From the sequence record AP019559: a DNA stretch of 64,000 nucleotides. One strand, given 5' to 3'. Every line of letters begins with the position of its first letter. Positions within the stretch are counted from its first letter, which is position 1. The notes beneath the pieces are model-generated. The model had not been told where the DNA came from and did no database searches. It was given only the letters and a program-made list of their open reading frames with translations. This document shows positions 1 through 64,000 of the stretch, one piece after another. The DNA comes from Escherichia phage SP15. Made by a program: the position numbers and the translations under genes.

Positions 1-123
1 GGTGCAGTGGGTCGGGCGAAAATACTTAGTCTGCTAACCGCCACCCCCGTTACAATTACCATGCTAATTGTTTCACCCTGCAACCATTTTAATTGCAGGG
101 TGAAACAATTTCAACTTTAATTA

Positions 124-858
124 TTACGCAACTTTTAATTTCTCAATATATTGTTGCGGGCTGCAACTATATTCTGCGCGTTCTTCTTCGGTCATACTTT
201 CCCAACATAATTGCAGGCGGTCGGCTAGGAATTGATAATCATTATCATCGTCGAGCGATTCATCAATAAAGGTTTCACCTATCAATGTAACACCGATTGA
301 TAGAATATCGTTAATAGCTTGCGCGTCCAGCGTTTTAAATCCGTATGATGCCGCCGCTGATAGCACGCCTTTATGATCATCAATCATCGTAAAATCAGCG
401 TTCGGATATAACTGTTTAAATAACTCAAAATAATAAGATTTATAAACTGCGTCTTTGCTGTGGTATATTTCGCTAACTTTATCAGCTTCAAAATATTTGT
501 GCAGCGTGTCACGGGAGAACACGCGGATATTGCTGTTCCCACGCCCTCGCAATCCTTGCTTGCGTAGGAAGTAATAATCTGACTTGCTCATTAGTCGAGC
601 GGTGCAAATAATGTTTAAAGTATTTGCGTCATTCATGCACTGGCGCATATATGTAACAAGGGGCAATAAGGAATCTTGCATTATTAAATCATGTTTGCAG
701 GCTTCATTTTTATACTTATTTAAATCTAAATTGCCCTCGCTATCAAAGCAAGGCGCTACACGATGAAACGAATTAATGATAGTGCCGTCTAAATCCCAAA
801 TCATAACGCGGGAAATATGCGGGAAATTACGGGTAATATTCATTTTAACTTGATTCAT
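124..858 (-). CDS. dmp: 5'-deoxyribonucleotidase (HAD-superfamily dNMP phosphatase), T5 Dmp-like
   Basis: 244-aa ORF; N-terminal HAD motif I 'IWDLDGTI' (DxDGT); size and position match T5 pre-early dmp as I recall it. Confidence 0.8.
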   Translation of the reverse strand: MNQVKMNITRNFPHISRVMIWDLDGTIINSFHRVAPCFDSEGNLDLNKYKNEACKHDLIMQDSLLPLVTYMRQCMNDANTLNIICTARLMSKSDYYFLRKQGLRGRGNSNIRVFSRDTLHKYFEADKVSEIYHSKDAVYKSYYFELFKQLYPNADFTMIDDHKGVLSAAASYGFKTLDAQAINDILSIGVTLIGETFIDESLDDDNDYQFLADRLQLCWESMTEEERAEYSCSPQQYIEKLKVA

Positions 859-945
859 TTTGTTACGTTCTCCATTTAAGGGATTAGATTAATTCAATCT
901 AGCCCACTAATTATATTTTGTTAGTGGGCTATGTTTAATTAACTA

Positions 946-1344
946 TTAGAATGCTAGACCGAAAGCGAGAGCGTCGGCAATAAAGCTAACATCTTCACCT
1001 GATACATAGGAACGAATCCCCGCACAAGTATATACTTTTGCGCTGATCAATTGATCATCGAGGCAAGCGGGGCAAGGCGCGACAACTGCAAAGGCTAGGC
1101 CGGATTTTACAGCGTCGATGATAATCGTTTCTTGTTTCACCGTATCAATATAAACGCCTGCGGCCTTAATGTAACTACTTGCGCAGCCTTGCGTATAGGC
1201 AAAGGTAGTAACCTGCAAGGCGTCGTTAAATTCGATTAAATCATCGACAACGTGCCCCGCCTCGACGTGATAACGCTCACCATTAGAATAAACCAGAACA
1301 ATTGAGGATTGAGCGCGATCGAATGGAATATTTTGCTTTTTCAT
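946..1344 (-). CDS. hypothetical protein
   Basis: 132-aa ORF co-oriented in the compact pre-early array; no motif recognised. Confidence 0.5.
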   Translation of the reverse strand: MKKQNIPFDRAQSSIVLVYSNGERYHVEAGHVVDDLIEFNDALQVTTFAYTQGCASSYIKAAGVYIDTVKQETIIIDAVKSGLAFAVVAPCPACLDDQLISAKVYTCAGIRSYVSGEDVSFIADALAFGLAF

Positions 1345-1382
1345 ATTTATATAACTCCAATTAGTTTAATAAGGGGTTTAAT

Positions 1383-1640
1383 TTATTTGATAATAATCTG
1401 CATTTGATACGGCGTTAATTCACCGTTTACGGGTAAATTATTATCGCTTAGCCACTCATAAAAAGCACCATCATCATCAAAAGGGACAATATCGTTATCA
1501 CGGGAATCGACGGAAATAATACCATCCGTATTAGTTTTGGCGGCTAGGATAGGCCCGAAGCTGTAAACTTTATCAGATTCCATTTCATCCGGTGAAATGA
1601 ATACTTTTTCGTCCAATGTTTTGGGTAATGTAACTTTCAT
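1383..1640 (-). CDS. hypothetical protein
   Basis: 85-aa ORF, co-oriented, acidic. Confidence 0.5.
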   Translation of the reverse strand: MKVTLPKTLDEKVFISPDEMESDKVYSFGPILAAKTNTDGIISVDSRDNDIVPFDDDGAFYEWLSDNNLPVNGELTPYQMQIIIK

Positions 1641-1697
1641 TCTAATTTAGCTCCTGTAATAGCGGCTATATTTCAAGCCGCTAGGGTAATAATTTAA

Positions 1698-3362
1698 TTA
1701 TGCAAAGAATTTACCGTTCTTAAAGTCGATCAAAGTACGCTGACCGTTTGCATAGGTAATTAAATGCGTTTGTGTCCAGCTTGACGCGCCAACGTTGTAA
1801 CCCATATCCAGACTACCAGCTACGCCAGCGGTATATACCCCGCCGTAAATGCTGGCGGTATGAGTGTGCCCCGTGTTCAGTTTACCCAATTTCTTAAACT
1901 GTTTCGGATTGCCACGGCTGCCGTTTATGCCATTGTGACCGTGTACGCCGCATTCAATGCCTGCAATTTTAAATGATTGGTCAGTCGTTAGGAAAATGGC
2001 GTTAAACTCGCAACCTGCAACCTTACGCAGCGCATAATCTAGCACGTTGAAAGTATCGTCTTTTTCTGCAATAGCTCCATAAATCGCGGCATTAAGGCGG
2101 TGATATAGTTCCGCGTTTGCTGGGTCGTCTTTAATGTTAGCATTACGATCATCAAGCCAACGGGATAACGCCAGATCATGGTTAGATTCAACAATGATTG
2201 TTTGCGAGAAATCGCGCTCCATTGATTCCAGTACGCGCCCCGTATCGATGAGATCATCCAGAACTTTATCACGTCCGGAGGCATACTGTTTTGCTAGGAA
2301 TACACCCGAAGCGCGGTTGTGATGGTTGCGTGATGTAAAGTCGTGAACGTCATGGATAAACTGATATTTTGGTTTAAGAATATCAAGCAAGCTATTTTCG
2401 CCAGCCCATGACGCAGCGGCGCATTCTTCATCTAATTTTTCAGCGTGGATGTCGCCATATTGTAAACCTAAAACGTGCCCCGTTGTTTCATAGCATCCGG
2501 CAGGAGTAGCGCAAACATTCAGATCATAAAACACGCCGCTTTCGTCCATTGTTTCAAGCTGGCGAACAAAAAATTCCCCGTCCTCATCGAACTCAACAAT
2601 CAGCGCACCGAAATTATGCAGCGCCTCGGCCTTTTGTCCTGCTTTCTGCTGAATGTAATTTTTGAGCGTTGCCGTTCCGGTTGAATACATGCGGCGCACA
2701 ATTTCACCTTTTAAAGCTGGCACGCTTTCGGCGGTGATTTTAGCCGCTCCAATTGCCAGACCTTCCAGATTAAGCGCGGTTGCAGTTTCAGCGAATCCAG
2801 AAAGCGGATAATCTGCGGTTGGCAAAACATTAATTTCAGCCATGAAAGCAAAACGGCGGTTATTTAAAAACACGTTTTTATTGCAGATATATTTATCAAA
2901 AGCGGAATCATATTTGATTCCGTCTGCGCCCTCGCCATTTTGAAAACCGTTTTTGTTATAGATATATTTTGAAACGAGCAAATCAGCGCCGATATATTTA
3001 GCAAATTGCTCCAGTGAGGCTAAAAAGTTTTTATGCGGGAAAGTATTATTCTGAATCGATGTAATAATAAAGCGTTTGCCTTGTTTTACTTCCCAGCTTT
3101 CCACCGTGCTAGAAACAATCCCCGCCGCTTCTGGGCGCTCATCGTTTTTAATGGCTTTTGCTACTTTCGCCGCTTTCGGTTTAGCTGGTTTATTTGCTTC
3201 CAACCAGTCGCAGATAGCGGTCGAGTGTTTTGTTGTATCGTAGACCGCTTTTGATATATCGTCGCAGACCTCCAGTTTAGTAGCGCGCAGACGTTTACCA
3301 TAGAAATTAAAGTCAGCGGCCATTTTCAGGATAACGGTTTGTTTTTCTGCGGAAATAATCAT
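1698..3362 (-). CDS. A1: A1-like pre-early protein, calcineurin-type metallophosphoesterase (predicted nuclease)
   Basis: Track ORF extends to 3452; I place the start at the ATG at 3362 (MIISAEK..., GGAG about 10 nt upstream), giving ~554 aa; motifs 'GDIHAEKLD' and 'GHTHTASIYGG' typical of metallophosphoesterases. Confidence 0.7.
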   Translation of the reverse strand: MIISAEKQTVILKMAADFNFYGKRLRATKLEVCDDISKAVYDTTKHSTAICDWLEANKPAKPKAAKVAKAIKNDERPEAAGIVSSTVESWEVKQGKRFIITSIQNNTFPHKNFLASLEQFAKYIGADLLVSKYIYNKNGFQNGEGADGIKYDSAFDKYICNKNVFLNNRRFAFMAEINVLPTADYPLSGFAETATALNLEGLAIGAAKITAESVPALKGEIVRRMYSTGTATLKNYIQQKAGQKAEALHNFGALIVEFDEDGEFFVRQLETMDESGVFYDLNVCATPAGCYETTGHVLGLQYGDIHAEKLDEECAAASWAGENSLLDILKPKYQFIHDVHDFTSRNHHNRASGVFLAKQYASGRDKVLDDLIDTGRVLESMERDFSQTIIVESNHDLALSRWLDDRNANIKDDPANAELYHRLNAAIYGAIAEKDDTFNVLDYALRKVAGCEFNAIFLTTDQSFKIAGIECGVHGHNGINGSRGNPKQFKKLGKLNTGHTHTASIYGGVYTAGVAGSLDMGYNVGASSWTQTHLITYANGQRTLIDFKNGKFFA

Positions 3363-3451
3363 AGTATAAAACTCCATTAAAGGGACTAGGTTAATAACGG
3401 CAATATTGCCAAATATAACGCCGCAAATGAGTGGCGTTATAATTTGCAACA

Positions 3452-3649
3452 TTAATTTAAAGGTATAAGGCTAGAACTAACACCACAAGCAACGGCGGCA
3501 ATAAAACAAATCAGACCTAAACGCTTTGCCAATTTAGACTTACGTTTAAAATAATATGAATCTAAATCATTTTGAAAATAAGCGAATAGTAACGAGGCCG
3601 CCATAATAAATAAGCCTAGAATGAGGGATTCAGTAGGGTAAAAGATCAT
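3452..3649 (-). CDS. small two-helix membrane protein
   Basis: Track ORF 3452..3697 begins at a GTG inside an 18-bp palindrome; ATG at 3649 with GGAG upstream is the more likely start; two hydrophobic helices. Confidence 0.4.
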   Translation of the reverse strand: MIFYPTESLILGLFIMAASLLFAYFQNDLDSYYFKRKSKLAKRLGLICFIAAVACGVSSSLIPLN

Positions 3650-3679
3650 TTTAATAACTCCAGTCAAAGGGAAATTATA

Positions 3680-3697
3680 GTGGGGAATATTCCCCAC
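3680..3697. repeat. perfect 18-bp palindrome GTGGGGAATATTCCCCAC between the A2-like and A1-like genes
   Basis: Read directly; sequence is its own reverse complement. Confidence 0.8.
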
Positions 3698-3706
3698 TAA
3701 TTAAAT

Positions 3707-4123
3707 TTATTCGCCTGCGGCTTGTTTCACTTCATCGGCAACGCCTAACAGTTGCGCCACGGCGTCCAGCGTTTCCAGTTTTGCGCTTTCCAGTGATGCC
3801 AGATCGTCGGCGTCTTTGATAATGCCGGAATCGATGGCGTGTTTTGCAATTACGCGCACATAATGCGCTTTGCGGATTGAGCTACCGCCGCCAACTTTGC
3901 GCGGCTTATCGCTTTTCTGATACGCTTTCGCGCTGGTCAATTTTGAGCGAACGGACACGGGAGAAGCCGCGCCCACTGCTTTCGCGATCTCTTTCAGGCC
4001 GTCGCTATTTGCGAAATCTAAACCGTTTTCATTAATTAACTGCTGGTACATGGTAACAGCTTTTTGGGTGTTTTCTTCATTCCATGCAAATTTTGCGGAT
4101 TTTTCGGTTTTAACGTTAGCCAT
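3707..4123 (-). CDS. A2: A2-like pre-early DNA-binding protein (tentative)
   Basis: 138-aa basic/acidic protein immediately upstream (in transcription) of the A1-like gene; assignment rests on gene order and size. Confidence 0.5.
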   Translation of the reverse strand: MANVKTEKSAKFAWNEENTQKAVTMYQQLINENGLDFANSDGLKEIAKAVGAASPVSVRSKLTSAKAYQKSDKPRKVGGGSSIRKAHYVRVIAKHAIDSGIIKDADDLASLESAKLETLDAVAQLLGVADEVKQAAGE

Positions 4124-4221
4124 GATTGTAGCTCCTATTAGTTTAATTTAAGGGATAAGATTAACATAATGTTAATCGTTATATACCCCGAACTACTGGG
4201 GTATATAAAGTTAACACTAAA

Positions 4222-4473
4222 TTATAAAACAGCTTCCCATTTTTCGTTACGCTGGACAACCTTTACAACGTCGCCGGATTTAACGCGAACGCTAAAAACG
4301 GTTTTGCCGTTGTTACTACGTTCCGTTTCAGCGTATACCGCGTCGATTGTATCAAATGGCATAAGCGCCGCGCCTTTAATGCGTTCGGCCTTTCCGGTTA
4401 ATTCATCCGTTTTAGTAACGAAAGGAATAAAAACGGATTGACCAATTTTAGGCGTGGTAATAATGTTTTGCAT
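4222..4473 (-). CDS. hypothetical protein
   Basis: 83-aa ORF co-oriented. Confidence 0.5.
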   Translation of the reverse strand: MQNIITTPKIGQSVFIPFVTKTDELTGKAERIKGAALMPFDTIDAVYAETERSNNGKTVFSVRVKSGDVVKVVQRNEKWEAVL

Positions 4474-4671
4474 AGTATAAACTCCAAGTTATTTAGGGGA
4501 TTGTTCCGCATTACCTGCTAGAAAGTAGCAGGTAATAAGCAACAATCCGCTCGCCAATATAATCAATTTAAAGAACTCCACGCAGGCCGCTATATCCCAG
4601 TTAGGGGGCGGGGCACATTATGGTAAGTGCCGACCGTCAAATTTTATCAAATTATCGCTCTTATCGAACTG

Positions 4672-4960
4672 GGTACATCTTAAAGCCTATCGGCTAGGGT
4701 GTCAAACTATTTTTTGCAGTTTTTTATGGTTTTCCTTCAGGTCGATCATAATATTACGCCAGATCATTTCCAGACCTTGCTGGCGGCCTTTCTTGTACTG
4801 CGTGAATCGGTATTTTACCGATCTTTGCGCTACTGTCAACAAATTTTTTGTTTTGCTATCTAGTGCCTTGCTAGGCTTGCCAGTGATCAATAAAGTTTGT
4901 TTCATATCGTCGATTCCTTATAATGTATAAGTTTACCGCCGATAGGCTTTAAGATGTACC
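4672..4960. repeat. 22-bp perfect inverted repeat (4672-4693 / 4939-4960) flanking a 67-aa ORF
   Basis: GGTACATCTTAAAGCCTATCGG and its exact reverse complement, 245 bp apart. Confidence 0.8.
4702..4905 (-). CDS. hypothetical small basic protein
   Basis: 67-aa ORF lying exactly between the 22-bp inverted repeats. Confidence 0.4.
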   Translation of the reverse strand: MKQTLLITGKPSKALDSKTKNLLTVAQRSVKYRFTQYKKGRQQGLEMIWRNIMIDLKENHKKLQKIV

Positions 4961-4966
4961 CAATTT

Positions 4967-5191
4967 TTAAAGAGCGCGGCGGTAACTTCCCGCCGTGTAG
5001 TTCGTCATTGCCGTCCTACGTGATAAATAATAGGGGATTCCCGAAAATGGCGCAACCTTATTTTTGTAAAGAAACGTAAAGACACGATTCACCGCACGCC
5101 GTCCGGCGGCATGGGCGCGGCGCACTAAAATTAAAAGAAACGGGCGCGCGAGTACCACAAAACAGAGCAAATAGGCAAGTAATTTTTTCAT
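4967..5191 (-). CDS. hypothetical protein with hydrophobic N-terminus (doubtful)
   Basis: 74-aa ORF over a locally GC-rich patch; Arg-rich; coding status uncertain. Confidence 0.3.
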   Translation of the reverse strand: MKKLLAYLLCFVVLARPFLLILVRRAHAAGRRAVNRVFTFLYKNKVAPFSGIPYYLSRRTAMTNYTAGSYRRAL

Positions 5192-5362
5192 TTATATTTG
5201 CTTTGCCCTACTTGACAAAACTTAAAAAGCTCGTGGTAGCGATAAACGAGGGTAGGCAATGCAATGGCACGGCTAAAACTTTCATCGCGTTCTAGGGCGT
5301 TTTAGGCGCATTCTAGCCTTGTTGATAACTTATCCCCAAAAGCAAAAATGAAATTTTCCTAG

Positions 5363-5771
5363 TTATCCACTTGACTTTTATTTTCCAGTGGATAACTACT
5401 TATTTTATGAAATAAATTAATTGACTTTTATTTGTTAGTATGCATCGGAAGAATAGCAGACTAATAATTACTAGAATAATAATCATGCTGGTGGATTGTA
5501 ACGGCCTAAACTATCAGCAGACTATTAATCACGAAAAATCTCGTTAGCTAACTAACTATTTCATGATGTATAATATACATATAAATTAATGAGAAATAAT
5601 AATTATAATAAATAATAACTACAGTAAATAATAACTATAAGAAACTATCGGCCTAAGTGAGAACCACTATCATTTAAGTTATCCACAACGTTATCCACAG
5701 CACAAAATAATTTGACACGATAGGCGGCGATATAAGGGCTTATCCACAGACTTATCCACAGGTTATCCTAC
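5363..5771. promoter_or_regulatory. DnaA-box cluster A (six to seven TTATCCAC[A/T] 9-mers) with adjacent AT-rich low-complexity stretch
   Basis: Boxes at 5363-5371, 5387-5395 (opposite strand), 5679-5687, 5691-5699, 5740-5748, 5752-5760, variant 5763-5771; AT-rich tract about 5540-5640. Confidence 0.7.
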
Positions 5772-5786
5772 TGTATAAATATACAG
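5747..5786. repeat. left arm of a 40-bp inverted repeat (39/40 match with 9138-9177)
   Basis: Reverse complement of CAGACTTATCCACAGGTTATCCTACTGTATAAATATACAG recurs at 9138-9177 with one mismatch. Confidence 0.8.
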
Positions 5787-6053
5787 GGTAGAAAGGTAGT
5801 GTTAACAACTGCAATCAATTTTAAGCGGCCTAAAACGCTTTCTAACGAGCTAAATGCGGTGGGGTAATATTAAAGTAAAGCCTTCACCCGTCGCCCTGGT
5901 GGCTTCGCCGTGTTTTGCTCTTTATTGCACCGCTGCGCGGTTAGCATAAAACTAGGCGCTAGGCAAGGAAAATAAAAAGGTAAAATAATATTTGCCTATG
6001 TTAGAAAATTACCTTTATCATTCACTCACCGATTAACGAGGGAGGCCGAACAA

Positions 6054-7046
6054 ATGAGGCTATATAAACCAGATAACGCAACCGTCTTAAAAGGTGCGCT
6101 GCGTAACCTGCTGGACGGTAGCAGAACAACCAGCATCAAACATTTTGTTTTCAATATTGAAACTATTCATCAAAACTTTTTTGGTGATTATGATGCTTAT
6201 AATATGGATAGTTTTCTACCGTTATATAAACAAGGGGCAACGCTTGTTTTATATAATCAGGAATCTCACTTGCTTACTAGTCGAGGGCCAGATACTGATT
6301 TTATTTTAGTAAAAGGCAACACAGTAAAAGCCTATGATGCGGGGGCGGGCTTAGAAGTTTTCACAATAGAAAACTATGAGGCTAATGATAATGATCTTTA
6401 TGATGTAGAAAATTTTCTCGATTCATTTTGGCGTTATTTATCAGTTGGATGGAATCGATCAGATTATGACGGGTATCGTTTTGCGGCTGTAATGGCTTTT
6501 GATGATAACGGTAATTTTTTATTACCATCGGAATTATACCCGTATGTGCATAATGAGCTAGTACAAGAAGCGGGTTTTATTTTCTGGAAAGATGAAGATC
6601 AGATTATTGACAGCGTAGAAAACCATGCTGTAAATTCTAACACTCAAAGCGTTAAAACTCAAACTACTGAAAACAAAGGAAAAAACACCATGACCAAGAT
6701 CGCTAATATTGTTGCCGCTAATAAATCCGCTGTTGTAAACGCTGCAAAACTGGAAGCGGGTAAAATTGCACTGACTCAAATTACGAAAGTAGCGGCTAAA
6801 AAAGCACCGTTTATGATTAAAGGTTATATTGATACACCTATCGGTCGAGTAGTGATTGCCAACCTGCTGAGCGTAGCGGTTGACCAGTACGCCCCAAGTA
6901 ACCAAAAGGCGAAAGCGGTGGCAGGTGCAGCTATGGAAGCGGCTATGTTAGAAATGGTGCAAAGTTTTAACATCGCTGAGATGATTGATGAAATGGTAAA
7001 AGGTATTGATATTTCTACTTTTACCACTAGCACCGAAAGCGAGTAA
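6054..7046 (+). CDS. hypothetical protein
   Basis: 330-aa ORF; RBS GAGGGAGG upstream; first gene of the plus-strand cassette. Confidence 0.55.
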   Translation: MRLYKPDNATVLKGALRNLLDGSRTTSIKHFVFNIETIHQNFFGDYDAYNMDSFLPLYKQGATLVLYNQESHLLTSRGPDTDFILVKGNTVKAYDAGAGLEVFTIENYEANDNDLYDVENFLDSFWRYLSVGWNRSDYDGYRFAAVMAFDDNGNFLLPSELYPYVHNELVQEAGFIFWKDEDQIIDSVENHAVNSNTQSVKTQTTENKGKNTMTKIANIVAANKSAVVNAAKLEAGKIALTQITKVAAKKAPFMIKGYIDTPIGRVVIANLLSVAVDQYAPSNQKAKAVAGAAMEAAMLEMVQSFNIAEMIDEMVKGIDISTFTTSTESE

Positions 7047-7111
7047 TAATATTAAGCGGGGATTGTTACCCCGCTTTACTATTCCCTTGTTAACTAATAG
7101 GAGGCTAATAA

Positions 7112-7606
7112 ATGGCGGATGAAAAATATGGCTTCTCACTGGGAGAAGTGAGCACGGCAAAACATGATATGATCATTTTGGTCGATTGTCATACTGGCTA
7201 TTGCGGGGAAGGGAACACCGAGGAATATTTTGTTCCTACTGGTACGGATCTGGACGCTTTCGCTCAGGAAATGGCTATTGATAATGCCTCTCGTTTTGGT
7301 AGCGATGGTTACGAAGACGAAGAAACTGGCGAATGGTATGATAATGAAAACGTATATGCAAGCCTTTATCATTATCAATTAAGTAAATCCGGCACATATG
7401 TAAACGGCGGCGATCCTATTAATTCCGTCATGAGATTAATTATTAAATATGGCGGCGTCGAGATAATTGACAACAAAGCGGTAATATATGCAAACCGATT
7501 AAAACAGCTTGTTTATATTCCTGATAGTACCCGATGGGATGAATATGCTGTTTTGCATGACGAATTGAAACGATGTTTCAATATTGAATCCTTACAAGTA
7601 GTCTAA
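7112..7606 (+). CDS. hypothetical protein
   Basis: 164-aa ORF; RBS AGGAGG 7 nt upstream. Confidence 0.55.
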   Translation: MADEKYGFSLGEVSTAKHDMIILVDCHTGYCGEGNTEEYFVPTGTDLDAFAQEMAIDNASRFGSDGYEDEETGEWYDNENVYASLYHYQLSKSGTYVNGGDPINSVMRLIIKYGGVEIIDNKAVIYANRLKQLVYIPDSTRWDEYAVLHDELKRCFNIESLQVV

Positions 7607-7619
7607 TGTAAAGTTTTGT

Positions 7620-7651
7620 AAAGGTCGCCTTTTATGGTGGCCTTTTTTGTT
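7620..7651 (+). terminator. Rho-independent terminator candidate
   Basis: 10-bp stem (two G-U pairs) AAAGGTCGCC/GGTGGCCTTT, loop TTTTAT, then T-run. Confidence 0.5.
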
Positions 7652-7711
7652 ATAATGCCTTTACACCGTTTGAGGACGGTTGAAAATTTTCCCAAAAATT
7701 GGAGGCTTAAA

Positions 7712-7942
7712 ATGGTTGCTTACTCTTCTGCTAGTCATCTGTTCACCGCTCAAGGCTGGGTATCTAACCGCGTTATTATTCACGAAATGGTGCAAGAATA
7801 TGGCATTGCTAAAACTTACACTACCATTCAGGCGCTTTATGATAATGATCAAATCGATCAGCAAACGGCTGGCTTTTTGCTGGATACCCTGAAAGCAGAA
7901 CATTGCACCAAAAAACAAGCGGCTAAAATTGTTTTAATGTAA
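7712..7942 (+). CDS. hypothetical protein
   Basis: Track ORF 7634..7942 trimmed to the ATG at 7712, which has a GGAGG RBS and lies downstream of the terminator hairpin. Confidence 0.5.
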   Translation: MVAYSSASHLFTAQGWVSNRVIIHEMVQEYGIAKTYTTIQALYDNDQIDQQTAGFLLDTLKAEHCTKKQAAKIVLM

Positions 7943-7988
7943 TTAATAACGGGGGATATTATATCCCCCGCTAACTAGGAGGATGAAA

Positions 7989-8138
7989 ATGGTTATTTTT
8001 CGAGCTATTCTGGCGGGTATCTTGGGCGCTATTTTATCTTTATTTGCAATAGCTTTCGACGTTCACGCGGTTATTATCGGCGCGGGTATCGCTGTATTTT
8101 CTTATCTGCTGGGCTGCATGACTAGTAAAGGAGAATAA
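7989..8138 (+). CDS. small hydrophobic membrane protein (49 aa, below ORF-track cutoff)
   Basis: ATG with AGGAGG RBS; single long hydrophobic segment; stop 2 nt before the next ATG. Confidence 0.4.
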   Translation: MVIFRAILAGILGAILSLFAIAFDVHAVIIGAGIAVFSYLLGCMTSKGE

Positions 8139-8140
8139 AA

Positions 8141-8353
8141 ATGATCCGCAACGTTTCCCTTGCACGTTCGAAAGGCTTTAAGCTGGTGGACGTTAACACG
8201 TTCGAGCGTGAAGATTGTAAAATCGAATATGTAGCACGTAATAAGAATGCCTTTCGTGTTACCGAGAAAAAATTCGATAAGCGCGGCAACGTGATCGCTG
8301 AAACGGTTAAACACTTTGCCACCTTTTACGCTGCGTTTCGGGGAGTGTTATAA
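8141..8353 (+). CDS. hypothetical protein
   Basis: 70-aa ORF; RBS AAAGGAGA. Confidence 0.5.
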   Translation: MIRNVSLARSKGFKLVDVNTFEREDCKIEYVARNKNAFRVTEKKFDKRGNVIAETVKHFATFYAAFRGVL

Positions 8354-8354
8354 A

Positions 8355-8699
8355 ATGGTAATTTATGAAGGTAATCGTTTTGTTGCTAATTGCCGTCCGG
8401 CATTATTAGCAAACTATTTAAACCAGCTTTCACCAGCTTATAAGGGCGTTATTAATATTTATGAGGGCACGGCGCATTATAAAATCAATGCGGTCGTTGC
8501 CCGTGAACTAGCGTTTCAATTTTTGACCTTTGCATCTTGTGACGTTCAGGTTATGGGTGAAGCGTTAATTGCAGAAAATGAAGATGATTTTATTAATATT
8601 TTCCGCAAGATATGCACCGAGCGCCTGATAATGAAAGGCGCGTATATTCAATCCACTGCGGATAGTATTGAAACAGCGTTTCGAAAGGTGGCGCAATGA
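8355..8699 (+). CDS. hypothetical protein
   Basis: Track ORF 8316..8699 trimmed to the ATG at 8355 (MVIYEGN...) with GGGAG upstream. Confidence 0.5.
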   Translation: MVIYEGNRFVANCRPALLANYLNQLSPAYKGVINIYEGTAHYKINAVVARELAFQFLTFASCDVQVMGEALIAENEDDFINIFRKICTERLIMKGAYIQSTADSIETAFRKVAQ

Positions 8700-8799
8700 G
8701 ATTATATATTTTCGCGGGTAATGTTGAGGCTGCAAATGATTCCGCTGGTGGCGATAACGTTCGTCACTACTGGCAAAAATATATTTACTAGGGGTTATT

Positions 8800-8994
8800 A
8801 TGAGCAATAAAATTATTGTGACCAAAACTACCACAACGGTTGACGTTTTTTATGTGCCTGATACGCCGGAAAACCGGCAAGCGGTCGAGCGGGGCGAATA
8901 TGATAGCGTTATTTATGATCACGATGGTTACTACCAACATTTGGTGGATTCCTACGGGGAGGAGGAAAAAATCACGCATCAATTACCGGACTGA
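8800..8994 (+). CDS. hypothetical acidic protein
   Basis: 64-aa ORF, last gene of the plus-strand cassette. Confidence 0.5.
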   Translation: MSNKIIVTKTTTTVDVFYVPDTPENRQAVERGEYDSVIYDHDGYYQHLVDSYGEEEKITHQLPD

Positions 8995-9001
8995 CAACAA
9001 G

Positions 9002-9023
9002 CGGGGATCTGCTCCCCGTTTTT
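9002..9023 (+). terminator. Rho-independent terminator
   Basis: CGGGGA-tctgc-TCCCCG stem-loop followed by TTTTT directly after the stop at 8994. Confidence 0.7.
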
Positions 9024-9137
9024 CACGCCTCCAGTTAAATACCTCTTTGTTTTAGTATCCCCACCAAAATTAAACGCGTCAGAATGCGATCTAGGACGTT
9101 TTAGCGGTATATTAGAATTATTCACTACATAGGAATA

Positions 9138-9245
9138 CTGTATATTTATACAGTAGGATAAGCTGTGGATAAGTCTGTTAATAACGCTTCAAAATGGCTA
9201 GGATTCTGTCAAGTCAAATCGTGCTGTTAATAAGTCTGTGGATAA
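9138..9245. promoter_or_regulatory. DnaA-box cluster B (three boxes, opposite orientation to cluster A) including the right arm of the 40-bp inverted repeat (9138-9177)
   Basis: Reverse-complement TTATCCACA boxes at 9164-9172 and 9237-9245, variant at 9153-9161. Confidence 0.7.
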
Positions 9246-9255
9246 CTTAAATAAC

Positions 9256-9440
9256 AGTGTTTCTCACTTCCATTCTTAAATGAGAATCATTATCATTCGC
9301 ATTCCACTGTCTAACCGATAATCATTTCACTTTTTGAATAGTTCTCATTTCACTTCTTAAATGAGAATCATTATCATTCGCATTCCACTTCTTAAATGAT
9401 AATGATTCTCATTCAAAGTCGCAGGGCAATTGCCCTGCGC
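9256..9440. repeat. nested direct and inverted repeats ending in the perfect 18-bp palindrome GCAGGGCAATTGCCCTGC (9421-9438)
   Basis: 34-bp unit CTTAAATGAGAATCATTATCATTCGCATTCCACT at 9275-9308 and 9356-9389; inverted copy AATGATAATGATTCTCATT at 9395-9413. Confidence 0.75.
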
Positions 9441-9444
9441 TTTT

Positions 9445-10045
9445 GTGCAAATCCGACATTTGCCCCCATGGATTACGCGTGGGCATGTATGTGCAAATCC
9501 GACAATTTTTGGTAGTGTGCAAATCCGACCCGAAAAATTTTTATAGTGTGCAAATCCGACAATGAATTTTCCCAAAAACTCCAGCAATCACGAACTGCGT
9601 TCGAATCCTGTGGAATTAGCTAGAATATGTGCAAATCCGACATGTGTTGAGGTGTGCGAATCCGACAAGATTTTTATGACTTCGATGAGAAGGTGTGTGA
9701 TTGTATAGGTTTGAGGAAAAGATGAGAGAGCGAGAGAAATTTTGGGGCTAGAAGGATGTGGGCGCAGGATTGGTGCGGAGCACCTGATTTGCAGGTATTT
9801 TGGGGGAGAGTTGAGATAATTTGGGAAGATTTGAGATAGGTGCAGAAAAAGTAAAATTTTATTAGCTAAATGGGGCAAAATAGCTTGACAAGTGAAAATT
9901 CTTGTGGCTCTAAAAACTCAGGCAATCACGGGCCTTCGGCCCGAAATAATGCTGCTATTTTCAGGAGAGTAAGAGTTCCTAAAAACTTAGGCGTTTGTGC
10001 AAATCCGACCATAAATTTCTAGAAACACAATGTGCAAATCCGACA
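9445..10045. repeat. array of eight GTGCAAATCCGAC(A/C) 14-mers, irregularly spaced
   Basis: Copies at 9445, 9491, 9527, 9548, 9629, 9654 (one mismatch), 10007, 10032; a ninth copy inside a CDS at 11823. Confidence 0.8.
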
Positions 10046-10201
10046 GTAAAATCCAGAAATGTGTTTTCAAAAAATGTCTCCTAGAAATAACCGCCCTCCC
10101 TATAACCGCCCTATATTAACCGCCTATTGCTAGAGTTTCTAGGAACAATGAAAACCGCCTGAGTTGACTAGAGTTTTCCTAGAAACTTAGGAGTCTAGAA
10201 G
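10017..10201. repeat. TCTAGAAA-type palindromic motifs and four AACCGCC(C)T direct repeats
   Basis: TTTCTAGAAAC at 10017, CCTAGAAAT at 10081, AGTTTCTAGG at 10133, TTCCTAGAAAC at 10185; AACCGCC at about 10089, 10104, 10119, 10152. Confidence 0.6.
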
Positions 10202-10510
10202 AAAGTGTTGTGCCATCCTAGTAGATGAGCGGCAACAGGTGTATCATCTTGAACACAGATATTGCCTTTAAAAATATTTAAATAATATAAAGAAAAAGAG
10301 ACCCCCAATTTCATGAGAATCTCTCCTGGGGGCGCGTGATTAATTACGTGAGTACTCATGCCGTCATACCGCTGTTGCTAGGCCGCAAGCTATACGAGAC
10401 ATTCGTGTAATAATCATCGCCCCTAGAGTTAATCAACTAGAGTAGTTGTTAATCTATGAGATTATTATAACATGTTTGGGTATGAGAATGCAAGAACTTT
10501 TTGTTAACTT

Positions 10511-11224
10511 TTATTCCTCCTTCTTGGATTTGAGTTTGATGCCTAAGGATGCGAAGTAGATATAAGTTGCTAAATAGGAAGCAGTGGATCCTGTATCATC
10601 GTAATCCATAGTTCCACGAGCTGCTCTAGTATATTCAGGAGCATAGTTTAATATCGTGTAACTTGGCATTCCTAGCGACTTACATAGTTCTTTAAATGTA
10701 TCTTCGTATTTATGGCACATGAAATGCACAGCATTTTCTAATGGCGTTAACTCTAGATCTTTATGGAGAGCTACAGTCAAACTCGCTAGCATTGTGCCAA
10801 TCCCACGATAAACTTCATCTTTAACTAGAGTTGGTTTCTCTTTTTCTAGTGGAGGAAGGTGGGCATATTTCCCATGTTTGAAAGGGATAAGATCTTCGCT
10901 AGCTAATGCTTCTTTAAATGATGCTTCCTTAAATCTTGGGAGATCTTCATCGATTAGGATATGAATAGCATTAGAGGAGAAACCTTTTGCTTCAGGATCT
11001 AAAGCTTTCAACGCTTTATTCACTTCTACATATGAGCCTGACCAAACTACTTGTTTTGCATCTCGATCATACTTGATCTTACCTTTATCCCACCTAGCAG
11101 GATAATGATCTCCTAAAAACATTACTGCATATTTTTCTTCCTCAGTTAGCTGGGAAAGACTCTTTTGTGTAGCACCACGCGCTAACTGAATGAGACGTTT
11201 TAATTTTTCAGCTTCTTTAATCAT
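10511..11224 (-). CDS. hypothetical protein, possible GNAT-type acetyltransferase
   Basis: 237-aa ORF; 'VYRGIGTML' resembles a GNAT acetyl-CoA binding motif; weak. Confidence 0.45.
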   Translation of the reverse strand: MIKEAEKLKRLIQLARGATQKSLSQLTEEEKYAVMFLGDHYPARWDKGKIKYDRDAKQVVWSGSYVEVNKALKALDPEAKGFSSNAIHILIDEDLPRFKEASFKEALASEDLIPFKHGKYAHLPPLEKEKPTLVKDEVYRGIGTMLASLTVALHKDLELTPLENAVHFMCHKYEDTFKELCKSLGMPSYTILNYAPEYTRAARGTMDYDDTGSTASYLATYIYFASLGIKLKSKKEE

Positions 11225-11568
11225 ATATCAGACGCTTGCTCCCCTGTTTCTTTCTTTTCTGTCTTAGGTTTTCTTGCAACTTCTCCAAAGGTTCCTTTGG
11301 TTCTTTCTTTAGCTGGAAGATCTACTTTATACCATAGGATTCCTAATTGTTGCGCTAAATGGGCTATATTCTTTGGTGTTATACTTGGAACATCTTCCCT
11401 ATCAGAAACTTTAGAAATTATATCAAGTAACTCTCCTATTTTTGGCTTACTAGTAGTTATTAGAATATATTCTAATGTTTCTATTTCTACATTTTCATCT
11501 TTATAGTAAAGACTAAGAGTAATTAAATCGTCACCAGCAGAAGTTATTTTTGTTTTACCAAATATCAT
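11221..11568 (-). CDS. hypothetical protein
   Basis: 115-aa ORF, 4-nt overlap with the downstream gene. Confidence 0.5.
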   Translation of the reverse strand: MIFGKTKITSAGDDLITLSLYYKDENVEIETLEYILITTSKPKIGELLDIISKVSDREDVPSITPKNIAHLAQQLGILWYKVDLPAKERTKGTFGEVARKPKTEKKETGEQASDI

Positions 11569-12173
11569 TAACTACCTCTCTTATCTTCATTAAGAGCAGC
11601 TCCCAACGCTTCAAGGATAGTATCATTTATACTCCCAGGCCTAAGATTATTAAAGTGAGTAACATAGATGGGACTTCTAAAACCCTCAGCATCCGCAGGT
11701 GCTACGCTTCGCATATCAGATTCAAAAGCTTCTTGAGTATGTTGCAACTGTACAGAAGGGCCGTAATCTTCACCAACTCGATATGAGGAATTATTTTCTA
11801 TAACGCCACCACATGGAACATTGTGCAAATCCGACGTTATTTTAGGATTAAATGCGATACCACTTTTGGTCCAGGAACCTCCAACAGTCACAGGAGTACT
11901 AGGGCGGTTCACCTCAGTCTTTACGAGTTTATAACCAGCATCTATTAATGCGTTAATAAGGTTATCAGCTGGAATCCGAGCCTTGCCAAAGATCTTACGA
12001 GCTTCTTTTAATTTATGCTCAAGATCTTTACAGGCTTTAATATCAGTGTGCGCAAAGGTTAATTTCATAGATTTGAACTGTACAGTGGCAGTTAAGTCTT
12101 TAAAATCATAATCCCATGTATTTAATTCATGGTCTGGTACTACTTGAACAGGTTGTTGTGCATATAAAGTCAT
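11568..12173 (-). CDS. hypothetical protein
   Basis: 201-aa ORF; contains one copy of the 14-mer repeat at 11823-11836. Confidence 0.55.
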   Translation of the reverse strand: MTLYAQQPVQVVPDHELNTWDYDFKDLTATVQFKSMKLTFAHTDIKACKDLEHKLKEARKIFGKARIPADNLINALIDAGYKLVKTEVNRPSTPVTVGGSWTKSGIAFNPKITSDLHNVPCGGVIENNSSYRVGEDYGPSVQLQHTQEAFESDMRSVAPADAEGFRSPIYVTHFNNLRPGSINDTILEALGAALNEDKRGS

Positions 12174-12358
12174 TACTTATTCTCCAATTTGTCTAGTAGC
12201 TTGTGCGCTGCTATGTTATATTGTTTAAGTTCACGATTAAGGATTTGGTTTTCACACTTTAGCTCTAGATTCTTATTATTAAGAATATTGCAGATCAGTA
12301 GAAGTGCTAATATAACTAGCAAGGAACCTACGAGCATTAAAAGAAAAAGAGTTTCCAT
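12173..12358 (-). CDS. small membrane protein
   Basis: 61 aa, N-terminal hydrophobic helix then charged tail. Confidence 0.5.
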   Translation of the reverse strand: METLFLLMLVGSLLVILALLLICNILNNKNLELKCENQILNRELKQYNIAAHKLLDKLENK

Positions 12359-12591
12359 TATTTAACTCCCATGTAACGTTTGAGATATATGATGAAGTCT
12401 TCTGCTGTATGCTCTACGCTACCTTGAGCTACAAATAGTTTGAGGGCTTCACGTTGTAGTTTAAGAGCAGCCAACTCACCACGTAATTTTATTAGATCTT
12501 CTGCTAGTTCTTTAGCTCTGCGCATAATAGCAAATGATACAAATGTTACAATAAATAACATAACTGCTAAAATAATTACTATGATCTCCAT
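12358..12591 (-). CDS. small membrane protein
   Basis: 77 aa, N-terminal transmembrane helix and amphipathic helix. Confidence 0.5.
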   Translation of the reverse strand: MEIIVIILAVMLFIVTFVSFAIMRRAKELAEDLIKLRGELAALKLQREALKLFVAQGSVEHTAEDFIIYLKRYMGVK

Positions 12592-12869
12592 ATTAACATC
12601 CAGCTCTTATCATATATTTGGGCATGTTCTACTAATTCATTTATCGATGTAGAATTATCGTAGATACCCTCTAGTAAACGTTTTCTGTCAAATTTATCAA
12701 CCAAATACTCTGTGCCATTTATCACTACCCTATACAGCTCTGGAACTAAGGGGTGTTTGTTTGGTATTGGGCGACTACCTAAGTCTATTTCATTATATCC
12801 CCACGTTGTTTTAAATAGTTTGTTGCTAAGTGCTGCTAGTGGGTTTGACCATACAATATAGCTACTCAC
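12579..12869 (-). CDS. hypothetical protein
   Basis: 96-aa ORF co-oriented. Confidence 0.5.
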   Translation of the reverse strand: MSSYIVWSNPLAALSNKLFKTTWGYNEIDLGSRPIPNKHPLVPELYRVVINGTEYLVDKFDRKRLLEGIYDNSTSINELVEHAQIYDKSWMLIWRS

Positions 12870-13308
12870 TACTTATCTCCATTCTTAGCTTTGAAAACTT
12901 ATTATACCAAATTATATGATTATCGTCAATTACAAATTTATGGTAACATGCTGGTACGGTATAAGTTCCATAATCCGTGACACGCTGCACAACCTTGTGT
13001 GCACACAGTCGACAACCATGCCCTTCTAAATGAGATCTAGCAGTTTGCCAGTAATAACCATCGTGATCTGGACAATAGATCTCGACTTGCTGTTGCATTG
13101 TCTTATAATTTACACGCTCATATCCGAAGAAAGCCCCGTGAGCTGCAACGGCTTTCTTGATAAATATAAGGTTTAGTGCTTCTTGCTGGAAGTCGGGATG
13201 TAGCTGCTTAATCTTAGTTCTATTAATAGATCCATCCGATTTAATGAACCTATTTATTGGAAAGTTGTTAGCTTCCTCGATTAATAATTCATTTACTTTC
13301 TCTCTCAT
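12862..13308 (-). CDS. hypothetical Cys/His-rich protein
   Basis: Track ORF 12862..13410 trimmed to the ATG at 13308 (stop-start TAAtATG coupling with the upstream gene); 'CPDHDG...HGCRLC'. Confidence 0.45.
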   Translation of the reverse strand: MREKVNELLIEEANNFPINRFIKSDGSINRTKIKQLHPDFQQEALNLIFIKKAVAAHGAFFGYERVNYKTMQQQVEIYCPDHDGYYWQTARSHLEGHGCRLCAHKVVQRVTDYGTYTVPACYHKFVIDDNHIIWYNKFSKLRMEISSE

Positions 13309-13309
13309 A

Positions 13310-13588
13310 TTAAATAGTCTCACAGTTAAGGTAGAAACATTCGTAAGCATCTCCAGTAAACTCTTTATCTTGTAGTAAACACTTAGCTTGGTCTTCCGGT
13401 ACTCCAGCATCTAATAATTGTTGTTTACTTGGCTTTTCAGCGAATACTTTTACAAAATACTCACCATCCTGATTATACTCATTTATATCTCTGGTAAGGA
13501 CATATACTTGCATTTGAAGTTCCTTGAAAACATAAAAGGCCAGAACAATTAAGTCCTGGCCTCTAGAATTAATGAAGTTGTTTACCAC
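13310..13588 (-). CDS. hypothetical protein
   Basis: 92-aa ORF. Confidence 0.5.
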   Translation of the reverse strand: MVNNFINSRGQDLIVLAFYVFKELQMQVYVLTRDINEYNQDGEYFVKVFAEKPSKQQLLDAGVPEDQAKCLLQDKEFTGDAYECFYLNCETI

Positions 13589-13940
13589 TTCGTAACATAG
13601 TGGCTGTTTCCATAAGACCTAGCGTAGCATCACGCTTATTGATCTGTTTACCAAGTTCATCGGTACGTTTACCAATGTAAGCGTTAATAGCCATATTCAT
13701 AGCTGTAGCGAGATCTTCTTTGGTTATCTCTTCATCGTCTAAGGCTAATTTAGCCAAAGAATCAAATGTGCTAGAGAGTCCTATAAGATCTGAGGTTTCT
13801 CCAGCCAGAATAGGATTAATATTATCTACTGTTACTTCTAGCATGGAGTTAACAATATCTTCACCATCTATTAGACCAGATTCAATATTACTCTCCCACT
13901 CCTTCATCTGCTCCAATAATGGATTTTTCTTTTCTGTCAT
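13569..13940 (-). CDS. hypothetical protein
   Basis: Track ORF 13569..14006; ATG at 13940 with AGGAAA upstream preferred; start uncertain. Confidence 0.45.
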   Translation of the reverse strand: MTEKKNPLLEQMKEWESNIESGLIDGEDIVNSMLEVTVDNINPILAGETSDLIGLSSTFDSLAKLALDDEEITKEDLATAMNMAINAYIGKRTDELGKQINKRDATLGLMETATMLRSGKQLH

Positions 13941-14349
13941 GGTAGAGGTTTCCTGTGTCAGTCGGTAAGAAGGATGATTGAGCTTTAGGCGGATGTTGTT
14001 TAGCAATCCAGCTAAGAATCAGTACACGACTAGGAACAATATCAGTGTTGTACCAGAAATCATGAACCCATTGACGAGCATTCTCAAACTTACCAAATTT
14101 ATATGCTTTCTTAAACAATTCAAACCCAAAACAATCTGGTGTAAAGTCTACTTCACGATATTGAACTACTTTAGAACCAGTTAGGTCTTGGATCGCTGCA
14201 TTAATTTCTGTATGCGAGAATTTTGTTTCGTGAAACTTATTAAAGAATCGGTAGTTGAAGCGTCCGTTCGTTTCGACAAACAACTGGATGAAAAGATCGT
14301 TAAATTGGTTATCAAACCAGTAATTCTGTAGTTGTTGTAGTGCTGTCAT
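13888..14349 (-). CDS. hypothetical protein
   Basis: 153-aa ORF, aromatic-rich. Confidence 0.5.
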   Translation of the reverse strand: MTALQQLQNYWFDNQFNDLFIQLFVETNGRFNYRFFNKFHETKFSHTEINAAIQDLTGSKVVQYREVDFTPDCFGFELFKKAYKFGKFENARQWVHDFWYNTDIVPSRVLILSWIAKQHPPKAQSSFLPTDTGNLYHDRKEKSIIGADEGVGE

Positions 14350-14546
14350 TTACGAACTCCGTTAATTGCCACGATGATGCCTTCATACATAAAAGGAAGT
14401 AGTTCAGAAGTGTAGAAGATATTTTCCGTTATTCCTAGATGTCGAAAAAGTATATTAAATAATGCTGTTAGAAATACAATCTGGGGCAGTAATACAAAAT
14501 ACTCAGTTACAATCTTTGGTGCCCGATAAACAAGACGTTTTATCAT
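14346..14546 (-). CDS. small membrane protein
   Basis: 66 aa, hydrophobic. Confidence 0.45.
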   Translation of the reverse strand: MIKRLVYRAPKIVTEYFVLLPQIVFLTALFNILFRHLGITENIFYTSELLPFMYEGIIVAINGVRK

Positions 14547-14645
14547 TGTTTTTAAGTCTCCTTATTACTTTGGCCTGCTCCACAATAATGAAAACTGCGA
14601 GCACTAATAGTGCTATTAGCCCCGCAGTAATTGGTACTAAATCAA

Positions 14646-14972
14646 TCATGGGAGACGCCATACGTAATTAGCTGTCTGTAGAACCTTAGGTGTGTCATCA
14701 TGATACATTACTACAGACTTTGGTGAATAGCTATCAGCTAGCTCTTTACGAATCATCTTACATTCTTCACCAGTATCGATATTTTTAACTATCACTTTCA
14801 TATTAAGAGGTGTTAATACAGAAAGCGGTTTCCAGAAGTCCTCAATCTCAATTCCTACCTTTTTCTCGATTACCATGAGGACTTCTAGTGTATCATCTGG
14901 AATACTAATATTATTATTCACAAACTGTAATATCTCATGTAAGGTATTTAATTCATTAAAATTAAGCTTCAT
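14646..14972 (-). CDS. hypothetical protein
   Basis: Track ORF 14646..15023 trimmed to the ATG at 14972 to reduce overlap. Confidence 0.45.
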   Translation of the reverse strand: MKLNFNELNTLHEILQFVNNNISIPDDTLEVLMVIEKKVGIEIEDFWKPLSVLTPLNMKVIVKNIDTGEECKMIRKELADSYSPKSVVMYHDDTPKVLQTANYVWRLP

Positions 14973-15207
14973 CTTTAAGAATATCCTCAACCATATCACA
15001 GGACTGTTGCAATTCGTCAGCAATGCGCTTAATATCGGTCTTCGTCACTCTACCGATTAACATCACCAGTAACATAGAAAGTATAATAAGTGGGACTGGA
15101 ATAACAAATAAAGCTACCTTAACAACATTCTTTGGCGTCCATGTGTGGTACTTGGTAACCAGTACACCAACCACAATTAGATAAAACGCTAGAATAAACA
15201 TCATCAT
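14962..15207 (-). CDS. membrane protein
   Basis: 81 aa with two hydrophobic helices. Confidence 0.5.
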   Translation of the reverse strand: MMMFILAFYLIVVGVLVTKYHTWTPKNVVKVALFVIPVPLIILSMLLVMLIGRVTKTDIKRIADELQQSCDMVEDILKDEA

Positions 15208-15485
15208 TTTTTAATCTCCGTAATTATCTGTGCACGCATTACTTTATTAGGTAATTTTGTATTCCCAGCTATTGCTTCAATATTATTTAGTTTTTCTTTT
15301 AGAATATCTGAGCGTCTCTGTGCTAGTTCAATATCTTGTTCTTGTTCTATTAAGCGGCAGTGAAGTCCACTATTAGTAGTAAGCATACTCTCTATATTTT
15401 TTCGCATGCTTACAATACCAATAATCCCGCCAATCGCTACTAGTGTAGTAAGAACTAGTAACCCAATAAGAATTTCAATCAACAT
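15204..15485 (-). CDS. membrane protein with coiled-coil tail
   Basis: 93 aa, N-terminal transmembrane helix. Confidence 0.5.
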   Translation of the reverse strand: MLIEILIGLLVLTTLVAIGGIIGIVSMRKNIESMLTTNSGLHCRLIEQEQDIELAQRRSDILKEKLNNIEAIAGNTKLPNKVMRAQIITEIKK

Positions 15486-15507
15486 TAATTATATACTCCC
15501 TTAGTCC

Positions 15508-15777
15508 TTATTTCTTACCTTTCAGTTGCTTAACTTCACGCTCAAAAGATGCTGCACGACGTTCGGCAGTCGCTTGATGCTCTTTAGCAAAACGAGCTTC
15601 CTGTTTTGCAAGGTTGAACGCCATAGCATTCTTATTCAGAGAATCATACATCTTTTTCATCGCCGGAATAGACATCTTCATGAGCTGACCCTCAAAACCC
15701 TGCATGTCGAGGAGAATTGCCAGAACGTTAGCCATTTCGTTTTTAGTCATGTTTTCCATTAGAATTTCCTCTCTCAT
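15508..15777 (-). CDS. hypothetical protein
   Basis: 89-aa ORF directly downstream of an early promoter. Confidence 0.55.
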   Translation of the reverse strand: MREEILMENMTKNEMANVLAILLDMQGFEGQLMKMSIPAMKKMYDSLNKNAMAFNLAKQEARFAKEHQATAERRAASFEREVKQLKGKK

Positions 15778-15791
15778 TAACTTATGAACTT

Positions 15792-15820
15792 ATTATACAG
15801 AATTTTAAGGCTTAAAGCAA
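15792..15820 (-). promoter_or_regulatory. T5-type early promoter (sigma70-like)
   Basis: On minus strand TTGCTT, 17-nt spacer, TATAAT, AT-rich upstream. Confidence 0.6.
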
Positions 15821-15837
15821 CTGAATTTTTTAATTAC

Positions 15838-16269
15838 TTACCAATCGTTAACAACGCCGGAGAACTCAGAAGCAAAAACTTTTTCAAATTTCTCTGCAAT
15901 TTCAGGATGATCTTTGCAGATCAGCTCAATACATGCTTCTGGAGTCATTCCTTCATCTTCAGGATCACCATAGTATTTATCCCAAAGATCATCGGGAATG
16001 ATATGCTCCGCCAAATCTTGGAAAGAGACTAACTGATAACGTTCTGCCTCCTCAGCGATAAGAATTTCGCATAGATCTTTATCTATATCGCTACGATAAT
16101 CCGCAATTAATAAGGCATTGCAAGCATGACACTCCCAAACCATCAAGCGTTCAGAAATAGGATTAGACTTATCCTGTACGTAAGACTGAAACAGGGTTCG
16201 GAAAGTTGCCTTAACTTGTTCAAACTTATCTGCTGCTGCGAAAACTAGAGCTTTATCAACTTTGTTCAT
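15838..16269 (-). CDS. hypothetical acidic protein
   Basis: 143-aa ORF. Confidence 0.55.
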   Translation of the reverse strand: MNKVDKALVFAAADKFEQVKATFRTLFQSYVQDKSNPISERLMVWECHACNALLIADYRSDIDKDLCEILIAEEAERYQLVSFQDLAEHIIPDDLWDKYYGDPEDEGMTPEACIELICKDHPEIAEKFEKVFASEFSGVVNDW

Positions 16270-16299
16270 TTTGATTCCTTCTCATCAATTTATACAGTA

Positions 16300-16328
16300 A
16301 TTATACAGAAACTTAAGCATTTTAGCAA
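16300..16328 (-). promoter_or_regulatory. T5-type early promoter
   Basis: Minus strand TTGCTA, 17 nt, TATAAT. Confidence 0.6.
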
Positions 16329-16436
16329 ATAAAACTTTTAATTAAAATGCCTAATCCTGTGCCAATAGCAATACAAATGATTATAAGTATTGCTATCGCC
16401 TGTATGATTCGTTTAATAATAACCTCAGCTATATAC

Positions 16437-17027
16437 TTAGACATTTATATCGCCACGCAATACAGCAGCTACGTCTTCTCCTATTTGTAATACCTCGCCG
16501 GTAGTACAATTAACCACTCTATCGTAACTAGTAAACTTACCAGACACAATATCCTCTAGTGGAATTGGAGTTCTACTCATTTCAAATGAGACATTAATAT
16601 AACGTGGGTCACGTAAAGAAGTAGTATGTACATGTCCGTGAATATTTAGTTTGCCACGAAGTTCATTGGGATGCAAAGGGCAGTGAGATAGCCAAAACTT
16701 TTTGCCACCTCCAGTCTGTTTGCCTAGAGCTTGAATATCGTCATAAACTTCCGCTAAGTCCCTAATACTCAGTCCTTGACGCTCCGCATCATGATTACCC
16801 ATAATGAGTTGATTAGGGACATTGTGGATAACCGACTTTAATTTGGCCAGACCTTCACGACCTACTGCAATATCTCCTAGCAAAATAAGTTTTGTTCGTT
16901 TACCAATATGCTTGGACAAAGTATCTAGAATATACTCGTCGTGCTCTTTCATGTTCTTAAACCACGGACGGAAACGTAACGCTCCAGGGTGGTCTAGATG
17001 CAAGTCTGACCAGAATTTAACTTTCAT
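16437..17027 (-). CDS. calcineurin-like metallophosphoesterase
   Basis: Motifs 'DLHLDHPG', 'GDIAVG', 'GNHD'. Confidence 0.65.
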   Translation of the reverse strand: MKVKFWSDLHLDHPGALRFRPWFKNMKEHDEYILDTLSKHIGKRTKLILLGDIAVGREGLAKLKSVIHNVPNQLIMGNHDAERQGLSIRDLAEVYDDIQALGKQTGGGKKFWLSHCPLHPNELRGKLNIHGHVHTTSLRDPRYINVSFEMSRTPIPLEDIVSGKFTSYDRVVNCTTGEVLQIGEDVAAVLRGDINV

Positions 17028-17316
17028 TACTCTTTTCCTTATTCTGTATTAAACTATCAACCCAAGAGGTTAACACTTTGGTTTTAAACTCCTCGGGAGT
17101 CTCTCCTTCCTTAAGGTCTACCTCATTAAGGTAGGTAGTAAGCCTTGTTTCTATATCTATTTCAGTAGGAGAATTAAAACAAAAATTGACTGCTATTCCA
17201 GAATATATTACTCCGGTATCTCCTTTGACGAAAGCATTAACTAATGCCCTCCAACGAAGGGCATCAATACGCATTGCTCGTAATTCTTCTCGTACTTCTT
17301 TCATTCTATCATTCAT
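17017..17316 (-). CDS. hypothetical protein
   Basis: 99-aa ORF. Confidence 0.5.
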   Translation of the reverse strand: MNDRMKEVREELRAMRIDALRWRALVNAFVKGDTGVIYSGIAVNFCFNSPTEIDIETRLTTYLNEVDLKEGETPEEFKTKVLTSWVDSLIQNKEKSNES

Positions 17317-18191
17317 TAAAGAGTCCTCTGTACACCGCAGCTATTATTTTTGTCTGTGGTAAATGTGGTGATTTTGCCAGTTTCATCATTAACTTGCGCA
17401 ACCGTCAACTGCCCGTTGAAGACACCGCCAGTATCTAGGTAAACACGGTTTTTATAGAGAAGCGGGTAAGGTACTCCAGTATGCCCATGGAACACAAAGT
17501 CTACTCCACTAACTGGAGGTACTTCTACCATGTATTTTTCTTTAAATCCTGCATAACGCTGGAAATACGAGTGTTCCTCGCCATTTTTAGACAAATGGAA
17601 GCCTATTTCTTGGATTACATCTCGATCCCATAAGTATGGTTCAACATGGTATCCAGGATGGTCATGCGGGTCTTCCTTAGCTGCTTCTACTTGTGCAATA
17701 AGGTTATCCCATACTGGGGTTTCTACTTCGTTACCACATTCTTTGTACGTAAAAGGTACACCACCATGAACAACACCATACTTCTTACCACGATGTCTAA
17801 CAGTTAGGAATACTGGCATTTTTTCAGCCATGTCTTCGGCAATATTTTTAATGGTATCTGCATCTAGCTCATTCATAGCCCACATACCACCGTTATACAT
17901 CCAATTAGCCCAATCTCCCACAATCATAAACTGGTCGTGGTTTCCACGAACGCTACAAAAACGTGGATTATATAAGAATTTAGCTAAAACTTGTAGGTTC
18001 TGCGTGCCTCGATCAATTAAATCCCCCACGCATATAACGCAATCTTTCTTGCCGTTATAGCCAGCTAATTGTAGGGCATCTTCTAGCAAATCATTGCATC
18101 CATGAATATCGCCAACAAAGAATAAGTTAACATCATCAGGTACTACTAGTGTTTTATGCACATTAAATTCTTTTTTCATAATTATTCCCAA
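17316..18191 (-). CDS. Ser/Thr protein phosphatase (PPP family, lambda-phosphatase-like)
   Basis: Motifs 'GDIHG', 'GDLIDRG', 'GNHD'. Confidence 0.8.
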   Translation of the reverse strand: MGIIMKKEFNVHKTLVVPDDVNLFFVGDIHGCNDLLEDALQLAGYNGKKDCVICVGDLIDRGTQNLQVLAKFLYNPRFCSVRGNHDQFMIVGDWANWMYNGGMWAMNELDADTIKNIAEDMAEKMPVFLTVRHRGKKYGVVHGGVPFTYKECGNEVETPVWDNLIAQVEAAKEDPHDHPGYHVEPYLWDRDVIQEIGFHLSKNGEEHSYFQRYAGFKEKYMVEVPPVSGVDFVFHGHTGVPYPLLYKNRVYLDTGGVFNGQLTVAQVNDETGKITTFTTDKNNSCGVQRTL

Positions 18192-18427
18192 ATAACATTT
18201 AAAATAGTTGTGCCATATTCATTAGATAGTTGGAGAGTATAACCCTCTTTATTGAGGGCTTTTATAGCTTCATAACTAATTTCGTCACGGTTAAACTGCA
18301 CATAAGAACCTCCAATCTCTACAGAAGATACTATCCTCCGCTTAACCCATCTATATGTTTTCTTTCGGCTCTTAAGGGACGCGGCTCTATTTATCCTAGC
18401 TAAACGTTTTGCTTGCTCTGCTAACAT
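18182..18427 (-). CDS. hypothetical protein
   Basis: 81-aa ORF. Confidence 0.5.
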   Translation of the reverse strand: MLAEQAKRLARINRAASLKSRKKTYRWVKRRIVSSVEIGGSYVQFNRDEISYEAIKALNKEGYTLQLSNEYGTTILNVIWE

Positions 18428-18454
18428 TTAATCCTCCTATCAATCTATACAAAT

Positions 18455-18483
18455 ATTATACCAAAATTTTTAGCAAAAAGCAA
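18455..18483 (-). promoter_or_regulatory. T5-type early promoter
   Basis: Minus strand TTGCTT, 17 nt, TATAAT. Confidence 0.6.
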
Positions 18484-18524
18484 GTAAAATAAAAGCCTGA
18501 TCCGCTAAGATCAGGCTTGGTTTA

Positions 18525-18815
18525 TTAATCCTCTGGATTATCATCCAGGAAATTTTTAATAGCTTCGTGCATAGTTTCTTTACGAAGCTGACGTCCAATC
18601 AAAATATGATTAGCTTCTATTCGACCATTAGGTAAGCGATCTGCCAGAACTACTACAGGTACTTGACGTACACCAAATTTCTGCATTAATTCTGTATTAT
18701 CAGTCTCTTTATGGATTTCCAAATTATAGTCATTGACTACTTTATCAAATACTGGTTCGAAAAGTTTACATGGGTTACAGGTGGAACCTTTTAATAGATA
18801 GACTAATTTAGACAT
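18525..18815 (-). CDS. thioredoxin-fold redoxin (CxxC)
   Basis: Track ORF 18525..18842 trimmed to the ATG at 18815 (AAGGAAA RBS); 'CNPC' active-site-like motif. Confidence 0.5.
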   Translation of the reverse strand: MSKLVYLLKGSTCNPCKLFEPVFDKVVNDYNLEIHKETDNTELMQKFGVRQVPVVVLADRLPNGRIEANHILIGRQLRKETMHEAIKNFLDDNPED

Positions 18816-19314
18816 TTTTATTTCCTTTGCTGGCAAACTCACCGTGGAGTTCTTCTAGTTTTTCATCTCTCCATGCAATTGCTTCTTCCAAAGAACTGCA
18901 CGTTTTCATATAATTGATTCCTGCTCTAGAGATTTTTACTCTAAAAGACTTCCCTCTTTGAGATATATTTTTTAATCCCAATAGGTTATTTTTATTAGCC
19001 GATTTCCTATTAAAAGCATTTTGAGCTTTTGTAGCTTCTCTTAAGTTACCAATACGATTGTTTAGCGTATTGGTATCATCATGATCTACTATATCAGGTA
19101 AATAGCCTTTGTGCATAAAGAAGATTGCTCTATGCGCAAGTATTCGTTCTCCATCAATAGAGAGCATTAGATAGCCATCAGCATTAATAGACCCAGCAGG
19201 CATATTGTTAAGGCTAGTATTCCAACCTCTTGTACCTTCCGGTCTAGGTTTCCAGGTTAGAGTACCATCTTCGTGGTACTCTAATACCTCTAATAATCTC
19301 TCCCTAGTAATCAC
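18808..19314 (-). CDS. HNH homing endonuclease
   Basis: 'VDHDDTNTLNNRIGNLREATKAQN' HNH core; C-terminal tail shared with the ORF at 23623. Confidence 0.7.
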   Translation of the reverse strand: MITRERLLEVLEYHEDGTLTWKPRPEGTRGWNTSLNNMPAGSINADGYLMLSIDGERILAHRAIFFMHKGYLPDIVDHDDTNTLNNRIGNLREATKAQNAFNRKSANKNNLLGLKNISQRGKSFRVKISRAGINYMKTCSSLEEAIAWRDEKLEELHGEFASKGNKNV

Positions 19315-19739
19315 AATTTATTAATGGCCTCTAAGAAGTTTTTCATAGTTTTTACGGTTGCGGTGCTCAGATCAAGATTTACACCCAAACACTCGGTTAA
19401 TGCTTCCTGATAAGGAGCCTTTAATCTGCCTTCTGGGACTTCTACCTTCTTATACTCTTTATTTTTGACCTTTTTAATCATAGTCTCTAGTACAAGAAGC
19501 GGTAATTTAGCACCTTCAATATCAGTACCCAAAAGTTCAGTTAAAATTTTATTAAGATCAAGACGAGTTAACTTTTTGCCCTTAGACATAGATGCACCTA
19601 CCTTTGTATCAATAGATTTTTCCGCTTTCTTTTCGAGCTTTTTGTACTCAGGAGAGTCATGATCACGGAGTGCAATGTTTAGCTCGTAATGTGGTATACG
19701 AAAATGTTCCGCCATTTGAGTGTAGAAACGATCAGACAT
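19311..19739 (-). CDS. hypothetical protein
   Basis: 142-aa ORF. Confidence 0.5.
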   Translation of the reverse strand: MSDRFYTQMAEHFRIPHYELNIALRDHDSPEYKKLEKKAEKSIDTKVGASMSKGKKLTRLDLNKILTELLGTDIEGAKLPLLVLETMIKKVKNKEYKKVEVPEGRLKAPYQEALTECLGVNLDLSTATVKTMKNFLEAINKL

Positions 19740-19814
19740 AATATATACCTCTCTTAACTAATTTATGTATATATTATATAATAACTAGGGCTAAAAGTCA
19801 ACTACTTTTTTATC

Positions 19815-20231
19815 TTAATCTACTGCATGTATAAATCTTTTCCTAACTAGATACATAGTTATTGGGTAAATTGAGTACATAAGTATCGGGGAGAAAAGGG
19901 TGAAATACGCTGTAACTCCCCCAGCTAACATCAAAGGTATTAATGCTAGAGTAAGGGCCATAAGAATCATACCGAATGAAACAGCCAGAGCTATGGATAT
20001 AGGATTCTCTAGTTCCATCCATAACCAACAATATTTCGTATCTCTATGGCAATTGCATTTACAAACGCCGAATGAACCCATAATTATATACTCTAGTCCG
20101 TGAATAACCTTTATTAATAAGCTATTTCGGGTAGTTAATGCAATGATAGTAAAGACTATCATTAAAACGAATACTACTAGACTTATTTTCCAGATACCTA
20201 GCAGCATCATAGTGAATAGTTCTGCAAACAT
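19815..20231 (-). CDS. multi-pass membrane protein
   Basis: 138 aa with several hydrophobic segments. Confidence 0.45.
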   Translation of the reverse strand: MFAELFTMMLLGIWKISLVVFVLMIVFTIIALTTRNSLLIKVIHGLEYIIMGSFGVCKCNCHRDTKYCWLWMELENPISIALAVSFGMILMALTLALIPLMLAGGVTAYFTLFSPILMYSIYPITMYLVRKRFIHAVD

Positions 20232-20308
20232 GGCTTTCTCCTATCTTCAAAAATTATTAAAGCCCCCTTTGCCTAAAAAGGCGGGAATATTCCCGCCTAA
20301 GTTATTAA

Positions 20309-20722
20309 TTAAACTAGTTCGACATGACCGCCATCATAGGTACCACGTTTTATTTCATCGTGATAGTCTCCCGAAGCATTCCAATCAGCACCAAAACGAA
20401 GTTTAATGCCTAGCTCTTTACCAGCTTGTTCAAAAGCCTTTTTAACTGCCCAAAATGCTTCTAAGTCATTCCAATCAATTTTGCCATTAATATATGGAGC
20501 AAAATCAATAGCATCCCCAGTAATATGTTTGCTTTTACTAGGATCTTTTAGAAATGAAGTACCATTAGCAATGTTCTGGGCACTTTGTGCTACTGTACGA
20601 ATACCTTGCACGATTGTGAAATCATACGGAGATAGTTCTAAAGCCCTACGAGCTACTTTTTGTAGCTCGGGCTTAACGGTAGCTAATTGTTTTTCACTAT
20701 TTTTACCAAATTTAAAACTCAT
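20309..20722 (-). CDS. lys: endolysin, L-alanyl-D-glutamate peptidase (M15-type, EndoT5-like)
   Basis: 137-aa protein; length and sequence match what I recall of the T5 endolysin. Confidence 0.85.
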   Translation of the reverse strand: MSFKFGKNSEKQLATVKPELQKVARRALELSPYDFTIVQGIRTVAQSAQNIANGTSFLKDPSKSKHITGDAIDFAPYINGKIDWNDLEAFWAVKKAFEQAGKELGIKLRFGADWNASGDYHDEIKRGTYDGGHVELV

Positions 20723-21375
20723 ATTGATCTACCTAAAGATCTCTGTTGTGGGGAACAGAGCTTTGCTAAATATTCCTTGAACTGTTCAGAATCAGCTGTA
20801 TCTACCGGATTATCTTTCCAAGCAATACCAATGTACCCAGCATAGATATTTTTTAGATTGAAGTATGGACAAGTGTATATGTAATTAAAAGTAACGTTTT
20901 TAAACGCAGGTATATTTAACCCCATATATTTATTTACTCTTACACTTAAATCCGATGCGTAGTTAAAGCCCTCTAAATGACGTCTGTATAATTCAGACGT
21001 TTTATTTACCGCTTTATCGGCCAAGTCAGCCCTATCTAATTGCGCATTACTTTCCCATGCAATAATATTGGAATAATCATTGATAGCATCTGGTTTATAC
21101 TTGACTACAAAAACAGCATCTGCACCCGTTTGAGAGAAGAGAACCATGCTCTTTTCCCTCGCCACATTAGGGAAGTTATCTATCCTCTGGGTTTGTAAAT
21201 CTTGTAAAACTGCAGACGTGGAAAAAGTCTTTAAGAATGACATCACTTCACTAGTATTACTAACAAATAAGAAAATAATGACAGCAACTAAGATAGTTAG
21301 CAGACGTTTAAGAAGCGATGCTGGATCTTTCGCTTCTTGGAGCAGTACCGTTAATAATTGTAAGAACTTTTCCAA
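20719..21375 (-). CDS. holin-like membrane protein
   Basis: 218 aa with N-terminal transmembrane segment, directly upstream of and 4-nt overlapping the endolysin. Confidence 0.6.
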   Translation of the reverse strand: MEKFLQLLTVLLQEAKDPASLLKRLLTILVAVIIFLFVSNTSEVMSFLKTFSTSAVLQDLQTQRIDNFPNVAREKSMVLFSQTGADAVFVVKYKPDAINDYSNIIAWESNAQLDRADLADKAVNKTSELYRRHLEGFNYASDLSVRVNKYMGLNIPAFKNVTFNYIYTCPYFNLKNIYAGYIGIAWKDNPVDTADSEQFKEYLAKLCSPQQRSLGRSI

Positions 21376-21531
21376 TTGTAACCTCCTCTAACCAGTACCA
21401 TTATACTAATTTTGGAGGAAAATTACAATGTGTTTTTAAAGATCACTTCTGGAGCATAAAATTTTGTCGTTGTCAAGAAGAATTTTAGATAAAAGAAAAG
21501 CCAGGGTCGTTAAACCCTGGCTTAAAATTAC

Positions 21532-22131
21532 TTACTCTTCGTTATGCTCCTCGGATTGAGGTAACTGGGCTTTATTATATTGCTCAGATCGATATTTTGC
21601 CAAGATTTCAATACGCTTATGGATTTCTTTGCTATCTAGATAGATATTTTTGTTGTCTTTTACCATCTCGTCGATTTCGTCTATAGAGAAGAACGGATAG
21701 TAGACATCTAGCATCATATCTTCTACGAACTTGTTGTAAGATTCATAGGCTTTCTTGATTTCTTGACCCTTCTCACAGAATCCGCCAGAGAACGTGTGTC
21801 CCATTAGCGTAGCATGTGGATGTACTACCCATCCATGACAGGATAGGAAAATTGTGCAGTAAGCAGAAGCACTAGGACCAATCAGGTGTCCTATAACTGT
21901 TCCACGGCAATTAGCAATTAAGTTAGATAACTGTGCAGCAGTATCAACATAACCACCAGGGCCATTAATCATCAGATTAATTTCGTCGTCCTCATTTGCT
22001 TGCATAAGTACCATTGATAAATCACGGTATTCATCCGGCGGGCCTAATTCTTCATCAAAGAAAAAGGTATACTCATTAGACTGGCGAATGGAGTGAAACA
22101 GGTTAGTCTTTTCTTCTTTTTTATTAGTCAT
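21532..22131 (-). CDS. ClpP-like serine peptidase family protein
   Basis: 'INGPGGYV' and 'GPSASAY' resemble ClpP motifs. Confidence 0.5.
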   Translation of the reverse strand: MTNKKEEKTNLFHSIRQSNEYTFFFDEELGPPDEYRDLSMVLMQANEDDEINLMINGPGGYVDTAAQLSNLIANCRGTVIGHLIGPSASAYCTIFLSCHGWVVHPHATLMGHTFSGGFCEKGQEIKKAYESYNKFVEDMMLDVYYPFFSIDEIDEMVKDNKNIYLDSKEIHKRIEILAKYRSEQYNKAQLPQSEEHNEE

Positions 22132-22143
22132 AGCGATCCTTGA

Positions 22144-22896
22144 TTATCCAACTAGTGGTTCTAGCTCTAAGTCACAGAAGTTATAAACTTCTAGTTTAAG
22201 GTTATTGATACCATCGAATTTATTAACTAATTCGTGAGTAATATATTTTGCAGGAATACCACTTTCAGATGGATGATCTGATTTAATAGTGAACTTCTGC
22301 TCAGCGGGTACTACATTTACTATCAAAGAATCCATATCTAAATGGTTTGTTTCTCTGAGTAACTCTCCTTCATTGGGGAATCTAACATCTGTTATTACGG
22401 CGACATCTGGGTCGTCTTTAGCGATGGATTGCTCCAGAATTATGAGCCAAATGCGTTCATGTACCAGCTGCCTTCCTAGCTCTGTTCCTACGAGCTGTAA
22501 CATTTTTCTCGGAGAAATAAATAAACTATAAAGTCCGTCTTCTTTATTCTCTGAGATAAGTTGTTGAGGATTAAGATATTTTTCCTCAAAAATCGGCCAA
22601 ACGTACGAGAAGTCTTCAAACTTATTGATACCGTATTTAAACCATACGTCTCTAGCTCGCTCCAATTGAGATTGTGTGACCGTAAACCATTGGTCAATCT
22701 CTTTCCCCCTGCGCTCTCCTAGAAACTCTGGAGTTACACCGAGGATTACGGATGCAAGTTCATAAACGGGCTTAGCAAAACTATAACGACGGGGTAAACA
22801 CGTTGGATACGTGTCATTACACCAATCGATAATTAATTTTGCAACGGTATCTTTTCCCGAACCAGCTTCACCATGTAAACCGACTAATACTGACAT
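22144..22896 (-). CDS. dnk: deoxynucleoside monophosphate kinase
   Basis: P-loop 'GEAGSGKDT' near the N-terminus; 250 aa. Confidence 0.7.
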   Translation of the reverse strand: MSVLVGLHGEAGSGKDTVAKLIIDWCNDTYPTCLPRRYSFAKPVYELASVILGVTPEFLGERRGKEIDQWFTVTQSQLERARDVWFKYGINKFEDFSYVWPIFEEKYLNPQQLISENKEDGLYSLFISPRKMLQLVGTELGRQLVHERIWLIILEQSIAKDDPDVAVITDVRFPNEGELLRETNHLDMDSLIVNVVPAEQKFTIKSDHPSESGIPAKYITHELVNKFDGINNLKLEVYNFCDLELEPLVG

Positions 22897-23249
22897 TAAT
22901 CTTTCCTATTGTTAATTGGTGGATAATATACTAAACAACGTTTTTCTTGCAAATCTTGGCGGTAGAAGCAAACCATACTAGTCAGTCGTGAGATATATGA
23001 ATATTCTGCCTCACGGCATTTTGCCAACATATTCCAATCTTTGTATGGTACAACAACTACTACGCCATCTTCCCCATTTGTAGCTAATTTCTTTTCAAAC
23101 TTAAAGTCAAAGCTACAAGGCTGAAGTCCTTTAGGCCAATCCACATGGGCTTGCTTTAACTCATGTGACGGCTCTGGTACTACCGTTTCTGCACAGCCTG
23201 TGATTGTGATTGCGGCTGCGAGCAGTATTCCAAGTTTCCAGTTAAACAT
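22896..23249 (-). CDS. outer-membrane lipoprotein, o-spanin candidate
   Basis: Signal peptide with lipobox 'ITGC'; start lies inside the upstream gene. Confidence 0.5.
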   Translation of the reverse strand: MFNWKLGILLAAAITITGCAETVVPEPSHELKQAHVDWPKGLQPCSFDFKFEKKLATNGEDGVVVVVPYKDWNMLAKCREAEYSYISRLTSMVCFYRQDLQEKRCLVYYPPINNRKD

Positions 23250-23623
23250 GCTAATCTTTCCTCGAACTCCTTACTCTGCTTTTTAGCAATTAATGTAACC
23301 AATCCAGGCTTTGCAGCTATAATATCTTGGCGACTAAGAGCTTTGTCTAACTGCTTAATCTTTTTGTCTAGATCTGCTTGCGAAATATTATTCATTGTGA
23401 AATACTGATTCATTCTAGTCTCACGAAGTTCGCTTTCAGCTTTCACCTTATTGAGGGAAGTCTCTAGAGAAGAAATCTTTTTAGTAGCCACCGCAAGATC
23501 TCCTGCTAAAGTCTCCACTTTATCTACTAAGTGATAAGCACCGAACCCGATGCCTATCGCTAGACCTGCTCCCAGGATATACATCTTGTTATTCCAAACT
23601 AAGTCTACAAACCATTTCCGCAT
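23180..23623 (-). CDS. i-spanin candidate (type II membrane protein with coiled coil)
   Basis: N-terminal transmembrane helix then long coiled-coil; 3' end overlaps the lipoprotein ORF. Confidence 0.5.
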   Translation of the reverse strand: MRKWFVDLVWNNKMYILGAGLAIGIGFGAYHLVDKVETLAGDLAVATKKISSLETSLNKVKAESELRETRMNQYFTMNNISQADLDKKIKQLDKALSRQDIIAAKPGLVTLIAKKQSKEFEERLACLTGNLEYCSQPQSQSQAVQKR

Positions 23624-24120
23624 TAGCCTGTACTCGCAAACTCACCGTGGAGTTCTTTGAGTTTGGTATCCCGCCATTTTATAGCCTCTTCCAAACTCTT
23701 AAGTGTTTTCGAAACTTGCTTACCATGTTTGGTAATTCTTACTTGGTAAGTCCCATTTGTTTTTCTATGGATATTTTTAACGCCTAAATGGTTATCGCTT
23801 CTTACTTTTTGGTTACAAGCATTATCAGATCTTGTAGCAGGCCTTAGATTCTCAAATCTATCATTAGTTGAGTCTTTGTCCTTGTGATCAACTATTTCAG
23901 GCCATTCTCCAGTATGCCATGCATAGATTAATCTATGTGCCCCTATAGCTATGGAACCATTATATAGTTCAACTACTCTATGCCCTGTACTTTGTCTAGA
24001 TCCTGCTACTGTTCCGGCGAATATCTTATTAAAATGTTCGTCCCCTTCCCTGGGTTTCCAGATAAGATTACCATCTTCTTGGTAATCGAACATTCTTCTT
24101 AGCTCTTCCTTACTGATCAT
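23623..24120 (-). CDS. HNH homing endonuclease
   Basis: 'VDHKDKDSTNDRFENLRPATRSDN'; paralog of the ORF at 18808. Confidence 0.7.
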   Translation of the reverse strand: MISKEELRRMFDYQEDGNLIWKPREGDEHFNKIFAGTVAGSRQSTGHRVVELYNGSIAIGAHRLIYAWHTGEWPEIVDHKDKDSTNDRFENLRPATRSDNACNQKVRSDNHLGVKNIHRKTNGTYQVRITKHGKQVSKTLKSLEEAIKWRDTKLKELHGEFASTG

Positions 24121-24815
24121 CTTTTCATATTCCTAAAAGAAGTAACAGTATCAAATCCATGTGCAGCTAAGCGATCCTTATCGGAAATCGTAATAGTATT
24201 TGGTTCGCCGGTTCCTAACACGCCCCAGATATATTGCTCGATCATCTGGTGCAAACGGTATAAGTTACTTTCAATTTCCTGCCACGGAATACCTGACTGA
24301 TGGAAACGAATGTTAGTCTGAATCACGAAGTTACGAACATCATCGTTATCGTTCTTCTTGATACCTTTCACATATGCAATCGGTACACGCAGTTCGGACA
24401 AGATACGTTCTGCTTTAGGTTTTGCTTCAACGAGCAAATCACGCATTGTTTCACGAACATCTCCGCGACTCTTATCCATTAAGTAAGAGCGAGCATGCAA
24501 TCCCATCTCTTCCATTTTATCGAACATAGTGTCGAGGTTGAACGTTTTGAAGCTAAATGCTGGATGCCAGCAGTACAGCTCGTGTAACCAGTAAACTTCA
24601 CCTGCAACAAATAGTGGGTTTACAAAATATTCGAAATCACCACGGAAAGATAGCGAACCATCACGAAATACCTGACGACTATGCACGATGTTCTTTTCTG
24701 CATCATCAGTTACTTTAACCAGTAGCTCTTCAGTTTTACGCTCCCAAACACGATCTGCATCAAATAAACTGTTCTGCAAATCATATACATCGGCGAATTT
24801 AGAAATGATCCTCAT
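24117..24815 (-). CDS. hypothetical protein
   Basis: 232-aa ORF downstream of an early promoter. Confidence 0.55.
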   Translation of the reverse strand: MRIISKFADVYDLQNSLFDADRVWERKTEELLVKVTDDAEKNIVHSRQVFRDGSLSFRGDFEYFVNPLFVAGEVYWLHELYCWHPAFSFKTFNLDTMFDKMEEMGLHARSYLMDKSRGDVRETMRDLLVEAKPKAERILSELRVPIAYVKGIKKNDNDDVRNFVIQTNIRFHQSGIPWQEIESNLYRLHQMIEQYIWGVLGTGEPNTITISDKDRLAAHGFDTVTSFRNMKR

Positions 24816-24846
24816 ATTTAATCCTCTTGCCTCAATCTATAAACAT

Positions 24847-24874
24847 ATTATACAAAAGTTGGGCATCTAAGCAA
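24847..24874 (-). promoter_or_regulatory. T5-type early promoter
   Basis: Minus strand TTGCTT, 16-nt spacer, TATAAT. Confidence 0.55.
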
Positions 24875-24968
24875 CTAAAATTTTATTATAAAAATAGCCC
24901 AGTCGCAAAAGTGCAGGCTGGGCTTTGTCATTATTTGCTTTTGCTAGTAAGCTGACTTAGTGTCAATC

Positions 24969-25349
24969 TTATGTAATATTAGTTTCTCTAGCTTTGCGTA
25001 GTACCCCTGCATTTCTCCACAATTTGATGTCAGCAACTGTTTCTTTATAAGGAGCTATGGTAAAACCTAGTGGGCCAGCACTAAATAATCCTAAGAACCC
25101 TACAATACGCATGTAGAACAAGCATTCTTTGGCTGTCATATTATTTACTGCTTTTTTCTGCTTTTCATCTTTAAACTTCTGTTCTTGATCACCAATACGT
25201 AGATATTTAACAAACCATTCAGCAGAATGTTCGTCCAAATGTCTAATAATAGCTATCGCATATCCAGCACCGATTAAAAACCAAGTTGCAACAAGAATTA
25301 GTAATATAGTCATATTATCTCCAGTTAGGGCTAGCAGCCACCTCACCAC
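24969..25349 (-). CDS. membrane protein
   Basis: 126 aa, two or three hydrophobic helices. Confidence 0.5.
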   Translation of the reverse strand: MVRWLLALTGDNMTILLILVATWFLIGAGYAIAIIRHLDEHSAEWFVKYLRIGDQEQKFKDEKQKKAVNNMTAKECLFYMRIVGFLGLFSAGPLGFTIAPYKETVADIKLWRNAGVLRKARETNIT

Positions 25350-25423
25350 TTACCGCACTAAGGGGCACGACTCCCTTATCCGTAACAGTTGCAGGTGACG
25401 CAACTCGGTCCTACGCGAGTTCT

Positions 25424-25708
25424 TTAAGTATTCTGCATTTCAGCTTTAAATTTTTTCATATTACGAGTTTTTCTATAAAAGAAAAACACAGATGTTGGGC
25501 CTAGAAGAATATCCACAATAAATATCACAGATCTAGCACATCTGAGTAATGTTTTATCATCAAGAGGTGGCAGATCTAACGGTCGAGTTTTATGTATAAC
25601 GTATAATATTACATCTTTATTCTTAGAAATATAAAGATCATCAACCAAGCTGTAAATAGCAACCACAGATCCAATGACAAACCAAAGAGCAAATGGAGAG
25701 ATAATCAT
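25424..25708 (-). CDS. membrane protein
   Basis: 94 aa. Confidence 0.5.
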   Translation of the reverse strand: MIISPFALWFVIGSVVAIYSLVDDLYISKNKDVILYVIHKTRPLDLPPLDDKTLLRCARSVIFIVDILLGPTSVFFFYRKTRNMKKFKAEMQNT

Positions 25709-26001
25709 TTCAGATCCTTTTCATTAATTAGAATATTAGTAAACAGTGGAGTAACTCCTAGACTCATAGTAGGTCCAAACGTATTCATGGCTACCCATAG
25801 CTGCATAGTGATCATCCCATCTTTAATCTCTGGATCTTTATATTCTTCGATACGTTTCTTGGTAAAAGCAACTATATCTGGATTATTTTTATTTTCCTGA
25901 ATATAGTCATGCCAAAACTGAGTATTCTCACTACGTAGGAATGTTAAAACATCCTTAGTTGCTGGAATCTGCACTGTGCTGTTGATGTTTAGTCTTTTCA
26001 C
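25705..26001 (-). CDS. hypothetical protein
   Basis: 98 aa. Confidence 0.5.
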   Translation of the reverse strand: MKRLNINSTVQIPATKDVLTFLRSENTQFWHDYIQENKNNPDIVAFTKKRIEEYKDPEIKDGMITMQLWVAMNTFGPTMSLGVTPLFTNILINEKDLK

Positions 26002-26374
26002 GTTCTTCTCTCCGACGTTTGCGTTCTTTTATCATATGAGCTGCTACAACTTCATGGTAGTAGTCATTAATGTTATCTTCTGGCAAGAAATGCTTAATAG
26101 TCTCTAGCTGACAAATAACTCGATGAAGATGGTTATTTGGTAGACACAATTTTATACCTGCAACAAATCCAGAGAAGCCTGGAACACTGAACATGGGTTG
26201 GGCTTCTACTCTACCTTCAGAGTTGATATTAAGCTCAATTGAGATACCCATTTTCACGCTATAAAGCTGGCAATATTCTCCGTTACCAGACCTTGACCAA
26301 ACAGTGAAGTCCTCATCAATTTGATCTTGAATTTCTGTAATAGCAAATTTAATTCTAGGATCTAAATTATTCAT
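25955..26374 (-). CDS. hypothetical protein
   Basis: Track ORF 25955..26398; internal ATG at 26374 reduces overlap; start uncertain. Confidence 0.45.
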   Translation of the reverse strand: MNNLDPRIKFAITEIQDQIDEDFTVWSRSGNGEYCQLYSVKMGISIELNINSEGRVEAQPMFSVPGFSGFVAGIKLCLPNNHLHRVICQLETIKHFLPEDNINDYYHEVVAAHMIKERKRRREEREKTKHQQHSADSSN

Positions 26375-26666
26375 CTTCACCTTCAAAGTCGCAATCATAA
26401 CGACAAGTAAAAGAATCAGAACTATTAGTACGTTGAGTGGTTATTTCACCGCGTTTGCTAATAGTAACGGCTGGAGTAGAGAAGTTTTTATTAGTATATA
26501 TTTCTACTTTACCATTACGTTCCTTAACATCACGCACTTTACCATACTCGGTAATAATGCCGTTCTGTTGGACTTTAACATTACCATTTTTCATAGAAAC
26601 TTTGGTAGATGCCAGAGAACCGAAACTAACTGTGGAGATCATCAGTGCAATAATAAACTTATTCAT
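26367..26666 (-). CDS. secreted protein with signal peptide
   Basis: Track ORF 26367..26732 trimmed to MNKFIIAL... (GGAGG upstream); cleavable signal-like N-terminus. Confidence 0.45.
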   Translation of the reverse strand: MNKFIIALMISTVSFGSLASTKVSMKNGNVKVQQNGIITEYGKVRDVKERNGKVEIYTNKNFSTPAVTISKRGEITTQRTNSSDSFTCRYDCDFEGEDE

Positions 26667-26940
26667 CTTCATCCTCCCCACTACAATCACGACATACATC
26701 ATAATCGTTGAAAGAACGTTCGTGAGCTTCACACCACCAAGAACAAGAATCGCAGAGAAACATTTCGGTTTTCTCTAGTGCTTGACCTAAAAGATCATCA
26801 GCTTCCTCAGCAGTAATCTTCAATCCGCACACATCTGCCACACGTTCTTTAATTAAACGACCTGCTTCGTGATAAGACATACAGGTTCCCACAACATCAT
26901 GTTCAAGAACATGAACAGCACAGTCTAGACGAGTTTTCAT
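26659..26940 (-). CDS. Cys-rich acidic protein
   Basis: 93 aa with CxxC-like pairs and acidic tail. Confidence 0.5.
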   Translation of the reverse strand: MKTRLDCAVHVLEHDVVGTCMSYHEAGRLIKERVADVCGLKITAEEADDLLGQALEKTEMFLCDSCSWWCEAHERSFNDYDVCRDCSGEDEDE

Positions 26941-26970
26941 TTCAAACCTCTCTCATCAATTTATAAATAT

Positions 26971-26999
26971 ATTATAGCAAGAAAAGAGAGGTTTAGCAA
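26971..26999 (-). promoter_or_regulatory. T5-type early promoter
   Basis: Minus strand TTGCTA, 17 nt, TATAAT. Confidence 0.6.
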
Positions 27000-27016
27000 A
27001 TGAATTATTTCAGAAT

Positions 27017-27364
27017 TTAGTCATAGCACCACCATAATCCACGCTTACGCATGTCATGATCGCGATTATAATCATAATTTTCTGGATCTTTCATCACGCG
27101 GTGGAGTTCTTGACGATTCCCTTGACGAACCATTTTATTAGAATGCCACTTAACATTCTTACTAATAGAATTCCAGTTATAACCATCCTTTTTCTCATTA
27201 CGAATGGTTGCTTCCTTCATTTCCTGTTCTACATCATCCCAGGATTTAGCATAAATAACACGAATCCAGTAGCCATTTTCTTTGATGAAAGAATATTCTT
27301 GAGAGAATTGTTCTTTAGACTTCCACCACTGATCACCAGATTGTTTACGATAAGTACGGCTCAT
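27017..27364 (-). CDS. hypothetical basic Trp-rich protein
   Basis: 115 aa. Confidence 0.5.
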   Translation of the reverse strand: MSRTYRKQSGDQWWKSKEQFSQEYSFIKENGYWIRVIYAKSWDDVEQEMKEATIRNEKKDGYNWNSISKNVKWHSNKMVRQGNRQELHRVMKDPENYDYNRDHDMRKRGLWWCYD

Positions 27365-27485
27365 ATTACCTCCATTAAGTCTTTTAAATTAACCTAATGT
27401 GGATGAATTTTGTTATACATATATTATGTACCTTTATACAGAAAAACCCCAGACTACTTATTCAATAGCTGGGGTTTGTTATTAA

Positions 27486-27800
27486 TTACAGATCGGGGCG
27501 TTCATCTTCGAAACAGCCTGAGCTAATTCCTTCTCCGAATCCTACAAAGCCATCAAATTCATCATTTGAGATGCCCATAATCATTGCTTCCATTTTCCTA
27601 ATCTCCGAAATTTTCATGCCTGCTTTACTATTCTTATAATATTTGCGAGGGTTCCCGCACATCCAACAAGAACAGATGCAAGGAGTAGTAGTGATAATAC
27701 CTAACCGCTTAGGGCTTTCTTCATGTGGGAAGACTGTCCAATACTTCTTGCGGTTGTTCTTCACACGTTGCCGGTGATGGCGTCTTAATGCTCGATCCAC
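27486..27800 (-). CDS. zinc-ribbon-like Cys-rich protein
   Basis: 'CICSCWMCGNPRK' cluster. Confidence 0.5.
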   Translation of the reverse strand: MDRALRRHHRQRVKNNRKKYWTVFPHEESPKRLGIITTTPCICSCWMCGNPRKYYKNSKAGMKISEIRKMEAMIMGISNDEFDGFVGFGEGISSGCFEDERPDL

Positions 27801-27881
27801 ACATTTCTCCTAAAACTTGGGAGATAAACGGAGTTTGCTCGACTACCTTGCGTAGCTGGGAGAAATCATATCCAAACCCCA

Positions 27882-28250
27882 TTACATCGCCTGAGTAAAT
27901 GTACGACTAATAACGTCGTTCTGTTGTTCACGAGTCAGTGCATTAAATCGAACAGCGTAGCCAGAGACACGGATGGTCAACTGAGGATATTTTTCAGGAT
28001 GTTTCTGCGCATCCAAAAGCTGATCACGGCTTAACACATTGACATTTAGGTGCTGACCACCTTCGATTTGAGGGGCGACTTCCACCTTAACTTCACGGAA
28101 GGCTTCGGGATCGAATTGTGGTGTGATACCTTCTAGATCTTCAACTAGAACTTTCTGTTTAAGTTCACCATTGTCGGAGTATAGCTGAATAATCTGATTT
28201 TCATGAACAAGGTTAATTACGCCAGACTTAAGATTTTGATATGCTTTCAT
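27882..28250 (-). CDS. grcA: autonomous glycyl radical cofactor, GrcA/YfiD-like
   Basis: C-terminal '[10 protein letters not shown]...[17 protein letters not shown]' matches the glycyl-radical domain of E. coli GrcA as I recall it. Confidence 0.75.
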
Positions 28251-28292
28251 TAGATCTCCCTGATGTTAGAATTTGGCTCAGCTCTTTATTGT

Positions 28293-28487
28293 CTATAGTT
28301 TACCACGATATACAGAAACTGTCTTACCAGTTTGGTTCATAACGTATGCTACTTCATCTTCTTTTAAGAAGATTGCTTGATCTATTCCAGAAATAGCTAT
28401 GCTTTTATTTCTGGGATTAAACCCTACGCTTTTACCAACATGAATCTGCTCACCACCATCAGTGGACATTATTTTAACTGTTAACAT
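28293..28487 (-). CDS. hypothetical protein
   Basis: 64 aa. Confidence 0.5.
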   Translation of the reverse strand: MLTVKIMSTDGGEQIHVGKSVGFNPRNKSIAISGIDQAIFLKEDEVAYVMNQTGKTVSVYRGKL

Positions 28488-28524
28488 AATTGCTCCTATA
28501 TTTAGCTATCTCTAGCTCTTTTAA

Positions 28525-28600
28525 TGGTAGTTAGTAGTGGATTTGAACCACTGTAGTCGCTCCGTATGAAGGAGGTGCATAACCACTCTGCCAACTAACT
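28525..28600 (-). tRNA. tRNA, anticodon CAT (Met, or Ile if lysidine-modified)
   Basis: Hand fold: 7-bp acceptor, T-arm GGTTCAAATCC, anticodon loop TTCATAC, encoded CCA. Confidence 0.6.
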
Positions 28601-28696
28601 GTTATGTTTTACTAGACTAAGTAAGTATTCTTTATACTCTTTAGACCAATTAGCTTTTTTAAACTTTCCTGGACGCATAGTCTTAATTCCTAGATT

Positions 28697-28773
28697 TGGT
28701 ACTCCGGGAGGGATTTAAACCCCCGATCTCTCGGTTATCAGCCGAGTGCTTTAGATCGCTAAGCTACCGAAGT
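28697..28773 (-). tRNA. tRNA-Ile (GAT)
   Basis: Hand fold: perfect anticodon stem CTCGG/CCGAG, loop CTGATAA. Confidence 0.75.
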
Positions 28774-28788
28774 ATTAGAATATTTACA

Positions 28789-29079
28789 TCATACACTGTC
28801 TAAGTAAGAAGTATAATGGAATTTAGCTTCTCCAGTCTTATCTACTTCTACCTCAGTTCGTGGTACTTGACGAACCACACCATGAATCATCTTATAGCGA
28901 ATGCCTTTAGCTGGTTCATGATCTTTTGGGAATACTTGTTTAACCGTTACTACTTTATATCCTTCACGCGGTGTTAACACTACTACTTGATCACCTTCTT
29001 TGATTTTCCAAGAAGATGGAAATTCATAGGTATATCTTTGACCACCAGTTTGGAATACTACAGAAAGATAACGTTTCAT
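28789..29079 (-). CDS. hypothetical protein
   Basis: 96-aa ORF between tRNA genes with its own promoter. Confidence 0.55.
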   Translation of the reverse strand: MKRYLSVVFQTGGQRYTYEFPSSWKIKEGDQVVVLTPREGYKVVTVKQVFPKDHEPAKGIRYKMIHGVVRQVPRTEVEVDKTGEAKFHYTSYLDSV

Positions 29080-29109
29080 TTGGTTTCCCTCTCATTAATT
29101 TATATAGAT

Positions 29110-29138
29110 ATTATAACAAGAAATAAGAGAGAAGGCAA
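29110..29138 (-). promoter_or_regulatory. T5-type early promoter
   Basis: Minus strand TTGCCT, 17 nt, TATAAT. Confidence 0.55.
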
Positions 29139-29153
29139 ATGAATTTTTAAATT

Positions 29154-29228
29154 TGGTGCTCCCACCAGGAATCGAACCCGGTTCAGATGCTTACAAGGCA
29201 ACTGCATCGCCAGCAATGCTTTAGGAGC
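29154..29228 (-). tRNA. tRNA-Thr (TGT)
   Basis: Hand fold: loop CTTGTAA, acceptor GCTCCTA/TGGGAGC. Confidence 0.7.
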
Positions 29229-29395
29229 GATGATCCCGTTATTTCAACGGGATTTCTTTTTCAATAACAGGAGACTTATCAGTCATAACTGTCATTGCCA
29301 TTTGTTGTAGAAATTCAAAGGTGAAGGCTACACGTTCTTCACCAATCTCTACTTCTACACGTTTCTTTTGTTTATCAATCTTTACTTTTAGGTTG

Positions 29396-29617
29396 TCAGC
29401 CATCTTCGGGTTCTCGTTGCTGTACTACTTCTAGCCAGTCTGGTAGAAGAAACTTTGTACGAAATTCTTCGTAAGTTTCTTTGGGATAAAAGCTAAAACC
29501 TCCTTTCTCATCATTCAGGATAACAGAACCGTCAGTTTGTTCATATGCTCGATATGTTTCTCCAATAATGATAACTCGCTTATCAGTACTTTTATTATGA
29601 AACTCAAAAACGTGCAT
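29396..29617 (-). CDS. hypothetical protein
   Basis: 73 aa. Confidence 0.5.
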   Translation of the reverse strand: MHVFEFHNKSTDKRVIIIGETYRAYEQTDGSVILNDEKGGFSFYPKETYEEFRTKFLLPDWLEVVQQREPEDG

Positions 29618-29633
29618 AATGTTTCCTTAAAGT

Positions 29634-29709
29634 TGGAGCGGCTAGAGGGAATCGAACCCTACTCAGCGAGGCTTGGAAGGCCTGCGACACAACCCGTGTG
29701 CTTAACCGC
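29634..29709 (-). tRNA. tRNA-Gly (TCC)
   Basis: Hand fold: loop CTTCCAA; short D-arm. Confidence 0.65.
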
Positions 29710-29717
29710 TTATTATT

Positions 29718-29793
29718 TGGCTGGAGAAGGAGGAATCGAACCTACCATTAACGGAGTCAAAGGCCGTTGTGCTAACCGTTACACTACTCTCCA
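29718..29793 (-). tRNA. tRNA-Gln (TTG)
   Basis: Hand fold: loop CTTTGAC, U1-A72. Confidence 0.65.
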
Positions 29794-29799
29794 AGTATT

Positions 29800-29875
29800 T
29801 GGCTGGGATGCCACGGATTGAACGTGGAACCTTCGGAGTCAGAGGCCGACGATCTGCCAATTGATCTACATCCCA
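29800..29875 (-). tRNA. tRNA-Gln (CTG)
   Basis: Hand fold: perfect acceptor and T-stems, loop CTCTGAC. Confidence 0.7.
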
Positions 29876-29888
29876 ATAATTCTTTACT

Positions 29889-30083
29889 TTATGTAAATAG
29901 GGTAACTGGCTCAGGTTCTTCAAGGCGCTTACCTTCATGATCTACTCGAATGACTCCGCATCCTTCGCAAACCACAACTGCACCATAACCTTCTTTGACT
30001 TCGGCTTCTGTAATCAGACCAGATAAGTCACCAGTATCTCTGCCCCACATATTAATGGAGCATTGTTTGCAGAAATCAGCCAT
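29889..30083 (-). CDS. small zinc-ribbon protein
   Basis: 64 aa with CxxC...CxxC. Confidence 0.5.
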   Translation of the reverse strand: MADFCKQCSINMWGRDTGDLSGLITEAEVKEGYGAVVVCEGCGVIRVDHEGKRLEEPEPVTLFT

Positions 30084-30108
30084 ATTTTATTTCCTATTTA
30101 AGTTAATT

Positions 30109-30185
30109 TGGGGTGGCTAGTGGAATTCGAATCCACATAGGCCTGATTCACAATCAGGATCATTAACCAATTATGATATAGCCAC
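30109..30185 (-). tRNA. tRNA-His (GTG)
   Basis: Hand fold: loop TTGTGAA, discriminator C, all stems perfect. Confidence 0.8.
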
Positions 30186-30414
30186 AATTGAAAACTCGCA
30201 GGGTTAGCGAAACCTTCCTCAATTAGCATGTTCTAGAATACTAATCAAGTTATCTCCTATTGCACGCAGCTCAAGACGAGTACGAATTTTCAATTGTGGC
30301 AGCTCTCAGAAACTCTTCTATTCTAGCCCCAGAAGCTTACCCCCGAACGCATGTCGGGAAAGTCTTTCCAAGCGCATCAAATAGCACCGTTACACTTTGA
30401 GCCATTGATGTATC

Positions 30415-30499
30415 AAGGAACAGAAGGATTTGAACCTTCACGAGATAGACCATTTATCTCAACCGCTTTTAAGGTATATTTCTAGGAGTGGATGTTCCT
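30415..30499 (-). other. degenerate tRNA-like element
   Basis: Perfect 7-bp acceptor AGGAACA/TGTTCCT, T-arm GAAGG-TTCAAAT-CCTTC, variable-arm-like hairpin; no canonical D or anticodon arm; no CCA. Confidence 0.4.
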
Positions 30500-30552
30500 A
30501 GTAAACCTATTCGGCAGTCCCGTCTACCAATTCCGGCATATTCCAAGAATTT

Positions 30553-30726
30553 TTATAAACCAGCAGAAGCCTCATTTAAAGCATCAACAATAGCTTCACG
30601 TTGGGTCATTCCATACCCAGTGGAATCTAGGTGTGGCAAATAAGCCATCCATCCCTTATCTGTTTCATGAAGGCATGCTTTAAATTTTTTACCGTCCTTC
30701 ATTGTTACAGTAACTGTTTTGCTCAT
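30553..30726 (-). CDS. hypothetical small protein (57 aa, below ORF-track cutoff)
   Basis: ATG with AAGGAA RBS, fills the gap between tRNA genes. Confidence 0.4.
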   Translation of the reverse strand: MSKTVTVTMKDGKKFKACLHETDKGWMAYLPHLDSTGYGMTQREAIVDALNEASAGL

Positions 30727-30746
30727 AATGATTCCTTATAGTTAAT

Positions 30747-30836
30747 TGGAGGAAGGTAATGGAGTCGAACCATCACCGTATCACTACAGCGGGCTAGTTT
30801 TCAAGACTAGTTGCGTACCACTACGCCCTACCTTCC
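30747..30836 (-). tRNA. tRNA-Ser (TGA), class II
   Basis: Hand fold: loop CTTGAAA, long variable arm. Confidence 0.8.
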
Positions 30837-30843
30837 ATTTGTT

Positions 30844-30934
30844 TGGCGGAAGAGGAGAGATTTGAACTCTCAAGCCGTTTTACCAGTCAGCCACTTTCCA
30901 AGCGGTTTTCGTCGCCAATTCGATTTGCTCTTCC
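30844..30934 (-). tRNA. class II tRNA, anticodon unresolved (possibly Ser GGA)
   Basis: Acceptor GGAAGAG/CTCTTCC and T-arm resemble tRNA-Ser; D/anticodon region does not fold canonically by hand. Confidence 0.4.
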
Positions 30935-31046
30935 AAAAATAAGATGATGCCTCTATCACACCAGGCAGTTACGCCCCGCTGGGATTCGAACCCATTAAAA
31001 CAGCTCAACCGAGATAGTAGGTTTAATTTACTCTGACCATCAAATT

Positions 31047-31123
31047 TGGTGCGTGACAAGGGATTCGAACCCTCAAAACCCGACTTCTAAGGACGGTATG
31101 TATGCCAATTCCATCAATCACGC
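31047..31123 (-). tRNA. tRNA with anticodon TAG (Leu by anticodon) but class I architecture
   Basis: Hand fold: loop CTTAGAA, 5-nt variable loop, discriminator A. Confidence 0.55.
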
Positions 31124-31128
31124 GTATT

Positions 31129-31207
31129 TGGTGGAGGATAACGAATTCGAATCGTTCTGATGTCCTCGGTGCAAGCGAGGTGTCCACTCCCAGCAGACCC
31201 ATCCCCC
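31129..31207 (-). tRNA. tRNA-Ala (TGC)
   Basis: Hand fold: G3-U70 wobble in acceptor, loop CTTGCAC. Confidence 0.7.
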
Positions 31208-31492
31208 AAAATCTTTAGTTTACTAAGGCTATTAGCTCGGCGTAACTACAGCACCTTCGCTTCGAGCGGAAGGAACTACGTCATCTCGCAAACCCGATAC
31301 ACTATTCAGTTGCCGCTGAATCTAGTGGACTAATCTAGAACCTCTCCCGAGTCATAGGGATCGTGCTTTTTGGCAGCCAGTCCTAGGTCGAGCTAATACC
31401 TTAGTGAACTATGATGAGGATTTCTCCTCATCAATTTATATAAACATTATATCAAGAAATTAAGCATTAAGCAACTGAATTTCTTATTTAAT

Positions 31493-31566
31493 TGGTACTC
31501 AGTAGTGGAATCGAACCACTGCAACCACCGTGTAAAGATGGAGTTCTACCATTAAACTAACCGAGC
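31493..31566 (-). tRNA. tRNA-Val (TAC)
   Basis: Hand fold: loop TTTACAC. Confidence 0.7.
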
Positions 31567-31719
31567 AAAAGACGTTCTATAATATAGGCTTCAGTTATAA
31601 GCTCATAAAACCCTGCGAATATCATTGCAATAGTAAAATTATCTATGATTACTATTGGCTCTTTAATTTTTTGAATGATTAAATAAAACCAGATAGTCAT
31701 ATCTGACTTCCTCGTAATT

Positions 31720-31798
31720 TGGTAGATCGCCTGGGACTCGAACCCAGAACCTTCCGATTAAAAGTCGGATGCTACTAAACCTATTGAGCTAGCGACCT
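31720..31798 (-). tRNA. tRNA-Lys (TTT)
   Basis: Hand fold: perfect anticodon stem, loop CTTTTAA. Confidence 0.7.
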
Positions 31799-31987
31799 AT
31801 TAGTAGCCATTATATACTTCTTTAATAGAATGGACTTTTAAGTAAGGATGATTAATCCCAAACTCCGCCATTACTTCTTTTTCATCTTTTCCATAATGTG
31901 CAAGTAAGGATCTTGAGGTATTATTACCTAAACGTTTGTCATTTACTACTAATCGAAATACTTTCATTTCGAAATCCTCTATTAAAA

Positions 31988-32064
31988 TGGAAGCGGGTGC
32001 AGGAATCGAACCTACCTCTTTCTAGCTTATGAGACTAGCGATCTCTACCAGAGATCTAACCCGC
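31988..32064 (-). tRNA. tRNA, anticodon CAT (Met/fMet/Ile2 not resolved)
   Basis: Hand fold: loop CTCATAA; acceptor pairing ambiguous at the 1-72 position. Confidence 0.6.
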
Positions 32065-32071
32065 AATTGTT

Positions 32072-32147
32072 TGGTCAGTGCGGCAGGACTCGAACCTGCG
32101 ACCCGAAGCATCCAAGGCTCCCACGCTACCAACTGCGCTACGCACTG
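32072..32147 (-). tRNA. tRNA-Pro (TGG)
   Basis: Hand fold: perfect acceptor CAGTGCG/CGCACTG, loop CTTGGAT. Confidence 0.8.
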
Positions 32148-32156
32148 TTAATTCTT

Positions 32157-32354
32157 TTATTGTGGGGGGATATTAATAATTCGTCCATCTACACAATAAA
32201 CGGTACTAGGGATTGTACTGTATATGTAGAAATTCTTTATATTACTCTCTCCGCCACAGAAATTTTTAGCAAATTCATACTCTTTATTAATGGTTGAGTC
32301 AAGTTTAAAACAACCAGTAAGTAGGAATACAGATAGCAATAAAACTTTCTTCAT
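32157..32354 (-). CDS. small lipoprotein
   Basis: 65 aa, signal peptide with lipobox 'LLTGC'; early-type promoter upstream. Confidence 0.5.
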   Translation of the reverse strand: MKKVLLLSVFLLTGCFKLDSTINKEYEFAKNFCGGESNIKNFYIYSTIPSTVYCVDGRIINIPPQ

Positions 32355-32564
32355 TTTGCTTTCCTTCTCTTCACTTTATAAAATATATTATACAGAGAAT
32401 TAAGTAAAATAGCAAATGAATTTTTAATAAATTTACTTATTGTGTAGGCCACCTGGAGGCTATGAACCCCACGGCTGACAAAGAAGTTTGCGAGACTTCT
32501 CTTAAAAGCCAGAATAGACCCGCCGATCTATCGGAACCTACATAATAAGTAAACTTTATAGTGT

Positions 32565-32640
32565 CATTCTAGACAGGACTCGAACCTGTTATCACTTGTG
32601 CGGACTTACGAGAACCATTCTTTCACTCGAATCGAACGAG
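32565..32640 (-). other. degenerate tRNA-like element with two T-arm-like hairpins
   Basis: ACAGG-TTCGAGT-CCTGT and CTCG-TTCGATT-CGAG hairpins; no canonical anticodon arm. Confidence 0.35.
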
Positions 32641-32807
32641 CTTCTGCCCTAGCCAAGCTGGTTTCCCCATCAACCACGCTAGAATGTTTGATTGTTTTCA
32701 GTGCAAGAGTCCGAGTCTTGGACACGACCGCTTCGCAAGTACATAGGCAGCTTATCATGAGTCAGCACTTCCGAATTGCTAGCCCCGTGTTCTGCACTGA
32801 AATTTTA

Positions 32808-33155
32808 TTAGTTTAACCGTAAAGTATTATCTACTTCACCATTAATTGTTCGGCATTCCTCTGGGATTGCTGGTGTAGCCTTGTATTCCCACCACTCAGC
32901 ACCATCATATTCCCCACGTTCTAGCCAAGTTCCATCGGCAAACCATACATTACCATAAAGTAATTGTCCACCGTATCCAGAATCATATTCAAAGTCTAGG
33001 TTATTAAGAAACCCCTCAATGTCTTCTTCTGTATAACCTAAAGGTAATACCCAGACTTTTTTGTCCCCATAATACCCAAATTCTATTTTAATACACTTAA
33101 CTTTAGAATTGGTATTTTTTAAGGCGAGTAACAGCTCTTCTTTAGCATTACGCAT
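32808..33155 (-). CDS. hypothetical protein
   Basis: 115 aa, Trp/Tyr/Gly-rich. Confidence 0.5.
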   Translation of the reverse strand: MRNAKEELLLALKNTNSKVKCIKIEFGYYGDKKVWVLPLGYTEEDIEGFLNNLDFEYDSGYGGQLLYGNVWFADGTWLERGEYDGAEWWEYKATPAIPEECRTINGEVDNTLRLN

Positions 33156-33180
33156 AGTATATTCTCATACTGAATTAAGT

Positions 33181-33257
33181 TGGCGCGACCGATGGGATTT
33201 GAACCCACATTCTCTCCCGTGACAGGGGAGTACCATTACCAAGCCAGCCCCGGTCGC
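33181..33257 (-). tRNA. tRNA-Asp (GTC)
   Basis: Hand fold: perfect acceptor GCGACCG/CGGTCGC, loop CTGTCAC. Confidence 0.8.
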
Positions 33258-33266
33258 ATAATTCAT

Positions 33267-33452
33267 TTACTCAGCTTTGAGTTTTTCAATAGCTGCATTA
33301 AGTTCTTTAAGAAACTCTTTTCGTACATTAAGACGATTGAGACTTACTAGTATATCGTGTTTAAGTTCTTCGATGTATTTCTTTTCAACTTCAATATTGT
33401 TGATAGTGCTATCACGATGAACTTCTAGCTGCGCAATTACATTCTTGGACAT
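33267..33452 (-). CDS. small coiled-coil protein
   Basis: 61 aa. Confidence 0.5.
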   Translation of the reverse strand: MSKNVIAQLEVHRDSTINNIEVEKKYIEELKHDILVSLNRLNVRKEFLKELNAAIEKLKAE

Positions 33453-33554
33453 GCTTGTTTCCTCAGTTATTAATGAAAATGGTATCTGTGGCTGAATTCG
33501 ATGTCAGCAATGATAGCTGGTTGGCTACCGGTTTACTTAACTCTACACAGAATT

Positions 33555-33637
33555 TGGCGGGCCGTGTAGGATTCGAACCTACGTTGTCTTTCGACATGGA
33601 TTAACAGTCCACCGCCAAACCGCTTGGCTAACGACCC
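33555..33637 (-). tRNA. class II (long variable arm) tRNA with anticodon GTT (Asn by anticodon), discriminator G
   Basis: Hand fold is clean: D-stem GCCA/TGGC, anticodon stem GTGGA/TCCAT, loop CTGTTAA, variable hairpin GTC-GAAA-GAC, T-arm GTAGG-TTCGAAT-CCTAC. Confidence 0.6.
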
Positions 33638-33789
33638 TAAATTTATATTGCTGACTAGGATTTTCACCTAGACGGAGTTAGCACCGTAGCGTGTAGCGGC
33701 ATACCTCTCCAAACCGTGCCTCATCTTTCAATTACGGAGACAGTGTTCCTACGCGTGCCTGAATTGATTCAACAATTCTTCCAGCAAAT

Positions 33790-33865
33790 TGGACGACCGC
33801 ATGAGATTTGAACTCACATAAAAAGGATTTGCAATCCTTCGCCTAAGCCCTTCAGCCAACGGTCG
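33790..33865 (-). tRNA. tRNA-Cys (GCA)
   Basis: Hand fold: perfect anticodon stem AAGGA/TCCTT, loop TTGCAAA. Confidence 0.75.
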
Positions 33866-33934
33866 GTTTATCTTGTTCTGTCATGTTGCTTCTCCAGTTC
33901 AATTTATGTAATTATTATACAGAACTTTTGGAAA

Positions 33935-34207
33935 CTAAGCAACTACATTTTTTAAGAATTTGATGCCTTTCTTTTTCTTCTTATATTTCCACGTTAATGG
34001 ATTCTGTCGATTATGAACGCTTGAGATCTTTGTCTCGTCAAAGTTCTTCAATATCATGTAATCACAGGATAATTGTTCTAGTAGAATGTGATCACCGTCA
34101 AAAGCGTATACATAAGGCTGTTGACTAACACGATAATGATAGACTTTGTTAATTCTACGTTTCAGCGACTTATCAGCGCAGTAAATAAAGAAGTTTTCAG
34201 GATGCAT
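33935..34207 (-). CDS. hypothetical basic protein
   Basis: Track ORF 33935..34222 (TTG start) trimmed to the ATG at 34207 with AAGGAG RBS. Confidence 0.5.
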   Translation of the reverse strand: MHPENFFIYCADKSLKRRINKVYHYRVSQQPYVYAFDGDHILLEQLSCDYMILKNFDETKISSVHNRQNPLTWKYKKKKKGIKFLKNVVA

Positions 34208-34224
34208 CAGCAGCTCCTTCAATT

Positions 34225-34299
34225 TGGTGCACCCTGTTCGTATCGAACGAACCTCTCAAGCTCTTCAGGCAAGCGCTAATCCATCTCAGCTAAAGGTGC
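34225..34299 (-). tRNA. tRNA-Phe (GAA)
   Basis: Hand fold: U8-A9, D-stem GCTG/TAGC, loop CTGAAGA; two U-U mismatches in anticodon stem. Confidence 0.55.
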
Positions 34300-34305
34300 A
34301 AATTT

Positions 34306-34382
34306 TGGCAAACCTACTAGGACTCGAACCTAGACCGTACGGTTTTGGAGACCGACATGCTGTCCAGTAACACTCTAGGAAT
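34306..34382 (-). tRNA. tRNA-Trp (CCA)
   Basis: Hand fold: loop CTCCAAA, perfect T-stem; acceptor has two U-U mismatches. Confidence 0.55.
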
Positions 34383-34390
34383 GCAGAAAT

Positions 34391-34467
34391 TGGCGTCCTG
34401 TGCGGGGATCGAACCCGCAAATCCTACCTTGAAAGGGTAGTGACTTTACCAGTTTGTCTAACAGGAC
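34391..34467 (-). tRNA. tRNA-Glu (TTC)
   Basis: Hand fold: all four stems perfect, loop CTTTCAA. Confidence 0.85.
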
Positions 34468-34474
34468 TTAAATT

Positions 34475-34565
34475 TGGTGTTGGATGATGGAGTCGAACCA
34501 CCCGAGACCCTTCCGAGTCGGCAGATTTACAGTCTGCTTCGCTACCTCTACGATACTAATCCAAC
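34475..34565 (-). tRNA. tRNA-Tyr (GTA), class II
   Basis: Hand fold: perfect acceptor GTTGGAT/ATCCAAC, anticodon arm GCAGA-CTGTAAA-TCTGC, long variable arm. Confidence 0.75.
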
Positions 34566-34630
34566 ATATTTAGAAGTATTCAAAAATTCTCATTTAAACA
34601 CTTTTAAATATGTTTTCAAATTAGGTAACT

Positions 34631-34687
34631 ATTATACCAAGTTTTAAGGCACTGAGCAAGTCAAATTTTAAAGAACTTGCTCAGTGC
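34631..34687 (-). promoter_or_regulatory. early promoter for the tRNA cluster overlapping a 13-bp perfect inverted repeat
   Basis: Minus strand TTGCTC, 17 nt, TATAAT (34631-34659); inverted repeat GCACTGAGCAAGT 34649-34661 / 34675-34687. Confidence 0.55.
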
Positions 34688-34695
34688 TATATTAG

Positions 34696-34971
34696 TTAGT
34701 CGAACTTAGGAGTGACAGTTAAGGAGAACGGAAGTTCGAAAACTTCTTCACCCTCATTACTAACGGTAACTACACGACCTTTAAGTTCAGACATTAAAAT
34801 ATCAATATCAGCTTTTGCATCTGGAGCCATACCAGCTTCAACACATTTAGCTTTAACTTCCGGCAGAAGTTCGACATCGTAGAAATAAAGCCATTCAATC
34901 TCACCTTCCCAGCCTTCCCAGGATTTACAGATTGCACTTTCAATACCAGTTGCTACAACACGATTTTGCAT
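34696..34971 (-). CDS. hypothetical acidic protein
   Basis: 91 aa. Confidence 0.5.
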   Translation of the reverse strand: MQNRVVATGIESAICKSWEGWEGEIEWLYFYDVELLPEVKAKCVEAGMAPDAKADIDILMSELKGRVVTVSNEGEEVFELPFSLTVTPKFD

Positions 34972-35061
34972 TCGTTAACTCCTTCATCAATTTATACAAC
35001 TATTATATCAGAAATTTAAAGCAAAAGGCAAGTACATTTTTAAAAATTCTGTTTGGAGGAG

Positions 35062-35268
35062 CTAAACTCCAGATTCTTCAGCTAAGTCTAGGCTAATAAG
35101 AGTTATAGCCATAATTGCTGCACCGTGTTCTTTTTCTCCGGTGTTTTTAGCAGAGTCTATAATAGTCTTAATCTGTTCGTAATAGCCTTTTACTTCTTGT
35201 TCAATACCTGCCTCGGCTATCATGCCTTTAGTCATGATTCGTTGCATAGTAATTTCACGGTTAGCCAT
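35062..35268 (-). CDS. hypothetical protein
   Basis: 68 aa. Confidence 0.5.
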   Translation of the reverse strand: MANREITMQRIMTKGMIAEAGIEQEVKGYYEQIKTIIDSAKNTGEKEHGAAIMAITLISLDLAEESGV

Positions 35269-35428
35269 GATGTTTCTCCAGCTTCATTTTTAATAGTTTA
35301 CAAATGAAATCAACGTCTTCATCTGTACCTAGATCTCTATCTTCAAGAGTTGCCTTGAAGTTTTTAGTCAATTCCATGAGGATAACTTCTCTAGAACGAC
35401 GTGTTGGCGGAGGTGGATGTCTATACAT
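35261..35428 (-). CDS. hypothetical small protein (55 aa, below ORF-track cutoff)
   Basis: ATG with AAGGAAATAAG RBS; 8-nt overlap with the downstream gene. Confidence 0.35.
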   Translation of the reverse strand: MYRHPPPPTRRSREVILMELTKNFKATLEDRDLGTDEDVDFICKLLKMKLEKHHG

Positions 35429-35443
35429 CTTATTTCCTTAGTT

Positions 35444-35520
35444 TGGTAGGGGTGGTGGGATTCGAACCCACAAAACCTGAATTTTAAGTCCAGTACCTAT
35501 GCCAATTCGATTACACCCCC
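35444..35520 (-). tRNA. tRNA with anticodon TAA (Leu by anticodon) but class I architecture
   Basis: Hand fold: good acceptor and T-stem, loop CTTAAAA, 5-nt variable loop, discriminator A. Confidence 0.55.
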
Positions 35521-35527
35521 GTGTAGT

Positions 35528-35716
35528 TTAGTCAATTACTTTTGAGGCTTCAAGGTAGTCGATATAGTGTATGTTTTCTACCGTAATCATATAATCTGTC
35601 ACTTTATCCATAGCTTGGGCTTCAGAGGTAGCTCTGGCTAACCTATATCCTTTTTTATATTCATCCGGGTATTCTCTATCTTGGATAAACACAACATAAA
35701 CTATATATAGATCCAT
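35528..35716 (-). CDS. hypothetical protein
   Basis: 62 aa. Confidence 0.5.
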   Translation of the reverse strand: MDLYIVYVVFIQDREYPDEYKKGYRLARATSEAQAMDKVTDYMITVENIHYIDYLEASKVID

Positions 35717-35735
35717 TTGTGACCTCTATTTAATT

Positions 35736-35813
35736 TGGTGGCTCCCCGAGGATTCGAACCTACGTACCTTCCGGTTATGAGCCGGGTGCTCATACCATAT
35801 GAGCTTGAGAACC
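35736..35813 (-). tRNA. tRNA, anticodon CAT (third copy)
   Basis: Hand fold: perfect D-stem GCTC/GAGC, loop CTCATAA; weak T-stem. Confidence 0.5.
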
Positions 35814-35819
35814 AGAATT

Positions 35820-35908
35820 TGGCGGAAGAAGCGGGAATCGAACCCACAAGGCTATATTTCAAACCGACAGATTAGCAATCTGCTGCAATACCGTTATGCT
35901 ATTCTTCC
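35820..35908 (-). tRNA. tRNA-Ser (GCT), class II
   Basis: Hand fold: perfect acceptor GGAAGAA/TTCTTCC, loop TTGCTAA, long variable arm. Confidence 0.75.
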
Positions 35909-35929
35909 GAATTTATAAGATATATTATA

Positions 35930-36448
35930 TTAGAAATTTAGCTTCATAGCAAGAAAATTTTTCAAGTTTTCGGTAGACATCTCATCCACATCTACGGGAG
36001 AAACAAAGCCGTTTAATTTTCTAGCAAATTTTTCACCCGCAGGATCATTATCTCCGACAGCTACCAATTTAAAAGGTAGTAATTTCAGTTGCTTTAATAA
36101 CGCTTTTCCTGGAGAAGAACCCAACATTGCTAGGGCTGGATAACCAGCATTATGTAACGCAACTGCCTTAAATACAGATTCAGCAATCAATACTACTTTT
36201 TCATCTCCATTGAGAGTTTCTAGTCCCCATACACACTGGGTAGTAGAATAAGTAAAGTATTTAGCTTCAAAGGGGCACTTACCATGACCTTTTGGAGCAG
36301 AAGGATTATAAGTTTGATAGCCCCTCAACATCCCAGAGAAGTCATACAACGGGACTGTTAGCCATCCTTCCGGACTTAACCAGCAATGATATTTATCTGT
36401 ATCAAATCCTCTAGATAAGAGGTGCTGTGTTAGCTCATCAACATTCAT
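35930..36448 (-). CDS. TOPRIM-domain protein (small primase or nuclease-like)
   Basis: Track ORF 35930..36499 trimmed to the ATG at 36448 (AAGAGGAA RBS); conserved Glu in 'LIAESVF' and 'VGDNDPAGE' DxD motif. Confidence 0.5.
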   Translation of the reverse strand: MNVDELTQHLLSRGFDTDKYHCWLSPEGWLTVPLYDFSGMLRGYQTYNPSAPKGHGKCPFEAKYFTYSTTQCVWGLETLNGDEKVVLIAESVFKAVALHNAGYPALAMLGSSPGKALLKQLKLLPFKLVAVGDNDPAGEKFARKLNGFVSPVDVDEMSTENLKNFLAMKLNF

Positions 36449-36623
36449 ATTTGGTTCCTCTTTCAAATTTATAGATATATTATACAGAGAATTTAGCATT
36501 CAAGCAATCAAATTTTTTAACTTTTTAGAGGAAAATCATAGGGCACTTAAGGATAGCAGATAAGTGGTGAGGACCAAAATTTGTGACCCCACTAAAAATT
36601 CAGGGGCAATTTTTAAAGACCCC

Positions 36624-36652
36624 TTGACATTTTCGCTGGGGTAGTGTAAAGT
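36624..36652 (+). promoter_or_regulatory. sigma70-type promoter for the plus-strand three-gene module
   Basis: Consensus TTGACA, 17-nt spacer, TAAAGT. Confidence 0.55.
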
Positions 36653-36713
36653 ATATGTTATGGATGAGTGATCAAAGAGACACACATTTTCTATATACTA
36701 GGAGGTGTCAAAA

Positions 36714-37697
36714 ATGACAGAAGAAGTAGCTAAGAGTCCTGAGACCGTCGCTAGCGTTGCAGCAGAACTGCACCGTCACGAGGAATCAGATAAGAAAAAG
36801 TGGGAGAAGGTCAGAGCCTACGAAGAAAAACATCGTGAACACGATGATGAAGAAGATGACGATGAACATTGTCATAAATATGGAAAACATAAAATGCAAG
36901 AACCAGTAAACGTATTTACTAGTGGCTTCCCTGGCCTACTGGGTGGTTACCCAGCAAACGCAGGTGCTTTCGGTGGTGAAGGTATGGGACTATTCGGAGC
37001 TATCCTAATCGGTGCTCTATTAACAGGCGGATTCGGTGGTTTCGGTGGATTCGGTGGACGTGGTGTAGTTGGTGATGGTACCGCAGTTGATGCAGTACTT
37101 CAGAACCAAGATACCGCTAGTATTCTAGCAGCTATTAACACTACTCGTACAGAAGCTAACCAGGGTACTGGAGCTGTTTTAAGCGCAGTTAACAATGGGT
37201 TTAGCCAGACATCCCAAAACCAGAGCCGTGATACTCAGTCTGTACTAACTACGATCTATGGTACAGGTGCTAATCTGTCTAATCAGATCTGTCAGGAAAC
37301 TCGCAACGTTATTCAGGGTCAGTTCGATCTTTCTCGCCAGATTGATCAATCTTTCGCAGCTAATCAGATAGCTCGTGCACAAGATAAGTTTGATTCTGCA
37401 CAGATCGCTTTCCAGCAGACTTTACAAACTAATAACCAGTTTGCCGCTGTTCAGGCTCAGATGTGTGCTAACCAGAACTCTCTGGAACGTCAGATCGCTG
37501 AATGTTGCTGTGAACTTCAGACTGCTATCGCTGGTGTAACTACTGCTCGTATTCAGGATGAGTTAGATGCATGTCGCCTACGTGAAGCAATCGCTGCGGG
37601 TAACGGTGCTAACGGTCAGGTAATTAATCAAATCGCTGTAAGTCTTGGTGCTATCACTCAGACTCTGGCTGGTCTGCAGGCTAAACTGCCGGCTTAA
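36714..37697 (+). CDS. glycine-zipper membrane protein with long Q/N/A/T-rich helical domain
   Basis: Track ORF starts at a GTG at 36705; ATG at 36714 has AGGAGG 8 nt upstream; 'GGFGGFGGFGG' hydrophobic Gly-rich segment; 'CCC' near the C-terminus; host-like codon usage. Confidence 0.6.
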   Translation: MTEEVAKSPETVASVAAELHRHEESDKKKWEKVRAYEEKHREHDDEEDDDEHCHKYGKHKMQEPVNVFTSGFPGLLGGYPANAGAFGGEGMGLFGAILIGALLTGGFGGFGGFGGRGVVGDGTAVDAVLQNQDTASILAAINTTRTEANQGTGAVLSAVNNGFSQTSQNQSRDTQSVLTTIYGTGANLSNQICQETRNVIQGQFDLSRQIDQSFAANQIARAQDKFDSAQIAFQQTLQTNNQFAAVQAQMCANQNSLERQIAECCCELQTAIAGVTTARIQDELDACRLREAIAAGNGANGQVINQIAVSLGAITQTLAGLQAKLPA

Positions 37698-37718
37698 TAT
37701 TAAGGGGAGGAGCCCATT

Positions 37719-38135
37719 ATGAGTAAATATGGTTTTGTAAATAACGGACTTAATCAAAGTATGGGCTCCCAGCAGCCCATTCCGGGTCTGGATAACCCCT
37801 ACTTACAACAATTGCAACAGCGTTTAGCAGAAGCGCAACAGATGCAACAACAACTCCAGCAAAACCCTGGAAGTGTGAGTCCTATGCAAATGATGCAGCA
37901 AATGAGCGGGCAGTCGCAAATGCCTCAACAAATGCAGCAACAGATGCCGCAGCAGCAAGTTCAGCAGCAAACCCAACAACCGCAGGTTTCTGCGGAAGGA
38001 CAGGCAGTACTAGCCCTTTTCGAAGACTTCACAAAGACAGAGGATGGGAAGCAGCTTGTATCACTTATGGGTAAGTTTAATAGCTTCTGCCAAAGCCAAG
38101 TTGCAAAAGCTCAAAATGGTGGTAATAACTCCTAA
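37719..38135 (+). CDS. Gln-rich low-complexity protein
   Basis: 138 aa with poly-Q/M stretch; RBS GGGGAGGAG. Confidence 0.55.
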   Translation: MSKYGFVNNGLNQSMGSQQPIPGLDNPYLQQLQQRLAEAQQMQQQLQQNPGSVSPMQMMQQMSGQSQMPQQMQQQMPQQQVQQQTQQPQVSAEGQAVLALFEDFTKTEDGKQLVSLMGKFNSFCQSQVAKAQNGGNNS

Positions 38136-38144
38136 GGAGAAATT

Positions 38145-38339
38145 ATGTGTTGCAGAAAACCTGTTTCGTGCTGCCCAATGCCTGTAGCACGTTGTTGCTC
38201 TCCAGCAATGTTTACACAAATACCGGCGTTCAATCCCTTTGCCTTTAAGCCTACTCTTATCCTGCCCCCTAGAGTAGATTTTCAGTCAAGATTGGCCTCC
38301 CGTATGGGTGGTTGCTGTACACCGAGAGTGTGGTTCTGA
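38145..38339 (+). CDS. Cys-doublet-rich small protein
   Basis: 64 aa with four CC doublets; RBS AAGGAGA. Confidence 0.5.
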   Translation: MCCRKPVSCCPMPVARCCSPAMFTQIPAFNPFAFKPTLILPPRVDFQSRLASRMGGCCTPRVWF

Positions 38340-38354
38340 AGAACCAAACAATAA

Positions 38355-38390
38355 AGCCCCTAGTCGAAAGACTTAGGGGCTTTTCTGTAT
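38355..38390 (+). terminator. Rho-independent terminator
   Basis: 11-bp stem with one bulge around a GAAA loop, followed by TTTTCTGTATTT. Confidence 0.65.
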
Positions 38391-38394
38391 TTAA

Positions 38395-38436
38395 GATAAA
38401 AGAAAAGCCCTGCGCTCTCCAGGGAACGCAGGGCTT
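38395..38436 (-). terminator. Rho-independent terminator for the SPFH gene
   Basis: 10-bp stem AAGCCCTGCG/CGCAGGGCTT; on the minus strand followed by TTTTCTTTT. Confidence 0.65.
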
Positions 38437-38459
38437 ACTTCAGATGTTACATGCGGATA

Positions 38460-39407
38460 TTATTTATTACGCATATCCATGATCATTTGACCATCGTAGC
38501 CAGTACCTACCACAGTCTGTGGTACACCACCTTGATATTTCTGAGCACGAATCATTTCGACTTCCAGTTGTTTCCAACGAATCATCTCAGGAGTAATGGT
38601 ACGTTGCAGTGCGGCGTTAGCTTCAGCTTCTTTCTTAGCTGCGTACAGTTTAGCATCTGCGTCACGTTCATTAGCGATAGCTTGGTTGTTGCGAGCTTCA
38701 CGATCTGCTTCTGCTTGTTTAACTTTTTGCTGTGCTTCCTGTTCAACACGAGCTAATTCAGCTTTAGCAGCATTAACCTGTTCTTCACGAACTTTGGTAT
38801 TCTGTACCTGTTCCATGATTACCGGTGGCAAAGTAATATCCTGAAGGAATACCTGCTTAACTGTGTAACCATATGGGCGTGCATACTCTTCAACTTCCTG
38901 TTGAATTGCAGTTTGCAATTGAGCCTGAATTTTAGCATCAAACAAATCTTGTGCTTTAGGTACAGACTTACCAAACTCACGAATAGTAGACAGTAATTTT
39001 TCAGTTACATATTTGTCTAACGCTTGATCCTGAGTACCTGCGTTAATACGGTTAATTGGTGCCTTAGAACCATCAAACTGCAACATAACAGTCAGGTCAA
39101 CAGTGGATTTAAACTTATCCTGGCTAGGAACCTGAAGTTTATCTAATTTTACAGCAATATCTTTTGTACTAAAAGTGTCGAAAGATGCAAATGGGTTTAC
39201 AAGATGGAAACCTGGTAATACTGGGTTAGGATCTACTTTACCCAGAAATGTTTGGGTTTTAACCGTACCATCAGAAACAATAGTATATGAATTAAAGGCT
39301 AGAATCAAGCCTGCTAAACCAACTACAGCACCAATACCCCAACGTTTAATAGTACGAATTACTTTCTGCTCAGAAGTCAGTTCTTTCATATTTTTAGTAT
39401 TAAACAT
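38460..39407 (-). CDS. SPFH/band-7 (stomatin/prohibitin/HflK-C-like) membrane protein
   Basis: N-terminal transmembrane helix, central SPFH-like region, C-terminal A/E/Q-rich coiled-coil; host-like codon usage. Confidence 0.7.
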   Translation of the reverse strand: MFNTKNMKELTSEQKVIRTIKRWGIGAVVGLAGLILAFNSYTIVSDGTVKTQTFLGKVDPNPVLPGFHLVNPFASFDTFSTKDIAVKLDKLQVPSQDKFKSTVDLTVMLQFDGSKAPINRINAGTQDQALDKYVTEKLLSTIREFGKSVPKAQDLFDAKIQAQLQTAIQQEVEEYARPYGYTVKQVFLQDITLPPVIMEQVQNTKVREEQVNAAKAELARVEQEAQQKVKQAEADREARNNQAIANERDADAKLYAAKKEAEANAALQRTITPEMIRWKQLEVEMIRAQKYQGGVPQTVVGTGYDGQMIMDMRNK

Positions 39408-39441
39408 ATATTTCCTTTGTTTTAGTTACAGTTAATAAAAT

Positions 39442-39516
39442 TGGCCGAGGTGACAGGATTCGAACCTGCATAAAGGAATTTAGAAGACTCCTGCCTCTCC
39501 CTTAGACTACACCCCG
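39442..39516 (-). tRNA. tRNA-Arg (TCT)
   Basis: Hand fold: acceptor CGGGGTG/CACCTCG, loop CTTCTAA, discriminator G; isolated from the main cluster. Confidence 0.7.
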
Positions 39517-40018
39517 TTTAAATATTTTTAAGAACTCTCGTAAAAACTCTTAAAAATACAGACGATACCGGGAGAGTCATAAGTCTCACTCATTAAGTAT
39601 TTCAAGACAAAATACAGTAACGTCTATTATTTTCCAGTTTAAGTCAGGGTGACTTAGTGGTTAGGTCCTGCGGTATATTGAGGACTCGGTTAGGCTTGGG
39701 GTCATGACTTCCCGCCTTTTGCTGCTACTCAACAGGAGTTATCGCGAATTACCTGTGCTATTGTGCACCATTAGTGACATCTCTCATGTCAGCATTTCCC
39801 ACTTTGTGGATAGCTTGAAAAACTACTCCGATATGGAGAAAAAACTTCACTATCCTAGAATACCTTCTAAAGTTCTTCTTTAGCCTGGACATAGTTAAAT
39901 CGTAATAAAACTATTCAGCAGACTGGTTGGTTAGCCTGGAACCAACTACCGCGTGGTTTAGGCAGTGCGCAACTAACCTCGGAAGCTTTTACGTTAAAAG
40001 CATCAGTTATCCAGTTCT

Positions 40019-40090
40019 TACCGACCGTAGGATTCGAACCTATATCTTCCACCAGTTACGGCTTGATAATACCAATTATACTAGGACGGC
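40019..40090 (-). other. degenerate tRNA-like element inside an ~800-bp non-coding region
   Basis: Acceptor-like pairing GCCGTCC/GGTCGGT and T-arm TAGG-TTCGAAT-CCTA; no canonical anticodon arm. Confidence 0.35.
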
Positions 40091-40328
40091 AGTGTTACTA
40101 CATAAGTGATTTCCACACCCCACTATTTATAAATTAGAGAAGAGTTTAGGGGAGAGGTTTCAGACGCCTCATTTTACACGTTCTAGCCACTAACCGGGAT
40201 TGCCGCCCCCTGTGTACTAGTTTTACAACTAACCTACCGACTCTATTCAACGAATCTTAGTGCTCGACGCATCTTACATTAAGACAAGTTCAGCGTAATC
40301 GGCTCGCTGTTCTCTAATTTATGAATAT

Positions 40329-40357
40329 ATTATACAGAATTTATAAGCATTTAGCAA
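40329..40357 (-). promoter_or_regulatory. T5-type early promoter reading into the non-coding leader, tRNA-Arg and the SPFH gene
   Basis: Minus strand TTGCTA, 17 nt, TATAAT. Confidence 0.55.
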
Positions 40358-40365
40358 ATAAATTT

Positions 40366-40809
40366 TTAATTAAATTCACCAGCAATCTGAGCAGCAGTAC
40401 CACCATCATAACGCCCAGGAAATTCTTCCTTAATCGCTTTCATCAGCATACCTTTTGTAATTCCAGGGTTTAGCTTAACTAATTCTGCAAAGTATTTACG
40501 AATCTCAGTATCAGATAACTGAGGGGGCAGATACTCCTGCAACCACTTATTTAGAATGTACTCATACTGAGCGGACTGCAAGCTATAACTATCAAGATCT
40601 TGACCATGAAGTTTAGCTTTCATCTGGTTAATGCTTTTTAGTTGAGCTTTGAGATAAGACACAAATTGTTCAGAAGTGATGAAATCTTTATTAATACGCT
40701 GAAGATCCCCGATTATGGTCTGATAGCTTTTAGCGACTTCTTTATCAGAACCATTAAACTTAGAATCCTGCAAAGCTCTACGCAAAACATCTAAAATATT
40801 CTCTTCCAT
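40366..40809 (-). CDS. hypothetical protein (possible GatB/YqeY-like domain)
   Basis: 147-aa ORF; weak similarity impression at the C-terminus. Confidence 0.45.
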   Translation of the reverse strand: MEENILDVLRRALQDSKFNGSDKEVAKSYQTIIGDLQRINKDFITSEQFVSYLKAQLKSINQMKAKLHGQDLDSYSLQSAQYEYILNKWLQEYLPPQLSDTEIRKYFAELVKLNPGITKGMLMKAIKEEFPGRYDGGTAAQIAGEFN

Positions 40810-40979
40810 TATTTCATTCCTAACGCTTGGTTAAAAGATTGTTCTGTCATAACTGCTGAGACTTTGGCGAAATCAAACTTTTTAGGGTTCGTAGTGATCT
40901 CAGCAACGTTAGAAGTTTTAACAATTTTCGTAGTACGAATACCGCGAGTGTTAACACCAATAATTACAACTGATTTCAT
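40809..40979 (-). CDS. hypothetical small protein (56 aa, below ORF-track cutoff)
   Basis: ATG with GAGGAAG RBS; TAATG stop-start overlap with the downstream gene. Confidence 0.4.
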   Translation of the reverse strand: MKSVVIIGVNTRGIRTTKIVKTSNVAEITTNPKKFDFAKVSAVMTEQSFNQALGMK

Positions 40980-41047
40980 ATTTCGCTTCCTCTCATTAAT
41001 TTATGGAAGTATTATACGGAAATTTAAGTATTTAAGCAAGTAAATTT

Positions 41048-41515
41048 TTAAGTTTTAGTGACAACAGGTTTATAAAACGTATGTCCCTTAATCTTAGTTG
41101 TTTTCTTAAACTTCTTTGTCCAGTAAGGTTTATCTTTACCACTATGGAAGTATAGTGCTCCATGTGTAGGATCTTGTGGTAAATCAACGTAGTATATCAC
41201 TCTAGCTAAATTCTTAGCGGTTTGCCAAGCCTCATCAGTTTTATCAACTTTTGGTCTCTTAGATACCCAAGAGAACTGGTTAGACTGATATACTACTTTA
41301 CAGTAGGAATCTGGGAATTTACCGGAGTTTACACGGTTTTTAGTAACGTGTGCAATCGCCGTCATTCCCTTTATGCCCTCACCACGACTTTCGAAATAGA
41401 TATTTTTAGCAATGCAATCTATTTCTTTTGCATCGTGCGATGCCTGACTACTAAAGCTGAAGGTAAGGGCAGCTACTAAAAGCAAAGCTGCCTTCATTCT
41501 TTTTACTCCTGCCAA
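41048..41515 (-). CDS. secreted cell-wall hydrolase, SleB/CwlJ-like
   Basis: Signal peptide; 'FESRGEG...AIAHVTKNRV...VVYQSNQFSW' resembles the cell-wall hydrolase family. Confidence 0.6.
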   Translation of the reverse strand: MAGVKRMKAALLLVAALTFSFSSQASHDAKEIDCIAKNIYFESRGEGIKGMTAIAHVTKNRVNSGKFPDSYCKVVYQSNQFSWVSKRPKVDKTDEAWQTAKNLARVIYYVDLPQDPTHGALYFHSGKDKPYWTKKFKKTTKIKGHTFYKPVVTKT

Positions 41516-41820
41516 TCATATTCAACACGATTGGGGTTTTCTTTGTACCCTAAGTCAAGCAAATCATTACGCATATGTTGCTTAGCTACTGGGTTCGAGG
41601 TTACTAGTACCACTTTCTTTGGTCTCTGCCCAAATTCTAAGAGTAAACGAAGAATTTGATAACCTTCCATACCATCTACAGCCAAGTCATTATCCATATA
41701 AACGAAGTGGCCTGTGGTATCAGTTTTATTCAGAAACTCGACAGCGGCTTCTGGGGTTCGAATGATAATGTCCATTCCGTGAAGATTACGCACATCATCA
41801 ATCAAAATATGAAAAGTCAT
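41503..41820 (-). CDS. hypothetical protein (possible receiver-like fold)
   Basis: 105-aa ORF; assignment weak. Confidence 0.45.
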   Translation of the reverse strand: MTFHILIDDVRNLHGMDIIIRTPEAAVEFLNKTDTTGHFVYMDNDLAVDGMEGYQILRLLLEFGQRPKKVVLVTSNPVAKQHMRNDLLDLGYKENPNRVEYDWQE

Positions 41821-42262
41821 AATAGCCTCGTTTCATCAATTTAAAAATATATTATACAGATAACTTAGTAAATTAGCAAATACATTTTTAAATTGTGAAA
41901 CTAGTAAACCGATAAACAGCCTAGAGGCGCCACAGGCCATATCTTATGAGCCATGTACCTTTGATCTAGGGTTTGAATCATCAACGAATACTTTGCATCT
42001 TTTAGCTTTAGAAGTTTAGAAGTTTGAGTTCTTTAAACTTTTCAGCTTTCATACTTAAATGTTGATCTTTGAAGTTGTGTCGGTAATATCAACGACGCTT
42101 TGTTCTTACGTGTCAGCTTAAAAGGCTGGTGTAATAAACATAATCTCCAATAGATTATACTTTATAGTATGGTCAGCGGTCTTATTTAACCTCGTATTTC
42201 AACCGCTGCTGCGAGGTAAGATGCTTGGGCTTTCGTCTACCGATTTACTAGCTTTTAAATTA

Positions 42263-42901
42263 TTACTCTACTTCAATGAAGGTAGAGGCGTTAGACTCGG
42301 ACAGAACAAAGTCAACATTTGTTGCAAAGTCCTGGTATTCCTCGTCATGCTGCTTAATCAGCTTTTCCAGTTCCAGCGGATCAATCAAGAATGGAGTATT
42401 CTTGAGTTCCAGCAGGTTGAGCTGCATTTTAACTTCATCTTCGGAAGTTTTCTTATCGCGGGTAGCCATGCTATCCTGCAAACGCTCATATTTAGCATCA
42501 AACTGTGCTTTCTGCGTATTAAACTTAACCGTAGCGGCATGGAACTGCTTACGCATGTTAGCCAGCAGTTGAGCTTTAAGTTCCATAGAACGCTTAGCTT
42601 CAATTGCTTCCGCAACAGTCATCTTACGAGAACCGATCTCAACGATTGTTTCTGCATTGCTCTTAATCAGAGCAGATTTAATACGATCACGCCGAGACAT
42701 CATATCCAGCAGAGATTGGAAATCAGTCTTAATACGAGTAGACAGATCAGCTACTTCGATTGCAGCGCCAACTACAACCTGGTTTTTATCCTTACCTTCA
42801 CCAACAGCAATCAGAAGATGTTGTTCAGTAGCTTTACGGATTTTAGCTTCCAGAGATTTGATAGTTGCCAGAGCGCGAGTTTTAGAAATACGAGTAGTCA
42901 T
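42263..42901 (-). CDS. hypothetical coiled-coil protein
   Basis: 212-aa ORF with good codon usage; the overlapping plus-strand 237-aa ORF is rejected. Confidence 0.55.
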   Translation of the reverse strand: MTTRISKTRALATIKSLEAKIRKATEQHLLIAVGEGKDKNQVVVGAAIEVADLSTRIKTDFQSLLDMMSRRDRIKSALIKSNAETIVEIGSRKMTVAEAIEAKRSMELKAQLLANMRKQFHAATVKFNTQKAQFDAKYERLQDSMATRDKKTSEDEVKMQLNLLELKNTPFLIDPLELEKLIKQHDEEYQDFATNVDFVLSESNASTFIEVE

Positions 42902-42954
42902 TATTTGCTTCCTTATATGAAGTTTGAGATTTGAATTTGTTTAAAGTTGGCCTA

Positions 42955-43137
42955 TTACAGACCAATTGCCAGCAGAGTGCGCAGAACAGTATCATTACTG
43001 TTATCAATTTTAGGATTAGCACGATTTAGCAGATCAAAGATTTTCTGGATACCTGATTGACGTTCAGCCATACGACGGATACCAAGATTACGAGTAGCTT
43101 TCTTACCATTTTTACGAACATTTTTAGATACTGGCAT
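42955..43137 (-). CDS. small basic protein
   Basis: 60 aa. Confidence 0.45.
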   Translation of the reverse strand: MPVSKNVRKNGKKATRNLGIRRMAERQSGIQKIFDLLNRANPKIDNSNDTVLRTLLAIGL

Positions 43138-43207
43138 ATTTGTTTTCCTTTTATTGTTTTCTCAAATTTATGAATATATTATACAGAATTTTGGAGCCGG
43201 AAGCAAA

Positions 43208-43909
43208 TCAAATTTTCATTTTTTCGATCATAGCTGCAACACAATAGCTTTCAACTAAGGCATCAAATGCAGGATCATGCTTAACAGGATAGATCCCATA
43301 ACGAATAGTGTCCATCTTCTCCATTTTAGCTATTGCCCAGCTAATACCTTCGGTCTCTAGAGCCTTATAACTGTATCCAGCTTGCATCCAGAGATTACGG
43401 AGAGATCTAACATTACCCAAGTTCCAGAATTTCCACGGAACTATTTCTTCATTGGTTCCAGCATGGAAAGTGTTTGCAGAGTAGATAGTCATATCAAACT
43501 CTGGGCCATTGCCATAATACAAAGCATTTTCGCCTAGAGCCAACTCCATAATATTTTGAGCCATAGAGAAGGCAGCATGGTTAGAGCCAAGTTTATTAGT
43601 GCAATGATGTTTACCATTTTGGAAGGCAATCAGTTTTGGATTACGCTCATTCATAGCTTCCATAATGTGGATAGCAGACGGGCTATGTTTAGCCTGATCC
43701 ATCCAGAATGCTAGAGTAGGTGCTGTAACTTTGGCACCAGAATTAAGTTGATCTTGTACATCTAAAGTAACAAATACTAGATCAGGGTCTTTATCAATTC
43801 CATGCATAGCCACAAAAGCGAATGAAGGCATTACGATATGAGTAGTACCACAATCTCCTGGAGTTCCTAGAGATTCAATATCTAGCATACCAAATGGTTT
43901 TACTTTCAT
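43208..43909 (-). CDS. DEDD-family 3'-5' exonuclease (DnaQ-like)
   Basis: N-terminal 'FGMLDIESLGT' Exo I motif. Confidence 0.55.
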   Translation of the reverse strand: MKVKPFGMLDIESLGTPGDCGTTHIVMPSFAFVAMHGIDKDPDLVFVTLDVQDQLNSGAKVTAPTLAFWMDQAKHSPSAIHIMEAMNERNPKLIAFQNGKHHCTNKLGSNHAAFSMAQNIMELALGENALYYGNGPEFDMTIYSANTFHAGTNEEIVPWKFWNLGNVRSLRNLWMQAGYSYKALETEGISWAIAKMEKMDTIRYGIYPVKHDPAFDALVESYCVAAMIEKMKI

Positions 43910-43937
43910 AACTTATCCTTTATTGTGTAGAAAACTA

Positions 43938-44174
43938 TTAAAGAGCTGTCTCTTTAATAGACTCCCACTTCTTGGGGTCTTTAAAACCAGGGAGCATATC
44001 CTCACTGACATCCCAGTTCTCTTCCATAGAGAAGTCGGGCCATTCATTCCAGCTACCTTCCAGCTCTTCATAAGAGGTATCCATTACCTCATGACTAGAA
44101 AGTCGTGTATAATCCCTAGCTGACTTATGTGTGCTAGCACGGTTAAAATCATTCTTTGCTACAAAATTACGCAT
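43938..44174 (-). CDS. hypothetical acidic protein
   Basis: 78 aa. Confidence 0.5.
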   Translation of the reverse strand: MRNFVAKNDFNRASTHKSARDYTRLSSHEVMDTSYEELEGSWNEWPDFSMEENWDVSEDMLPGFKDPKKWESIKETAL

Positions 44175-44215
44175 AGTTTCTCCAAATAAGAGGGGCTTTC
44201 GCCCCCTGATTTAAA

Positions 44216-44431
44216 TTACTTGCCCAGCAGTTTAAGGATATTTTCCATAATAGTTTGGGCAGATTTTTCACTCTTGTTGGTTTCAGCCAACTTTAAAGCG
44301 AGTTCTTCCTGCTGTTTCTGAATATCCGCAGCAATTTTTTGATCAGCCTCAATACGAGCTTGAAGCTCATCAGTGATAGTGGTAAAGGAAGCAACGATTT
44401 CAGTAACGGAACGTGGTTTCTTAGAGAACAT
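44216..44431 (-). CDS. hypothetical coiled-coil protein
   Basis: 71 aa. Confidence 0.5.
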   Translation of the reverse strand: MFSKKPRSVTEIVASFTTITDELQARIEADQKIAADIQKQQEELALKLAETNKSEKSAQTIMENILKLLGK

Positions 44432-44496
44432 AAAAAAATATCCTTGATTAGTTAGAGAATCAGTAGATTGTAGGGGCTCTCGCCCCTATTTATCTG

Positions 44497-45012
44497 TTAC
44501 TTCGCTTTACGCTTGCGCGCTGGTTTAGCAGATTTACGAGCAGAATCACCCGTGAACTTAATGCCTACACCGTAACACAGAGCACGAACATTATCTTTAC
44601 TATACTCTACGCCAAAGATATTTGGCTTAACAGAGCCAAACTGTCCACGAGTATCACGCAATACATCTGCTGTTGGTTTACGCTTCTGGTTAACTGCCTT
44701 CTCATAGTCTTTCATAGACATACCATTACGAGAGAACAATTCAGCCCCAGCGTTGAAGCTCAGGGAAACTGGGACAGATTTGTGGCCGTAATTTTCTACA
44801 TACATAACCATTTTGTAGGATTTACGGGTAGCATTTTTAGCTTTAGGCTTCTGACGAATCGGAGCCGGATTATTCAGTGCTTGCGCAGCCTGAGCATCGG
44901 TAGGATGCTTACGCAGGTGACGTTCCAGGCGAGCTTTGCGATTAGCCTCAGTCTTCTGGAAAGTTTTAACTGCCGGAGCTGCTTGAGTTTTTGCGTTTTT
45001 CTGCTTAGCCAT
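44497..45012 (-). CDS. basic protein, possibly nucleic-acid binding
   Basis: 171 aa, Lys/Arg-rich termini. Confidence 0.5.
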   Translation of the reverse strand: MAKQKNAKTQAAPAVKTFQKTEANRKARLERHLRKHPTDAQAAQALNNPAPIRQKPKAKNATRKSYKMVMYVENYGHKSVPVSLSFNAGAELFSRNGMSMKDYEKAVNQKRKPTADVLRDTRGQFGSVKPNIFGVEYSKDNVRALCYGVGIKFTGDSARKSAKPARKRKAK

Positions 45013-45095
45013 TATTTGTTTTCCTTTTTGTTTATCAATTTATGAAGTATATTATACGAGAATTTGAAGCGTTTAGCAAATGAATTTTTTAAAAA

Positions 45096-45374
45096 TTATC
45101 TACCAACCATCTTAGCTTGTTCGGCATCTGAGACATATTGATACGCTCCTTTATTATATGCTGGAGCAGTACACATTTTCTTACGCTCAATCTCTTCTTG
45201 AGCTTTTCTTTCGCGTTCAGCTAATTCTTCGTCCAGATAAACTAAACGTTGTTCTGGAGGAGGTGGAAGACGTGTTTCTGGCTCACCAATATTAGCCTTT
45301 CTTATTTGACGAGGTGATTGTGCACGTTTTCTCAATGGTTTAAATCCTAATGAATTTGAGTTATAAATTCGCAT
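45096..45374 (-). CDS. hypothetical protein
   Basis: 92 aa. Confidence 0.5.
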   Translation of the reverse strand: MRIYNSNSLGFKPLRKRAQSPRQIRKANIGEPETRLPPPPEQRLVYLDEELAERERKAQEEIERKKMCTAPAYNKGAYQYVSDAEQAKMVGR

Positions 45375-45449
45375 AAAGCCCCCTCACTTTCAATACGAAT
45401 ATTATACTAAATTAGGGGGCTTTAAGCAAGTGAATTTTTAATTTATTTA

Positions 45450-45926
45450 TTACATCTCGGCCATTTCAGCTTCAGTAATAACTGTGTTACACAGTGCATC
45501 TACAGCTTCATTACCACTAATACCAGAATGCCCTTTAACCTTAATAAAGGTAGGATTAGTATTATGAAAGTTGATATACTGCTGTGTTAATTTAAATGCT
45601 TCCTGCCAAAGTTCTAGATTAAGAGGAACTTCACCATCTGCTTTCTTCCAGCCTTTCCTTTGCCAAGAAAACATCCAACTTTCCATACCATTTTTGCAAT
45701 AAGCAGAATCAGTATAGATAGCAATTGGTCTATTATCTTTTTTAACAGACCAACGTAGAGCTTCTATAATAGCTGTGAGTTCCATCTCATTATTTGTAGT
45801 TTTAGGATTATAACCAGATTTAGAACCTAAACGATCGTCGTTATCATCATAGACAATAAAACCCCAAGCACCTGGACCTGGATTAGACTTACAAGCACCA
45901 TCTGTGTAAATGTGGAAAACCGACAT
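45450..45926 (-). CDS. rnh: ribonuclease H
   Basis: 'IYTDGACKSNPGPGAWG' RNase H motif and 'KVKGHSG...NEAVD' C-terminal block. Confidence 0.8.
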   Translation of the reverse strand: MSVFHIYTDGACKSNPGPGAWGFIVYDDNDDRLGSKSGYNPKTTNNEMELTAIIEALRWSVKKDNRPIAIYTDSAYCKNGMESWMFSWQRKGWKKADGEVPLNLELWQEAFKLTQQYINFHNTNPTFIKVKGHSGISGNEAVDALCNTVITEAEMAEM

Positions 45927-46189
45927 TATTTTTCACCTTCTGTTACAACTCTAGTTTTTGGCGGAGTAGGAGGCATTGGTGGAACTCTTGGGTACTCTCT
46001 TTGTGGACCATTTGATGCTAAAGACGGCTCAGGAGGCTTAGGTTTTATAACCTCTAATTCCCTATCCAAGAATTCCTCTATTGCTCTATCTACAAAGTAG
46101 TCATAAGGTAAATGATAGTATTCTGATAGAGTAAGAAGTTTGTGTTCTTGCCTTTCTGTTAAATAAATTTTCTTTCTAAAGAGTCCCAT
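45926..46189 (-). CDS. hypothetical protein with Pro-rich C-terminus
   Basis: 87 aa. Confidence 0.5.
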   Translation of the reverse strand: MGLFRKKIYLTERQEHKLLTLSEYYHLPYDYFVDRAIEEFLDRELEVIKPKPPEPSLASNGPQREYPRVPPMPPTPPKTRVVTEGEK

Positions 46190-46283
46190 ATGTGTACCTC
46201 CAATTTATAAAATATATTATATTTAAATTTCACTAAATAAGCAAATGAAATTTAAATATAATAGCCCCGAAGGGCTATTTAAA

Positions 46284-47123
46284 TTAAGAAGACATTTTAG
46301 CTTTAAGAGCTGGATGCGGATCATATCCTTCAAGCTGGAAGGACCAAGCCGCAGTATTATTCTCTAATAAATCATAAAGGTCTACAAATTCTGGCATTAC
46401 TAGAGTTGGCAGATGACGTGGTTTACGTTTCAGTTGCTCCTCTACTTGCTCTATATGATCACTGTAAATGTGTGTATCTCCACCACTAAAGATGAGATAA
46501 CGAGGTTTTAGCCCAGTCAGTTTTGCCAGGATATGTGTTAATAAAGCATAACTAGCAATATTGAAAGGTAGGCCTAGAAAACAGTCTACAGAACGTTGTG
46601 TCCATTTAAGATCTAAGTATCCATCATTACTTACGTAGCACTGAAAACCATAATGACATGGTGGTAGTGCCATCTTATCCAGTTCAGCAACGTTCCATGC
46701 AGATACTAGGTGTCTACGACCATGTGGATTATTCTTGAGTCCCTCAATGAGTTCTAAAATCTGATCTCGTCCACCAAAGTTGCGCCATTGTTTACCATAT
46801 ACTGGTCCCAGATTACCCCTGTCATAACCCATGCTTATGGCTTGGTCTTCATAATTTGGAGTCCAGATAGTCCACTGTCCTTCGTCACGCCCAAATGTGA
46901 ATACTCGCAGATCATGGAGATTTGTAGATCCAGATAAAAACCATAAGAGTTCTCCAACTACCGATTTCCAAGCTAGACGTTTAGTGGTTACGGCAGGGAA
47001 CCCCTCACGTAGATCGAACTTAGCATAGGAATCAAAAATTGAAACTGTGCCTGTTCCTGTACGATCATTACGTGGTTCGCCTAGTAGAATTACATCTGTT
47101 AGAATTTTTAAATATTGTTGCAT
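46284..47123 (-). CDS. thyA: thymidylate synthase
   Basis: Blocks '...RLAWKSVVGELLWFLSG...', 'PCH' active-site Cys and 'GDTHIY'. Confidence 0.9.
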   Translation of the reverse strand: MQQYLKILTDVILLGEPRNDRTGTGTVSIFDSYAKFDLREGFPAVTTKRLAWKSVVGELLWFLSGSTNLHDLRVFTFGRDEGQWTIWTPNYEDQAISMGYDRGNLGPVYGKQWRNFGGRDQILELIEGLKNNPHGRRHLVSAWNVAELDKMALPPCHYGFQCYVSNDGYLDLKWTQRSVDCFLGLPFNIASYALLTHILAKLTGLKPRYLIFSGGDTHIYSDHIEQVEEQLKRKPRHLPTLVMPEFVDLYDLLENNTAAWSFQLEGYDPHPALKAKMSS

Positions 47124-47656
47124 TAATAAGTAACCAATTCCTGTACAAATCGCAGGCTGTTATCACTGTTTGCGCCAGTTGCGTAAACTAAACGAGTAGA
47201 TTCATAGTTGTAATCTAGAATCGTATTATCCAGATGTACATCTGCCTCTAGTTTTTGATTACTAAAGATTGTGGATACAAAAGCACTTTCGATATGTCCA
47301 TGAATGTACATTTCGTACAGTAATGTTGCGCCACCTAAAACCACTGTCTGTTGATCTTTTAAGAATGTAGGTAATGTATCCCCAATCTTAGAAATTGGAG
47401 TGTAAATATCATGTGTAATATCGTCTGGCAGTGGACGATCAGCACGAATAAATAGGTCAGAAGCTCCAATCATACGTTCTCTAACGGCGTATGGAAGAGC
47501 TAAATAAGTACCCGCACCAATGATGATGTTATCTGGATTCAACACGTCCAGTTGAGAATAGAAAGCATCTAGTTCTTCTTTGAAGGAACCCCATGGAAGT
47601 TTACCACGGAGGCCGAACTCTCCATTCGGCCCAACTGCGTACATTGCTGTAATCAT
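47123..47656 (-). CDS. frd: dihydrofolate reductase
   Basis: N-terminal 'MYAVGPNGEFGLRGKLPW' DHFR motif; overlaps thyA start by 1 nt. Confidence 0.75.
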   Translation of the reverse strand: MITAMYAVGPNGEFGLRGKLPWGSFKEELDAFYSQLDVLNPDNIIIGAGTYLALPYAVRERMIGASDLFIRADRPLPDDITHDIYTPISKIGDTLPTFLKDQQTVVLGGATLLYEMYIHGHIESAFVSTIFSNQKLEADVHLDNTILDYNYESTRLVYATGANSDNSLRFVQELVTY

Positions 47657-48798
47657 AAGAAATCTCCAAATTCATTACCCAGATCTTTCAGAGTATCAGT
47701 AGAGGTCTCAGTTACCTGACCTACACGGTAAGCTGCACCAATCTGGATTTCTTGTGGAGCAGGCTGTAAAGAAGTGGTATCCAACCAGTTCATGATCCAC
47801 GGAATAGGGTTTTTGGTGATTACTGGTAAATGACTAGGCCATTCTACACCAATGTGCATAAATGCATTACGCCCCACAAAGTACAGATATTCTTCTAGAA
47901 GTTCTGCATTCAAGCCAATCAGACTACGACCTTTGAAAATGAAATGACCCCATTCAATTTCAGTTTTCAGAGTTTTCAGGAGCTGTGCTGGTGCTTTAGC
48001 CACTGCTTCATCTACCAGATCTTTGTCAAACTGCTGGAACATAATCTGGATGATTGTTTTAGACATCTGAGTATGTAGGGCTTCATCTTTAGCAATCAAT
48101 TGCAGATTTTTAGCAATACCTTGCAGAATATCGTTCTCTGCTAACGCAAAGGTACATGCAAAGGATGCGTAAAACTGCATTGCTTCCAGACCATAGATAG
48201 CAAAGTAAGCGTCTAATAGTTTAGCCTGAGTTTCACGTTTAACTTCAGGGAACTCCGTTTCTGGGTATGTATTGTCGCCACGATGATCGCGTACTGCGAT
48301 GAAATACTGACCTAACTGGTATAGTTCATCGAATAGTTCAACAGAATCAGCGATGCGTGCGAATGCTTCTTGGTTTTTGGTTACAGAATCAATAAATTCT
48401 GCTGGATCAGTCAGAACATTACGAATAATATTGCTATAAGCACGACTATGCAGGTCTTCAAAATAGCTCCACTGTTTGAGCATACCTTCCAATTCTGGAC
48501 GACTTACAAGCGGCATAATAGCTGCTTCAGGGGCACGACTGATAAAGGAATCAGTTTGAGTCTGCCATGCTAAGTTCAGGAGTGTAATTTCCTGAATTTC
48601 ACGCGGGAGATTAGGCCATTGTTTCTTATCTGCTTCCAGACTGATTTCAGTTTCAGTCCAAAATTGAGAACGTTGCAGAAGTGCCAGACGTTCTAGTTCT
48701 GGATGTGCTACACGTACATAATCTGCGATACCGAGAGAATCTCCCAGGAAAAGGTCAGCGTTAGTATGATCCCAATTCAGGTTTAGTAAAGTAGTCAT
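47653..48798 (-). CDS. nrdB: ribonucleoside-diphosphate reductase beta subunit
   Basis: Di-iron ligand blocks 'EALHTQ', 'EGMLKQWSYFEDLH'; adjacent to nrdA. Confidence 0.85.
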   Translation of the reverse strand: MTTLLNLNWDHTNADLFLGDSLGIADYVRVAHPELERLALLQRSQFWTETEISLEADKKQWPNLPREIQEITLLNLAWQTQTDSFISRAPEAAIMPLVSRPELEGMLKQWSYFEDLHSRAYSNIIRNVLTDPAEFIDSVTKNQEAFARIADSVELFDELYQLGQYFIAVRDHRGDNTYPETEFPEVKRETQAKLLDAYFAIYGLEAMQFYASFACTFALAENDILQGIAKNLQLIAKDEALHTQMSKTIIQIMFQQFDKDLVDEAVAKAPAQLLKTLKTEIEWGHFIFKGRSLIGLNAELLEEYLYFVGRNAFMHIGVEWPSHLPVITKNPIPWIMNWLDTTSLQPAPQEIQIGAAYRVGQVTETSTDTLKDLGNEFGDFL

Positions 48799-48904
48799 TG
48801 ATTTTCCTCTTTCTCACTATTTCAGGAATATTATAGCAAATCTGATAGCGATTAGCAAGTAAAATTTCAAAGAAAAAGGAGACCCGAAGATCTCCTTGTT
48901 TTTA

Positions 48905-51235
48905 TTAAATAGTACAACCACCTGATGCACAACCGGCTGCTTCTTCTCCAGCACCACCACCATTTGCGGTGTTGAAGTTAGCATAATACCAAGTTTTCCA
49001 CCCGTATTTAACAGCAGTCATGAAATCACGAACTACTACTGGGCCAGGAATAATTTCATTCTCAAACTTGGTGTAGTCGTAGTACATATTCGTACTGATA
49101 GACTGACTGAAGAATTTCTGCATAGTTGCTACCCATTTGATCCACTCGATACGATCTACATCATAAGCCAGTTTATAGCTCATTAAAGTTTCCCAATCGG
49201 TTGCACCTGGAGCAATTGCAATTACTTTATTCACTGCACTACCCTTGATAGACACAATCTTACGAGGTGGTTCAATAGAGTTAGTAACCCCTAACAGAAC
49301 GGAAGAACTTTCTCCCGGCATCTGCGCAGTCAGAACAGAGTTACGCATACCATATTTCAGAATATCTGCACGTAGAGACTCCCAATCCATTTCTAGACCT
49401 ACGGATACCAGTTCATCAACAGTTTTCTTGTATGTGTCGATTACCAGAATTCCTTTAGATGGTTTAGTACGATCAAACCACTCACATGCACCCTGTTCTT
49501 TAGCTAGGCGTACAGAGGCTTTATGCAGGAAGTAAGACAGTTTTTCAGCCTCACGGTGAATCCAGTTACGGGCTTCAATACCTTCATAAGCCAGACCTTC
49601 TGCTGCCATTGCACCTGCTGCGTTCATCAGGCCAATACCAACATTACGACGTTTCTTAGCCGTATATTCCATAGTTGGGAACGGATAATCCTGAATTTCA
49701 ATAATTGTATCAACGAATTTCAGGAGGATGTAGCAAGTTTTTTCCCACTCAGCCAGAGATTCCATGCGTCCAAGTACAACACCACCTAAGTTACATAGAG
49801 ATACTTCACCAATATCCTCCGGCTTCATTTGATCAAGTTGTTCTTTTGTTTTATACAGTTCCGTGATATGGTGGAACGGGCGTGTAGGCTGAGTAATCTC
49901 AACACAAAGGTTTGTCATACGGATCGGATCAAGGAAATTACCGTGACGATTAGATTCCCCGATGTGATGCGCATACATACGTCCTGTTTCCATTCGGATA
50001 CGTAGCCAAGTATCTAGGATTTCTTTTGCAGAGACTTTAGGAGCTGCTGGAACTGTTTTTCCTTCGTGGTCGATCTTTGTAAGAGATGCCACACGTTTCT
50101 CCGCTGCCACGTAGATTTCTTCAAATTTAGCCTCGTCATCACTATAAAACGCTTCATGAACTTCTGGAGCATAGAAGTATGACATTAGCGTAATATCTTC
50201 GTTTTTAAGATAACGTTTTAACAAAAGATTGTTGAAGCTCAGAGAATAATCCATCTTATCGATTTTATTCTCATCTGTAGCACGTTGTTGCTTAACCTGC
50301 ATCAATTGAATGATTTCAGGGTCGAAGTATGGATAAGATACTGTAGCAGAACCACCACGAGTTTGCTGAGTATTGGCCTTTACTGAGCGGTCAATGTGTC
50401 GATAATATGGCAGTTTTCCGGAATGCGGGAATGCCCCATTTCGCACCGGATCAGCAATTGATCGGCTTTCAAGATGATACCCGATTCCCGCTCTGGCTGC
50501 GACCATTTTGAAGACGATGTGCTCGGCGGTGTCGATTGAATCCAACGTGTCAGTGGAATCCACGAGACAGCAACTAGCAAATCCACGGTCACTAGAGCGC
50601 AGACCAACCAGTGGCGGCGTAGGAACGTTGATTTTGTGGAGTGACATTGCGTTGTAGAGGTCGATTGCATCTAGAATTGTCCAGTTAGGTTGAGAAAGCA
50701 TCGCCATTGCCATACCCATGTAGGCAAACTGCGGGGTTTCATAAATTTCACCAGTGGCTATATTACGACGGGAATACTTATCAAAGAACTGCTTCAGCCC
50801 ACCACTAGTAAAAAGACGGTCACGATCATGGTCGATAACCTGATTCAGAGCCTCAAATTGCTCATCGGTAATCCATGCACTCATGTCTTCCCATGCACCT
50901 ACGCTAACCATGTGGTCATGGAAGAAGCGTAGAGAAGGCGGTTCGAAAGAGTCATAAAGGCGTTTACGCATTTGCGCAAGACGTAATTCCTTTGCTGGCA
51001 CATCGTATGCTGGGTTATCTTTGATAAGACTTTCAGCAGCTTTAATTAATGCGTCCATCAGAGTGTCGGAATCTACAACCCCTTTAGGTAGAGTTTTTTG
51101 AGCAGCCATAGTAATGGCGGACCAACTTACATCAACTGTTTTGCAACCATACTCTGCCCAACCATTGAGTTTTTCAGGAGCAAAGTCTTCTACAGTACCG
51201 TCACGTTTAATTACTTTTTCAATGCGATGGCTCAT
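48905..51235 (-). CDS. nrdA: ribonucleoside-diphosphate reductase alpha subunit
   Basis: Track ORF 48905..51340 trimmed to the ATG at 51235 (AAGGAAAG RBS, MSHRIEKVIKRDG ATP-cone start); class I RNR catalytic blocks. Confidence 0.85.
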   Translation of the reverse strand: MSHRIEKVIKRDGTVEDFAPEKLNGWAEYGCKTVDVSWSAITMAAQKTLPKGVVDSDTLMDALIKAAESLIKDNPAYDVPAKELRLAQMRKRLYDSFEPPSLRFFHDHMVSVGAWEDMSAWITDEQFEALNQVIDHDRDRLFTSGGLKQFFDKYSRRNIATGEIYETPQFAYMGMAMAMLSQPNWTILDAIDLYNAMSLHKINVPTPPLVGLRSSDRGFASCCLVDSTDTLDSIDTAEHIVFKMVAARAGIGYHLESRSIADPVRNGAFPHSGKLPYYRHIDRSVKANTQQTRGGSATVSYPYFDPEIIQLMQVKQQRATDENKIDKMDYSLSFNNLLLKRYLKNEDITLMSYFYAPEVHEAFYSDDEAKFEEIYVAAEKRVASLTKIDHEGKTVPAAPKVSAKEILDTWLRIRMETGRMYAHHIGESNRHGNFLDPIRMTNLCVEITQPTRPFHHITELYKTKEQLDQMKPEDIGEVSLCNLGGVVLGRMESLAEWEKTCYILLKFVDTIIEIQDYPFPTMEYTAKKRRNVGIGLMNAAGAMAAEGLAYEGIEARNWIHREAEKLSYFLHKASVRLAKEQGACEWFDRTKPSKGILVIDTYKKTVDELVSVGLEMDWESLRADILKYGMRNSVLTAQMPGESSSVLLGVTNSIEPPRKIVSIKGSAVNKVIAIAPGATDWETLMSYKLAYDVDRIEWIKWVATMQKFFSQSISTNMYYDYTKFENEIIPGPVVVRDFMTAVKYGWKTWYYANFNTANGGGAGEEAAGCASGGCTI

Positions 51236-51377
51236 TTGGCTTTCCTTTTTATAGTTATCAGGATTTAAGGAATATTTTACTTTATTATCGGTCATTAGGC
51301 AAATAAAATTTTCTGATAGAAAAGGCCCGAGTATTTTCATACCCAGGCCCTGTATATTACCAGTCTAGCTTTTTAGC

Positions 51378-51599
51378 TTATTCAATTACTTTAGCTCTAG
51401 CTACTTCTTTTAATAGAATATCTATGGAGGTGCTCAGCTCGTTATAATTGAATGGTTTATTTGGATTTGAGGTTACAATTTTCCACGCTAGGGTTGTCTT
51501 AGGACTTTCTTCCCCTTCCTTACGTGTAATCATATTAGCAGCACTCAGTGAAGTACGATGTATTTTAGTTTTACGGCTCAGATGAACGACGTTTCCCAT
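51378..51599 (-). CDS. hypothetical small protein
   Basis: Track ORF 51378..51650 trimmed to the ATG at 51599, directly after the phoH stop. Confidence 0.4.
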   Translation of the reverse strand: MGNVVHLSRKTKIHRTSLSAANMITRKEGEESPKTTLAWKIVTSNPNKPFNYNELSTSIDILLKEVARAKVIE

Positions 51600-51600
51600 A

Positions 51601-52362
51601 TTACACCTTCCCCATGTCTTTAAAGATGTCATAGAATGCTTTAGACTCAACAGAACGAACGTTATCCATCAATTCGATCATTGAGAATGGGGCATTTTCG
51701 TATTTCTCATAGACTTCCATAAGGAGTGCTAGACCTGAGTCACCTTTAATGTCTTTCTGAGCTATATCTCCGCAGATAATTAAACGGCAGTCTTGTCCTA
51801 CACGAGTTAGGAGACAAATCATTGCCTCAACGGAAATATTCTGAGCTTCATCGACAATTACATAGGAGTTGTTGAAAGTTCTGCCACGAGCATGTTCGAT
51901 AGCCAAAAATTTAATTTTCTGACGTTCGACATATCCCTTATAGGCATGTTCGCCGATGGCCCATTTCATACCATCAGCTATTGGCTCCAACCAAGGCTCT
52001 AGCTTTTCTGCTAGATCACCAGGAAGCATACCAAGAGACTTACCTAGAGGTTCATTAGGACGTACGAGGATCACTTGCTCAATATCTGAGTGAATGTCTA
52101 CGAGTTCCTGAGCTGCAAGAACGGACGGAATAAAGGTTTTACCAGTACCTGGCTCACCGATACCCACAGTCACTGTGTTGTTCTTGATCATATTGATATA
52201 TGATTTTTGCTCGCGGTTTTTACCTACTAGGGATTTAGCAACTGGGTTAGCGTAATCATTAGAAAAATCAGCCTGAATTACGTTATTCTCATACTTGTTG
52301 CCACGCTTTCTTGAACCATTGCGGTTCTCTCTTTTTTGACGTGCTTTTCCCATAAATAACAC
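51601..52362 (-). CDS. phoH: PhoH-like ATPase
   Basis: Walker A 'GEPGTGKT' and PhoH-like length. Confidence 0.8.
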   Translation of the reverse strand: MLFMGKARQKRENRNGSRKRGNKYENNVIQADFSNDYANPVAKSLVGKNREQKSYINMIKNNTVTVGIGEPGTGKTFIPSVLAAQELVDIHSDIEQVILVRPNEPLGKSLGMLPGDLAEKLEPWLEPIADGMKWAIGEHAYKGYVERQKIKFLAIEHARGRTFNNSYVIVDEAQNISVEAMICLLTRVGQDCRLIICGDIAQKDIKGDSGLALLMEVYEKYENAPFSMIELMDNVRSVESKAFYDIFKDMGKV

Positions 52363-52647
52363 TCCTATAGTGTACTTCGCTAACAGAGGATCAACAAAAA
52401 GATCTTGTTTATCAACTTACAAATATATTATACCAATATATACAGTAAAAAGCAACTACAATTTTAAATAAGCCTATGATATTGCATTTAAATAAAAAAT
52501 TTGCTTGCTTTTAACGTGAGATGTGTGATACTAGATAATCATTTTATATCGCGTGCACGAGTGCGTGATTATACAATTTTTAATAGAGATTGGCAAATAA
52601 AATTTTTTGACTCAGATCATGTTACAGAACTTTATAGTAAAATATTG

Positions 52648-52676
52648 TTGACATCCGCCCTCGAATGAGTTATAAT
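52648..52676 (+). promoter_or_regulatory. consensus sigma70-type promoter driving nrdD
   Basis: TTGACA, 17-nt spacer, TATAAT; AAGGAG RBS before the ATG at 52706. Confidence 0.75.
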
Positions 52677-52705
52677 AGTAGTCTTAGTTAGAGAAGGAGA
52701 GTATA

Positions 52706-54580
52706 ATGAATCGCAATGAAGAACTGAAGTATAAAGAAATGCAGGCGTTAATTAGAAACTGCAAAGAGATTATCGAAGGGTCAGCAGATGAAGAGCTGCT
52801 GTTTAATAATGCCAATAAACCCTCAGAACGTTTCCCTACACAAAGGGATATGCTTGCAGGTGAGTTGAGTAAGTATCTAATTCTAGAAGAAATGCCAATT
52901 CAGATTCGAAATGCTCATATGATTGGGGATATTCATTTCCATGATGCTGATTATGCTGCATTAGGCATGACTAACTGTTGCCTGGTAGCTCTGGAAGATA
53001 TGTTGAAGAATGGTATGAAGGTTGGTAATGCTGAAATTAGCACTCCAAACTCTATCACTACTGCGGCGGCTATCACTGCTCAGATTATCACTCAAGTTAG
53101 CTCCCATCAGTATGGCGGTACTTCTGTAGATCGCCTTGATGAAGTATTAGCCCCTTATGTTCGTAAATCCTATGACAAAAATCATGCGTTTGCAAAACGT
53201 TGGACTAAGGATGAAGCCAAAGCATCCGTAATGGCTACGGAGATGACTGAAAAAGAAGTCTATGATGCTTGTCAGGGTCTAGAGTATGAAATCAATACGA
53301 TGTTCAACTCTAATGGTCAGAGTCCGTTTATTACCTTTGGCTTTGGTCTGGGAACTTCTTGGGAGGCACGTCTAGTACAGAAAGCAATACTGAAAGTACG
53401 TATGGATGGTTTAGGTATCAATAAACGTACAGCTATCTTCCCGAAACTGGTATTTGTGCTTCGTGATGGCGTAAATATGAAACCAGGAGATGTTAATTAT
53501 GACATCAAGAAGTTAGCTATGAAATGTACTGCTGAACGTATGTATCCAGATTATATCAGCTATGACAAAGTTGTAGAAGTTACTGGAGACTACAAAGTTT
53601 CTATGGGCTGCCGTTCATTCCTAGCTGCTACAGAAGATGGTGAAACTGCCGGTCGTAATAACTTAGGTGTTGTTTCTGTAAACTTGCCTAGAATTGCTAT
53701 CGAAGCTGAAGGAAATATTGACCTATTCTTTGATTTGCTTGAGCTACGTGTGGATACAGCGTTAAAAGCATTGGAGTGGAGAGTTGATCGCTTAAAATAC
53801 ATTCAAGCTAAAGCTGCGCCCATCCTCTATATGTCAGGAGCCTTTGGACTGCGCTTGGAGCCTGATGAATATGTATTCGATCATTTCTATAACCGTGCTT
53901 CTGTATCTCTAGGGTATATTGGTTGCCATGAAATGCTACAGTTCATGTTTGGCAAAGATGTAGACACAATGTCCGAGACCTGCATCAAGTTTGTTCAGCG
54001 TGTATTGCAGTACATGCGGGATAGAGTAGATCAGAAGAAGGAAGAAACTAAGTTAGGTTATAGCCTGTATGCTACACCATCAGAGTCCCTGTGTGACCGT
54101 TTTTGTCGTCTAGACCGTGAATATTTCCCGGAGCATGAAGATATTCTGTCCAAAGGATACTACACTAACTCTCACCACCTTGATGTGGAACGTAAAGTTG
54201 CTCCTAACGTCAAATTTGATTATGAGTCTAACTTTACTCCTATTGCTTCTGGTGGGTGCATCTCCTATGTAGAATTACCGGATATGAAACGATTCCCAGA
54301 TGCACTGGAATGGGTTATTAATTATGCTGCTAGTAAGGTTCATTACTTCGGTATTAATACTCCAGTGGATTCTTGTGGTAAATGTGGATTCTTAGGTGAA
54401 ACAATAGCATCCGAAGATGGATTTAAGTGCCCTATCTGTGGTAATCATGACCCCGAAACTCTTGAAGTAACTCGCCGAGTTTGTGGGTATCTTGGAAATC
54501 CAGGTGCTCGTCCATTTAACCCCGGCAAACAGCACGAGGTGATGGGTAGAGTTAAGCATCAGGATATTCGAGCTAAGTAA
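52706..54580 (+). CDS. nrdD: anaerobic ribonucleoside-triphosphate reductase
   Basis: C-terminal 'CxxC...C' zinc ribbon and glycyl-radical motif 'RVCGYLGNPGARPFN'. Confidence 0.85.
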   Translation: MNRNEELKYKEMQALIRNCKEIIEGSADEELLFNNANKPSERFPTQRDMLAGELSKYLILEEMPIQIRNAHMIGDIHFHDADYAALGMTNCCLVALEDMLKNGMKVGNAEISTPNSITTAAAITAQIITQVSSHQYGGTSVDRLDEVLAPYVRKSYDKNHAFAKRWTKDEAKASVMATEMTEKEVYDACQGLEYEINTMFNSNGQSPFITFGFGLGTSWEARLVQKAILKVRMDGLGINKRTAIFPKLVFVLRDGVNMKPGDVNYDIKKLAMKCTAERMYPDYISYDKVVEVTGDYKVSMGCRSFLAATEDGETAGRNNLGVVSVNLPRIAIEAEGNIDLFFDLLELRVDTALKALEWRVDRLKYIQAKAAPILYMSGAFGLRLEPDEYVFDHFYNRASVSLGYIGCHEMLQFMFGKDVDTMSETCIKFVQRVLQYMRDRVDQKKEETKLGYSLYATPSESLCDRFCRLDREYFPEHEDILSKGYYTNSHHLDVERKVAPNVKFDYESNFTPIASGGCISYVELPDMKRFPDALEWVINYAASKVHYFGINTPVDSCGKCGFLGETIASEDGFKCPICGNHDPETLEVTRRVCGYLGNPGARPFNPGKQHEVMGRVKHQDIRAK

Positions 54581-54587
54581 GATAATC

Positions 54588-54625
54588 AGCCGGGTTGCTA
54601 GTCGACCTGGCTTTTATTTTATTTG
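54588..54625 (+). terminator. Rho-independent terminator after nrdD
   Basis: 8-bp stem AGCCGGGT/ACCTGGCT then TTTTATTTTATTT; abuts the next promoter. Confidence 0.55.
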
Positions 54626-54651
54626 CTTTCAGCCAAAAATTTATATATAAT
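54623..54651 (+). promoter_or_regulatory. T5 early promoter, P_N26-like
   Basis: TTGCTT, 17 nt, TATAAT, then ATAAATTTGAGAGGAG; near-duplicate of the 62066 promoter. Confidence 0.7.
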
Positions 54652-54679
54652 AGATTTATAAATTTGAGAGGAGAAAGAT

Positions 54680-55060
54680 ATGGAATTAAAGCCCTATATA
54701 GTTGAGTCTACGTGTGGTAGTTTCCATCTGGGCGTGGATGATATTGCTGAAGCTGTCTTTGCTGCCACAGGTGATTACTCGCATATAGAGGGTGTTGCAT
54801 ACCCTACCATTATTGGCGATTGGGTGGGAACAAATCTAGATGTATCGCCTTATAACCCATATTGCTTGTTTGATGAAGACAGAGATGAAGTAAAATGTAA
54901 TCTTGAATTTGTGTATAATAGAGTGTTAAAAGTATACCAACGTAGCCCCAATGGATACGAAGATATTACTTGGAGTATTAAACAGTATCTTAAAGATGTA
55001 TACTCTAGTTTTTCTGACGAAGACCTAGAAACAGTTGCAGTGGAGTTTAATAATGACTAA
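54680..55060 (+). CDS. hypothetical acidic protein
   Basis: 126 aa, first gene after the promoter. Confidence 0.5.
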   Translation: MELKPYIVESTCGSFHLGVDDIAEAVFAATGDYSHIEGVAYPTIIGDWVGTNLDVSPYNPYCLFDEDRDEVKCNLEFVYNRVLKVYQRSPNGYEDITWSIKQYLKDVYSSFSDEDLETVAVEFNND

Positions 55061-55259
55061 GAATGTAAAACATCTTAAATATCGCTTAATTTATAACGGA
55101 CGTATGGAAACAGAAGATCTGGCCCAGTTAGCTATTAATTCTAATGAGGTTACAGTGCGTGCGCTGGCAATTGAAAAGTTGCGTGCCTCTTATGAAAATC
55201 GTGTTATGGAACTAGAGGAGAAACTTTATGGCATTCTCGAAGCCGATGCTACCAGATAA
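55053..55259 (+). CDS. hypothetical protein
   Basis: Track ORF 55035..55259 trimmed to the ATG at 55053. Confidence 0.45.
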   Translation: MTKNVKHLKYRLIYNGRMETEDLAQLAINSNEVTVRALAIEKLRASYENRVMELEEKLYGILEADATR

Positions 55260-55449
55260 GGGTTTAAACGCCGCTTTGGAAAACGCATTAATGCAGCACT
55301 GGGAAACTGGCTATAAGGATGGTGTTGAATCCTGCGCTACTATGCTAGAAGTTATTGCTAATACCTTAATGGAGAAAGGCAATAAAGAATTAGCTGAGCT
55401 ATTAGACAGTATTGGGCAAAACTTCAGAGAACAGGTGAAAAATGCGTAG
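55228..55449 (+). CDS. hypothetical protein
   Basis: 73 aa; start may be the internal ATG at 55246. Confidence 0.45.
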   Translation: MAFSKPMLPDKGLNAALENALMQHWETGYKDGVESCATMLEVIANTLMEKGNKELAELLDSIGQNFREQVKNA

Positions 55450-56260
55450 ATTAATTATTATTAGCGGTGCAGGTTTGAGTGTTGAAAGTGGTGTACGAGC
55501 TTTTCGTACTGATACTGCTAGTGGTAAAGCATTGTGGGATGATTATGATCTAGAAGAAGTATGTAATATTCATGCCTTTCGTGGTAATTTTTATCATAAA
55601 ACCCATATGTTTTACAACAAGCGTCGTGAAGAGCTAAAAACTGTTGAACCTAATCTTGCTCATTTGCGTATTGGTGAGTGGTATAAACAATATCCAGGTC
55701 AAGTAGTAAACTTGACTACCAACGTTGATGACCTTATTGAGCGTGCTGGCGTTCCACATAGTGACATTCTGCACATTCATGGGTACTTAAAAGAGGTTGT
55801 TGTGGCTGATAGTCACAATAGTAGTAATAAACGAGTTATTGATGTAGGATACAATTCTATTGATCCAGATGACTATAAATGGGTTAAACCTAATGTAATC
55901 TTCTTTGGGGAGCATGCTCCAGCATATGCAGAAATGTACAATATTTTTGATGGTATTACCAATCAAGATATGATCATTGTGGTTGGTTGCTCTAACCAAG
56001 TAATTAACTTCTACTGGGAATTATTTCCTATTCTTAACCGTACTGCTGCCAAGCTAATGGTAGTTAACTACTATGATAGTGCCCTAGCGGCAGAACCAGG
56101 CTATCAAGGTATGACTCGTAGTGAGATGTACCAGCTGGAAGAACGCGGTATCCCTTACTGGAGTAAAGGGGCTGTAGATGCCTTCAGTGATCCTGATTTT
56201 ATTGCTCGTGTAGAAGCTCATCTAGAGGGTAGACCTTATGTGTCAGGAAGTAAGAAATAA
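55442..56260 (+). CDS. Sir2-family NAD-dependent deacetylase / ADP-ribosyltransferase-like protein
   Basis: 'ISGAGLSVESGVRAFR' (GAGxSxxxG...FR), 'TTNVDDLIERAG', 'HIHG' Sir2 blocks. Confidence 0.7.
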   Translation: MRRLIIISGAGLSVESGVRAFRTDTASGKALWDDYDLEEVCNIHAFRGNFYHKTHMFYNKRREELKTVEPNLAHLRIGEWYKQYPGQVVNLTTNVDDLIERAGVPHSDILHIHGYLKEVVVADSHNSSNKRVIDVGYNSIDPDDYKWVKPNVIFFGEHAPAYAEMYNIFDGITNQDMIIVVGCSNQVINFYWELFPILNRTAAKLMVVNYYDSALAAEPGYQGMTRSEMYQLEERGIPYWSKGAVDAFSDPDFIARVEAHLEGRPYVSGSKK

Positions 56261-56423
56261 TGAATGGGATATTTTCATAACTGAGTCTGGTACTTGGTGC
56301 TATAGATTTGCCTATAGGTTTCCTAGTGTAAGAAAACGGCTGGGGTACACATATAAAATTATCTACACTACAGATAATATATGGTTGTCCTCTGGAGATG
56401 AGGGGAAACAGATATGTCCATAG
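56238..56423 (+). CDS. hypothetical small protein, paralog pair member
   Basis: 61 aa; shares 'DIF..G.WCYR' with the next ORF. Confidence 0.4.
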   Translation: MCQEVRNNEWDIFITESGTWCYRFAYRFPSVRKRLGYTYKIIYTTDNIWLSSGDEGKQICP

Positions 56424-56596
56424 TTAAATCTGTGTATACACATCCCGATGATATATTTGTATGGGCGGATGGTAGTTGGTGCTATCGATGTGAGCTATGG
56501 GAAATGGACTATAAATCTGATGACTATGGTGTCATATATGTTGATACGGTTGAGTATGATACGTTCTTAGAAAGGGACAAAAATGGAAATAAGTAA
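56414..56596 (+). CDS. hypothetical small protein, paralog pair member
   Basis: 60 aa; 'DDIFVWADGSWCYRCELW'. Confidence 0.4.
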   Translation: MSIVKSVYTHPDDIFVWADGSWCYRCELWEMDYKSDDYGVIYVDTVEYDTFLERDKNGNK

Positions 56597-57089
56597 TACT
56601 CCAATTATTTTTCTAGACATTGATGGGGTGCTTAATTCGAGCATCTCCCACCATCATGCACCTGATGATGAAAAGATTTTCTTTGGAAGTGACTGGGTTT
56701 TTAAGCCACTTCTCAAGGCTTTTCAGGACTTTATTCGTCCTTCTCCAATAATGATTGTTGGGGTATCTTCATGGTTCTCTGTCAGGAATGAGATGGAGAA
56801 CGTTCAGATTATGACCGGATTAGATCTTATCGATCGTTTTCTTGGTACAACGGATTTTACTGGTGGTGGGCTATCTAGGGGTAATTCTGTTCTTCGCTTC
56901 GTTGAAAAGCATAAGCTCAAACATTGGTGTGTGCTGGATGACGCTGGTGCTATGATGTATCAGTATCCAACTGTTATAGTCAATGGTAGAATTGGAATAA
57001 ATCTTCAAGATTTAAGAGCTGTTAGCTATATGTTAGAATTTAGTCCAGATCTTGAAATGTGTAAAGCCCTACAACAATTTAAGGTGTAA
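56583..57089 (+). CDS. HAD-superfamily hydrolase
   Basis: Motif I 'IIFLDIDGVLN'. Confidence 0.55.
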   Translation: MEISNTPIIFLDIDGVLNSSISHHHAPDDEKIFFGSDWVFKPLLKAFQDFIRPSPIMIVGVSSWFSVRNEMENVQIMTGLDLIDRFLGTTDFTGGGLSRGNSVLRFVEKHKLKHWCVLDDAGAMMYQYPTVIVNGRIGINLQDLRAVSYMLEFSPDLEMCKALQQFKV

Positions 57090-57091
57090 AT

Positions 57092-57520
57092 ATGTTCAAT
57101 AATGTGTTCTCTAAAGAAGCTAACCCAATATTAGTTAATTTTTGGCGTACTCTTCCAGCCAACCTGTACAATGAGGCTATTAATGCTCTGAAAATATGGT
57201 GTGAGAATAATGAAATCTCCTTTGCTTTTAAAGGCGAGGTTGAAGAGGCTCCCTGTATTGGTTTAATTGTGCAGGTGGAGGATGGTCTTGAAGAGATTGT
57301 CGGCTGGAAAGAGTTGGATGAAATGGGCTTGGTTTTTGCGTTAAACTATAAGCTGTTTATGCCCAATAAACACCGTATTGTTGTTAACTATAAAACCAAT
57401 GAATCTCCTGGTTTTCAAGTTAATGAACGGTATGGTTGGTCTTACTCACCGGAAGAGGTAAATGATGGTATCCAGAAACTTCGTCGTTTTGGTTATCAAA
57501 TTCCGGGTTTAACTGCCTAA
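57092..57520 (+). CDS. hypothetical protein, tandem paralog A
   Basis: 142 aa; shares 'PCIG', 'MGL.ALN..LF.P', 'IPGL' with the next ORF. Confidence 0.5.
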   Translation: MFNNVFSKEANPILVNFWRTLPANLYNEAINALKIWCENNEISFAFKGEVEEAPCIGLIVQVEDGLEEIVGWKELDEMGLVFALNYKLFMPNKHRIVVNYKTNESPGFQVNERYGWSYSPEEVNDGIQKLRRFGYQIPGLTA

Positions 57521-57529
57521 GGAGGCACA

Positions 57530-57922
57530 ATGGAACAAGTATATTGGCGTCAGATCGACCCTAGTTTGGTGAAGCGTGCAGAGAAGCTGCTACAACGTTG
57601 GTTGGGGGTAAGACAAGCCTCCTTCACTTTTCCGGAGCAGCAAATAGACGATCCCTGTATTGGTGTTTTCCTATCAGGCTACGCTAGGGAATGGGAATTG
57701 GATTGGAATGAATTGTCTGCTATGGGTTTAATTGTTGCACTAAATTTCTCTTTGTTCCATCCACGTGGTTTGGCCATATGTCGTGTGCCTGAGGACGGTT
57801 GTTCGCCCCATCTTTTACAGGTGGAAGATGATATTTGGGAGTACACTCCAGATATTCTCAAAGAAGCCAAAGAACAATTAAACCGTGTTGGAATTTATAT
57901 TCCAGGCCTGAATGATGAATGA
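57530..57922 (+). CDS. hypothetical protein, tandem paralog B
   Basis: 130 aa; same motif set. Confidence 0.5.
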   Translation: MEQVYWRQIDPSLVKRAEKLLQRWLGVRQASFTFPEQQIDDPCIGVFLSGYAREWELDWNELSAMGLIVALNFSLFHPRGLAICRVPEDGCSPHLLQVEDDIWEYTPDILKEAKEQLNRVGIYIPGLNDE

Positions 57923-58061
57923 TTTTTATTGGTTGACCTCTATAATCCGGGCTATTAGTGCTCGGATTATTGCCTAATCTTTCCAGCTAATTGACAGCAT
58001 GAATAAATTGTCATTGACAAATTGAATAGATTATGTAATAATATGTGTATTGGAGGTAAAG

Positions 58062-58514
58062 ATGTCGCTCACACAACAAGAACTTTTAGATAATTTCCGA
58101 TATGAAGATGGAAAATTATTTAGAACCACAGGAAGAAATGCAGGCAAGGAATGTTGTGTTTCAACGGGAAATGGGTATTATCGTATTTCTCTAGGTAGTA
58201 AAACTATGCTCCGACACAGAGCCATCTTCTTAATGCATCATGGTTATCTCCCTGATTTAGTAGATCATGAGAATACTATAAAAGGTGATGATCGTATTGA
58301 AAATCTTAGAGAGCAGACAGTATCCGGTAATCTAAGAAATATCAAATATAAGAAAGGAATGCATGTTTACCCTTCTGGTAGTAAGAACTGGCAAGTAGTA
58401 TTTACTATTAACCGTAAACGTATAGTTAAAGGAACATATGACAACTATGAGGTTGCATGTTCTATGGCCAAGATGTTTAGAGGTCAATTATACGGTAGGG
58501 AATCAATCCAGTAA
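58062..58514 (+). CDS. HNH homing endonuclease
   Basis: Track ORF starts at a TTG at 58050; ATG at 58062 has GGAGGT upstream; 'VDHENTIKGDDRIENLRE'. Confidence 0.65.
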   Translation: MSLTQQELLDNFRYEDGKLFRTTGRNAGKECCVSTGNGYYRISLGSKTMLRHRAIFLMHHGYLPDLVDHENTIKGDDRIENLREQTVSGNLRNIKYKKGMHVYPSGSKNWQVVFTINRKRIVKGTYDNYEVACSMAKMFRGQLYGRESIQ

Positions 58515-58522
58515 AATTTCAT

Positions 58523-58552
58523 TTGCAAGGGAGTATTATTTTATAGTATAAT
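58523..58552 (+). promoter_or_regulatory. candidate sigma70-type promoter preceding a ~480-nt leader
   Basis: TTGCAA, 18-nt spacer, TATAAT. Confidence 0.4.
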
Positions 58553-59049
58553 ATTCCCATAAATGAGAGATATTAGTAAAAATTGATTTTGCTAATTTTT
58601 CTTGTTTACAATCCGCGATACGGAACAGTTAGGCTGCCCCATTAAGGGTTGTTTTAACTGTTACGTGTTAGTTTTTAAGCAAATAATTAATAGAATACTT
58701 AGCGATCTGCGTCCCGTAGGAACCCTGGTAAGGCCTCGAAGCAACCTAGATAGAGGTGGTTGTGAAGTGAGACGGGAGGAGTGAAAAACTCCGAGACGTG
58801 ATTCTGTAAGTTATATTGCATCTAGTATGAGCTAGTATATGAAGCATTAGGTGAGCAAATCTGGCTTAGCGGCCATCCTCAAGGATTTGTGCGGTATAGC
58901 AAAGCAGCAGCGCAGCGTGAAAGTGGAAGTTGCCACCCCACTTCAGTATTTGCGATTAATTTGTTGAGAAATTGACAGTAACAGTTGTTCTATTCTTTCT
59001 GAATAGTCCTAAAGAAAACTTATTTCATTTCCAACACAGGAGTATTGTT

Positions 59050-61839
59050 GTGTTTTCAATCCTACAAGGTCATGCAGGATTTCATCGCGATTTAGCCACA
59101 GGCAATTGGCGAGAAGTTAAGGCAGAAGATTATCTTTTTGCTAAAAGATTTTCCTCAAAGCATCCCGAAGGTAAACCAGCTTCAATGCCCTTCAAGTTTG
59201 ATGTAATTGATGAAGTTGATCCTCAAACCCTAGTAGAAATGCTTCCTCTTATGAGACGTTTAACGTCTGACCCTCATATCGTTGCGGTACGAGGTCGATG
59301 TCTTGCACCTAAAAATAATGTGCGACGTAAGAAGGGCAACTTTAATGTATCTAATCCAAGTCATATAATCGCAATGGATGTGGATGGTATTGTAGATACA
59401 GGAGGTTGTAACAAGTTTGATCTTGTTGGCATGGCGCGTCATATTATTAGGATGTTGAATAGTATTAGTGAGGATATGTTTCCTCTTGATGCAGGGTTTA
59501 TTGCTCATGCATCATCTTCGGCTGGCCTAAAACCAGGTATCCGAATGCACTTAATACTAGAATCTAATGTTAAAGTTACACAGGGTCAGATCAAGTTCTT
59601 ATTTACATCTATCAACGAAAGTAGTAGACAAAAGTATGGCTTTGATATTGCCGACTTAGCTTATTACTCTTCCGTACAGCTCCACTATTTTGCAGATCCT
59701 TTATTTACTGATGGTATAGTTGATCCGTTTAAAGCGGAGGGTGCTTCACGTCTGGTATTTGTTAAAGGCTCAAAAGTAAATTTACCTAATAATCTAGTTG
59801 ACTATGAAACAACTAGAGGAGAGTTTAAAGAGGAATTCTACTCTTTACTCGATCAAATTAAAGGTAAAAAAGCCGCCTCCGATAAAGTAGAGGAAACTAT
59901 CAGCGAACTAGAAGAAGCTGAGGATGGAGTGTATCTACGTATTATTCCTAAACTCTATCACAGGGCTTTAGAGGATGGTGTTGATTTTGCATGGCTAGAA
60001 AAAGAAATCCGCCCAGCCTTATCAGAGTATATTGCAACTAAAGATAATAGTCGTAATATTCAAGATTATTTTAACAACGGTAGAAAACAGGCTCTGAAAG
60101 CGTTTGTTAATAATTCTAAACGTGATATACCGGATGTTTTAAAAGGTATTCCACTTAAAAAGCTAGAAACTAACTCTCTAGAGACTGATAACTTCTTGAA
60201 ATTAAATACTGTACCACCAGAAGGTTATATGACTTTTGTAAAAGCAAGTCTAGGTACAGGTAAAACTACGGCGGTTGTGCGTTGGTTAGATTCAGGAGTT
60301 ATTAAGGGTAATTTCTTAGCAATTACCAATACTCGAGCACTGGTATCTTCAAATGCTAAGAAATTTAGTGCAGGACAATATGATAAGTCTGTAGATATGC
60401 TTAATTTTAAGCGTGGCGCTATTGACCGTATGTCCACAACTATACATTCTTTGCATAAGTTCAAGAGTTTTATTGGTCAAATCGATGCAATCTTTATCGA
60501 TGAATGTGACGCTGTAATGAATGACCTATTATTCGCCCCGGTTGTTAAACAACGTCGTGAATGTATTCAGGTTCTTCGGGATATTCTTGCAACTGCAAAA
60601 ATCATTATATTATCTGATGGTGATATTAGTGCTGAAACAATTGAAGCATATGGTTCTTTGATTGAGTTTGATAAACCGGTTGCATTTTATAATCATCACC
60701 GTAAGATGCTGTCAAAAGCTCATGCTTATGAGTTCCCTGATGAATCTAGTATTTGGGTTGCACTTCAGACCTCTCTAGAGATGGGTGAGAAATCTATTCT
60801 GGTATCTGATTGTGGGCCGGATGAGCTGAATGAGAAAGGTATGGCACTGCGTCGTAATACGGGTGCGTTAGTTAAGGAAATCCATTCAAACTCTACCTCA
60901 GATGTGGATATTAGACGTATTCTGGATTACACAACTAATGAACTAATTGATCAACAAATTGATTGTTTATTATGTAGTCCATCCGTAACGAGTGGTGTTG
61001 ACTTTAACTATTTTGATAACGTATTTGTTATTACTAGAACTAGTAATCAAGCGCCAAACATGCGTTTCCAAGCAATCAGGCGCGACCGTGGTGCTCAGAA
61101 TATCTATTATTTTATTGATAAATCCACTAGTGGATTCTCCGCAGGTTCTGAACAATATAATATTGATGAGGGTTGGCTGGAGTTAGCACAGCAATTATAC
61201 GCACGTCGCAGGGAGCTGGAATCTAGGAACTATACTAGTACTTTACGTTATTACTTACTTGATCAGGGTGCAACTATTGATATTTTCAGTGAAAGCTGGG
61301 GAACTATTGAAGGTGCTGGTAAAGAGTATACAGAAGAGCGAATCAAAGCTATTCTGCACTCAACTCCTGATTATTGTGCTCCACGTCATGCGGATGCGTA
61401 TGAAGCTAAACTACTTCTTGTTCGCTATTATCATCTGGAGTCTATTAAAGATGTAACCGTTGAGCATGTTGAACAATATATCAAAGATAAGCCGAATGAT
61501 CGAGCTGCATTCTTCCATAAGATGCATGAGATGTTCTGGGAAGATATTAAGAAGTGTTCAAATGTCACTATCAAACCTTTCATAGAAGCTCTGAAAGGTA
61601 AGAAGAAAGATTTCTTCCTTAAAACAGGTCAGAGTGCTAACCCAAAATATGCTAGAATGTATCTTGGTATGATGGGTATTGGTAAAGATATGAACACGGA
61701 GAATATCGTAGACTGGTACAGAACCTATTGTAAAATCGAGTGTATGCCAATTCCTTTCAAATTCATGACAGAGGAAGAACGTCAGATGCACGAGGAAGCA
61801 ATGTCAGAGCTAGGTGCTAGAAATGACAGTGAAGAATAA
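59050..61839 (+). CDS. primase-helicase-like protein (AEP-type primase/polymerase-like N-terminus fused to P-loop NTPase)
   Basis: Track ORF starts at 58972; GTG at 59050 has AGGAG 7 nt upstream; 'IIAMDVDG' DxD motif, Walker A 'GTGKTT', Walker B 'IFIDECD'. Confidence 0.55.
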   Translation: MFSILQGHAGFHRDLATGNWREVKAEDYLFAKRFSSKHPEGKPASMPFKFDVIDEVDPQTLVEMLPLMRRLTSDPHIVAVRGRCLAPKNNVRRKKGNFNVSNPSHIIAMDVDGIVDTGGCNKFDLVGMARHIIRMLNSISEDMFPLDAGFIAHASSSAGLKPGIRMHLILESNVKVTQGQIKFLFTSINESSRQKYGFDIADLAYYSSVQLHYFADPLFTDGIVDPFKAEGASRLVFVKGSKVNLPNNLVDYETTRGEFKEEFYSLLDQIKGKKAASDKVEETISELEEAEDGVYLRIIPKLYHRALEDGVDFAWLEKEIRPALSEYIATKDNSRNIQDYFNNGRKQALKAFVNNSKRDIPDVLKGIPLKKLETNSLETDNFLKLNTVPPEGYMTFVKASLGTGKTTAVVRWLDSGVIKGNFLAITNTRALVSSNAKKFSAGQYDKSVDMLNFKRGAIDRMSTTIHSLHKFKSFIGQIDAIFIDECDAVMNDLLFAPVVKQRRECIQVLRDILATAKIIILSDGDISAETIEAYGSLIEFDKPVAFYNHHRKMLSKAHAYEFPDESSIWVALQTSLEMGEKSILVSDCGPDELNEKGMALRRNTGALVKEIHSNSTSDVDIRRILDYTTNELIDQQIDCLLCSPSVTSGVDFNYFDNVFVITRTSNQAPNMRFQAIRRDRGAQNIYYFIDKSTSGFSAGSEQYNIDEGWLELAQQLYARRRELESRNYTSTLRYYLLDQGATIDIFSESWGTIEGAGKEYTEERIKAILHSTPDYCAPRHADAYEAKLLLVRYYHLESIKDVTVEHVEQYIKDKPNDRAAFFHKMHEMFWEDIKKCSNVTIKPFIEALKGKKKDFFLKTGQSANPKYARMYLGMMGIGKDMNTENIVDWYRTYCKIECMPIPFKFMTEEERQMHEEAMSELGARNDSEE

Positions 61840-62056
61840 AAAATGGGAAACAAGGAAGTTTCCAGTAAAAGAACGCAAAGTTCCTGTTTATGATACTTCG
61901 GAGAAGCTATGTAGGGTGGTACCGCATAGATTAGCTGGTATCCCTAACATATCCGAGTGGTTACTTAAACAACGGAGGACTAACGTATCTCTTCGCGTAG
62001 GGTTTGAGTTAGATAAAGTATATGCTGAACTTTCTTCTTTGCTCAAAGAATCATAA
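61823..62056 (+). CDS. hypothetical basic protein
   Basis: Track ORF 61814..62056 trimmed to the ATG at 61823. Confidence 0.45.
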   Translation: MTVKNKKWETRKFPVKERKVPVYDTSEKLCRVVPHRLAGIPNISEWLLKQRRTNVSLRVGFELDKVYAELSSLLKES

Positions 62057-62065
62057 AAAATTTAT

Positions 62066-62094
62066 TTGCTTTCAGGAAAAATTTTCTGTATAAT
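62066..62094 (+). promoter_or_regulatory. T5 early promoter, P_N25-like
   Basis: TCATAAAAAATTTATTTGCTTTCAGGAAAAATTTTCTGTATAATAGATTCATAAATTTGAGAGAGGAG matches my recollection of the classic T5 P_N25 promoter; TTGCTT, 17 nt, TATAAT. Confidence 0.8.
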
Positions 62095-62125
62095 AGATTC
62101 ATAAATTTGAGAGAGGAGTTTAAAT

Positions 62126-62830
62126 ATGGCTGGTTCTCGCAGAAAGAAACATATCCATGAAATCCCGGATGAAGTCTTTAAAAAAGTTATAGAGCACCTG
62201 GAGAACGGTGGTACTAAGAAAGCAGCATGTGAAATGCTCGGCGTATCATCCAATCCAACTATGGAAAGGATGATAGAAGAGTGGCAAGACCGGCAGATCC
62301 AAGTTGCCGAGATGAAGAAAAAGAAACGCGGTACACTCATTGAAGGCATTGAGTTGGCCAACGTTATTGAACAGTATCTATCTGGTGATTCCTTTGAGGA
62401 GATTGCCGATCGTAATTATCGTTCTGTAGCAATGGTTAAATCTGTTCTGGAACGCTATGGTGCTCTGCTTCGTTTGAACGATATTGTAGATCCATTGAAC
62501 CCACCAATTATTCCTGATGATGCTGTAGCAGAAGAATTTGAGGTAGGTGAGCTTGTTTGGGTTCCTGGATACCAGTGTATCGGTGAAATCAAAAAAGCAA
62601 TGGATAACCCTGTCGGTTGTTACCGTGTATGGCTTCTATCAGAAGGCAAACAACAGAACGTTCATTATATGAATTACGAGCTGGCTTCTGTTAAACATCT
62701 GGAAAAGTTAGGGGTTGATGTAAAGTCTCTGGGGTACAAATGGTCCCGGGAAGAAGTTATCACACTGATTAACGAAGCTGTTAAGGCTGCCCTGAAACTT
62801 GATAAAGAAAAAGGTAAACGTCGTGAGTAG
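62126..62830 (+). CDS. helix-turn-helix DNA-binding protein
   Basis: N-terminal 'GGTKKAACEMLGVSSNPTMERMIEEW' HTH-like segment. Confidence 0.55.
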   Translation: MAGSRRKKHIHEIPDEVFKKVIEHLENGGTKKAACEMLGVSSNPTMERMIEEWQDRQIQVAEMKKKKRGTLIEGIELANVIEQYLSGDSFEEIADRNYRSVAMVKSVLERYGALLRLNDIVDPLNPPIIPDDAVAEEFEVGELVWVPGYQCIGEIKKAMDNPVGCYRVWLLSEGKQQNVHYMNYELASVKHLEKLGVDVKSLGYKWSREEVITLINEAVKAALKLDKEKGKRRE

Positions 62831-63074
62831 ACTAACTGATTTACTTAAAGATGGGGAAGTAAAAACGCTATATCGTAGAAGCTGGGATAACGATAATAAC
62901 GGCTTAGTGTTACTAACTTTAGATGCTGACTCGGATGTAGCTACTCAGCATACCTGGGTAGCCGGTAACTATCCATATAGCGAGGTTGTTTCATTAACAG
63001 TATGCGAAGCTATTGCGGACGATTGGGAGGTTGCCAGCATTGATGATATGCTCGCTGTTGGCCTGGTGGAGTAA
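62823..63074 (+). CDS. hypothetical protein
   Basis: Track ORF 62799..63074; in-frame GTG at 62823 overlapping the upstream stop preferred; start uncertain. Confidence 0.4.
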   Translation: MSRLTDLLKDGEVKTLYRRSWDNDNNGLVLLTLDADSDVATQHTWVAGNYPYSEVVSLTVCEAIADDWEVASIDDMLAVGLVE

Positions 63075-63177
63075 CTACTTAAAAATTTCAGTTGCTTAAT
63101 CCTATAATTCTTGATATAATATTCTCATAGTTTGAAAGAACTATTCTGTTTAATTCTTAATTAAGGAAATATAAAAT

Positions 63178-63588
63178 ATGACTACTCCAACTCAGTGGAC
63201 TGATGAACTGTTTGAAAAAATGTCTTCCGAATATGTTGCTCGTATGGAGCAATTCCCAGAGGATGAACGTCCGGGTGTTAGCATGGAAATTGTTAGCGAA
63301 ATTGCCCAGGAAAATGGTGTAACTCCGAACGGTTTTCGTATGAAGCTGACTAAAGCAGGTTTGTATATCAAGAAAGCTGCTGGTTCTACTTCGAAATCTA
63401 GCGCATCTACTGGAGAAAAAGCTTCCGGTGGTTCTCGTACCTCCAAAGCTCAAGCCCATGCCGACCTTCGTTCAGCTTTCTCTGATGCTGGCTTAGCACC
63501 AGATTTTCTGGATGATGCAATTATCGACAAACTGACCGGTAAAGCGGCTGCTCATCTGGCAGAAGCAATCCGAGCTATCACTAAGTAA
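63178..63588 (+). CDS. hypothetical protein
   Basis: 136 aa; RBS AAGGAAA. Confidence 0.55.
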   Translation: MTTPTQWTDELFEKMSSEYVARMEQFPEDERPGVSMEIVSEIAQENGVTPNGFRMKLTKAGLYIKKAAGSTSKSSASTGEKASGGSRTSKAQAHADLRSAFSDAGLAPDFLDDAIIDKLTGKAAAHLAEAIRAITK

Positions 63589-63625
63589 TATTTAGATAAA
63601 TCCACCAACAAAAGGAACTATAGCT

Positions 63626-63922
63626 ATGACTAAAGCTGAAATTATTGCACAGTGCGAAAAATTTGGTGAGTTTTATCTTCATTACGAGAAACTTCGTCAG
63701 AAAGGAACCACGTACCTTCAGGGTACAATGGAATTTGATCCAGCCCAAGATAAATATCTGGCTGAGCGTATTAAACGTGAACGTATTCGTAAAGCGAAAG
63801 ATGATGAAATCCTTGTCTTCTCTCGTACTAATGATAGCTTCCGTTTTATTCCTGTCGAGAAAGTTCGTCGTGTGACTAGCCTCCAATCAGAGTTAGATCG
63901 TGCTTCTCCAGTAGGCCGATAA
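63626..63922 (+). CDS. hypothetical protein
   Basis: 98 aa; RBS AAAGGAA. Confidence 0.55.
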   Translation: MTKAEIIAQCEKFGEFYLHYEKLRQKGTTYLQGTMEFDPAQDKYLAERIKRERIRKAKDDEILVFSRTNDSFRFIPVEKVRRVTSLQSELDRASPVGR

Positions 63923-64000
63923 GAAAACAATTAGCCCCTATATGGGGCTTTTTGTGTATTTGGGATATGTAAATGAGCGAACAGGTAAATCAAAACTATG

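What the first reader, a model, noticed from the sequence alone, without database searches (positions are those of the whole stretch)
22896..23623. Overlapped spanin-like gene pair separated from holin and endolysin
A type II membrane protein with a coiled-coil (23180-23623) overlaps out of frame with a lipoprotein gene (22896-23249), the classic i-spanin/o-spanin arrangement, but it lies about 1.8 kb from the holin-endolysin pair with dNMP kinase and a ClpP-like gene in between.
Basis: inference. Interest (0 to 1): 0.4.

Follow-up and report, generated by a model that had tools for sequence, protein, structure and literature searches.

The report
Known T5-type overlapped spanin gene pair
These two overlapping genes are the well-catalogued inner- and outer-membrane spanin pair of a T5-like phage, which breaks the host outer membrane at the end of lysis; its position away from the holin and endolysin is the normal, conserved layout of this phage family, so the finding is correct but ordinary.

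Summary
On the minus strand, a 147-aa ORF (23180-23623) and a 117-aa ORF (22896-23249) overlap by 70 nt in different frames.

The window is a T5-like phage, 96-98% nucleotide identity to T5 and vB_Sen_I1. The two proteins are 95% and 94% identical to T5.045 and T5.044, which RefSeq calls 'Rz-like spanin'. They match PHROG 739 and 812 (E 4e-37, 1e-29), the same two families that hold T4 PseT.3 and PseT.2. That T4 pair has been shown to complement lambda Rz/Rz1.

- **Class features:** an N-terminal membrane helix followed by a heptad helix, an ITGC lipobox with Ala at +2, and conserved periplasmic cysteines including the two that are essential in PseT.2.
- **Prior description:** Kongari et al. 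2018 list a 'T5 family' of overlapped spanins and state that the T5 spanins overlap by 70 bp.
- **Gene order:** i-spanin, o-spanin, dNMP kinase, Clp-like protease, terminator/promoter, T-type holin, endolysin. This order holds in five Demerecviridae lineages, and T4 also scatters its lysis genes.

No direct genetic test of the T5 pair was found.

The parts
23180..23623 (-). i-spanin gene (147 aa). N-in/C-out bitopic inner-membrane protein with a TMD at about residues 15-33, a heptad helix at about 33-70, a second helix at about 82-97, and a C-terminal C126-x7-C134 motif.
   Evidence: ORF. PHROG 739 'Rz-like spanin', E 3.9e-37. 95% identical to T5.045. 28% identical to T4 PseT.3, pairwise E 5e-6, and T4 PseT.3 falls in the same PHROG 739. 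Hydropathy and heptads. AlphaFold helices. C126, G129, N130 and C134 are invariant in six Demerecviridae sequences.
22896..23249 (-). o-spanin gene (117 aa). Outer-membrane lipoprotein precursor with lipobox ITGC, lipidated Cys19, Ala at +2, and periplasmic Cys45, Cys78, Cys94 and Cys105.
   Evidence: ORF. PHROG 812 'Rz-like spanin', E 9.7e-30. 94% identical to T5.044. 29% identical to T4 PseT.2, E 7e-7, and T4 PseT.2 falls in the same PHROG 812. G18, C19, W38, P39, C94 and C105 are invariant, T4 included.
23180..23249 (-). 70-nt dual-coding overlap. It encodes the last 23 codons of the i-spanin (including C126 and C134) in one frame and the o-spanin signal peptide, lipobox and Cys19 in another. 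A GAGG Shine-Dalgarno-like motif lies 10 nt upstream of the o-spanin ATG, inside the i-spanin gene.
   Evidence: Coordinates and frames. Same 70-nt overlap in T5 and as published (PMC6139136).
20719..21375 (-). Holin, homologous to T4 gpt (class III, single TMD). Partner lysis gene, about 1.5 kb downstream of the spanin pair.
   Evidence: Pfam PF11031 Phage_holin_T, E 2.2e-112. PHROG 860 holin. T5 C1/holin annotation.
20309..20722 (-). Endolysin (T5 Lys type, L-alanyl-D-glutamate peptidase, M15 family). It overlaps the holin stop by 4 nt.
   Evidence: PHROG 465 endolysin, E 1.1e-54. Pfam Peptidase_M15_4 at cutoff. T5 lys annotation.
21532..22896 (-). Two intervening non-lysis genes: dNMP kinase (22144-22896, start overlapping the o-spanin stop as TAATG) and a Clp-like protease (21532-22131).
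   Evidence: PHROG 139 and 1827, Pfam PF21448 and PF00574. Junction sequence.
21400..21523 (-). Terminator-like hairpin (21523-21498) after the Clp-like gene, then a promoter-like site (21428-21400) in front of the holin. The spanin genes and the holin-endolysin genes therefore look like separate transcription units.
   Evidence: Consensus scan. A terminator and promoter are annotated at the equivalent T5 positions. These are consensus matches only, not shown to function.
24880..24908 (-). Promoter-like site upstream of the tightly packed string orf232, HNH, i-spanin, o-spanin, dnk, clp.
   Evidence: Consensus scan. T5 annotates a promoter at the equivalent place. Inferred only.

Best explanation
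This is the two-component spanin of a T5-like (Tequintavirus) phage, orthologous to T5.045/T5.044 and distantly homologous to T4 PseT.3/PseT.2.

Proposed mechanism, inferred from the lambda and T4 systems. The 147-aa i-spanin inserts in the inner membrane with its N-terminus in the cytoplasm and extends a helical, partly coiled-coil domain into the periplasm. The 117-aa o-spanin is secreted, lipidated on Cys19 and sorted by Lol to the inner leaflet of the outer membrane, because its +2 residue is Ala rather than Asp. The periplasmic ends of the two proteins bind, forming a complex that spans the periplasm and is stabilised by disulfides. Candidate disulfide residues are the conserved C94/C105 pair of the o-spanin and the family-specific C126/C134 of the i-spanin.

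The complex is held inactive by the intact peptidoglycan meshwork. When the T-type holin releases the M15 endolysin and the wall is degraded, the spanins are freed to bring the inner and outer membranes together and fuse or disrupt them, which completes lysis.

Because activity is gated by wall degradation, the spanin genes need not be co-transcribed with the holin and endolysin. Here they sit in a separate upstream unit with dnk and a Clp-like protease.
For: Shown by tools:
- The ORFs and the 70-nt out-of-frame overlap.
- PHROG 739 and 812 spanin families, E 4e-37 and 1e-29, the same families as T4 PseT.3 and PseT.2.
- 95% and 94% identity to T5.045 and T5.044, both annotated 'Rz-like spanin' in RefSeq.
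- TMD with positive-inside N-terminus, and lipobox ITGC with +2 Ala.
- Heptad helix and AlphaFold helices.
- The lipobox Gly-Cys and the C94/C105 pair are invariant from T5-likes to T4.
- The overlapped pair and its flanking gene order are conserved in five Demerecviridae lineages.
- A T-type holin and an endolysin lie 1.5 kb downstream.

From the literature (PMC6139136):
- A T5 spanin family of overlapped architecture is listed, with a 70-bp overlap.
- T4 pseT.3/pseT.2 complement a lambda Rz-am Rz1-am lysis defect.
- Both PseT.2 cysteines are essential.
Against: - No direct experiment on the T5 or T5-like pair was found in the searchable literature. Function rests on homology to T4 (28-29% identity) and on class features.
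- There are no Pfam or NCBIfam models for either protein.
- The single-sequence model of the o-spanin is low confidence (pLDDT 44).
- Signal-peptidase II processing, Lol sorting, complex formation, the disulfide pattern and the timing of expression are all inferred, not shown.
Confidence: 0.93

Rival explanations
1. The pair is homologous to spanins but has, or also has, an early-infection envelope role. Examples would be superinfection exclusion or envelope remodelling. The reason to consider this is that the pair sits in a tightly packed unit with nucleotide-metabolism genes rather than with the holin and endolysin.
For: The pair is separated from the holin unit by a terminator-like and a promoter-like site (T5 annotation). 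The stop/start junctions with the HNH gene and with dnk are both TAATG. This placement is conserved across the family, and T4 likewise has its pair among genes such as alc and pseT.
Against: All spanin class features are present and conserved. The T4 homologues function as spanins (PMC6139136). In the lambda model (own knowledge), spanins made ahead of time stay inactive until the peptidoglycan is degraded, so early synthesis needs no extra function. No data point to another role.
Confidence: 0.04
2. The 117-aa lipoprotein is a lytic-conversion or receptor-blocking lipoprotein of the T5 Llp or phi80 Cor kind. The 147-aa protein would then be an unrelated bitopic membrane protein, for instance FtsL-like.
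For: T5-like phages do encode a small receptor-blocking lipoprotein, Llp (PMC4342426). There is a weak NCBIfam hit of the 147-aa protein to an FtsL domain (E 1.3e-4, 21.6 bits).
Against: The FtsL hit is far below its 50-bit cutoff and covers only the TMD and the start of the helix. Both proteins match spanin PHROGs with E below 1e-29. The o-spanin shares the essential Cys pair with T4 PseT.2. The out-of-frame overlap with a bitopic partner is the spanin signature. From own knowledge, T5 llp lies next to the receptor-binding gene elsewhere in the genome.
Confidence: 0.02
3. The overlapping 117-aa ORF is a chance alternative-frame ORF and not a gene.
For: None beyond the general fact that ORF lists contain spurious overlapping frames (one search lists many on the opposite strand).
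Against: The ORF is conserved at the protein level in 551 phage records. It persists in genera whose proteins are only 36-48% identical, with invariant lipobox and cysteines. Only 70 of its 354 nt overlap the i-spanin gene.
Confidence: 0.005

Closest known systems
Phage T5 spanins T5.045 (i-spanin) and T5.044 (o-spanin); the 'T5 family' of overlapped two-component spanins in Kongari et al. 2018 (PMC6139136)
   Same: 95% and 94% amino-acid identity, identical lengths (147 and 117 aa), an identical 70-nt overlap, and the same neighbours (hegF HNH endonuclease upstream, dnk downstream).
   Different: Only a handful of substitutions, clustered just after the lipobox in the o-spanin and at the extreme C-terminus of the i-spanin. 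Nothing structural differs.
Phage T4 PseT.3 / PseT.2 spanins
   Same: Same PHROG families, 739 and 812. 28-29% identity over most of the length. Shared AKPGLV motif in the i-spanin, and shared lipobox plus the C-x10-C cysteine pair (C94/C105 here) in the o-spanin. Both are located away from a homologous T-type holin (PMC6139136).
   Different: The T4 genes are filed in the literature as 'separated' architecture (PMC6139136), although the RefSeq annotation shows a 4-nt stop/start overlap. The genes here overlap by 70 nt. T4 PseT.3 is shorter (117 aa) and has no cysteines. The T5-type i-spanin has a C-terminal extension with an invariant C-x7-C, and the o-spanin has an extra Cys45/Cys78 pair. 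The endolysin partner also differs: an M15 peptidase here, against (from own knowledge) the gene e lysozyme in T4.
Lambda Rz / Rz1
   Same: Same functional class and topology: a type II inner-membrane protein with periplasmic helices plus an outer-membrane lipoprotein encoded in another frame of the same DNA. The i-spanin also carries periplasmic cysteines, as Rz does.
   Different: No detectable sequence similarity (only PHROG 739 and 812 were hit). Rz1 is fully embedded in Rz, is proline-rich and unstructured, and lies in a contiguous S-R-Rz/Rz1 cassette. [quoted passage not shown]
Shivani / phiR201 / vB_Sen_I1-type 'separated' T5-family spanins
   Same: Homologous proteins in the same genomic context (PMC6139136).
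   Different: In those phages a roughly 700-bp ORF sits between the two spanin genes. Kongari et al. [quoted passage not shown] The window lacks this insertion and keeps the overlapped form.

Membership tests
Two-component spanin (i-spanin + o-spanin), functional class | The i-spanin has a single N-terminal TMD with N-in/C-out (type II) topology. | tested here: met
   R2, K3 and K13 precede the hydrophobic stretch 15-33, which is the only hydrophobic segment. Its peak Kyte-Doolittle 19-residue average is 1.55, slightly under the usual 1.6, because the segment is rich in Gly and Ala. No dedicated topology predictor was available.
Two-component spanin (i-spanin + o-spanin), functional class | The i-spanin periplasmic domain is largely alpha-helical with coiled-coil propensity. 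| tested here: met
   A continuous heptad register runs over about residues 33-70 by a crude heptad scan. AlphaFold single-sequence helices at 27-77 (pLDDT 84-90 for residues 41-70), 82-97 and 106-127.
Two-component spanin (i-spanin + o-spanin), functional class | The o-spanin has a lipoprotein signal with a lipobox and an invariant Cys, and no inner-membrane retention signal (no Asp at +2). | tested here: met
   Lipobox ITGC with Cys19, +2 Ala and +3 Glu. Gly-Cys is invariant in seven sequences including T4. Actual lipidation was not testable.
Two-component spanin (i-spanin + o-spanin), functional class | The o-spanin gene is embedded in, overlapping, or immediately downstream of the i-spanin gene. 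| tested here: met
   70-nt overlap in a different frame. Overlaps of 34-88 nt in four other genera.
Two-component spanin (i-spanin + o-spanin), functional class | Periplasmic cysteines are available for intermolecular disulfides. | tested here: met
   i-spanin C126 and C134; o-spanin C45, C78, C94 and C105. Their conservation is shown. Disulfide formation itself was not testable.
Two-component spanin (i-spanin + o-spanin), functional class | The pair is required for outer-membrane disruption: a lysis defect in the presence of divalent cations, or complementation of lambda Rz-am Rz1-am. | not testable with these tools
   No experiment on the T5 pair was found. Complementation is shown only for the T4 homologues (PMC6139136).
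T5 spanin family (Kongari et al. 2018) / T5.045-T5.044 orthologues | High sequence identity to both T5 proteins, in the same genomic position. | tested here: met
   95% and 94% identity over the full length. Same flanking genes as in NC_005859.
T4 PseT.3/PseT.2-type spanins (PHROG 739 / PHROG 812) | Profile-level homology of both partners to the T4 pair. | tested here: met
   Window proteins: PHROG 739, E 3.9e-37, and PHROG 812, E 9.7e-30. T4 PseT.3 and PseT.2 hit the same PHROGs, E 1.3e-37 and 5e-42. Pairwise BLASTP E 5e-6 and 7e-7.
T4 PseT.3/PseT.2-type spanins (PHROG 739 / PHROG 812) | The two C-terminal o-spanin cysteines that are essential in PseT.2. | tested here: met
   C94 and C105 align with the PseT.2 cysteine pair and are invariant. 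Their essentiality in T4 is from PMC6139136.
Lambda Rz/Rz1 family | Sequence homology to Rz and Rz1, with Rz1 fully embedded in Rz. | tested here: not met
   No hit to any other spanin PHROG at E up to 0.01, and no Pfam hit. The architecture is overlapped, not embedded. The pair works like Rz/Rz1 but is not a member of that sequence family.

The most novel reading that the evidence does not exclude
The T5-type pair may use a disulfide scheme that is a hybrid of the two studied systems. It keeps the T4-type essential o-spanin cysteine pair (C94/C105). It adds an i-spanin C-x7-C motif (C126/C134) that is invariant across Demerecviridae, absent from T4 PseT.3, and encoded inside the dual-coding overlap. 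It also adds a co-varying o-spanin pair, C45/C78, which is lost together in Priunavirus and T4.

Together with family-wide placement in a unit with dnk and clp rather than with the holin, this could mean that spanin complexes are pre-assembled well before lysis, with a distinct covalent architecture. None of this is excluded by the data, and none of it has been tested.
Probability: 0.3. Interest if true: 0.25.

Novelty: already known. Interest (0 to 1): 0.07.

Why it matters
It matters little beyond correct annotation. The pair is the published T5-family spanin.

The practical value is that many GenBank records of T5-like phages still label one or both genes 'hypothetical protein', omit the o-spanin, or truncate it. 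The features listed here could be used to fix those records: the 70-nt overlap, the ITGC lipobox and the conserved cysteines.

For spanin biology, the T5 family is an untested relative of the T4 system with extra conserved cysteines. It is a modest target for disulfide-topology experiments.

Tried and rejected
1. Pfam and NCBIfam scans of both proteins gave no family. The only NCBIfam hit was a sub-threshold FtsL domain (21.6 bits against a 50-bit cutoff), judged to be generic 'TMD plus coiled coil' similarity.
2. A literature search for T5.044, T5.045 or 'T5 spanin' returned only Kongari et al. 2018, with no functional study.
3. A search for T5 transcriptome or timing data returned nothing relevant. 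The 'early unit' statement therefore stays an inference from promoter/terminator-like sites and the T5 annotation.
4. The single-sequence AlphaFold model of the o-spanin was too low in confidence (pLDDT 44) to use for fold searches. No fold search was run, and only its secondary-structure order is mentioned.
5. The Llp/Cor-type lipoprotein reading and the chance-ORF reading were considered and rejected (see the rival explanations).
6. The large protein-database searches were not run. The phage collection, PHROGs and the literature had already settled the identity, so the cost was not justified.

Full report
**What is in the sequence.** Two ATG-initiated ORFs lie on the minus strand at exactly the reported coordinates: 23180-23623 (147 aa) and 22896-23249 (117 aa). 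They share 70 nt (23180-23249), and the downstream start is offset by 2 nt from the upstream frame. A GAGG motif lies 10 nt upstream of the second ATG. The upstream ORF starts in a TAATG junction with an HNH endonuclease gene, and the downstream ORF ends in a TAATG junction with the dNMP kinase gene. The pair is therefore part of a tightly packed string of genes.

**Protein features.**
- The 147-aa product has R2, K3 and K13, then its only hydrophobic segment (residues 15-33, YILGAGLAIGIGFGAYHLV). An unbroken heptad pattern follows over about residues 33-70.
- A single-sequence AlphaFold model gives a long helix at 27-77, with pLDDT 84-90 over residues 41-70, and further helices at 82-97 and 106-127. 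This supports the description of a type II membrane protein with a coiled coil.
- The 117-aa product begins MFNWKLGILLAAAITITGC. This is a signal-like segment ending in the lipobox ITGC, with Cys19 and Ala at +2. By the established +2 rule, that predicts Lol-dependent sorting to the outer membrane (the rule is established knowledge).
- The single-sequence model of the 117-aa product is poor (pLDDT 44). I use only its beta-alpha-beta-beta order, which resembles the beta1-alpha-beta2 organisation reported for T4 PseT.2 (PMC6139136).

**Identity of the locus.** The 4.5 kb around the pair is 96-98% identical to Tequintavirus genomes, including T5 itself at 95.9%.
- In RefSeq T5 the equivalent genes are T5.045 and T5.044, both named 'Rz-like spanin'. 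They have the same lengths and the same 70-nt overlap, and the original notes point to T4 PseT.3/PseT.2 similarity.
- The window proteins are 95% and 94% identical to T5.045 and T5.044.
- They hit PHROG 739 (E 3.9e-37) and PHROG 812 (E 9.7e-30), both 'Rz-like spanin'.
- T4 PseT.3 and PseT.2, taken from NC_000866, hit the same two PHROGs (E 1.3e-37 and 5e-42).
- T4 PseT.3 and PseT.2 align pairwise to the window proteins at 28-29% identity (E 5e-6 and 7e-7).
- Pfam and NCBIfam have no model for either protein.

**Conservation.**
- tblastn finds the i-spanin in 538 phage records and the o-spanin in 551. Almost all are Demerecviridae.
- In four distant members both ORFs are present and still overlap, by 88, 34, 49 and 43 nt. 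These are Klebsiella Sugarlandvirus VAC51, Pectobacterium DU_PP_V, Providencia PSTCR5 and Enterobacter KKP_3711. Their lipoboxes are ASGC, LVGC, IVGC and LVGC.
- In the o-spanin alignment including T4, the invariant residues are G18, C19, W38, P39, C94, Y96, E102 and C105. C94 and C105 align with the two PseT.2 cysteines that Kongari et al. showed to be essential (PMC6139136).
- Within Demerecviridae the i-spanin keeps C126, G129, N130 and C134 invariant, and T4 PseT.3 lacks this tail.
- o-spanin C45 and C78 are present together, or absent together in PSTCR5 and T4. This suggests an intramolecular pair (inference).

**The separation from the holin and endolysin.**
- Downstream of the pair lie the dNMP kinase (PHROG 139, PF21448) and a Clp-like protease (PHROG 1827, PF00574).
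- Then come a terminator-like hairpin (21523-21498) and a promoter-like site (21428-21400).
- Then come a T4-gpt-type holin (PF11031, E 2e-112) and an M15 endolysin.
- T5's annotation places a terminator and a promoter at the same spots.
- The order i-spanin, o-spanin, dnk, clp, holin, endolysin is the same in all five Demerecviridae lineages examined.
[quoted passage not shown] The two families therefore share both holin and spanin types and a dispersed lysis-gene layout.
- In the lambda model, spanins are kept inactive by the intact peptidoglycan meshwork until the endolysin acts (my own knowledge of the lambda spanin literature). Separate or earlier transcription therefore poses no mechanistic problem.

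**Prior knowledge.** Kongari et al. 2018 list a T5 i-spanin family and a T5 o-spanin family of ten members each. They classify T5 as 'overlapped' and state that 'the T5 spanins overlap by 70 bp'. They contrast this with Shivani and phiR201, where a roughly 700-bp putative GIY-YIG homing endonuclease gene separates the two genes. [quoted passage not shown] The window's closest nucleotide relative, vB_Sen_I1, has this inserted 699-nt ORF, and the window does not.

I found no direct genetic test of the T5 pair. Function therefore rests on homology to the tested T4 pair and on class features.

**Rivals.** A receptor-blocking lipoprotein (Llp/Cor-like) combined with an FtsL-like protein is rejected. 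The FtsL hit is sub-threshold, and both proteins match spanin profiles strongly. A chance overlapping ORF is rejected by conservation. An additional early role cannot be excluded, but nothing supports it.

**Verdict.** The arrangement is the known, conserved T5-family layout, so the novelty rating is 'already known' and interest is low (0.07). The most novel reading left open concerns the family-specific extra cysteines and possible pre-assembly from a separate transcription unit (probability about 0.3, modest interest).

Noticed in passing
window 23623-24120 (-): An HNH homing endonuclease gene (165 aa, PHROG 99; T5 hegF / F-TflVI homologue) abuts the i-spanin start through a TAATG junction. 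In many relatives the tblastn match to the i-spanin only begins at residue 9. In phage Seafire, which lacks the HNH gene, the i-spanin start instead overlaps the orf232 homologue. The presence or absence of the endonuclease therefore appears to remodel the first 8 codons of the i-spanin.
   Followed up: partly
L010 (MT233524.1 vB_Sen_I1) 3437-4135, versus window 23180-23249: The closest nucleotide relative (97.8% identity) carries a 699-nt ORF inserted between the i- and o-spanin genes. This is the Shivani-type 'separated' form; Kongari et al. [quoted passage not shown] With the HNH gene upstream, the spanin locus looks like a hot spot for homing endonuclease insertion.
   Followed up: partly
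window 18808-19314 (-): A second HNH endonuclease ORF (168 aa, PHROG 99, E 2e-52) lies next to the T5.038 homologue (19311-19739). The T5 annotation shows no HNH gene at this position; T5.037, a thioredoxin, is there. It is probably another mobile insertion relative to T5.
   Followed up: partly
window 22710-22715 (inside dnk, 22144-22896): A GCGC motif (TGCGCT) sits at the position equivalent to the site that the T5 annotation marks as a 'major DNA single-chain interruption' (consensus Pu-pGCGC). It is the only such motif on that strand within dnk. The T5-type nick site therefore seems to be conserved.
   Followed up: partly
window 19815-20231 (-): A 138-aa multi-pass membrane protein (PHROG 5944, unknown function; T5.039, 'four transmembrane domains') lies immediately downstream of the endolysin with its own promoter-like site (19801-19773). 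An ORF of about 120-145 aa occupies the same position after the endolysin in the four other Demerecviridae loci. Homology between them and any link to lysis control were not checked.
   Followed up: no
window 24117-24815 (-): A 232-aa ORF heads the spanin-containing gene string (PHROG 4243, unknown function; no Pfam or NCBIfam hit). Several GenBank records call its homologue 'DNA polymerase III subunit epsilon', a name that nothing here supports.
   Followed up: partly
L005 (MZ571830.1) 3501-3830; L002 (PQ462666.1) about 3397-3750: Public annotation errors for the o-spanin. VAC51 annotates only a truncated 51-aa 'O-spanin' (3675-3830), although the full 109-aa ORF with its lipobox starts at 3501. 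HMD-P4 annotates the i-spanin but no o-spanin at all. Many T5-like records label both genes 'hypothetical protein'.
   Followed up: partly
window 28525-39516 (-): A cluster of 23 tRNA genes, all on the minus strand. A large tRNA cluster is, from my own knowledge, usual for T5-like phages.
   Followed up: no

What the first reader, a model, noticed from the sequence alone, without database searches (positions are those of the whole stretch)
27882..28250. Phage-encoded GrcA-like glycyl-radical spare part alongside NrdD, with no NrdG activase
The 122-aa protein ends in the RVSGY glycyl-radical motif typical of GrcA/YfiD, which repairs oxygen-damaged pyruvate formate-lyase. The window also encodes the glycyl-radical enzyme NrdD (52706-54580) but no radical-SAM activase, so the phage would rely on host activases while supplying glycyl-radical domains for anaerobic growth.
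Basis: partly seen in the sequence, partly recalled or inferred. Interest (0 to 1): 0.5.

Follow-up and report, generated by a model that had tools for sequence, protein, structure and literature searches.

The report
T5-type phage GrcA-like PFL spare part
This is the T5-family copy of a known small phage protein that very probably repairs the host's oxygen-damaged pyruvate formate-lyase; it is real and conserved, but it is already annotated in public genomes and has a biochemically tested counterpart in phage T4.

Summary
Window 27882-28250 (- strand) encodes a 122-aa protein with a Shine-Dalgarno site. RVSGYAV lies at residues 94-100, with the radical glycine at Gly97. The C-terminal 62 residues are 79% identical to the E. 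coli PflB C-terminus and 77% to GrcA. The whole protein is 52% identical to T4 Y06I (gene vs.6), a spare part shown by others to be radicalised by host PflA and to restore oxygen-cleaved PFL.

The window comes from a T5-like phage (Tequintavirus). The gene is the ortholog of T5.056 and is 100% identical to proteins already deposited as "autonomous glycyl radical cofactor". It occurs in about 430 phage records and is under strong purifying selection (dN/dS about 0.05).

NrdD at 52706-54580 is confirmed. No NrdG, PflA or other radical-SAM activase was found in the window or in the complete genome of the closest relative. NrdD without NrdG in T5-type phages was already noted in 2013.

One new point: the NrdD glycyl-radical loop is 25/31 identical to E. 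coli NrdD, against 12-21/31 in five coliphages that carry their own NrdG. This fits dependence on the host activase.

Interest is low.

The parts
27882..28250 (-). CDS of the 122-aa GrcA/Y06I-type autonomous glycyl-radical protein (ortholog of T5.056). RVSGYAV is at aa 94-100 and the radical glycine is Gly97.
   Evidence: ORF list; Pfam Gly_radical; NCBIfam GrcA 121 bits; PDB GrcA and PflB; 52% full-length identity to T4 Y06I; phrog_1209 matched end to end; dN/dS 0.05
28256..28261 (-). Shine-Dalgarno AGGGAG, 5 nt upstream of the ATG
   Evidence: sequence read directly
29110..29138 (-). Sigma-70-type promoter-like site (TTGCCT-17-TATAAT with an extended TG). It is positionally equivalent to T5 promoter P11 and is the likely start of the transcript that carries tRNA-Ile, tRNA-Met and the GrcA-like gene.
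   Evidence: consensus scan; T5 annotation of P11 at the equivalent place. Function is inferred.
28293..28487 (-). 64-aa ORF of unknown function between tRNA-Met and the GrcA-like gene. It lies in the same transcription unit and is absent from T5.
   Evidence: phrog_3909
27486..27800 (-). 104-aa ORF (T5.055 ortholog) directly downstream, with the Cys cluster PCICSCWMCGNPRK. It appears to be co-transcribed. It is not an activase.
   Evidence: no Pfam hit; phrog_4499, unknown function
27442..27477 (-). Intrinsic terminator hairpin (AAACCCCAGCUA...UAGUCUGGGGUUU followed by UUUUUCU) that ends the unit
   Evidence: sequence; fold gives -19 kcal/mol, z = -5.0, 0 of 200 shuffles as stable; T5 annotates a terminator at the equivalent place
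52706..54580 (+). NrdD, class III (anaerobic) ribonucleotide reductase, 624 aa. It has no ATP-cone, a glycyl-radical motif RRVCGYLG and a four-Cys zinc site. No nrdG follows it.

Best explanation
The gene encodes a functional phage version of the 'spare part' protein GrcA/YfiD, of the same type as T4 Y06I. After oxygen exposure the host's active pyruvate formate-lyase (PflB) is cut at its radical glycine (Gly734). The phage protein docks its C-terminal 62-65 residues, a near copy of PflB 695-759, into the cleaved enzyme. The host's own radical-SAM activase PflA then abstracts a hydrogen from Gly97 within RVSGYAV. The hybrid enzyme again converts pyruvate plus CoA to acetyl-CoA and formate. This would keep fermentative energy and acetyl-CoA supply running in a gut host whose own gene expression T5 has shut off. 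The gene is expressed from the early tRNA-cluster transcription unit. The phage also supplies a second oxygen-labile glycyl-radical protein, NrdD, and encodes no activase, so both proteins must be radicalised by host enzymes already present in the cell (PflA and NrdG). Shown here: the sequence features, conservation, selection, absence of an activase and transcription signals. Inferred: activation by PflA, docking on cleaved PflB, benefit to the phage, and activation of NrdD by host NrdG.
For: C-terminal 62 aa are 49/62 identical to PflB, 48/62 to GrcA and 48/62 to Y06I. All 39 columns invariant across 32 family members are retained. Only 10 positions are unique to this protein; 7 are at sites that already vary among PflB, GrcA and Y06I, and the other 3 are conservative. 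RVSGYAV, the peptide substrate crystallised on PFL-AE, is intact. Full-length homology to T4 Y06I is 52%, E = 5e-39, including the MKAYQ start. Y06I is reported to be activated by PFL-AE and to rescue cleaved PFL (PMC8683613). Structure search of the AF2 model ranks YfiD 6owr first, then PFL. Purifying selection: 31 synonymous against 8 non-synonymous changes versus T5, and 20 against 0 versus JLBYU40. The gene is present in 432 phage records at 80% nucleotide identity or more. It is also present inside the tRNA cluster of a Vibrio member of another Demerecviridae subfamily. SD site, promoter-like site and terminator. No activase in the window or in the relative's genome. E. coli K-12 encodes pflA, pflB, nrdG and grcA. 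The NrdD glycyl loop is 25/31 identical to the host's, against 12-21/31 in five NrdG-encoding coliphages.
Against: No experiment exists for any T5-type protein. The N-terminal 50 residues show no BLAST similarity to E. coli GrcA, and in YfiD that region matters for binding cleaved PFL. The protein scores below the NCBIfam GrcA equivalog cut-off (121 against 170), although validated T4 Y06I also does (151). The AF2 model has low confidence (pLDDT 64). The rest of this phage's own genome, beyond the 64-kb window, was not seen; absence of an activase there rests on a 91-99% identical relative. T4 keeps its own NrdG, so host NrdG is not obviously sufficient for phage NrdDs in general.
Confidence: 0.8

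Rival explanations
1. The protein is a spare part for a glycyl-radical enzyme other than PflB. Candidates are the host paralog TdcE (2-ketobutyrate formate-lyase) or the phage's own NrdD.
For: Some GenBank records call it '2-ketobutyrate formate-lyase' or 'ribonucleotide reductase subunit'. Authors of PMC8683613 speculate that spare parts may exist for other glycyl-radical enzymes. The phage does carry an oxygen-labile NrdD.
Against: The C-domain is 79% identical to PflB. It ranks PflB and GrcA far above every other glycyl-radical enzyme in the PDB (1e-27 to 1e-30 against 1e-12 or weaker). It shares only the generic Gly motif with NrdD, lies 24 kb away and is on the other strand. TdcE was not compared here, so use on TdcE in addition to PflB is not excluded.
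Confidence: 0.08
2. The protein is a decoy. It soaks up host PflA or occupies PFL so as to reduce host fermentation or redirect pyruvate, rather than repairing PFL.
For: It keeps the exact PflA recognition peptide. Its N-terminus differs from that of the host GrcA.
Against: Conservation covers the whole PFL-docking domain, not only the activase loop. The T4 homolog restores PFL activity in vitro. Free YfiD is a poor PFL-AE substrate unless bound to cleaved PFL, which makes sequestration inefficient.
Confidence: 0.05
3. The ORF is a decaying fragment of host pflB or grcA picked up by the phage and has no function.
For: The homology to host genes is restricted to their 3' ends.
Against: dN/dS is about 0.05. 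The gene is intact in about 430 genomes. It is only 74-77% identical to host genes at the nucleotide level and has phage-like GC content. It has its own SD site. It has a phage-specific N-terminal half shared with T4-type and jumbo phages.
Confidence: 0.02

Closest known systems
Bacteriophage T4 Y06I (gene vs.6), autonomous glycyl radical cofactor
   Same: A small stand-alone phage protein (120 against 122 aa). It is homologous over its full length (52% identity, same MKAYQ start), has an identical [10 protein letters not shown] core, and comes from a phage with no PflA. It is reported to be radicalised by host PFL-AE and to rescue oxygen-cleaved PFL.
   Different: The C-terminal half of T4 is almost host GrcA (59/62 aa, and 97.8% nucleotide identity to E. 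coli grcA). The T5-type C-domain is equally distant from GrcA, Y06I and PflB (48-49/62). The T5-type protein has a shorter middle region. T4 also carries its own NrdG, which the T5-type phage lacks. No biochemistry exists for the T5-type protein.
E. coli GrcA (YfiD), PDB 6owr
   Same: 74% identity over aa 51-122. It is the best PDB sequence hit and the best fold hit. The domain plan is the same: a variable N-terminal half plus a PFL-like glycyl-radical domain.
   Different: The N-terminal 50 residues are not detectably similar by BLAST. They align only in a family alignment, where Gln5 is nearly invariant. The protein falls below the NCBIfam equivalog cut-off. It is phage-encoded and sits in an early tRNA-cluster operon.
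C-terminal glycyl-radical domain of pyruvate formate-lyase PflB (residues about 695-759)
   Same: 49/62 identical, including the end ...TFTQ(A/S)M.
   Different: The 690-residue catalytic barrel with Cys418/Cys419 is absent, so the protein cannot be a formate acetyltransferase on its own. GenBank names such as 'pyruvate formate-lyase' or 'acetyltransferase-like' are misnomers.
Phage T5 gene T5.056 and the nrdA-phoH-nrdD arrangement of T5-type phages
   Same: Direct ortholog (8 aa differences) at the same position after tRNA-Met. The same nrdAB / phoH / nrdD layout without nrdG is described in PMC3653736.
   Different: The window has an extra 64-aa ORF between tRNA-Met and the gene.

Membership tests
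[quoted passage not shown] | Small stand-alone protein of about 14 kDa | tested here: met
   122 aa, with its own SD site and stop
[quoted passage not shown] | C-terminal domain that duplicates the PflB C-terminus (about residues 695-759) | tested here: met
   49/62 identical to PflB and 48/62 to GrcA; fold hits are 6owr and then PFL
[quoted passage not shown] | Radical glycine inside the PFL-AE recognition sequence RVSGYAV | tested here: met
   aa 94-100 are identical, with Gly97; this peptide is the PFL-AE substrate in PDB 3CB8
[quoted passage not shown] | N-terminal half homologous to that of family members (needed for binding cleaved PFL in YfiD) | tested here: inconclusive
   Full-length homology to T4 Y06I and to phrog_1209. 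No BLAST similarity to the E. coli GrcA N-terminus. It aligns in the family alignment with Gln5 nearly invariant.
[quoted passage not shown] | Score above the NCBIfam TIGR04365 equivalog cut-off (170 bits) | tested here: not met
   121 bits. The biochemically validated T4 Y06I also fails at 151 bits, while E. coli GrcA scores 234. The cut-off therefore excludes known functional phage members.
[quoted passage not shown] | Radical installation by PflA and restoration of activity to oxygen-cleaved PFL | not testable with these tools
   Needs EPR and enzyme assays. Known only for YfiD and Y06I.
Class III ribonucleotide reductase NrdD | NRDD catalytic domain, C-terminal glycyl-radical motif and four-Cys zinc site | tested here: met
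   Pfam NRDD 2.7e-172 and Gly_radical 9.4e-23; RRVCGYLG and CxxC-x14-CxxC
Class III ribonucleotide reductase NrdD | Cognate activase NrdG encoded alongside | tested here: not met
   No NrdG found by tblastn or HMM in the window or in the FFH1 genome. None is annotated in FFH1. The same is reported for T5-type phages.
Glycyl-radical-enzyme activase (radical SAM; PflA/NrdG type) | CX3CX2C cluster motif in a protein of about 150-250 aa homologous to PflA or NrdG | tested here: not met
   The only motif matches are a 41-aa low-complexity frame and the 104-aa ORF 27486-27800, which has no Pfam or radical-SAM similarity.

The most novel reading that the evidence does not exclude
T5-type phages follow a 'consumables only' strategy. 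They encode the two proteins that oxygen destroys stoichiometrically: the NrdD glycyl-radical subunit and a PFL spare part. They leave the catalytic, reusable activases (NrdG, PflA) to the host. T5 shuts off host expression, so both phage functions would work only in cells that were already anaerobically primed. The NrdD glycyl loop is held host-like (25/31 identical) so that it stays a substrate of host NrdG. This contrasts with five coliphage lineages that carry their own NrdG and have drifted to 12-21/31.
Probability: 0.5. Interest if true: 0.3.

Novelty: already known. Interest (0 to 1): 0.15.

Why it matters
If it works as inferred, this is an auxiliary metabolic gene. It would let a virulent gut phage keep the host's central fermentative enzyme running through oxygen fluctuations, using a 14-kDa patch instead of a new 170-kDa enzyme. 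That principle was established for T4 in 2001. The T5-family copy adds breadth: about 430 T5-type genomes and about 1,580 phage records in all carry such a gene. It does not add a new principle. Two practical values follow. First, many database entries ('pyruvate formate-lyase', 'acetyltransferase-like', 'ribonucleotide reductase subunit', PHROG 'unknown function') could be corrected. Second, T5-type phages lack NrdG and so offer a clean natural test of whether a phage NrdD can be activated by the host NrdG.

Tried and rejected
1. The Cys-rich 104-aa ORF just downstream (27486-27800) was considered as a hidden mini-activase because it matches C...C..C. It was rejected: it is too short, has no Pfam or radical-SAM similarity, belongs to a PHROG of unknown function, and is not conserved next to the T4 or Vibrio-phage homologs.
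2. I looked for a conserved gene neighbourhood shared with T4 vs.6. None was found.
3. Literature searches for T5.056, T5 transcriptome or proteome data and 'T5-like' plus glycyl radical returned nothing relevant. Two search or find calls failed because a term was too short. PMC9112899 and PMC6754787 are not held.
The accepted model has low confidence (pLDDT 64), so nothing is concluded about the N-terminal half beyond weakly predicted beta-strands.
5. Recent capture from the host was rejected for the window gene (74-77% nucleotide identity), although it appears true for the 3' half of T4 vs.6.
6. Aeromonas phage PhAER-4 (nrdG-positive, 115 kb) was inspected as a possible T5-relative with NrdG. 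Its taxonomy is unassigned, so nothing was concluded.
7. A Rfam scan of 26000-40000 found only tRNAs and nothing overlapping the gene.

Full report
**Observation**

Window 27882-28250 holds, on the minus strand, an ATG-initiated ORF of 122 codons plus a TAA stop. An AGGGAG Shine-Dalgarno site lies 5 nt upstream of the ATG. The product contains RVSGYAV at residues 94-100, with the radical glycine at Gly97. The motif is therefore 25 residues from the C-terminus, as in GrcA and PflB, and not literally at the end. The small ORFs on the opposite strand are 36-57 codons long and have no support.

The homology is strong:
- Pfam Gly_radical: 3.7e-18, 66 bits against a cut-off of 22.
- NCBIfam GrcA models are the best hits.
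- Among solved structures the best matches are E. coli GrcA/YfiD (6owr, 1.4e-30) and PflB (5e-27). Every other glycyl-radical enzyme scores 1e-12 or weaker.

**Source of the window**

The region is 99.9% identical to Escherichia phage vB_EcoS_FFH1 and 95-98% identical to many Salmonella and Escherichia Tequintavirus genomes. The window is collinear with the left 63.6 kb of FFH1. It carries the T5-type array of 23 tRNA genes immediately upstream of the gene.

The gene is the ortholog of T5.056, which T5 annotates as 'putative acetyltransferase-related protein, match to IPR001150'. The protein is 100% identical to those of FFH1 and JLBYU40, and the JLBYU40 protein is deposited as 'putative autonomous glycyl radical cofactor'.

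**Is it a real, selected gene?**

- Against T5 there are 31 synonymous and 8 non-synonymous differences (dN/dS 0.05).
- Against JLBYU40 there are 20 synonymous and 0 non-synonymous differences.
- Megablast finds the gene in 432 phage records, 430 of them at 80% coverage or more. NrdD is found in 401 records. Both therefore behave as core genes of the group.
- A Vibrio phage of another Demerecviridae subfamily (KIT04) has a GrcA gene in the same kind of position, inside its tRNA cluster.
- At the protein level 1,584 of 50,697 phage records carry a homolog. These include T4-type phages (gene vs.6), Klebsiella and Enterobacter T4-likes, jumbo phages, and Vibrio and Aeromonas phages.
- PHROGs holds the family as phrog_1209, matched end to end and labelled 'unknown function'.

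**Anatomy**

The C-terminal 62 residues are 49/62 identical to PflB 698-759, 48/62 to E. coli GrcA and 48/62 to T4 Y06I. Thirty-nine columns are invariant across 32 phage and bacterial family members, and all are kept. Only ten positions are unique to this protein. Seven lie at sites that already vary among PflB, GrcA and Y06I, and the other three are conservative changes (E to D, S to A, S to A).

The N-terminal half shows no BLAST similarity to E. coli GrcA. It is homologous to T4 Y06I: 52% identity over the full length, E = 5e-39, with a shared MKAYQ start. It aligns with the whole family, with Gln5 nearly invariant.

An AlphaFold model built on a 32-sequence alignment has low overall confidence (pLDDT 64), with 73-86 in the C-terminal domain. 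This is expected for a protein whose partner supplies most of the fold. A Foldseek search of the PDB ranks YfiD first and PFL next.

**Expression context**

- A sigma-70-type promoter-like site at 29138-29110 (- strand) corresponds to T5 promoter P11.
- Downstream of the next ORF (27486-27800) there is a strong hairpin followed by a U-run at 27477-27442: -19 kcal/mol, z = -5.0. T5 annotates a terminator at the same place.
- The inferred unit runs: promoter, 96-aa ORF, tRNA-Ile, tRNA-Met, 64-aa ORF, GrcA-like gene, 104-aa ORF, terminator.
- This lies in the region that holds early genes in T5 (my own knowledge).

**Activase question**

- tblastn with E. coli NrdG, T4 NrdG and E. coli PflA gives nothing better than E = 0.075 in the window or in the full FFH1 genome.
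- An NrdG HMM and phmmer with PflA on all six-frame ORFs of 30 aa or more are negative.
- The CX3CX2C motif occurs only in a 41-aa low-complexity frame, a 72-aa repetitive frame of FFH1, and the 104-aa ORF 27486-27800. That ORF has no radical-SAM similarity.
- FFH1's annotation lists no activase.
- NrdG is common in other phages, with 2,273 records. A 60-record spread sample contains no T5-type phage.
- Dwivedi et al. 2013 had already reported that many phages carry nrdD with nrdAB but no nrdG. [quoted passage not shown]

**NrdD**

The 624-aa protein matches Pfam NRDD (2.7e-172) and is 54% identical to E. coli NrdD residues 113-705. It lacks the N-terminal ATP-cone region. It keeps RRVCGYLG and the four-Cys site.

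I compared the 31 residues around the radical glycine with E. coli NrdD:

| Phage | Own NrdG | Loop identity to E. coli NrdD | Overall identity to E. coli NrdD |
|---|---|---|---|
| T5-type (this window) | no | 25/31 | 54% |
| MIZ2 | yes | 21/31 | 54% |
| T4 | yes | 18/31 | 56-59% |
| PHB05 | yes | 18/31 | 45% |
| Turkey3 | yes | 18/31 | 44% |
| tootiki | yes | 12/31 | 30% |

T4 and MIZ2 are at least as similar to E. coli NrdD overall as the T5-type protein is, yet their loops are less host-like. This fits the loop being constrained to remain a substrate of host NrdG. It rests on six lineages without phylogenetic correction, so it is suggestive only.

**Mechanism**

Others have established that oxygen cleaves active PFL at Gly734. 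YfiD and T4 Y06I bind the cleaved enzyme, are radicalised by PFL-AE, and restore activity. [quoted passage not shown] RVSGYAV is the PFL-AE substrate peptide (PMC10665898).

Inferred for this protein: the same cycle on the host's PflB, using host PflA. E. coli K-12 has pflA, pflB, grcA and nrdG. T5 shuts down host expression (my own knowledge). A phage-encoded patch would therefore substitute for host GrcA synthesis, and both glycyl-radical proteins of the phage would depend on activases already present in the cell.

I put the probability of this reading at 0.8. The rivals are each below 0.1, for the reasons given in their entries:
- use on TdcE or NrdD instead of PflB;
- a decoy for PflA;
- a dead gene fragment.

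**Comparison and novelty**

The closest characterised relative is T4 Y06I (vs.6). One difference is worth recording. The 3' half of T4's gene is 97.8% identical at the DNA level to E. coli grcA. The T5-type gene is only 74-77% identical to grcA or pflB and has phage-like GC content. It is therefore an old resident of the phage genome rather than a recent capture.

The protein misses the NCBIfam GrcA equivalog cut-off (121 against 170 bits), but so does validated Y06I at 151 bits. I therefore file it as a member of the GrcA/Y06I kind, with the N-terminal criterion marked inconclusive.

The finding was already public in three respects:
- Identical proteins are annotated with the correct function.
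- The phage precedent was tested biochemically in 2001.
- NrdD without NrdG in T5-type phages was published in 2013.

The finding is correct and ordinary. Interest is 0.15.

Noticed in passing
L008:5058-5420 (T4 vs.6) against L004:3067-3450 (E. coli grcA): The 3' 185 nt of T4 vs.6 (Y06I) are 97.8% identical at the DNA level to E. coli K-12 grcA, while the 5' half is phage-type. The validated T4 spare part therefore looks like a mosaic whose C-terminal half was recently replaced from the host. The window gene shows no such tract (74-77% identity).
   Followed up: partly
window 54460-54560 (NrdD C-terminal loop); L009, L013-L016: The 31-residue glycyl-radical loop of the T5-type NrdD is 25/31 identical to E. 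coli NrdD, against 12-21/31 in five coliphages that encode their own NrdG. Two of those five (T4 and MIZ2) are at least as similar to E. coli NrdD overall.
   Followed up: partly
window 27486-27800 (-): A 104-aa ORF (T5.055 ortholog) appears to be co-transcribed directly after the GrcA-like gene. It has a dense Cys cluster, PCICSCWMCGNPRK, no Pfam hit, and matches phrog_4499 of unknown function. It may be a small metal-binding protein.
   Followed up: partly
window 28293-28487 (-): A 64-aa ORF (phrog_3909) lies between tRNA-Met and the GrcA-like gene. It is present in FFH1 and JLBYU40 but absent from T5, where the gene directly follows tRNA-Met.
   Followed up: no
L012:2884-3234 (Vibrio phage KIT04): A Vibrio-infecting Demerecviridae phage (Ermolyevavirinae) also has a GrcA gene embedded in its tRNA cluster. 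Its C-domain is closest to Vibrio GrcAs (57-58/62), so the C-domains appear to track the host genus.
   Followed up: partly
window 55442-56260 (+) and 51601-52362 (-): A Sir2-family protein (Pfam SIR2, 1.1e-25) lies downstream of nrdD, after three small ORFs of unknown function. A PhoH-like ATPase lies between nrdA and nrdD.
   Followed up: no
window 35739-35813 (-) and 31129-31207 (-): The two tRNA finders disagree. Rfam reports a tRNA at 35739-35813 that ARAGORN does not list (FFH1 annotates a tRNA-Met there). ARAGORN's tRNA-Ala at 31129-31207 does not reach the Rfam gathering score.
   Followed up: no
window 5307-5656, 10523-11565, 23582-24126, 30552-30839, 31267-31708, 57941-58977: These stretches have no megablast alignment longer than 300 bp to the closest relative FFH1. 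They are probably indels or swapped cassettes, such as homing endonucleases or small ORFs typical of T5-type genomes.
   Followed up: no

What the first reader, a model, noticed from the sequence alone, without database searches (positions are those of the whole stretch)
28525..35813. Three tRNAs with CAT anticodons
Copies at 28525-28600, 31988-32064 and 35736-35813 probably represent elongator Met, initiator Met and lysidine-modified Ile2, but I could not assign which is which; the 1-72 acceptor pair of the 31988 copy is ambiguous by hand.
Basis: seen in the sequence. Interest (0 to 1): 0.35.

Follow-up and report, generated by a model that had tools for sequence, protein, structure and literature searches.

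The report
T5-phage Met, fMet and Ile2 tRNAs
The window is the tRNA gene cluster of a T5-like phage, and its three CAT-anticodon tRNAs are the already catalogued T5 elongator methionine, initiator (formyl-methionine) and lysidine-dependent isoleucine tRNAs, so the finding is real but ordinary.

Summary
All three CAT-anticodon tRNA genes exist, on the minus strand: A at 28525-28600, B at 31988-32065 (one base longer than reported) and C at 35736-35813. They lie in a cluster of 26 tRNA genes in a T5-like phage (Tequintavirus).

- **Prior annotation.** B and C are 100% identical, and A 75/76 identical, to genes that the hand-curated GenBank record AJ604531 (phage 5) names tRNAfM, tRNAI2 and tRNAM. 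T5's own record AY734508 also names tRNAI2.
- **A = elongator Met.** It has a paired A1-U72, A73, C11-G24, U4-A69 and A5-U68 (the pairs that block E. coli TilS), and C27-G43 and C30-G40.
- **B = initiator type.** It has a U1·U72 mismatch, G2-C71, C3-G70, G4-C69, A11-U24 and G30-C40. It has only one of the three canonical anticodon-stem G-C pairs, and U73.
- **C = tRNA-Ile2 type.** It has C5-G68, U12-A23, C29-G41, A37, A38 and A73. Its anticodon arm resembles that of T4 tRNA-Ile(CAU). Homologues in other phage families carry the E. coli ileX-type GGCCC acceptor end.
- **Odd features of C.** A conserved bulged base in the T stem and A8 explain why default ARAGORN misses it.

Novelty: already known. 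Lysidine modification and formylation are inferred here, not shown.

The parts
28525..28600 (-). tRNA A: elongator tRNA-Met(CAU), 76 nt with encoded CCA; anticodon at 28568-28566
   Evidence: ARAGORN; Rfam 51.5 bits. It is 75/76 identical to tRNAM of AJ604531. Features: A1-U72, A73, C11-G24, U4-A69, A5-U68, C30-G40, G44 and anticodon loop UUCAUAC. Across the family A5-U68 is kept 7/7 and C27-G43 7/7, with a bulged C in the window copy.
31988..32065 (-). tRNA B: initiator-type tRNA-fMet(CAU), 78 nt with encoded CCA; anticodon at 32031-32029
   Evidence: ARAGORN (drawn with a t.t 1-72 mismatch); Rfam 43.6 bits. It is 100% identical to tRNAfM 'initiator tRNA-fMet' of AJ604531. A 98.7% homologue is annotated tRNA-fMet in phage TrudiRoth. 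Features: U1xU72, G2-C71, C3-G70, G4-C69, A11-U24, G30-C40 and U73. G2-C71, C3-G70, A11-U24 and G30-C40 are each kept 8/8 in the family.
35736..35813 (-). tRNA C: tRNA-Ile2 type (CAU, presumed lysidine-modified), 78 nt with encoded CCA; anticodon at 35779-35777; bulged T in the T stem; A8
   Evidence: Rfam 40.3 bits; ARAGORN only at -ps90. It is 100% identical to tRNAI2 of AJ604531 and 97.4% to tRNAI2 of T5 AY734508. In the family C5-G68 and C29-G41 are kept 8/8, 27x43 is never paired, five pairs show compensatory changes and 49:65 covaries across the bulge.
28697..28773 (-). tRNA-Ile1(GAU), the phage's other isoleucine tRNA, just upstream of tRNA A in the direction of transcription
   Evidence: ARAGORN; Rfam 65.5 bits. 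It shares U12-A23, C29-G41, G30-C40, G31-C39, A37, A38 and A73 with tRNA C.
35924..35952 (-). sigma-70-type promoter (TTGCTA-17-TATAAT) upstream of tRNA-Ser(GCU) and tRNA C
   Evidence: It corresponds in position to promoter P15b of AJ604531. tRNA-Ser ends 6 nt before tRNA C.
32387..32415 (-). sigma-70-type promoter (TTGCTA-17-TATAAT) upstream of the small lipoprotein ORF, tRNA-Pro and tRNA B
   Evidence: It is in the position of promoter P13a of AJ604531. tRNA-Pro ends 6 nt before tRNA B.
29110..29138 (-). sigma-70-type promoter (TTGCCT-17-TATAAT) upstream of an ORF, tRNA-Ile1 and tRNA A
   Evidence: It is in the position of promoter P11 of AJ604531.

Best explanation
The window is the early-region tRNA cluster of a T5-like phage (Tequintavirus, Demerecviridae). 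Its three CAU-anticodon genes are the phage's complete set for AUG and AUA decoding. (A) 28525-28600 is an elongator tRNA-Met. It would be charged by host MetRS through the CAU anticodon, delivered by EF-Tu because 1-72 is paired, and protected from host TilS by A5-U68 and U4-A69. (B) 31988-32065 is an initiator-type tRNA. It would be charged with Met, formylated by host formyltransferase thanks to the U1·U72 mismatch plus G2-C71, C3-G70 and G4-C69, and used in the ribosomal P site through G30-C40. It is a relaxed version of the canonical initiator, with au/GC/ug instead of three G-C pairs, and U73 instead of A73. (C) 35736-35813 is a tRNA-Ile2. Host TilS would convert C34 to lysidine, after which IleRS charges it (A73, U12-A23, C29-G41, A37, A38) and it reads AUA. 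AUA makes up 13.4% of Ile codons in the 51 longest non-overlapping ORFs (at least 120 aa) of the window. All three are co-transcribed with neighbouring tRNAs from strong early promoters and released by RNase P and 3' processing, with CCA already encoded. Shown here: gene presence, anticodons, cloverleaf covariation, identity elements and identity to curated T5/phage 5 genes. Inferred: lysidinylation, formylation and actual use in translation.
For: The window is 89-98% identical to many T5-like phages over 28400-36100. The curated record AJ604531 names the homologues tRNAM, tRNAfM (initiator) and tRNAI2, and AY734508 (T5) names tRNAI2; sequence identity is 75/76, 78/78 and 78/78.

Determinant table: A matches E. 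coli metT at 12/25 diagnostic positions against 7-8 for the others. B matches metZ (fMet) at 16/25 against 10-12. C matches ileX at 14/25 against 12.

Family alignments:
- B: position 1 is left unpaired by RNAalifold; G2-C71, C3-G70, A11-U24 and G30-C40 are each 8/8; 16 of 23 pairs show compensatory changes. The Pectobacterium phage homologue has all three G-C pairs.
- C: 95% of cells pair, 5 pairs show double changes, C29-G41 and C5-G68 are 8/8, and 27x43 is unpaired 8/8.
- A: A5-U68 and C27-G43 are 7/7.

C homologues in the Vequintavirinae and Stephanstirmvirinae phages keep A8, the T-stem bulge and the 27x43 mismatch, but have a GGCCC acceptor end with C4-G69 and C5-G68, like E. coli ileX. 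T4 tRNA-Ile(CAU) shares G27xA43, U28-A42 and C29-G41 with C-family members.

Literature:
- E. coli TilS reads C4-G69 and C5-G68 positively, and U4-A69 and A5-U68 negatively. TmcA reads C27-G43, C30-G40 and G44 of tRNA-Met (PMC2500205).
- Formylase determinants are the 1-72 mismatch plus A73, G2-C71, C3-G70 and G4-C69 (PMC9976931).
- G30-C40 alone can sustain E. coli, and natural au/GC/gu initiators exist (PMC5389676).
- T5 is listed with tRNA-Ile1, Ile2, Met and fMet, citing Chen et al. [quoted passage not shown]
- Phage CAU tRNAs called Met by tRNAscan-SE are recognised as lysidine-type Ile in T4-like phages (PMC1524935).

AUA usage is 8.5 per 1000 codons.
Against: - B lacks two of the three G-C pairs regarded as the initiator hallmark (A29-U41, U31oG39) and has U73, a departure from the minor formylase determinant A73. 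Two family members have a weak 1-72 pair (A-U, U-A) instead of a mismatch.
- C has U4-A69, which in E. coli tRNA-Met acts as a negative element for TilS. Its overall similarity to ileX is only marginally higher than to metT (14 against 12 of 25).
- Automatic annotations nearly always call C tRNA-Met, including the record that calls B tRNA-fMet.
- A does not fold into a cloverleaf as its minimum-energy structure (z = -1.0).
- No modification, charging or formylation data could be examined directly. The 1975 and 1980 biochemical papers are not held in the library.
Confidence: 0.85

Rival explanations
1. tRNA C is a second elongator tRNA-Met rather than tRNA-Ile2. Its C34 stays unmodified and it reads AUG.
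For: Most deposited annotations label it tRNA-Met, including the TrudiRoth record, which does distinguish tRNA-fMet. It has U4-A69, as E. coli tRNA-Met does. Its positional similarity to metT (12/25) is close to that for ileX (14/25).
Against: - C5-G68 and C29-G41 are invariant in 8/8 family members, while neighbouring pairs covary.
- A-family Met tRNAs always have A5-U68, and C27-G43 and C30-G40 are kept as pairs in every member.
- C lacks all three TmcA/tRNA-Met marks: C27-G43, C30-G40 and G44.
- Homologues in two other phage families carry the ileX-type GGCCC acceptor end.
- T4 tRNA-Ile(CAU) shares its unusual anticodon stem.
- Curated records call it tRNA-Ile.
- T5 is listed with two Ile acceptors but has only one GAU gene.
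- tRNAscan-SE is documented to call phage lysidine-type Ile tRNAs Met.
Confidence: 0.1
2. tRNA B is not a working initiator. It is a decayed or elongator-like Met tRNA, because it lacks the three G-C pairs and A73.
For: Only G30-C40 remains of the 3GC motif, and the discriminator is U73. One close variant has an A1-U72 pair. In E. coli, au/GC/gu initiator mutants grow less well in minimal medium.
Against: - The sequence is 97-100% conserved in about 360 phage records.
- The initiator-specific features U1 mismatch, A11-U24, G2-C71, C3-G70 and G30-C40 are retained across four Demerecviridae genera and a Grimontviridae phage, while 16 of 23 pairs change by compensation.
- One homologue has the full 3GC set.
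- The middle G-C pair alone is sufficient in E. coli.
- T5 was reported to code for a formylmethionine-specific tRNA (title cited).
Confidence: 0.07
3. Some of the three are pseudogenes or chance tRNA-like folds, especially C with its bulged T stem and A8.
For: Default ARAGORN misses C. Its Rfam score is among the lowest in the cluster (40.3 bits). The cluster also contains annotated tRNA-like RNAs of unknown function.
Against: The bulge and A8 are conserved in 8/8 sequences from six phage genera, with 49:65 covarying C-G to G-C around the bulge and the bulged base itself changing U to C. C is 100% identical in 143 or more records. It has an encoded CCA and lies 6 nt after tRNA-Ser, downstream of a strong promoter.
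Confidence: 0.03

Closest known systems
Bacteriophage 5 / T5 tRNA genes tRNAM, tRNAfM and tRNAI2 (GenBank AJ604531 and AY734508, curated tRNA-region records)
   Same: Same gene order and strand, with the same neighbours: Ser3-I2, Pro-fM and Ile1-(ORF)-M. B and C are 78/78 identical to the phage 5 genes, A is 75/76 identical, and C is 76/78 identical to T5 tRNAI2.
   Different: A has one base difference in the D loop. The window has different intervening ORFs: a small lipoprotein ORF sits where phage 5 has the hegB homing endonuclease.
E. coli initiator tRNA-fMet (metZ/W/V/Y)
   Same: CAU anticodon with loop CUCAUAA, a 1-72 mismatch, G2-C71, C3-G70, G4-C69, G5-C68, G6-C67, A11-U24, G30-C40 and A44.
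   Different: The mismatch is U·U instead of C·A, and the discriminator is U73 instead of A73. The anticodon stem has A29-U41 and U31oG39 instead of G-C pairs. B has U14 with A21, which allows a 7-bp D hairpin, and a 6-nt variable loop.
E. coli tRNA-Ile2 (ileX) and phage T4 tRNA-Ile(CAU)
   Same: CAU with A37 and A38, A73, U12-A23, C29-G41, G30-C40, C5-G68 and a non-Watson-Crick 27:43. T4 has G27xA43, U28-A42 and C29-G41, as C-family members do.
   Different: The window copy has U4-A69 instead of C4-G69, U3oG70, A8 instead of U8, U21, and a bulged nucleotide in the 5' strand of the T stem.
E. coli elongator tRNA-Met (metT/U)
   Same: A paired 1-72, G2-C71, U4-A69, A5-U68, A73, C11-G24, U29-A41, C30-G40 and G44. 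C27-G43 is kept if the extra C is treated as a bulge.
   Different: A has A1-U72 and U3-A70, U32 and C38 in the anticodon loop instead of C32 and A38, A12-U23, a G13xA22 mismatch, a short D loop and a bulged C in the anticodon stem.

Membership tests
Bacterial initiator tRNA-fMet (tRNA B) | CAU anticodon | tested here: met
   ARAGORN anticodon cat at position 35.
Bacterial initiator tRNA-fMet (tRNA B) | No Watson-Crick pair at 1-72 (major formyltransferase determinant; keeps EF-Tu off) | tested here: met
   U1xU72 in the window. The family has a mismatch in 6 of 8 sequences and a weak A-U or U-A pair in 2.
Bacterial initiator tRNA-fMet (tRNA B) | G2-C71, C3-G70 and G4-C69 (minor formylase determinants) | tested here: met
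   All three are present in the window. G2-C71 and C3-G70 are 8/8 in the family. The determinants are taken from PMC9976931.
Bacterial initiator tRNA-fMet (tRNA B) | A73 discriminator | tested here: not met
   U73 in the window and in 6 of the other 7 family members; A73 only in Proteus phage Stubb.
Bacterial initiator tRNA-fMet (tRNA B) | A11-U24 (purine 11 : pyrimidine 24) instead of the elongator Y11-R24 | tested here: met
   A11-U24 is 8/8 in the family. A and C have C11-G24.
Bacterial initiator tRNA-fMet (tRNA B) | Three consecutive G-C pairs at 29-41, 30-40 and 31-39 | tested here: not met
   The window has A-U, G-C and UoG. G30-C40 is 8/8 in the family, and the full 3GC set occurs only in the DU_PP_V homologue. 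The literature reports that the middle pair suffices in E. coli.
Bacterial initiator tRNA-fMet (tRNA B) | Formylation of Met-tRNA and use in the P site at initiation | not testable with these tools
   Only the title of Chen et al. 1975 could be seen, in a reference list. The paper itself is not held.
Lysidine-dependent tRNA-Ile2 (tRNA C) | CAU anticodon with A37 and A38 in a CUCAUAA loop | tested here: met
Lysidine-dependent tRNA-Ile2 (tRNA C) | E. coli TilS acceptor-stem determinants C4-G69 and C5-G68 | tested here: inconclusive
   C5-G68 is present and 8/8 in the family. 4-69 is U-A in the window and in 6 of 8 sequences, and C-G in the BIS47 and FKP3 homologues. The determinants are taken from PMC2500205.
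Lysidine-dependent tRNA-Ile2 (tRNA C) | IleRS identity set: A73, U12-A23 and C29-G41 (the list of determinants is recalled from Nureki et al. 1994, not re-read here) | tested here: met
   All three are present in the window and invariant 8/8 in the family. They are shared with the phage's own tRNA-Ile(GAU).
Lysidine-dependent tRNA-Ile2 (tRNA C) | Absence of the tRNA-Met marks read by TmcA (C27-G43, C30-G40, G44) | tested here: met
   C has CxA at 27:43, G30-C40 and A44. 27:43 is unpaired 8/8.
Lysidine-dependent tRNA-Ile2 (tRNA C) | Lysidine at position 34, charging with Ile, decoding of AUA | not testable with these tools
   Supported only indirectly: T5 is listed with Ile1 and Ile2 acceptors, and there are curated tRNA-Ile annotations.
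Elongator tRNA-Met (tRNA A) | CAU anticodon, paired 1-72, A73 and Y11-R24 | tested here: met
   A1-U72, A73 and C11-G24. 1-72 covaries A-U to G-C in the family.
Elongator tRNA-Met (tRNA A) | TilS antideterminants U4-A69 and A5-U68 | tested here: met
   Both are present in the window. A5-U68 is 7/7 in the family; 4-69 is U-A in 4 sequences and C-G in 3.
Elongator tRNA-Met (tRNA A) | TmcA determinants C27-G43, C30-G40 and G44 | tested here: inconclusive
   C30-G40 and G44 are present. C27 pairs with G only if the extra C is bulged; that pair is then 7/7 in the family. In the strict register it is CxC.

The most novel reading that the evidence does not exclude
The initiator copy B may be more than a spare. 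It could be an initiator hardened against host nucleases. Enteric VapC toxins cut host tRNA-fMet between A38 and C39. Seven of the eight B-family sequences examined change that junction: six have A38-G39 and one has C38-G39. The eighth keeps C39 but has U38. The price is the loss of two of the three G-C pairs, which the retained G30-C40 could offset. The non-host anticodon loop of tRNA A (U32, C38), and the conserved T-stem bulge and A8 of tRNA C, could be similar escape features.
Probability: 0.15. Interest if true: 0.5.

Novelty: already known. Interest (0 to 1): 0.15.

Why it matters
It matters little beyond correct annotation. T5-type phages have been known since the 1970s to carry Met, fMet and two Ile tRNAs, and the genes are named in curated GenBank records. 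Two points are practically useful. First, automatic pipelines label copy C as tRNA-Met or miss it altogether, so AUA-decoding capacity is under-reported in hundreds of T5-like genomes. Second, copy B is a natural, widely conserved initiator with only the middle G-C pair. It could serve as a ready-made test case for work on how much of the 3GC motif is needed in E. coli, and for the idea that phage tRNAs escape host tRNA nucleases.

Tried and rejected
- **No isotype models.** tRNAscan-SE isotype models are not available here. I replaced them with a table of experimentally defined identity elements plus family covariation.
- **Raw positional similarity.** Similarity to the three E. coli CAU tRNAs separates A and B clearly but hardly separates C (14 against 12 of 25). 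I did not rely on it for C.
- **ARAGORN thresholds.** Default ARAGORN misses C, while -ps80 and -ps70 flood the window with false calls. Only the -ps90 result was used.
- **Single-sequence folding.** Minimum-energy folding gives no cloverleaf for A (z = -1.0). The alignment-based fold was used instead.
- **Papers not held.** The biochemical papers on T5 Met/fMet tRNAs (PMC432352) and on VapC cleavage (PMC3088637) are not in the library. I cite only what other papers say about them.
- **Promoter scan.** The total count is not above chance (18 found against 20 ± 5.6 in shuffles). Only the 10/12 minus-strand sites that coincide with curated promoters were kept.
- **Not needed.** No protein-database, structure-prediction or metagenome searches were run.

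Full report
**What is there**

ARAGORN finds 23 tRNA genes in the window, all on the minus strand between 28525 and 39516. Two carry a CAT anticodon, at 28525-28600 and 31988-32065. Rfam's tRNA model scores those at 51.5 and 43.6 bits. It also finds a tRNA at 35739-35813 (40.3 bits) that ARAGORN misses.

The cmscan alignment of that third hit shows a CAU anticodon in a CUCAUAA loop and an inserted base in the T stem. With ARAGORN's thresholds lowered by 10% it is called tRNA-Met(cat) at exactly 35736-35813. The same run adds tRNA-Gly(tcc) at 29634-29709 and tRNA-Ser(gga) at 30844-30934, which brings the cluster to 26 tRNA genes.

The one adjustment is that the middle copy starts at 32065.

**Where it comes from**

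The region 28400-36100 matches 681 phage records, and the best hits are 93-99% identical T5-like phages of Escherichia, Salmonella and Klebsiella. One hit is the hand-curated record AJ604531, 'Bacteriophage 5 tRNA gene region'. It annotates the three homologues as follows:
- tRNAM: tRNA-Met.
- tRNAfM: 'initiator tRNA-fMet'.
- tRNAI2: tRNA-Ile.

The window's B and C copies are 78/78 identical to the phage 5 genes, and A is 75/76 identical. T5's own partial record AY734508 also names tRNAI2 next to tRNA-Ser3.

A review lists T5 as coding for tRNA-Ile1, Ile2, Met and fMet. It cites Chen et al. [quoted passage not shown] That paper itself is not held.

**Independent test of the assignment**

I laid the three tRNAs out by standard tRNA position numbers. 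I compared them with E. coli metT, metZ and ileX, fetched from the MG1655 annotation, and with the phage's own tRNA-Ile(GAU).

*Copy A (28525-28600)* looks like an elongator Met.
- It has a paired A1-U72, A73 and C11-G24.
- It has U4-A69 and A5-U68, the pairs that act as negative determinants for E. coli TilS.
- It has C30-G40 and G44, which are tRNA-Met marks read by TmcA (PMC2500205).
- In seven A-family sequences from four genera, A5-U68 is invariant.
- 1-72 covaries A-U to G-C in the family.
- C27 pairs with G in all seven sequences if the extra C in the window copy is treated as a bulge.

*Copy B (31988-32065)* looks like an initiator.
- It has U1·U72, G2-C71, C3-G70, G4-C69 and A11-U24. 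These are the formyltransferase determinant cluster and the initiator-specific D-stem pair (PMC9976931).
- Among eight B-family sequences from Tequintavirus, Epseptimavirus, Sugarlandvirus, Novosibvirus, Hongcheonvirus and a Grimontviridae phage, RNAalifold leaves position 1 unpaired.
- In that family G2-C71, C3-G70, A11-U24 and G30-C40 are each 8/8, while 16 of 23 pairs show compensatory change.
- One Epseptimavirus record annotates its 98.7% homologue as tRNA-fMet.

*Departures of B from the textbook initiator.*
- Only the middle G-C pair of the three is present (A29-U41, G30-C40, U31oG39).
- The discriminator is U73.
- The Pectobacterium phage DU_PP_V homologue has all three G-C pairs, so the lineage is initiator-derived.
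- Published mutagenesis shows that G30-C40 alone sustains E. coli, and that au/GC/gu initiators occur naturally (PMC5389676).

*Copy C (35736-35813)* looks like tRNA-Ile2.
- It has C5-G68, U12-A23, C29-G41, A37, A38 and A73.
- It lacks all three tRNA-Met marks: 27:43 is C·A, 30:40 is G-C and position 44 is A.
- In eight C-family sequences, five pairs show compensatory changes and 95% of cells pair.
- C5-G68 and C29-G41 never vary, although 28-42, 30-40 and 31-39 all do.
- 27:43 is never a standard pair in the family.
- The T stem keeps a bulged base after position 50, with 49:65 switching C-G to G-C around it.
- A8, in place of the near-universal U8, is also invariant.

*Two outside comparisons for C.*
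- Homologues in Klebsiella phages of the Vequintavirinae and Stephanstirmvirinae keep A8, the bulge and the 27:43 mismatch. They have a GGCCC acceptor end, that is C4-G69 and C5-G68, the exact E. coli TilS determinants and the ileX sequence.
- T4's tRNA-Ile, a CAU gene annotated isoleucyl-tRNA, has G27·A43, U28-A42 and C29-G41, like the Epseptimavirus and Sugarlandvirus C copies.

*Background on phage tRNA-Ile(CAU).*
- T4-like phages are already known to carry lysidine-type tRNA-Ile(CAU) genes that tRNAscan-SE calls Met (PMC1524935).
- This explains why most deposited T5-like genomes label C 'tRNA-Met' or leave it unannotated.

*Weak points for C.*
- The window copy has U4-A69, a Met-type pair.
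- Its raw positional similarity to ileX is only 14/25, against 12/25 for metT.
- I therefore put the Ile2 reading at about 0.85-0.9, not at certainty.

**Function and context**

Among the 51 longest non-overlapping ORFs (at least 120 aa) of the window, AUA makes up 13.4% of Ile codons, or 8.5 per 1000 codons, at 39% G+C. From general knowledge this is roughly twice the E. coli value, so a phage tRNA-Ile2 makes sense.

Each CAU gene sits directly after another tRNA or a short ORF, downstream of a 10/12-match minus-strand promoter (35952-35924, 32415-32387, 29138-29110). These fall in the positions where AJ604531 annotates P15b, P13a and P11. All three genes encode CCA.

The mechanism follows from established pathways and is inferred, not shown. 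Host RNase P releases the tRNAs. MetRS charges A and B. Formyltransferase acts on B. TilS and then IleRS act on C.

**Most novel reading not excluded**

Enteric VapC toxins cut host tRNA-fMet between A38 and C39 (PMC4105405). None of the eight B-family sequences keeps A38-C39: six have A38-G39, one has C38-G39 and one has U38-C39. A has U32 and C38 where E. coli tRNA-Met has C32 and A38.

This fits the published idea that phage tRNAs carry anticodon-loop changes that escape host nucleases (PMC10264068). It is untested, and the recognition rules of VapC are unknown. I give it about 0.15.

**Verdict**

They are already catalogued T5 genes, so novelty is 'already known' and interest is low.

Noticed in passing
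window 29634-29709 (-), 30844-30934 (-), 31129-31207 (-): The tRNA detectors disagree. Default ARAGORN misses tRNA-Gly(tcc) and tRNA-Ser(gga), which appear only at -ps90 and are annotated in AJ604531. Rfam at gathering threshold misses tRNA-Ala(tgc), which ARAGORN finds. The cluster holds 26 tRNA genes, not 23.
   Followed up: partly
window 31988-32065 and 35736-35813 (-): B and C can each form a perfect 7-bp D hairpin with a 3-nt loop (GATCTCT-GGT-AGAGATC and GCTCATA-TGG-TATGAGC), and this is the minimum-energy fold. They depart from the usual U8/A14/A21 set: B has U8, U14 and A21; C has A8, A14 and U21. In the B family the 14-21 pair covaries U-A to A-U.
   Followed up: partly
L006:16572-16657 (Pectobacterium phage DU_PP_V): This is an 86-nt CAU tRNA with initiator marks (C1xU72, A11-U24, three G-C pairs, A73) but a long variable arm. 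It is present in addition to the normal B homologue at L006:12165-12240. It is not annotated in the record.
   Followed up: no
window about 30190-30545, 31215-31420, 32440-32800, 33640-33760, 40018-40091 (-): These are structured non-coding stretches between the tRNAs. They give weak tRNA-like hits: 30415-30545 at 25.9 bits, 40019-40090 at 28.3 bits, and ARAGORN -ps90 'Ser' calls at 32617-32684 and 40018-40091. They lie between the same flanking tRNAs as the 'stable RNA / tRNA-like RNA with unknown functions' features of the curated T5/phage 5 records (RNA I, III, IV, RNA1-3, 2H, RNAX). I did not align them.
   Followed up: no
window 32157-32354 (-): A 65-aa ORF with a lipoprotein signal (MKKVLLLSVFLLTGC...) lies between a promoter and tRNA-Pro/tRNA B. 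It matches PHROG 6073 'Rz-like spanin' at E = 1.2e-28. Phage 5 has the HNH homing endonuclease gene hegB at this position instead.
   Followed up: partly
phage BF23, record OR083247.1, 36234-36261: BF23 keeps only the last 28 nt of tRNA C, overlapping an annotated promoter (H70). It keeps an intact copy of B (H83). Some T5-like phages have therefore lost the Ile2 gene.
   Followed up: no
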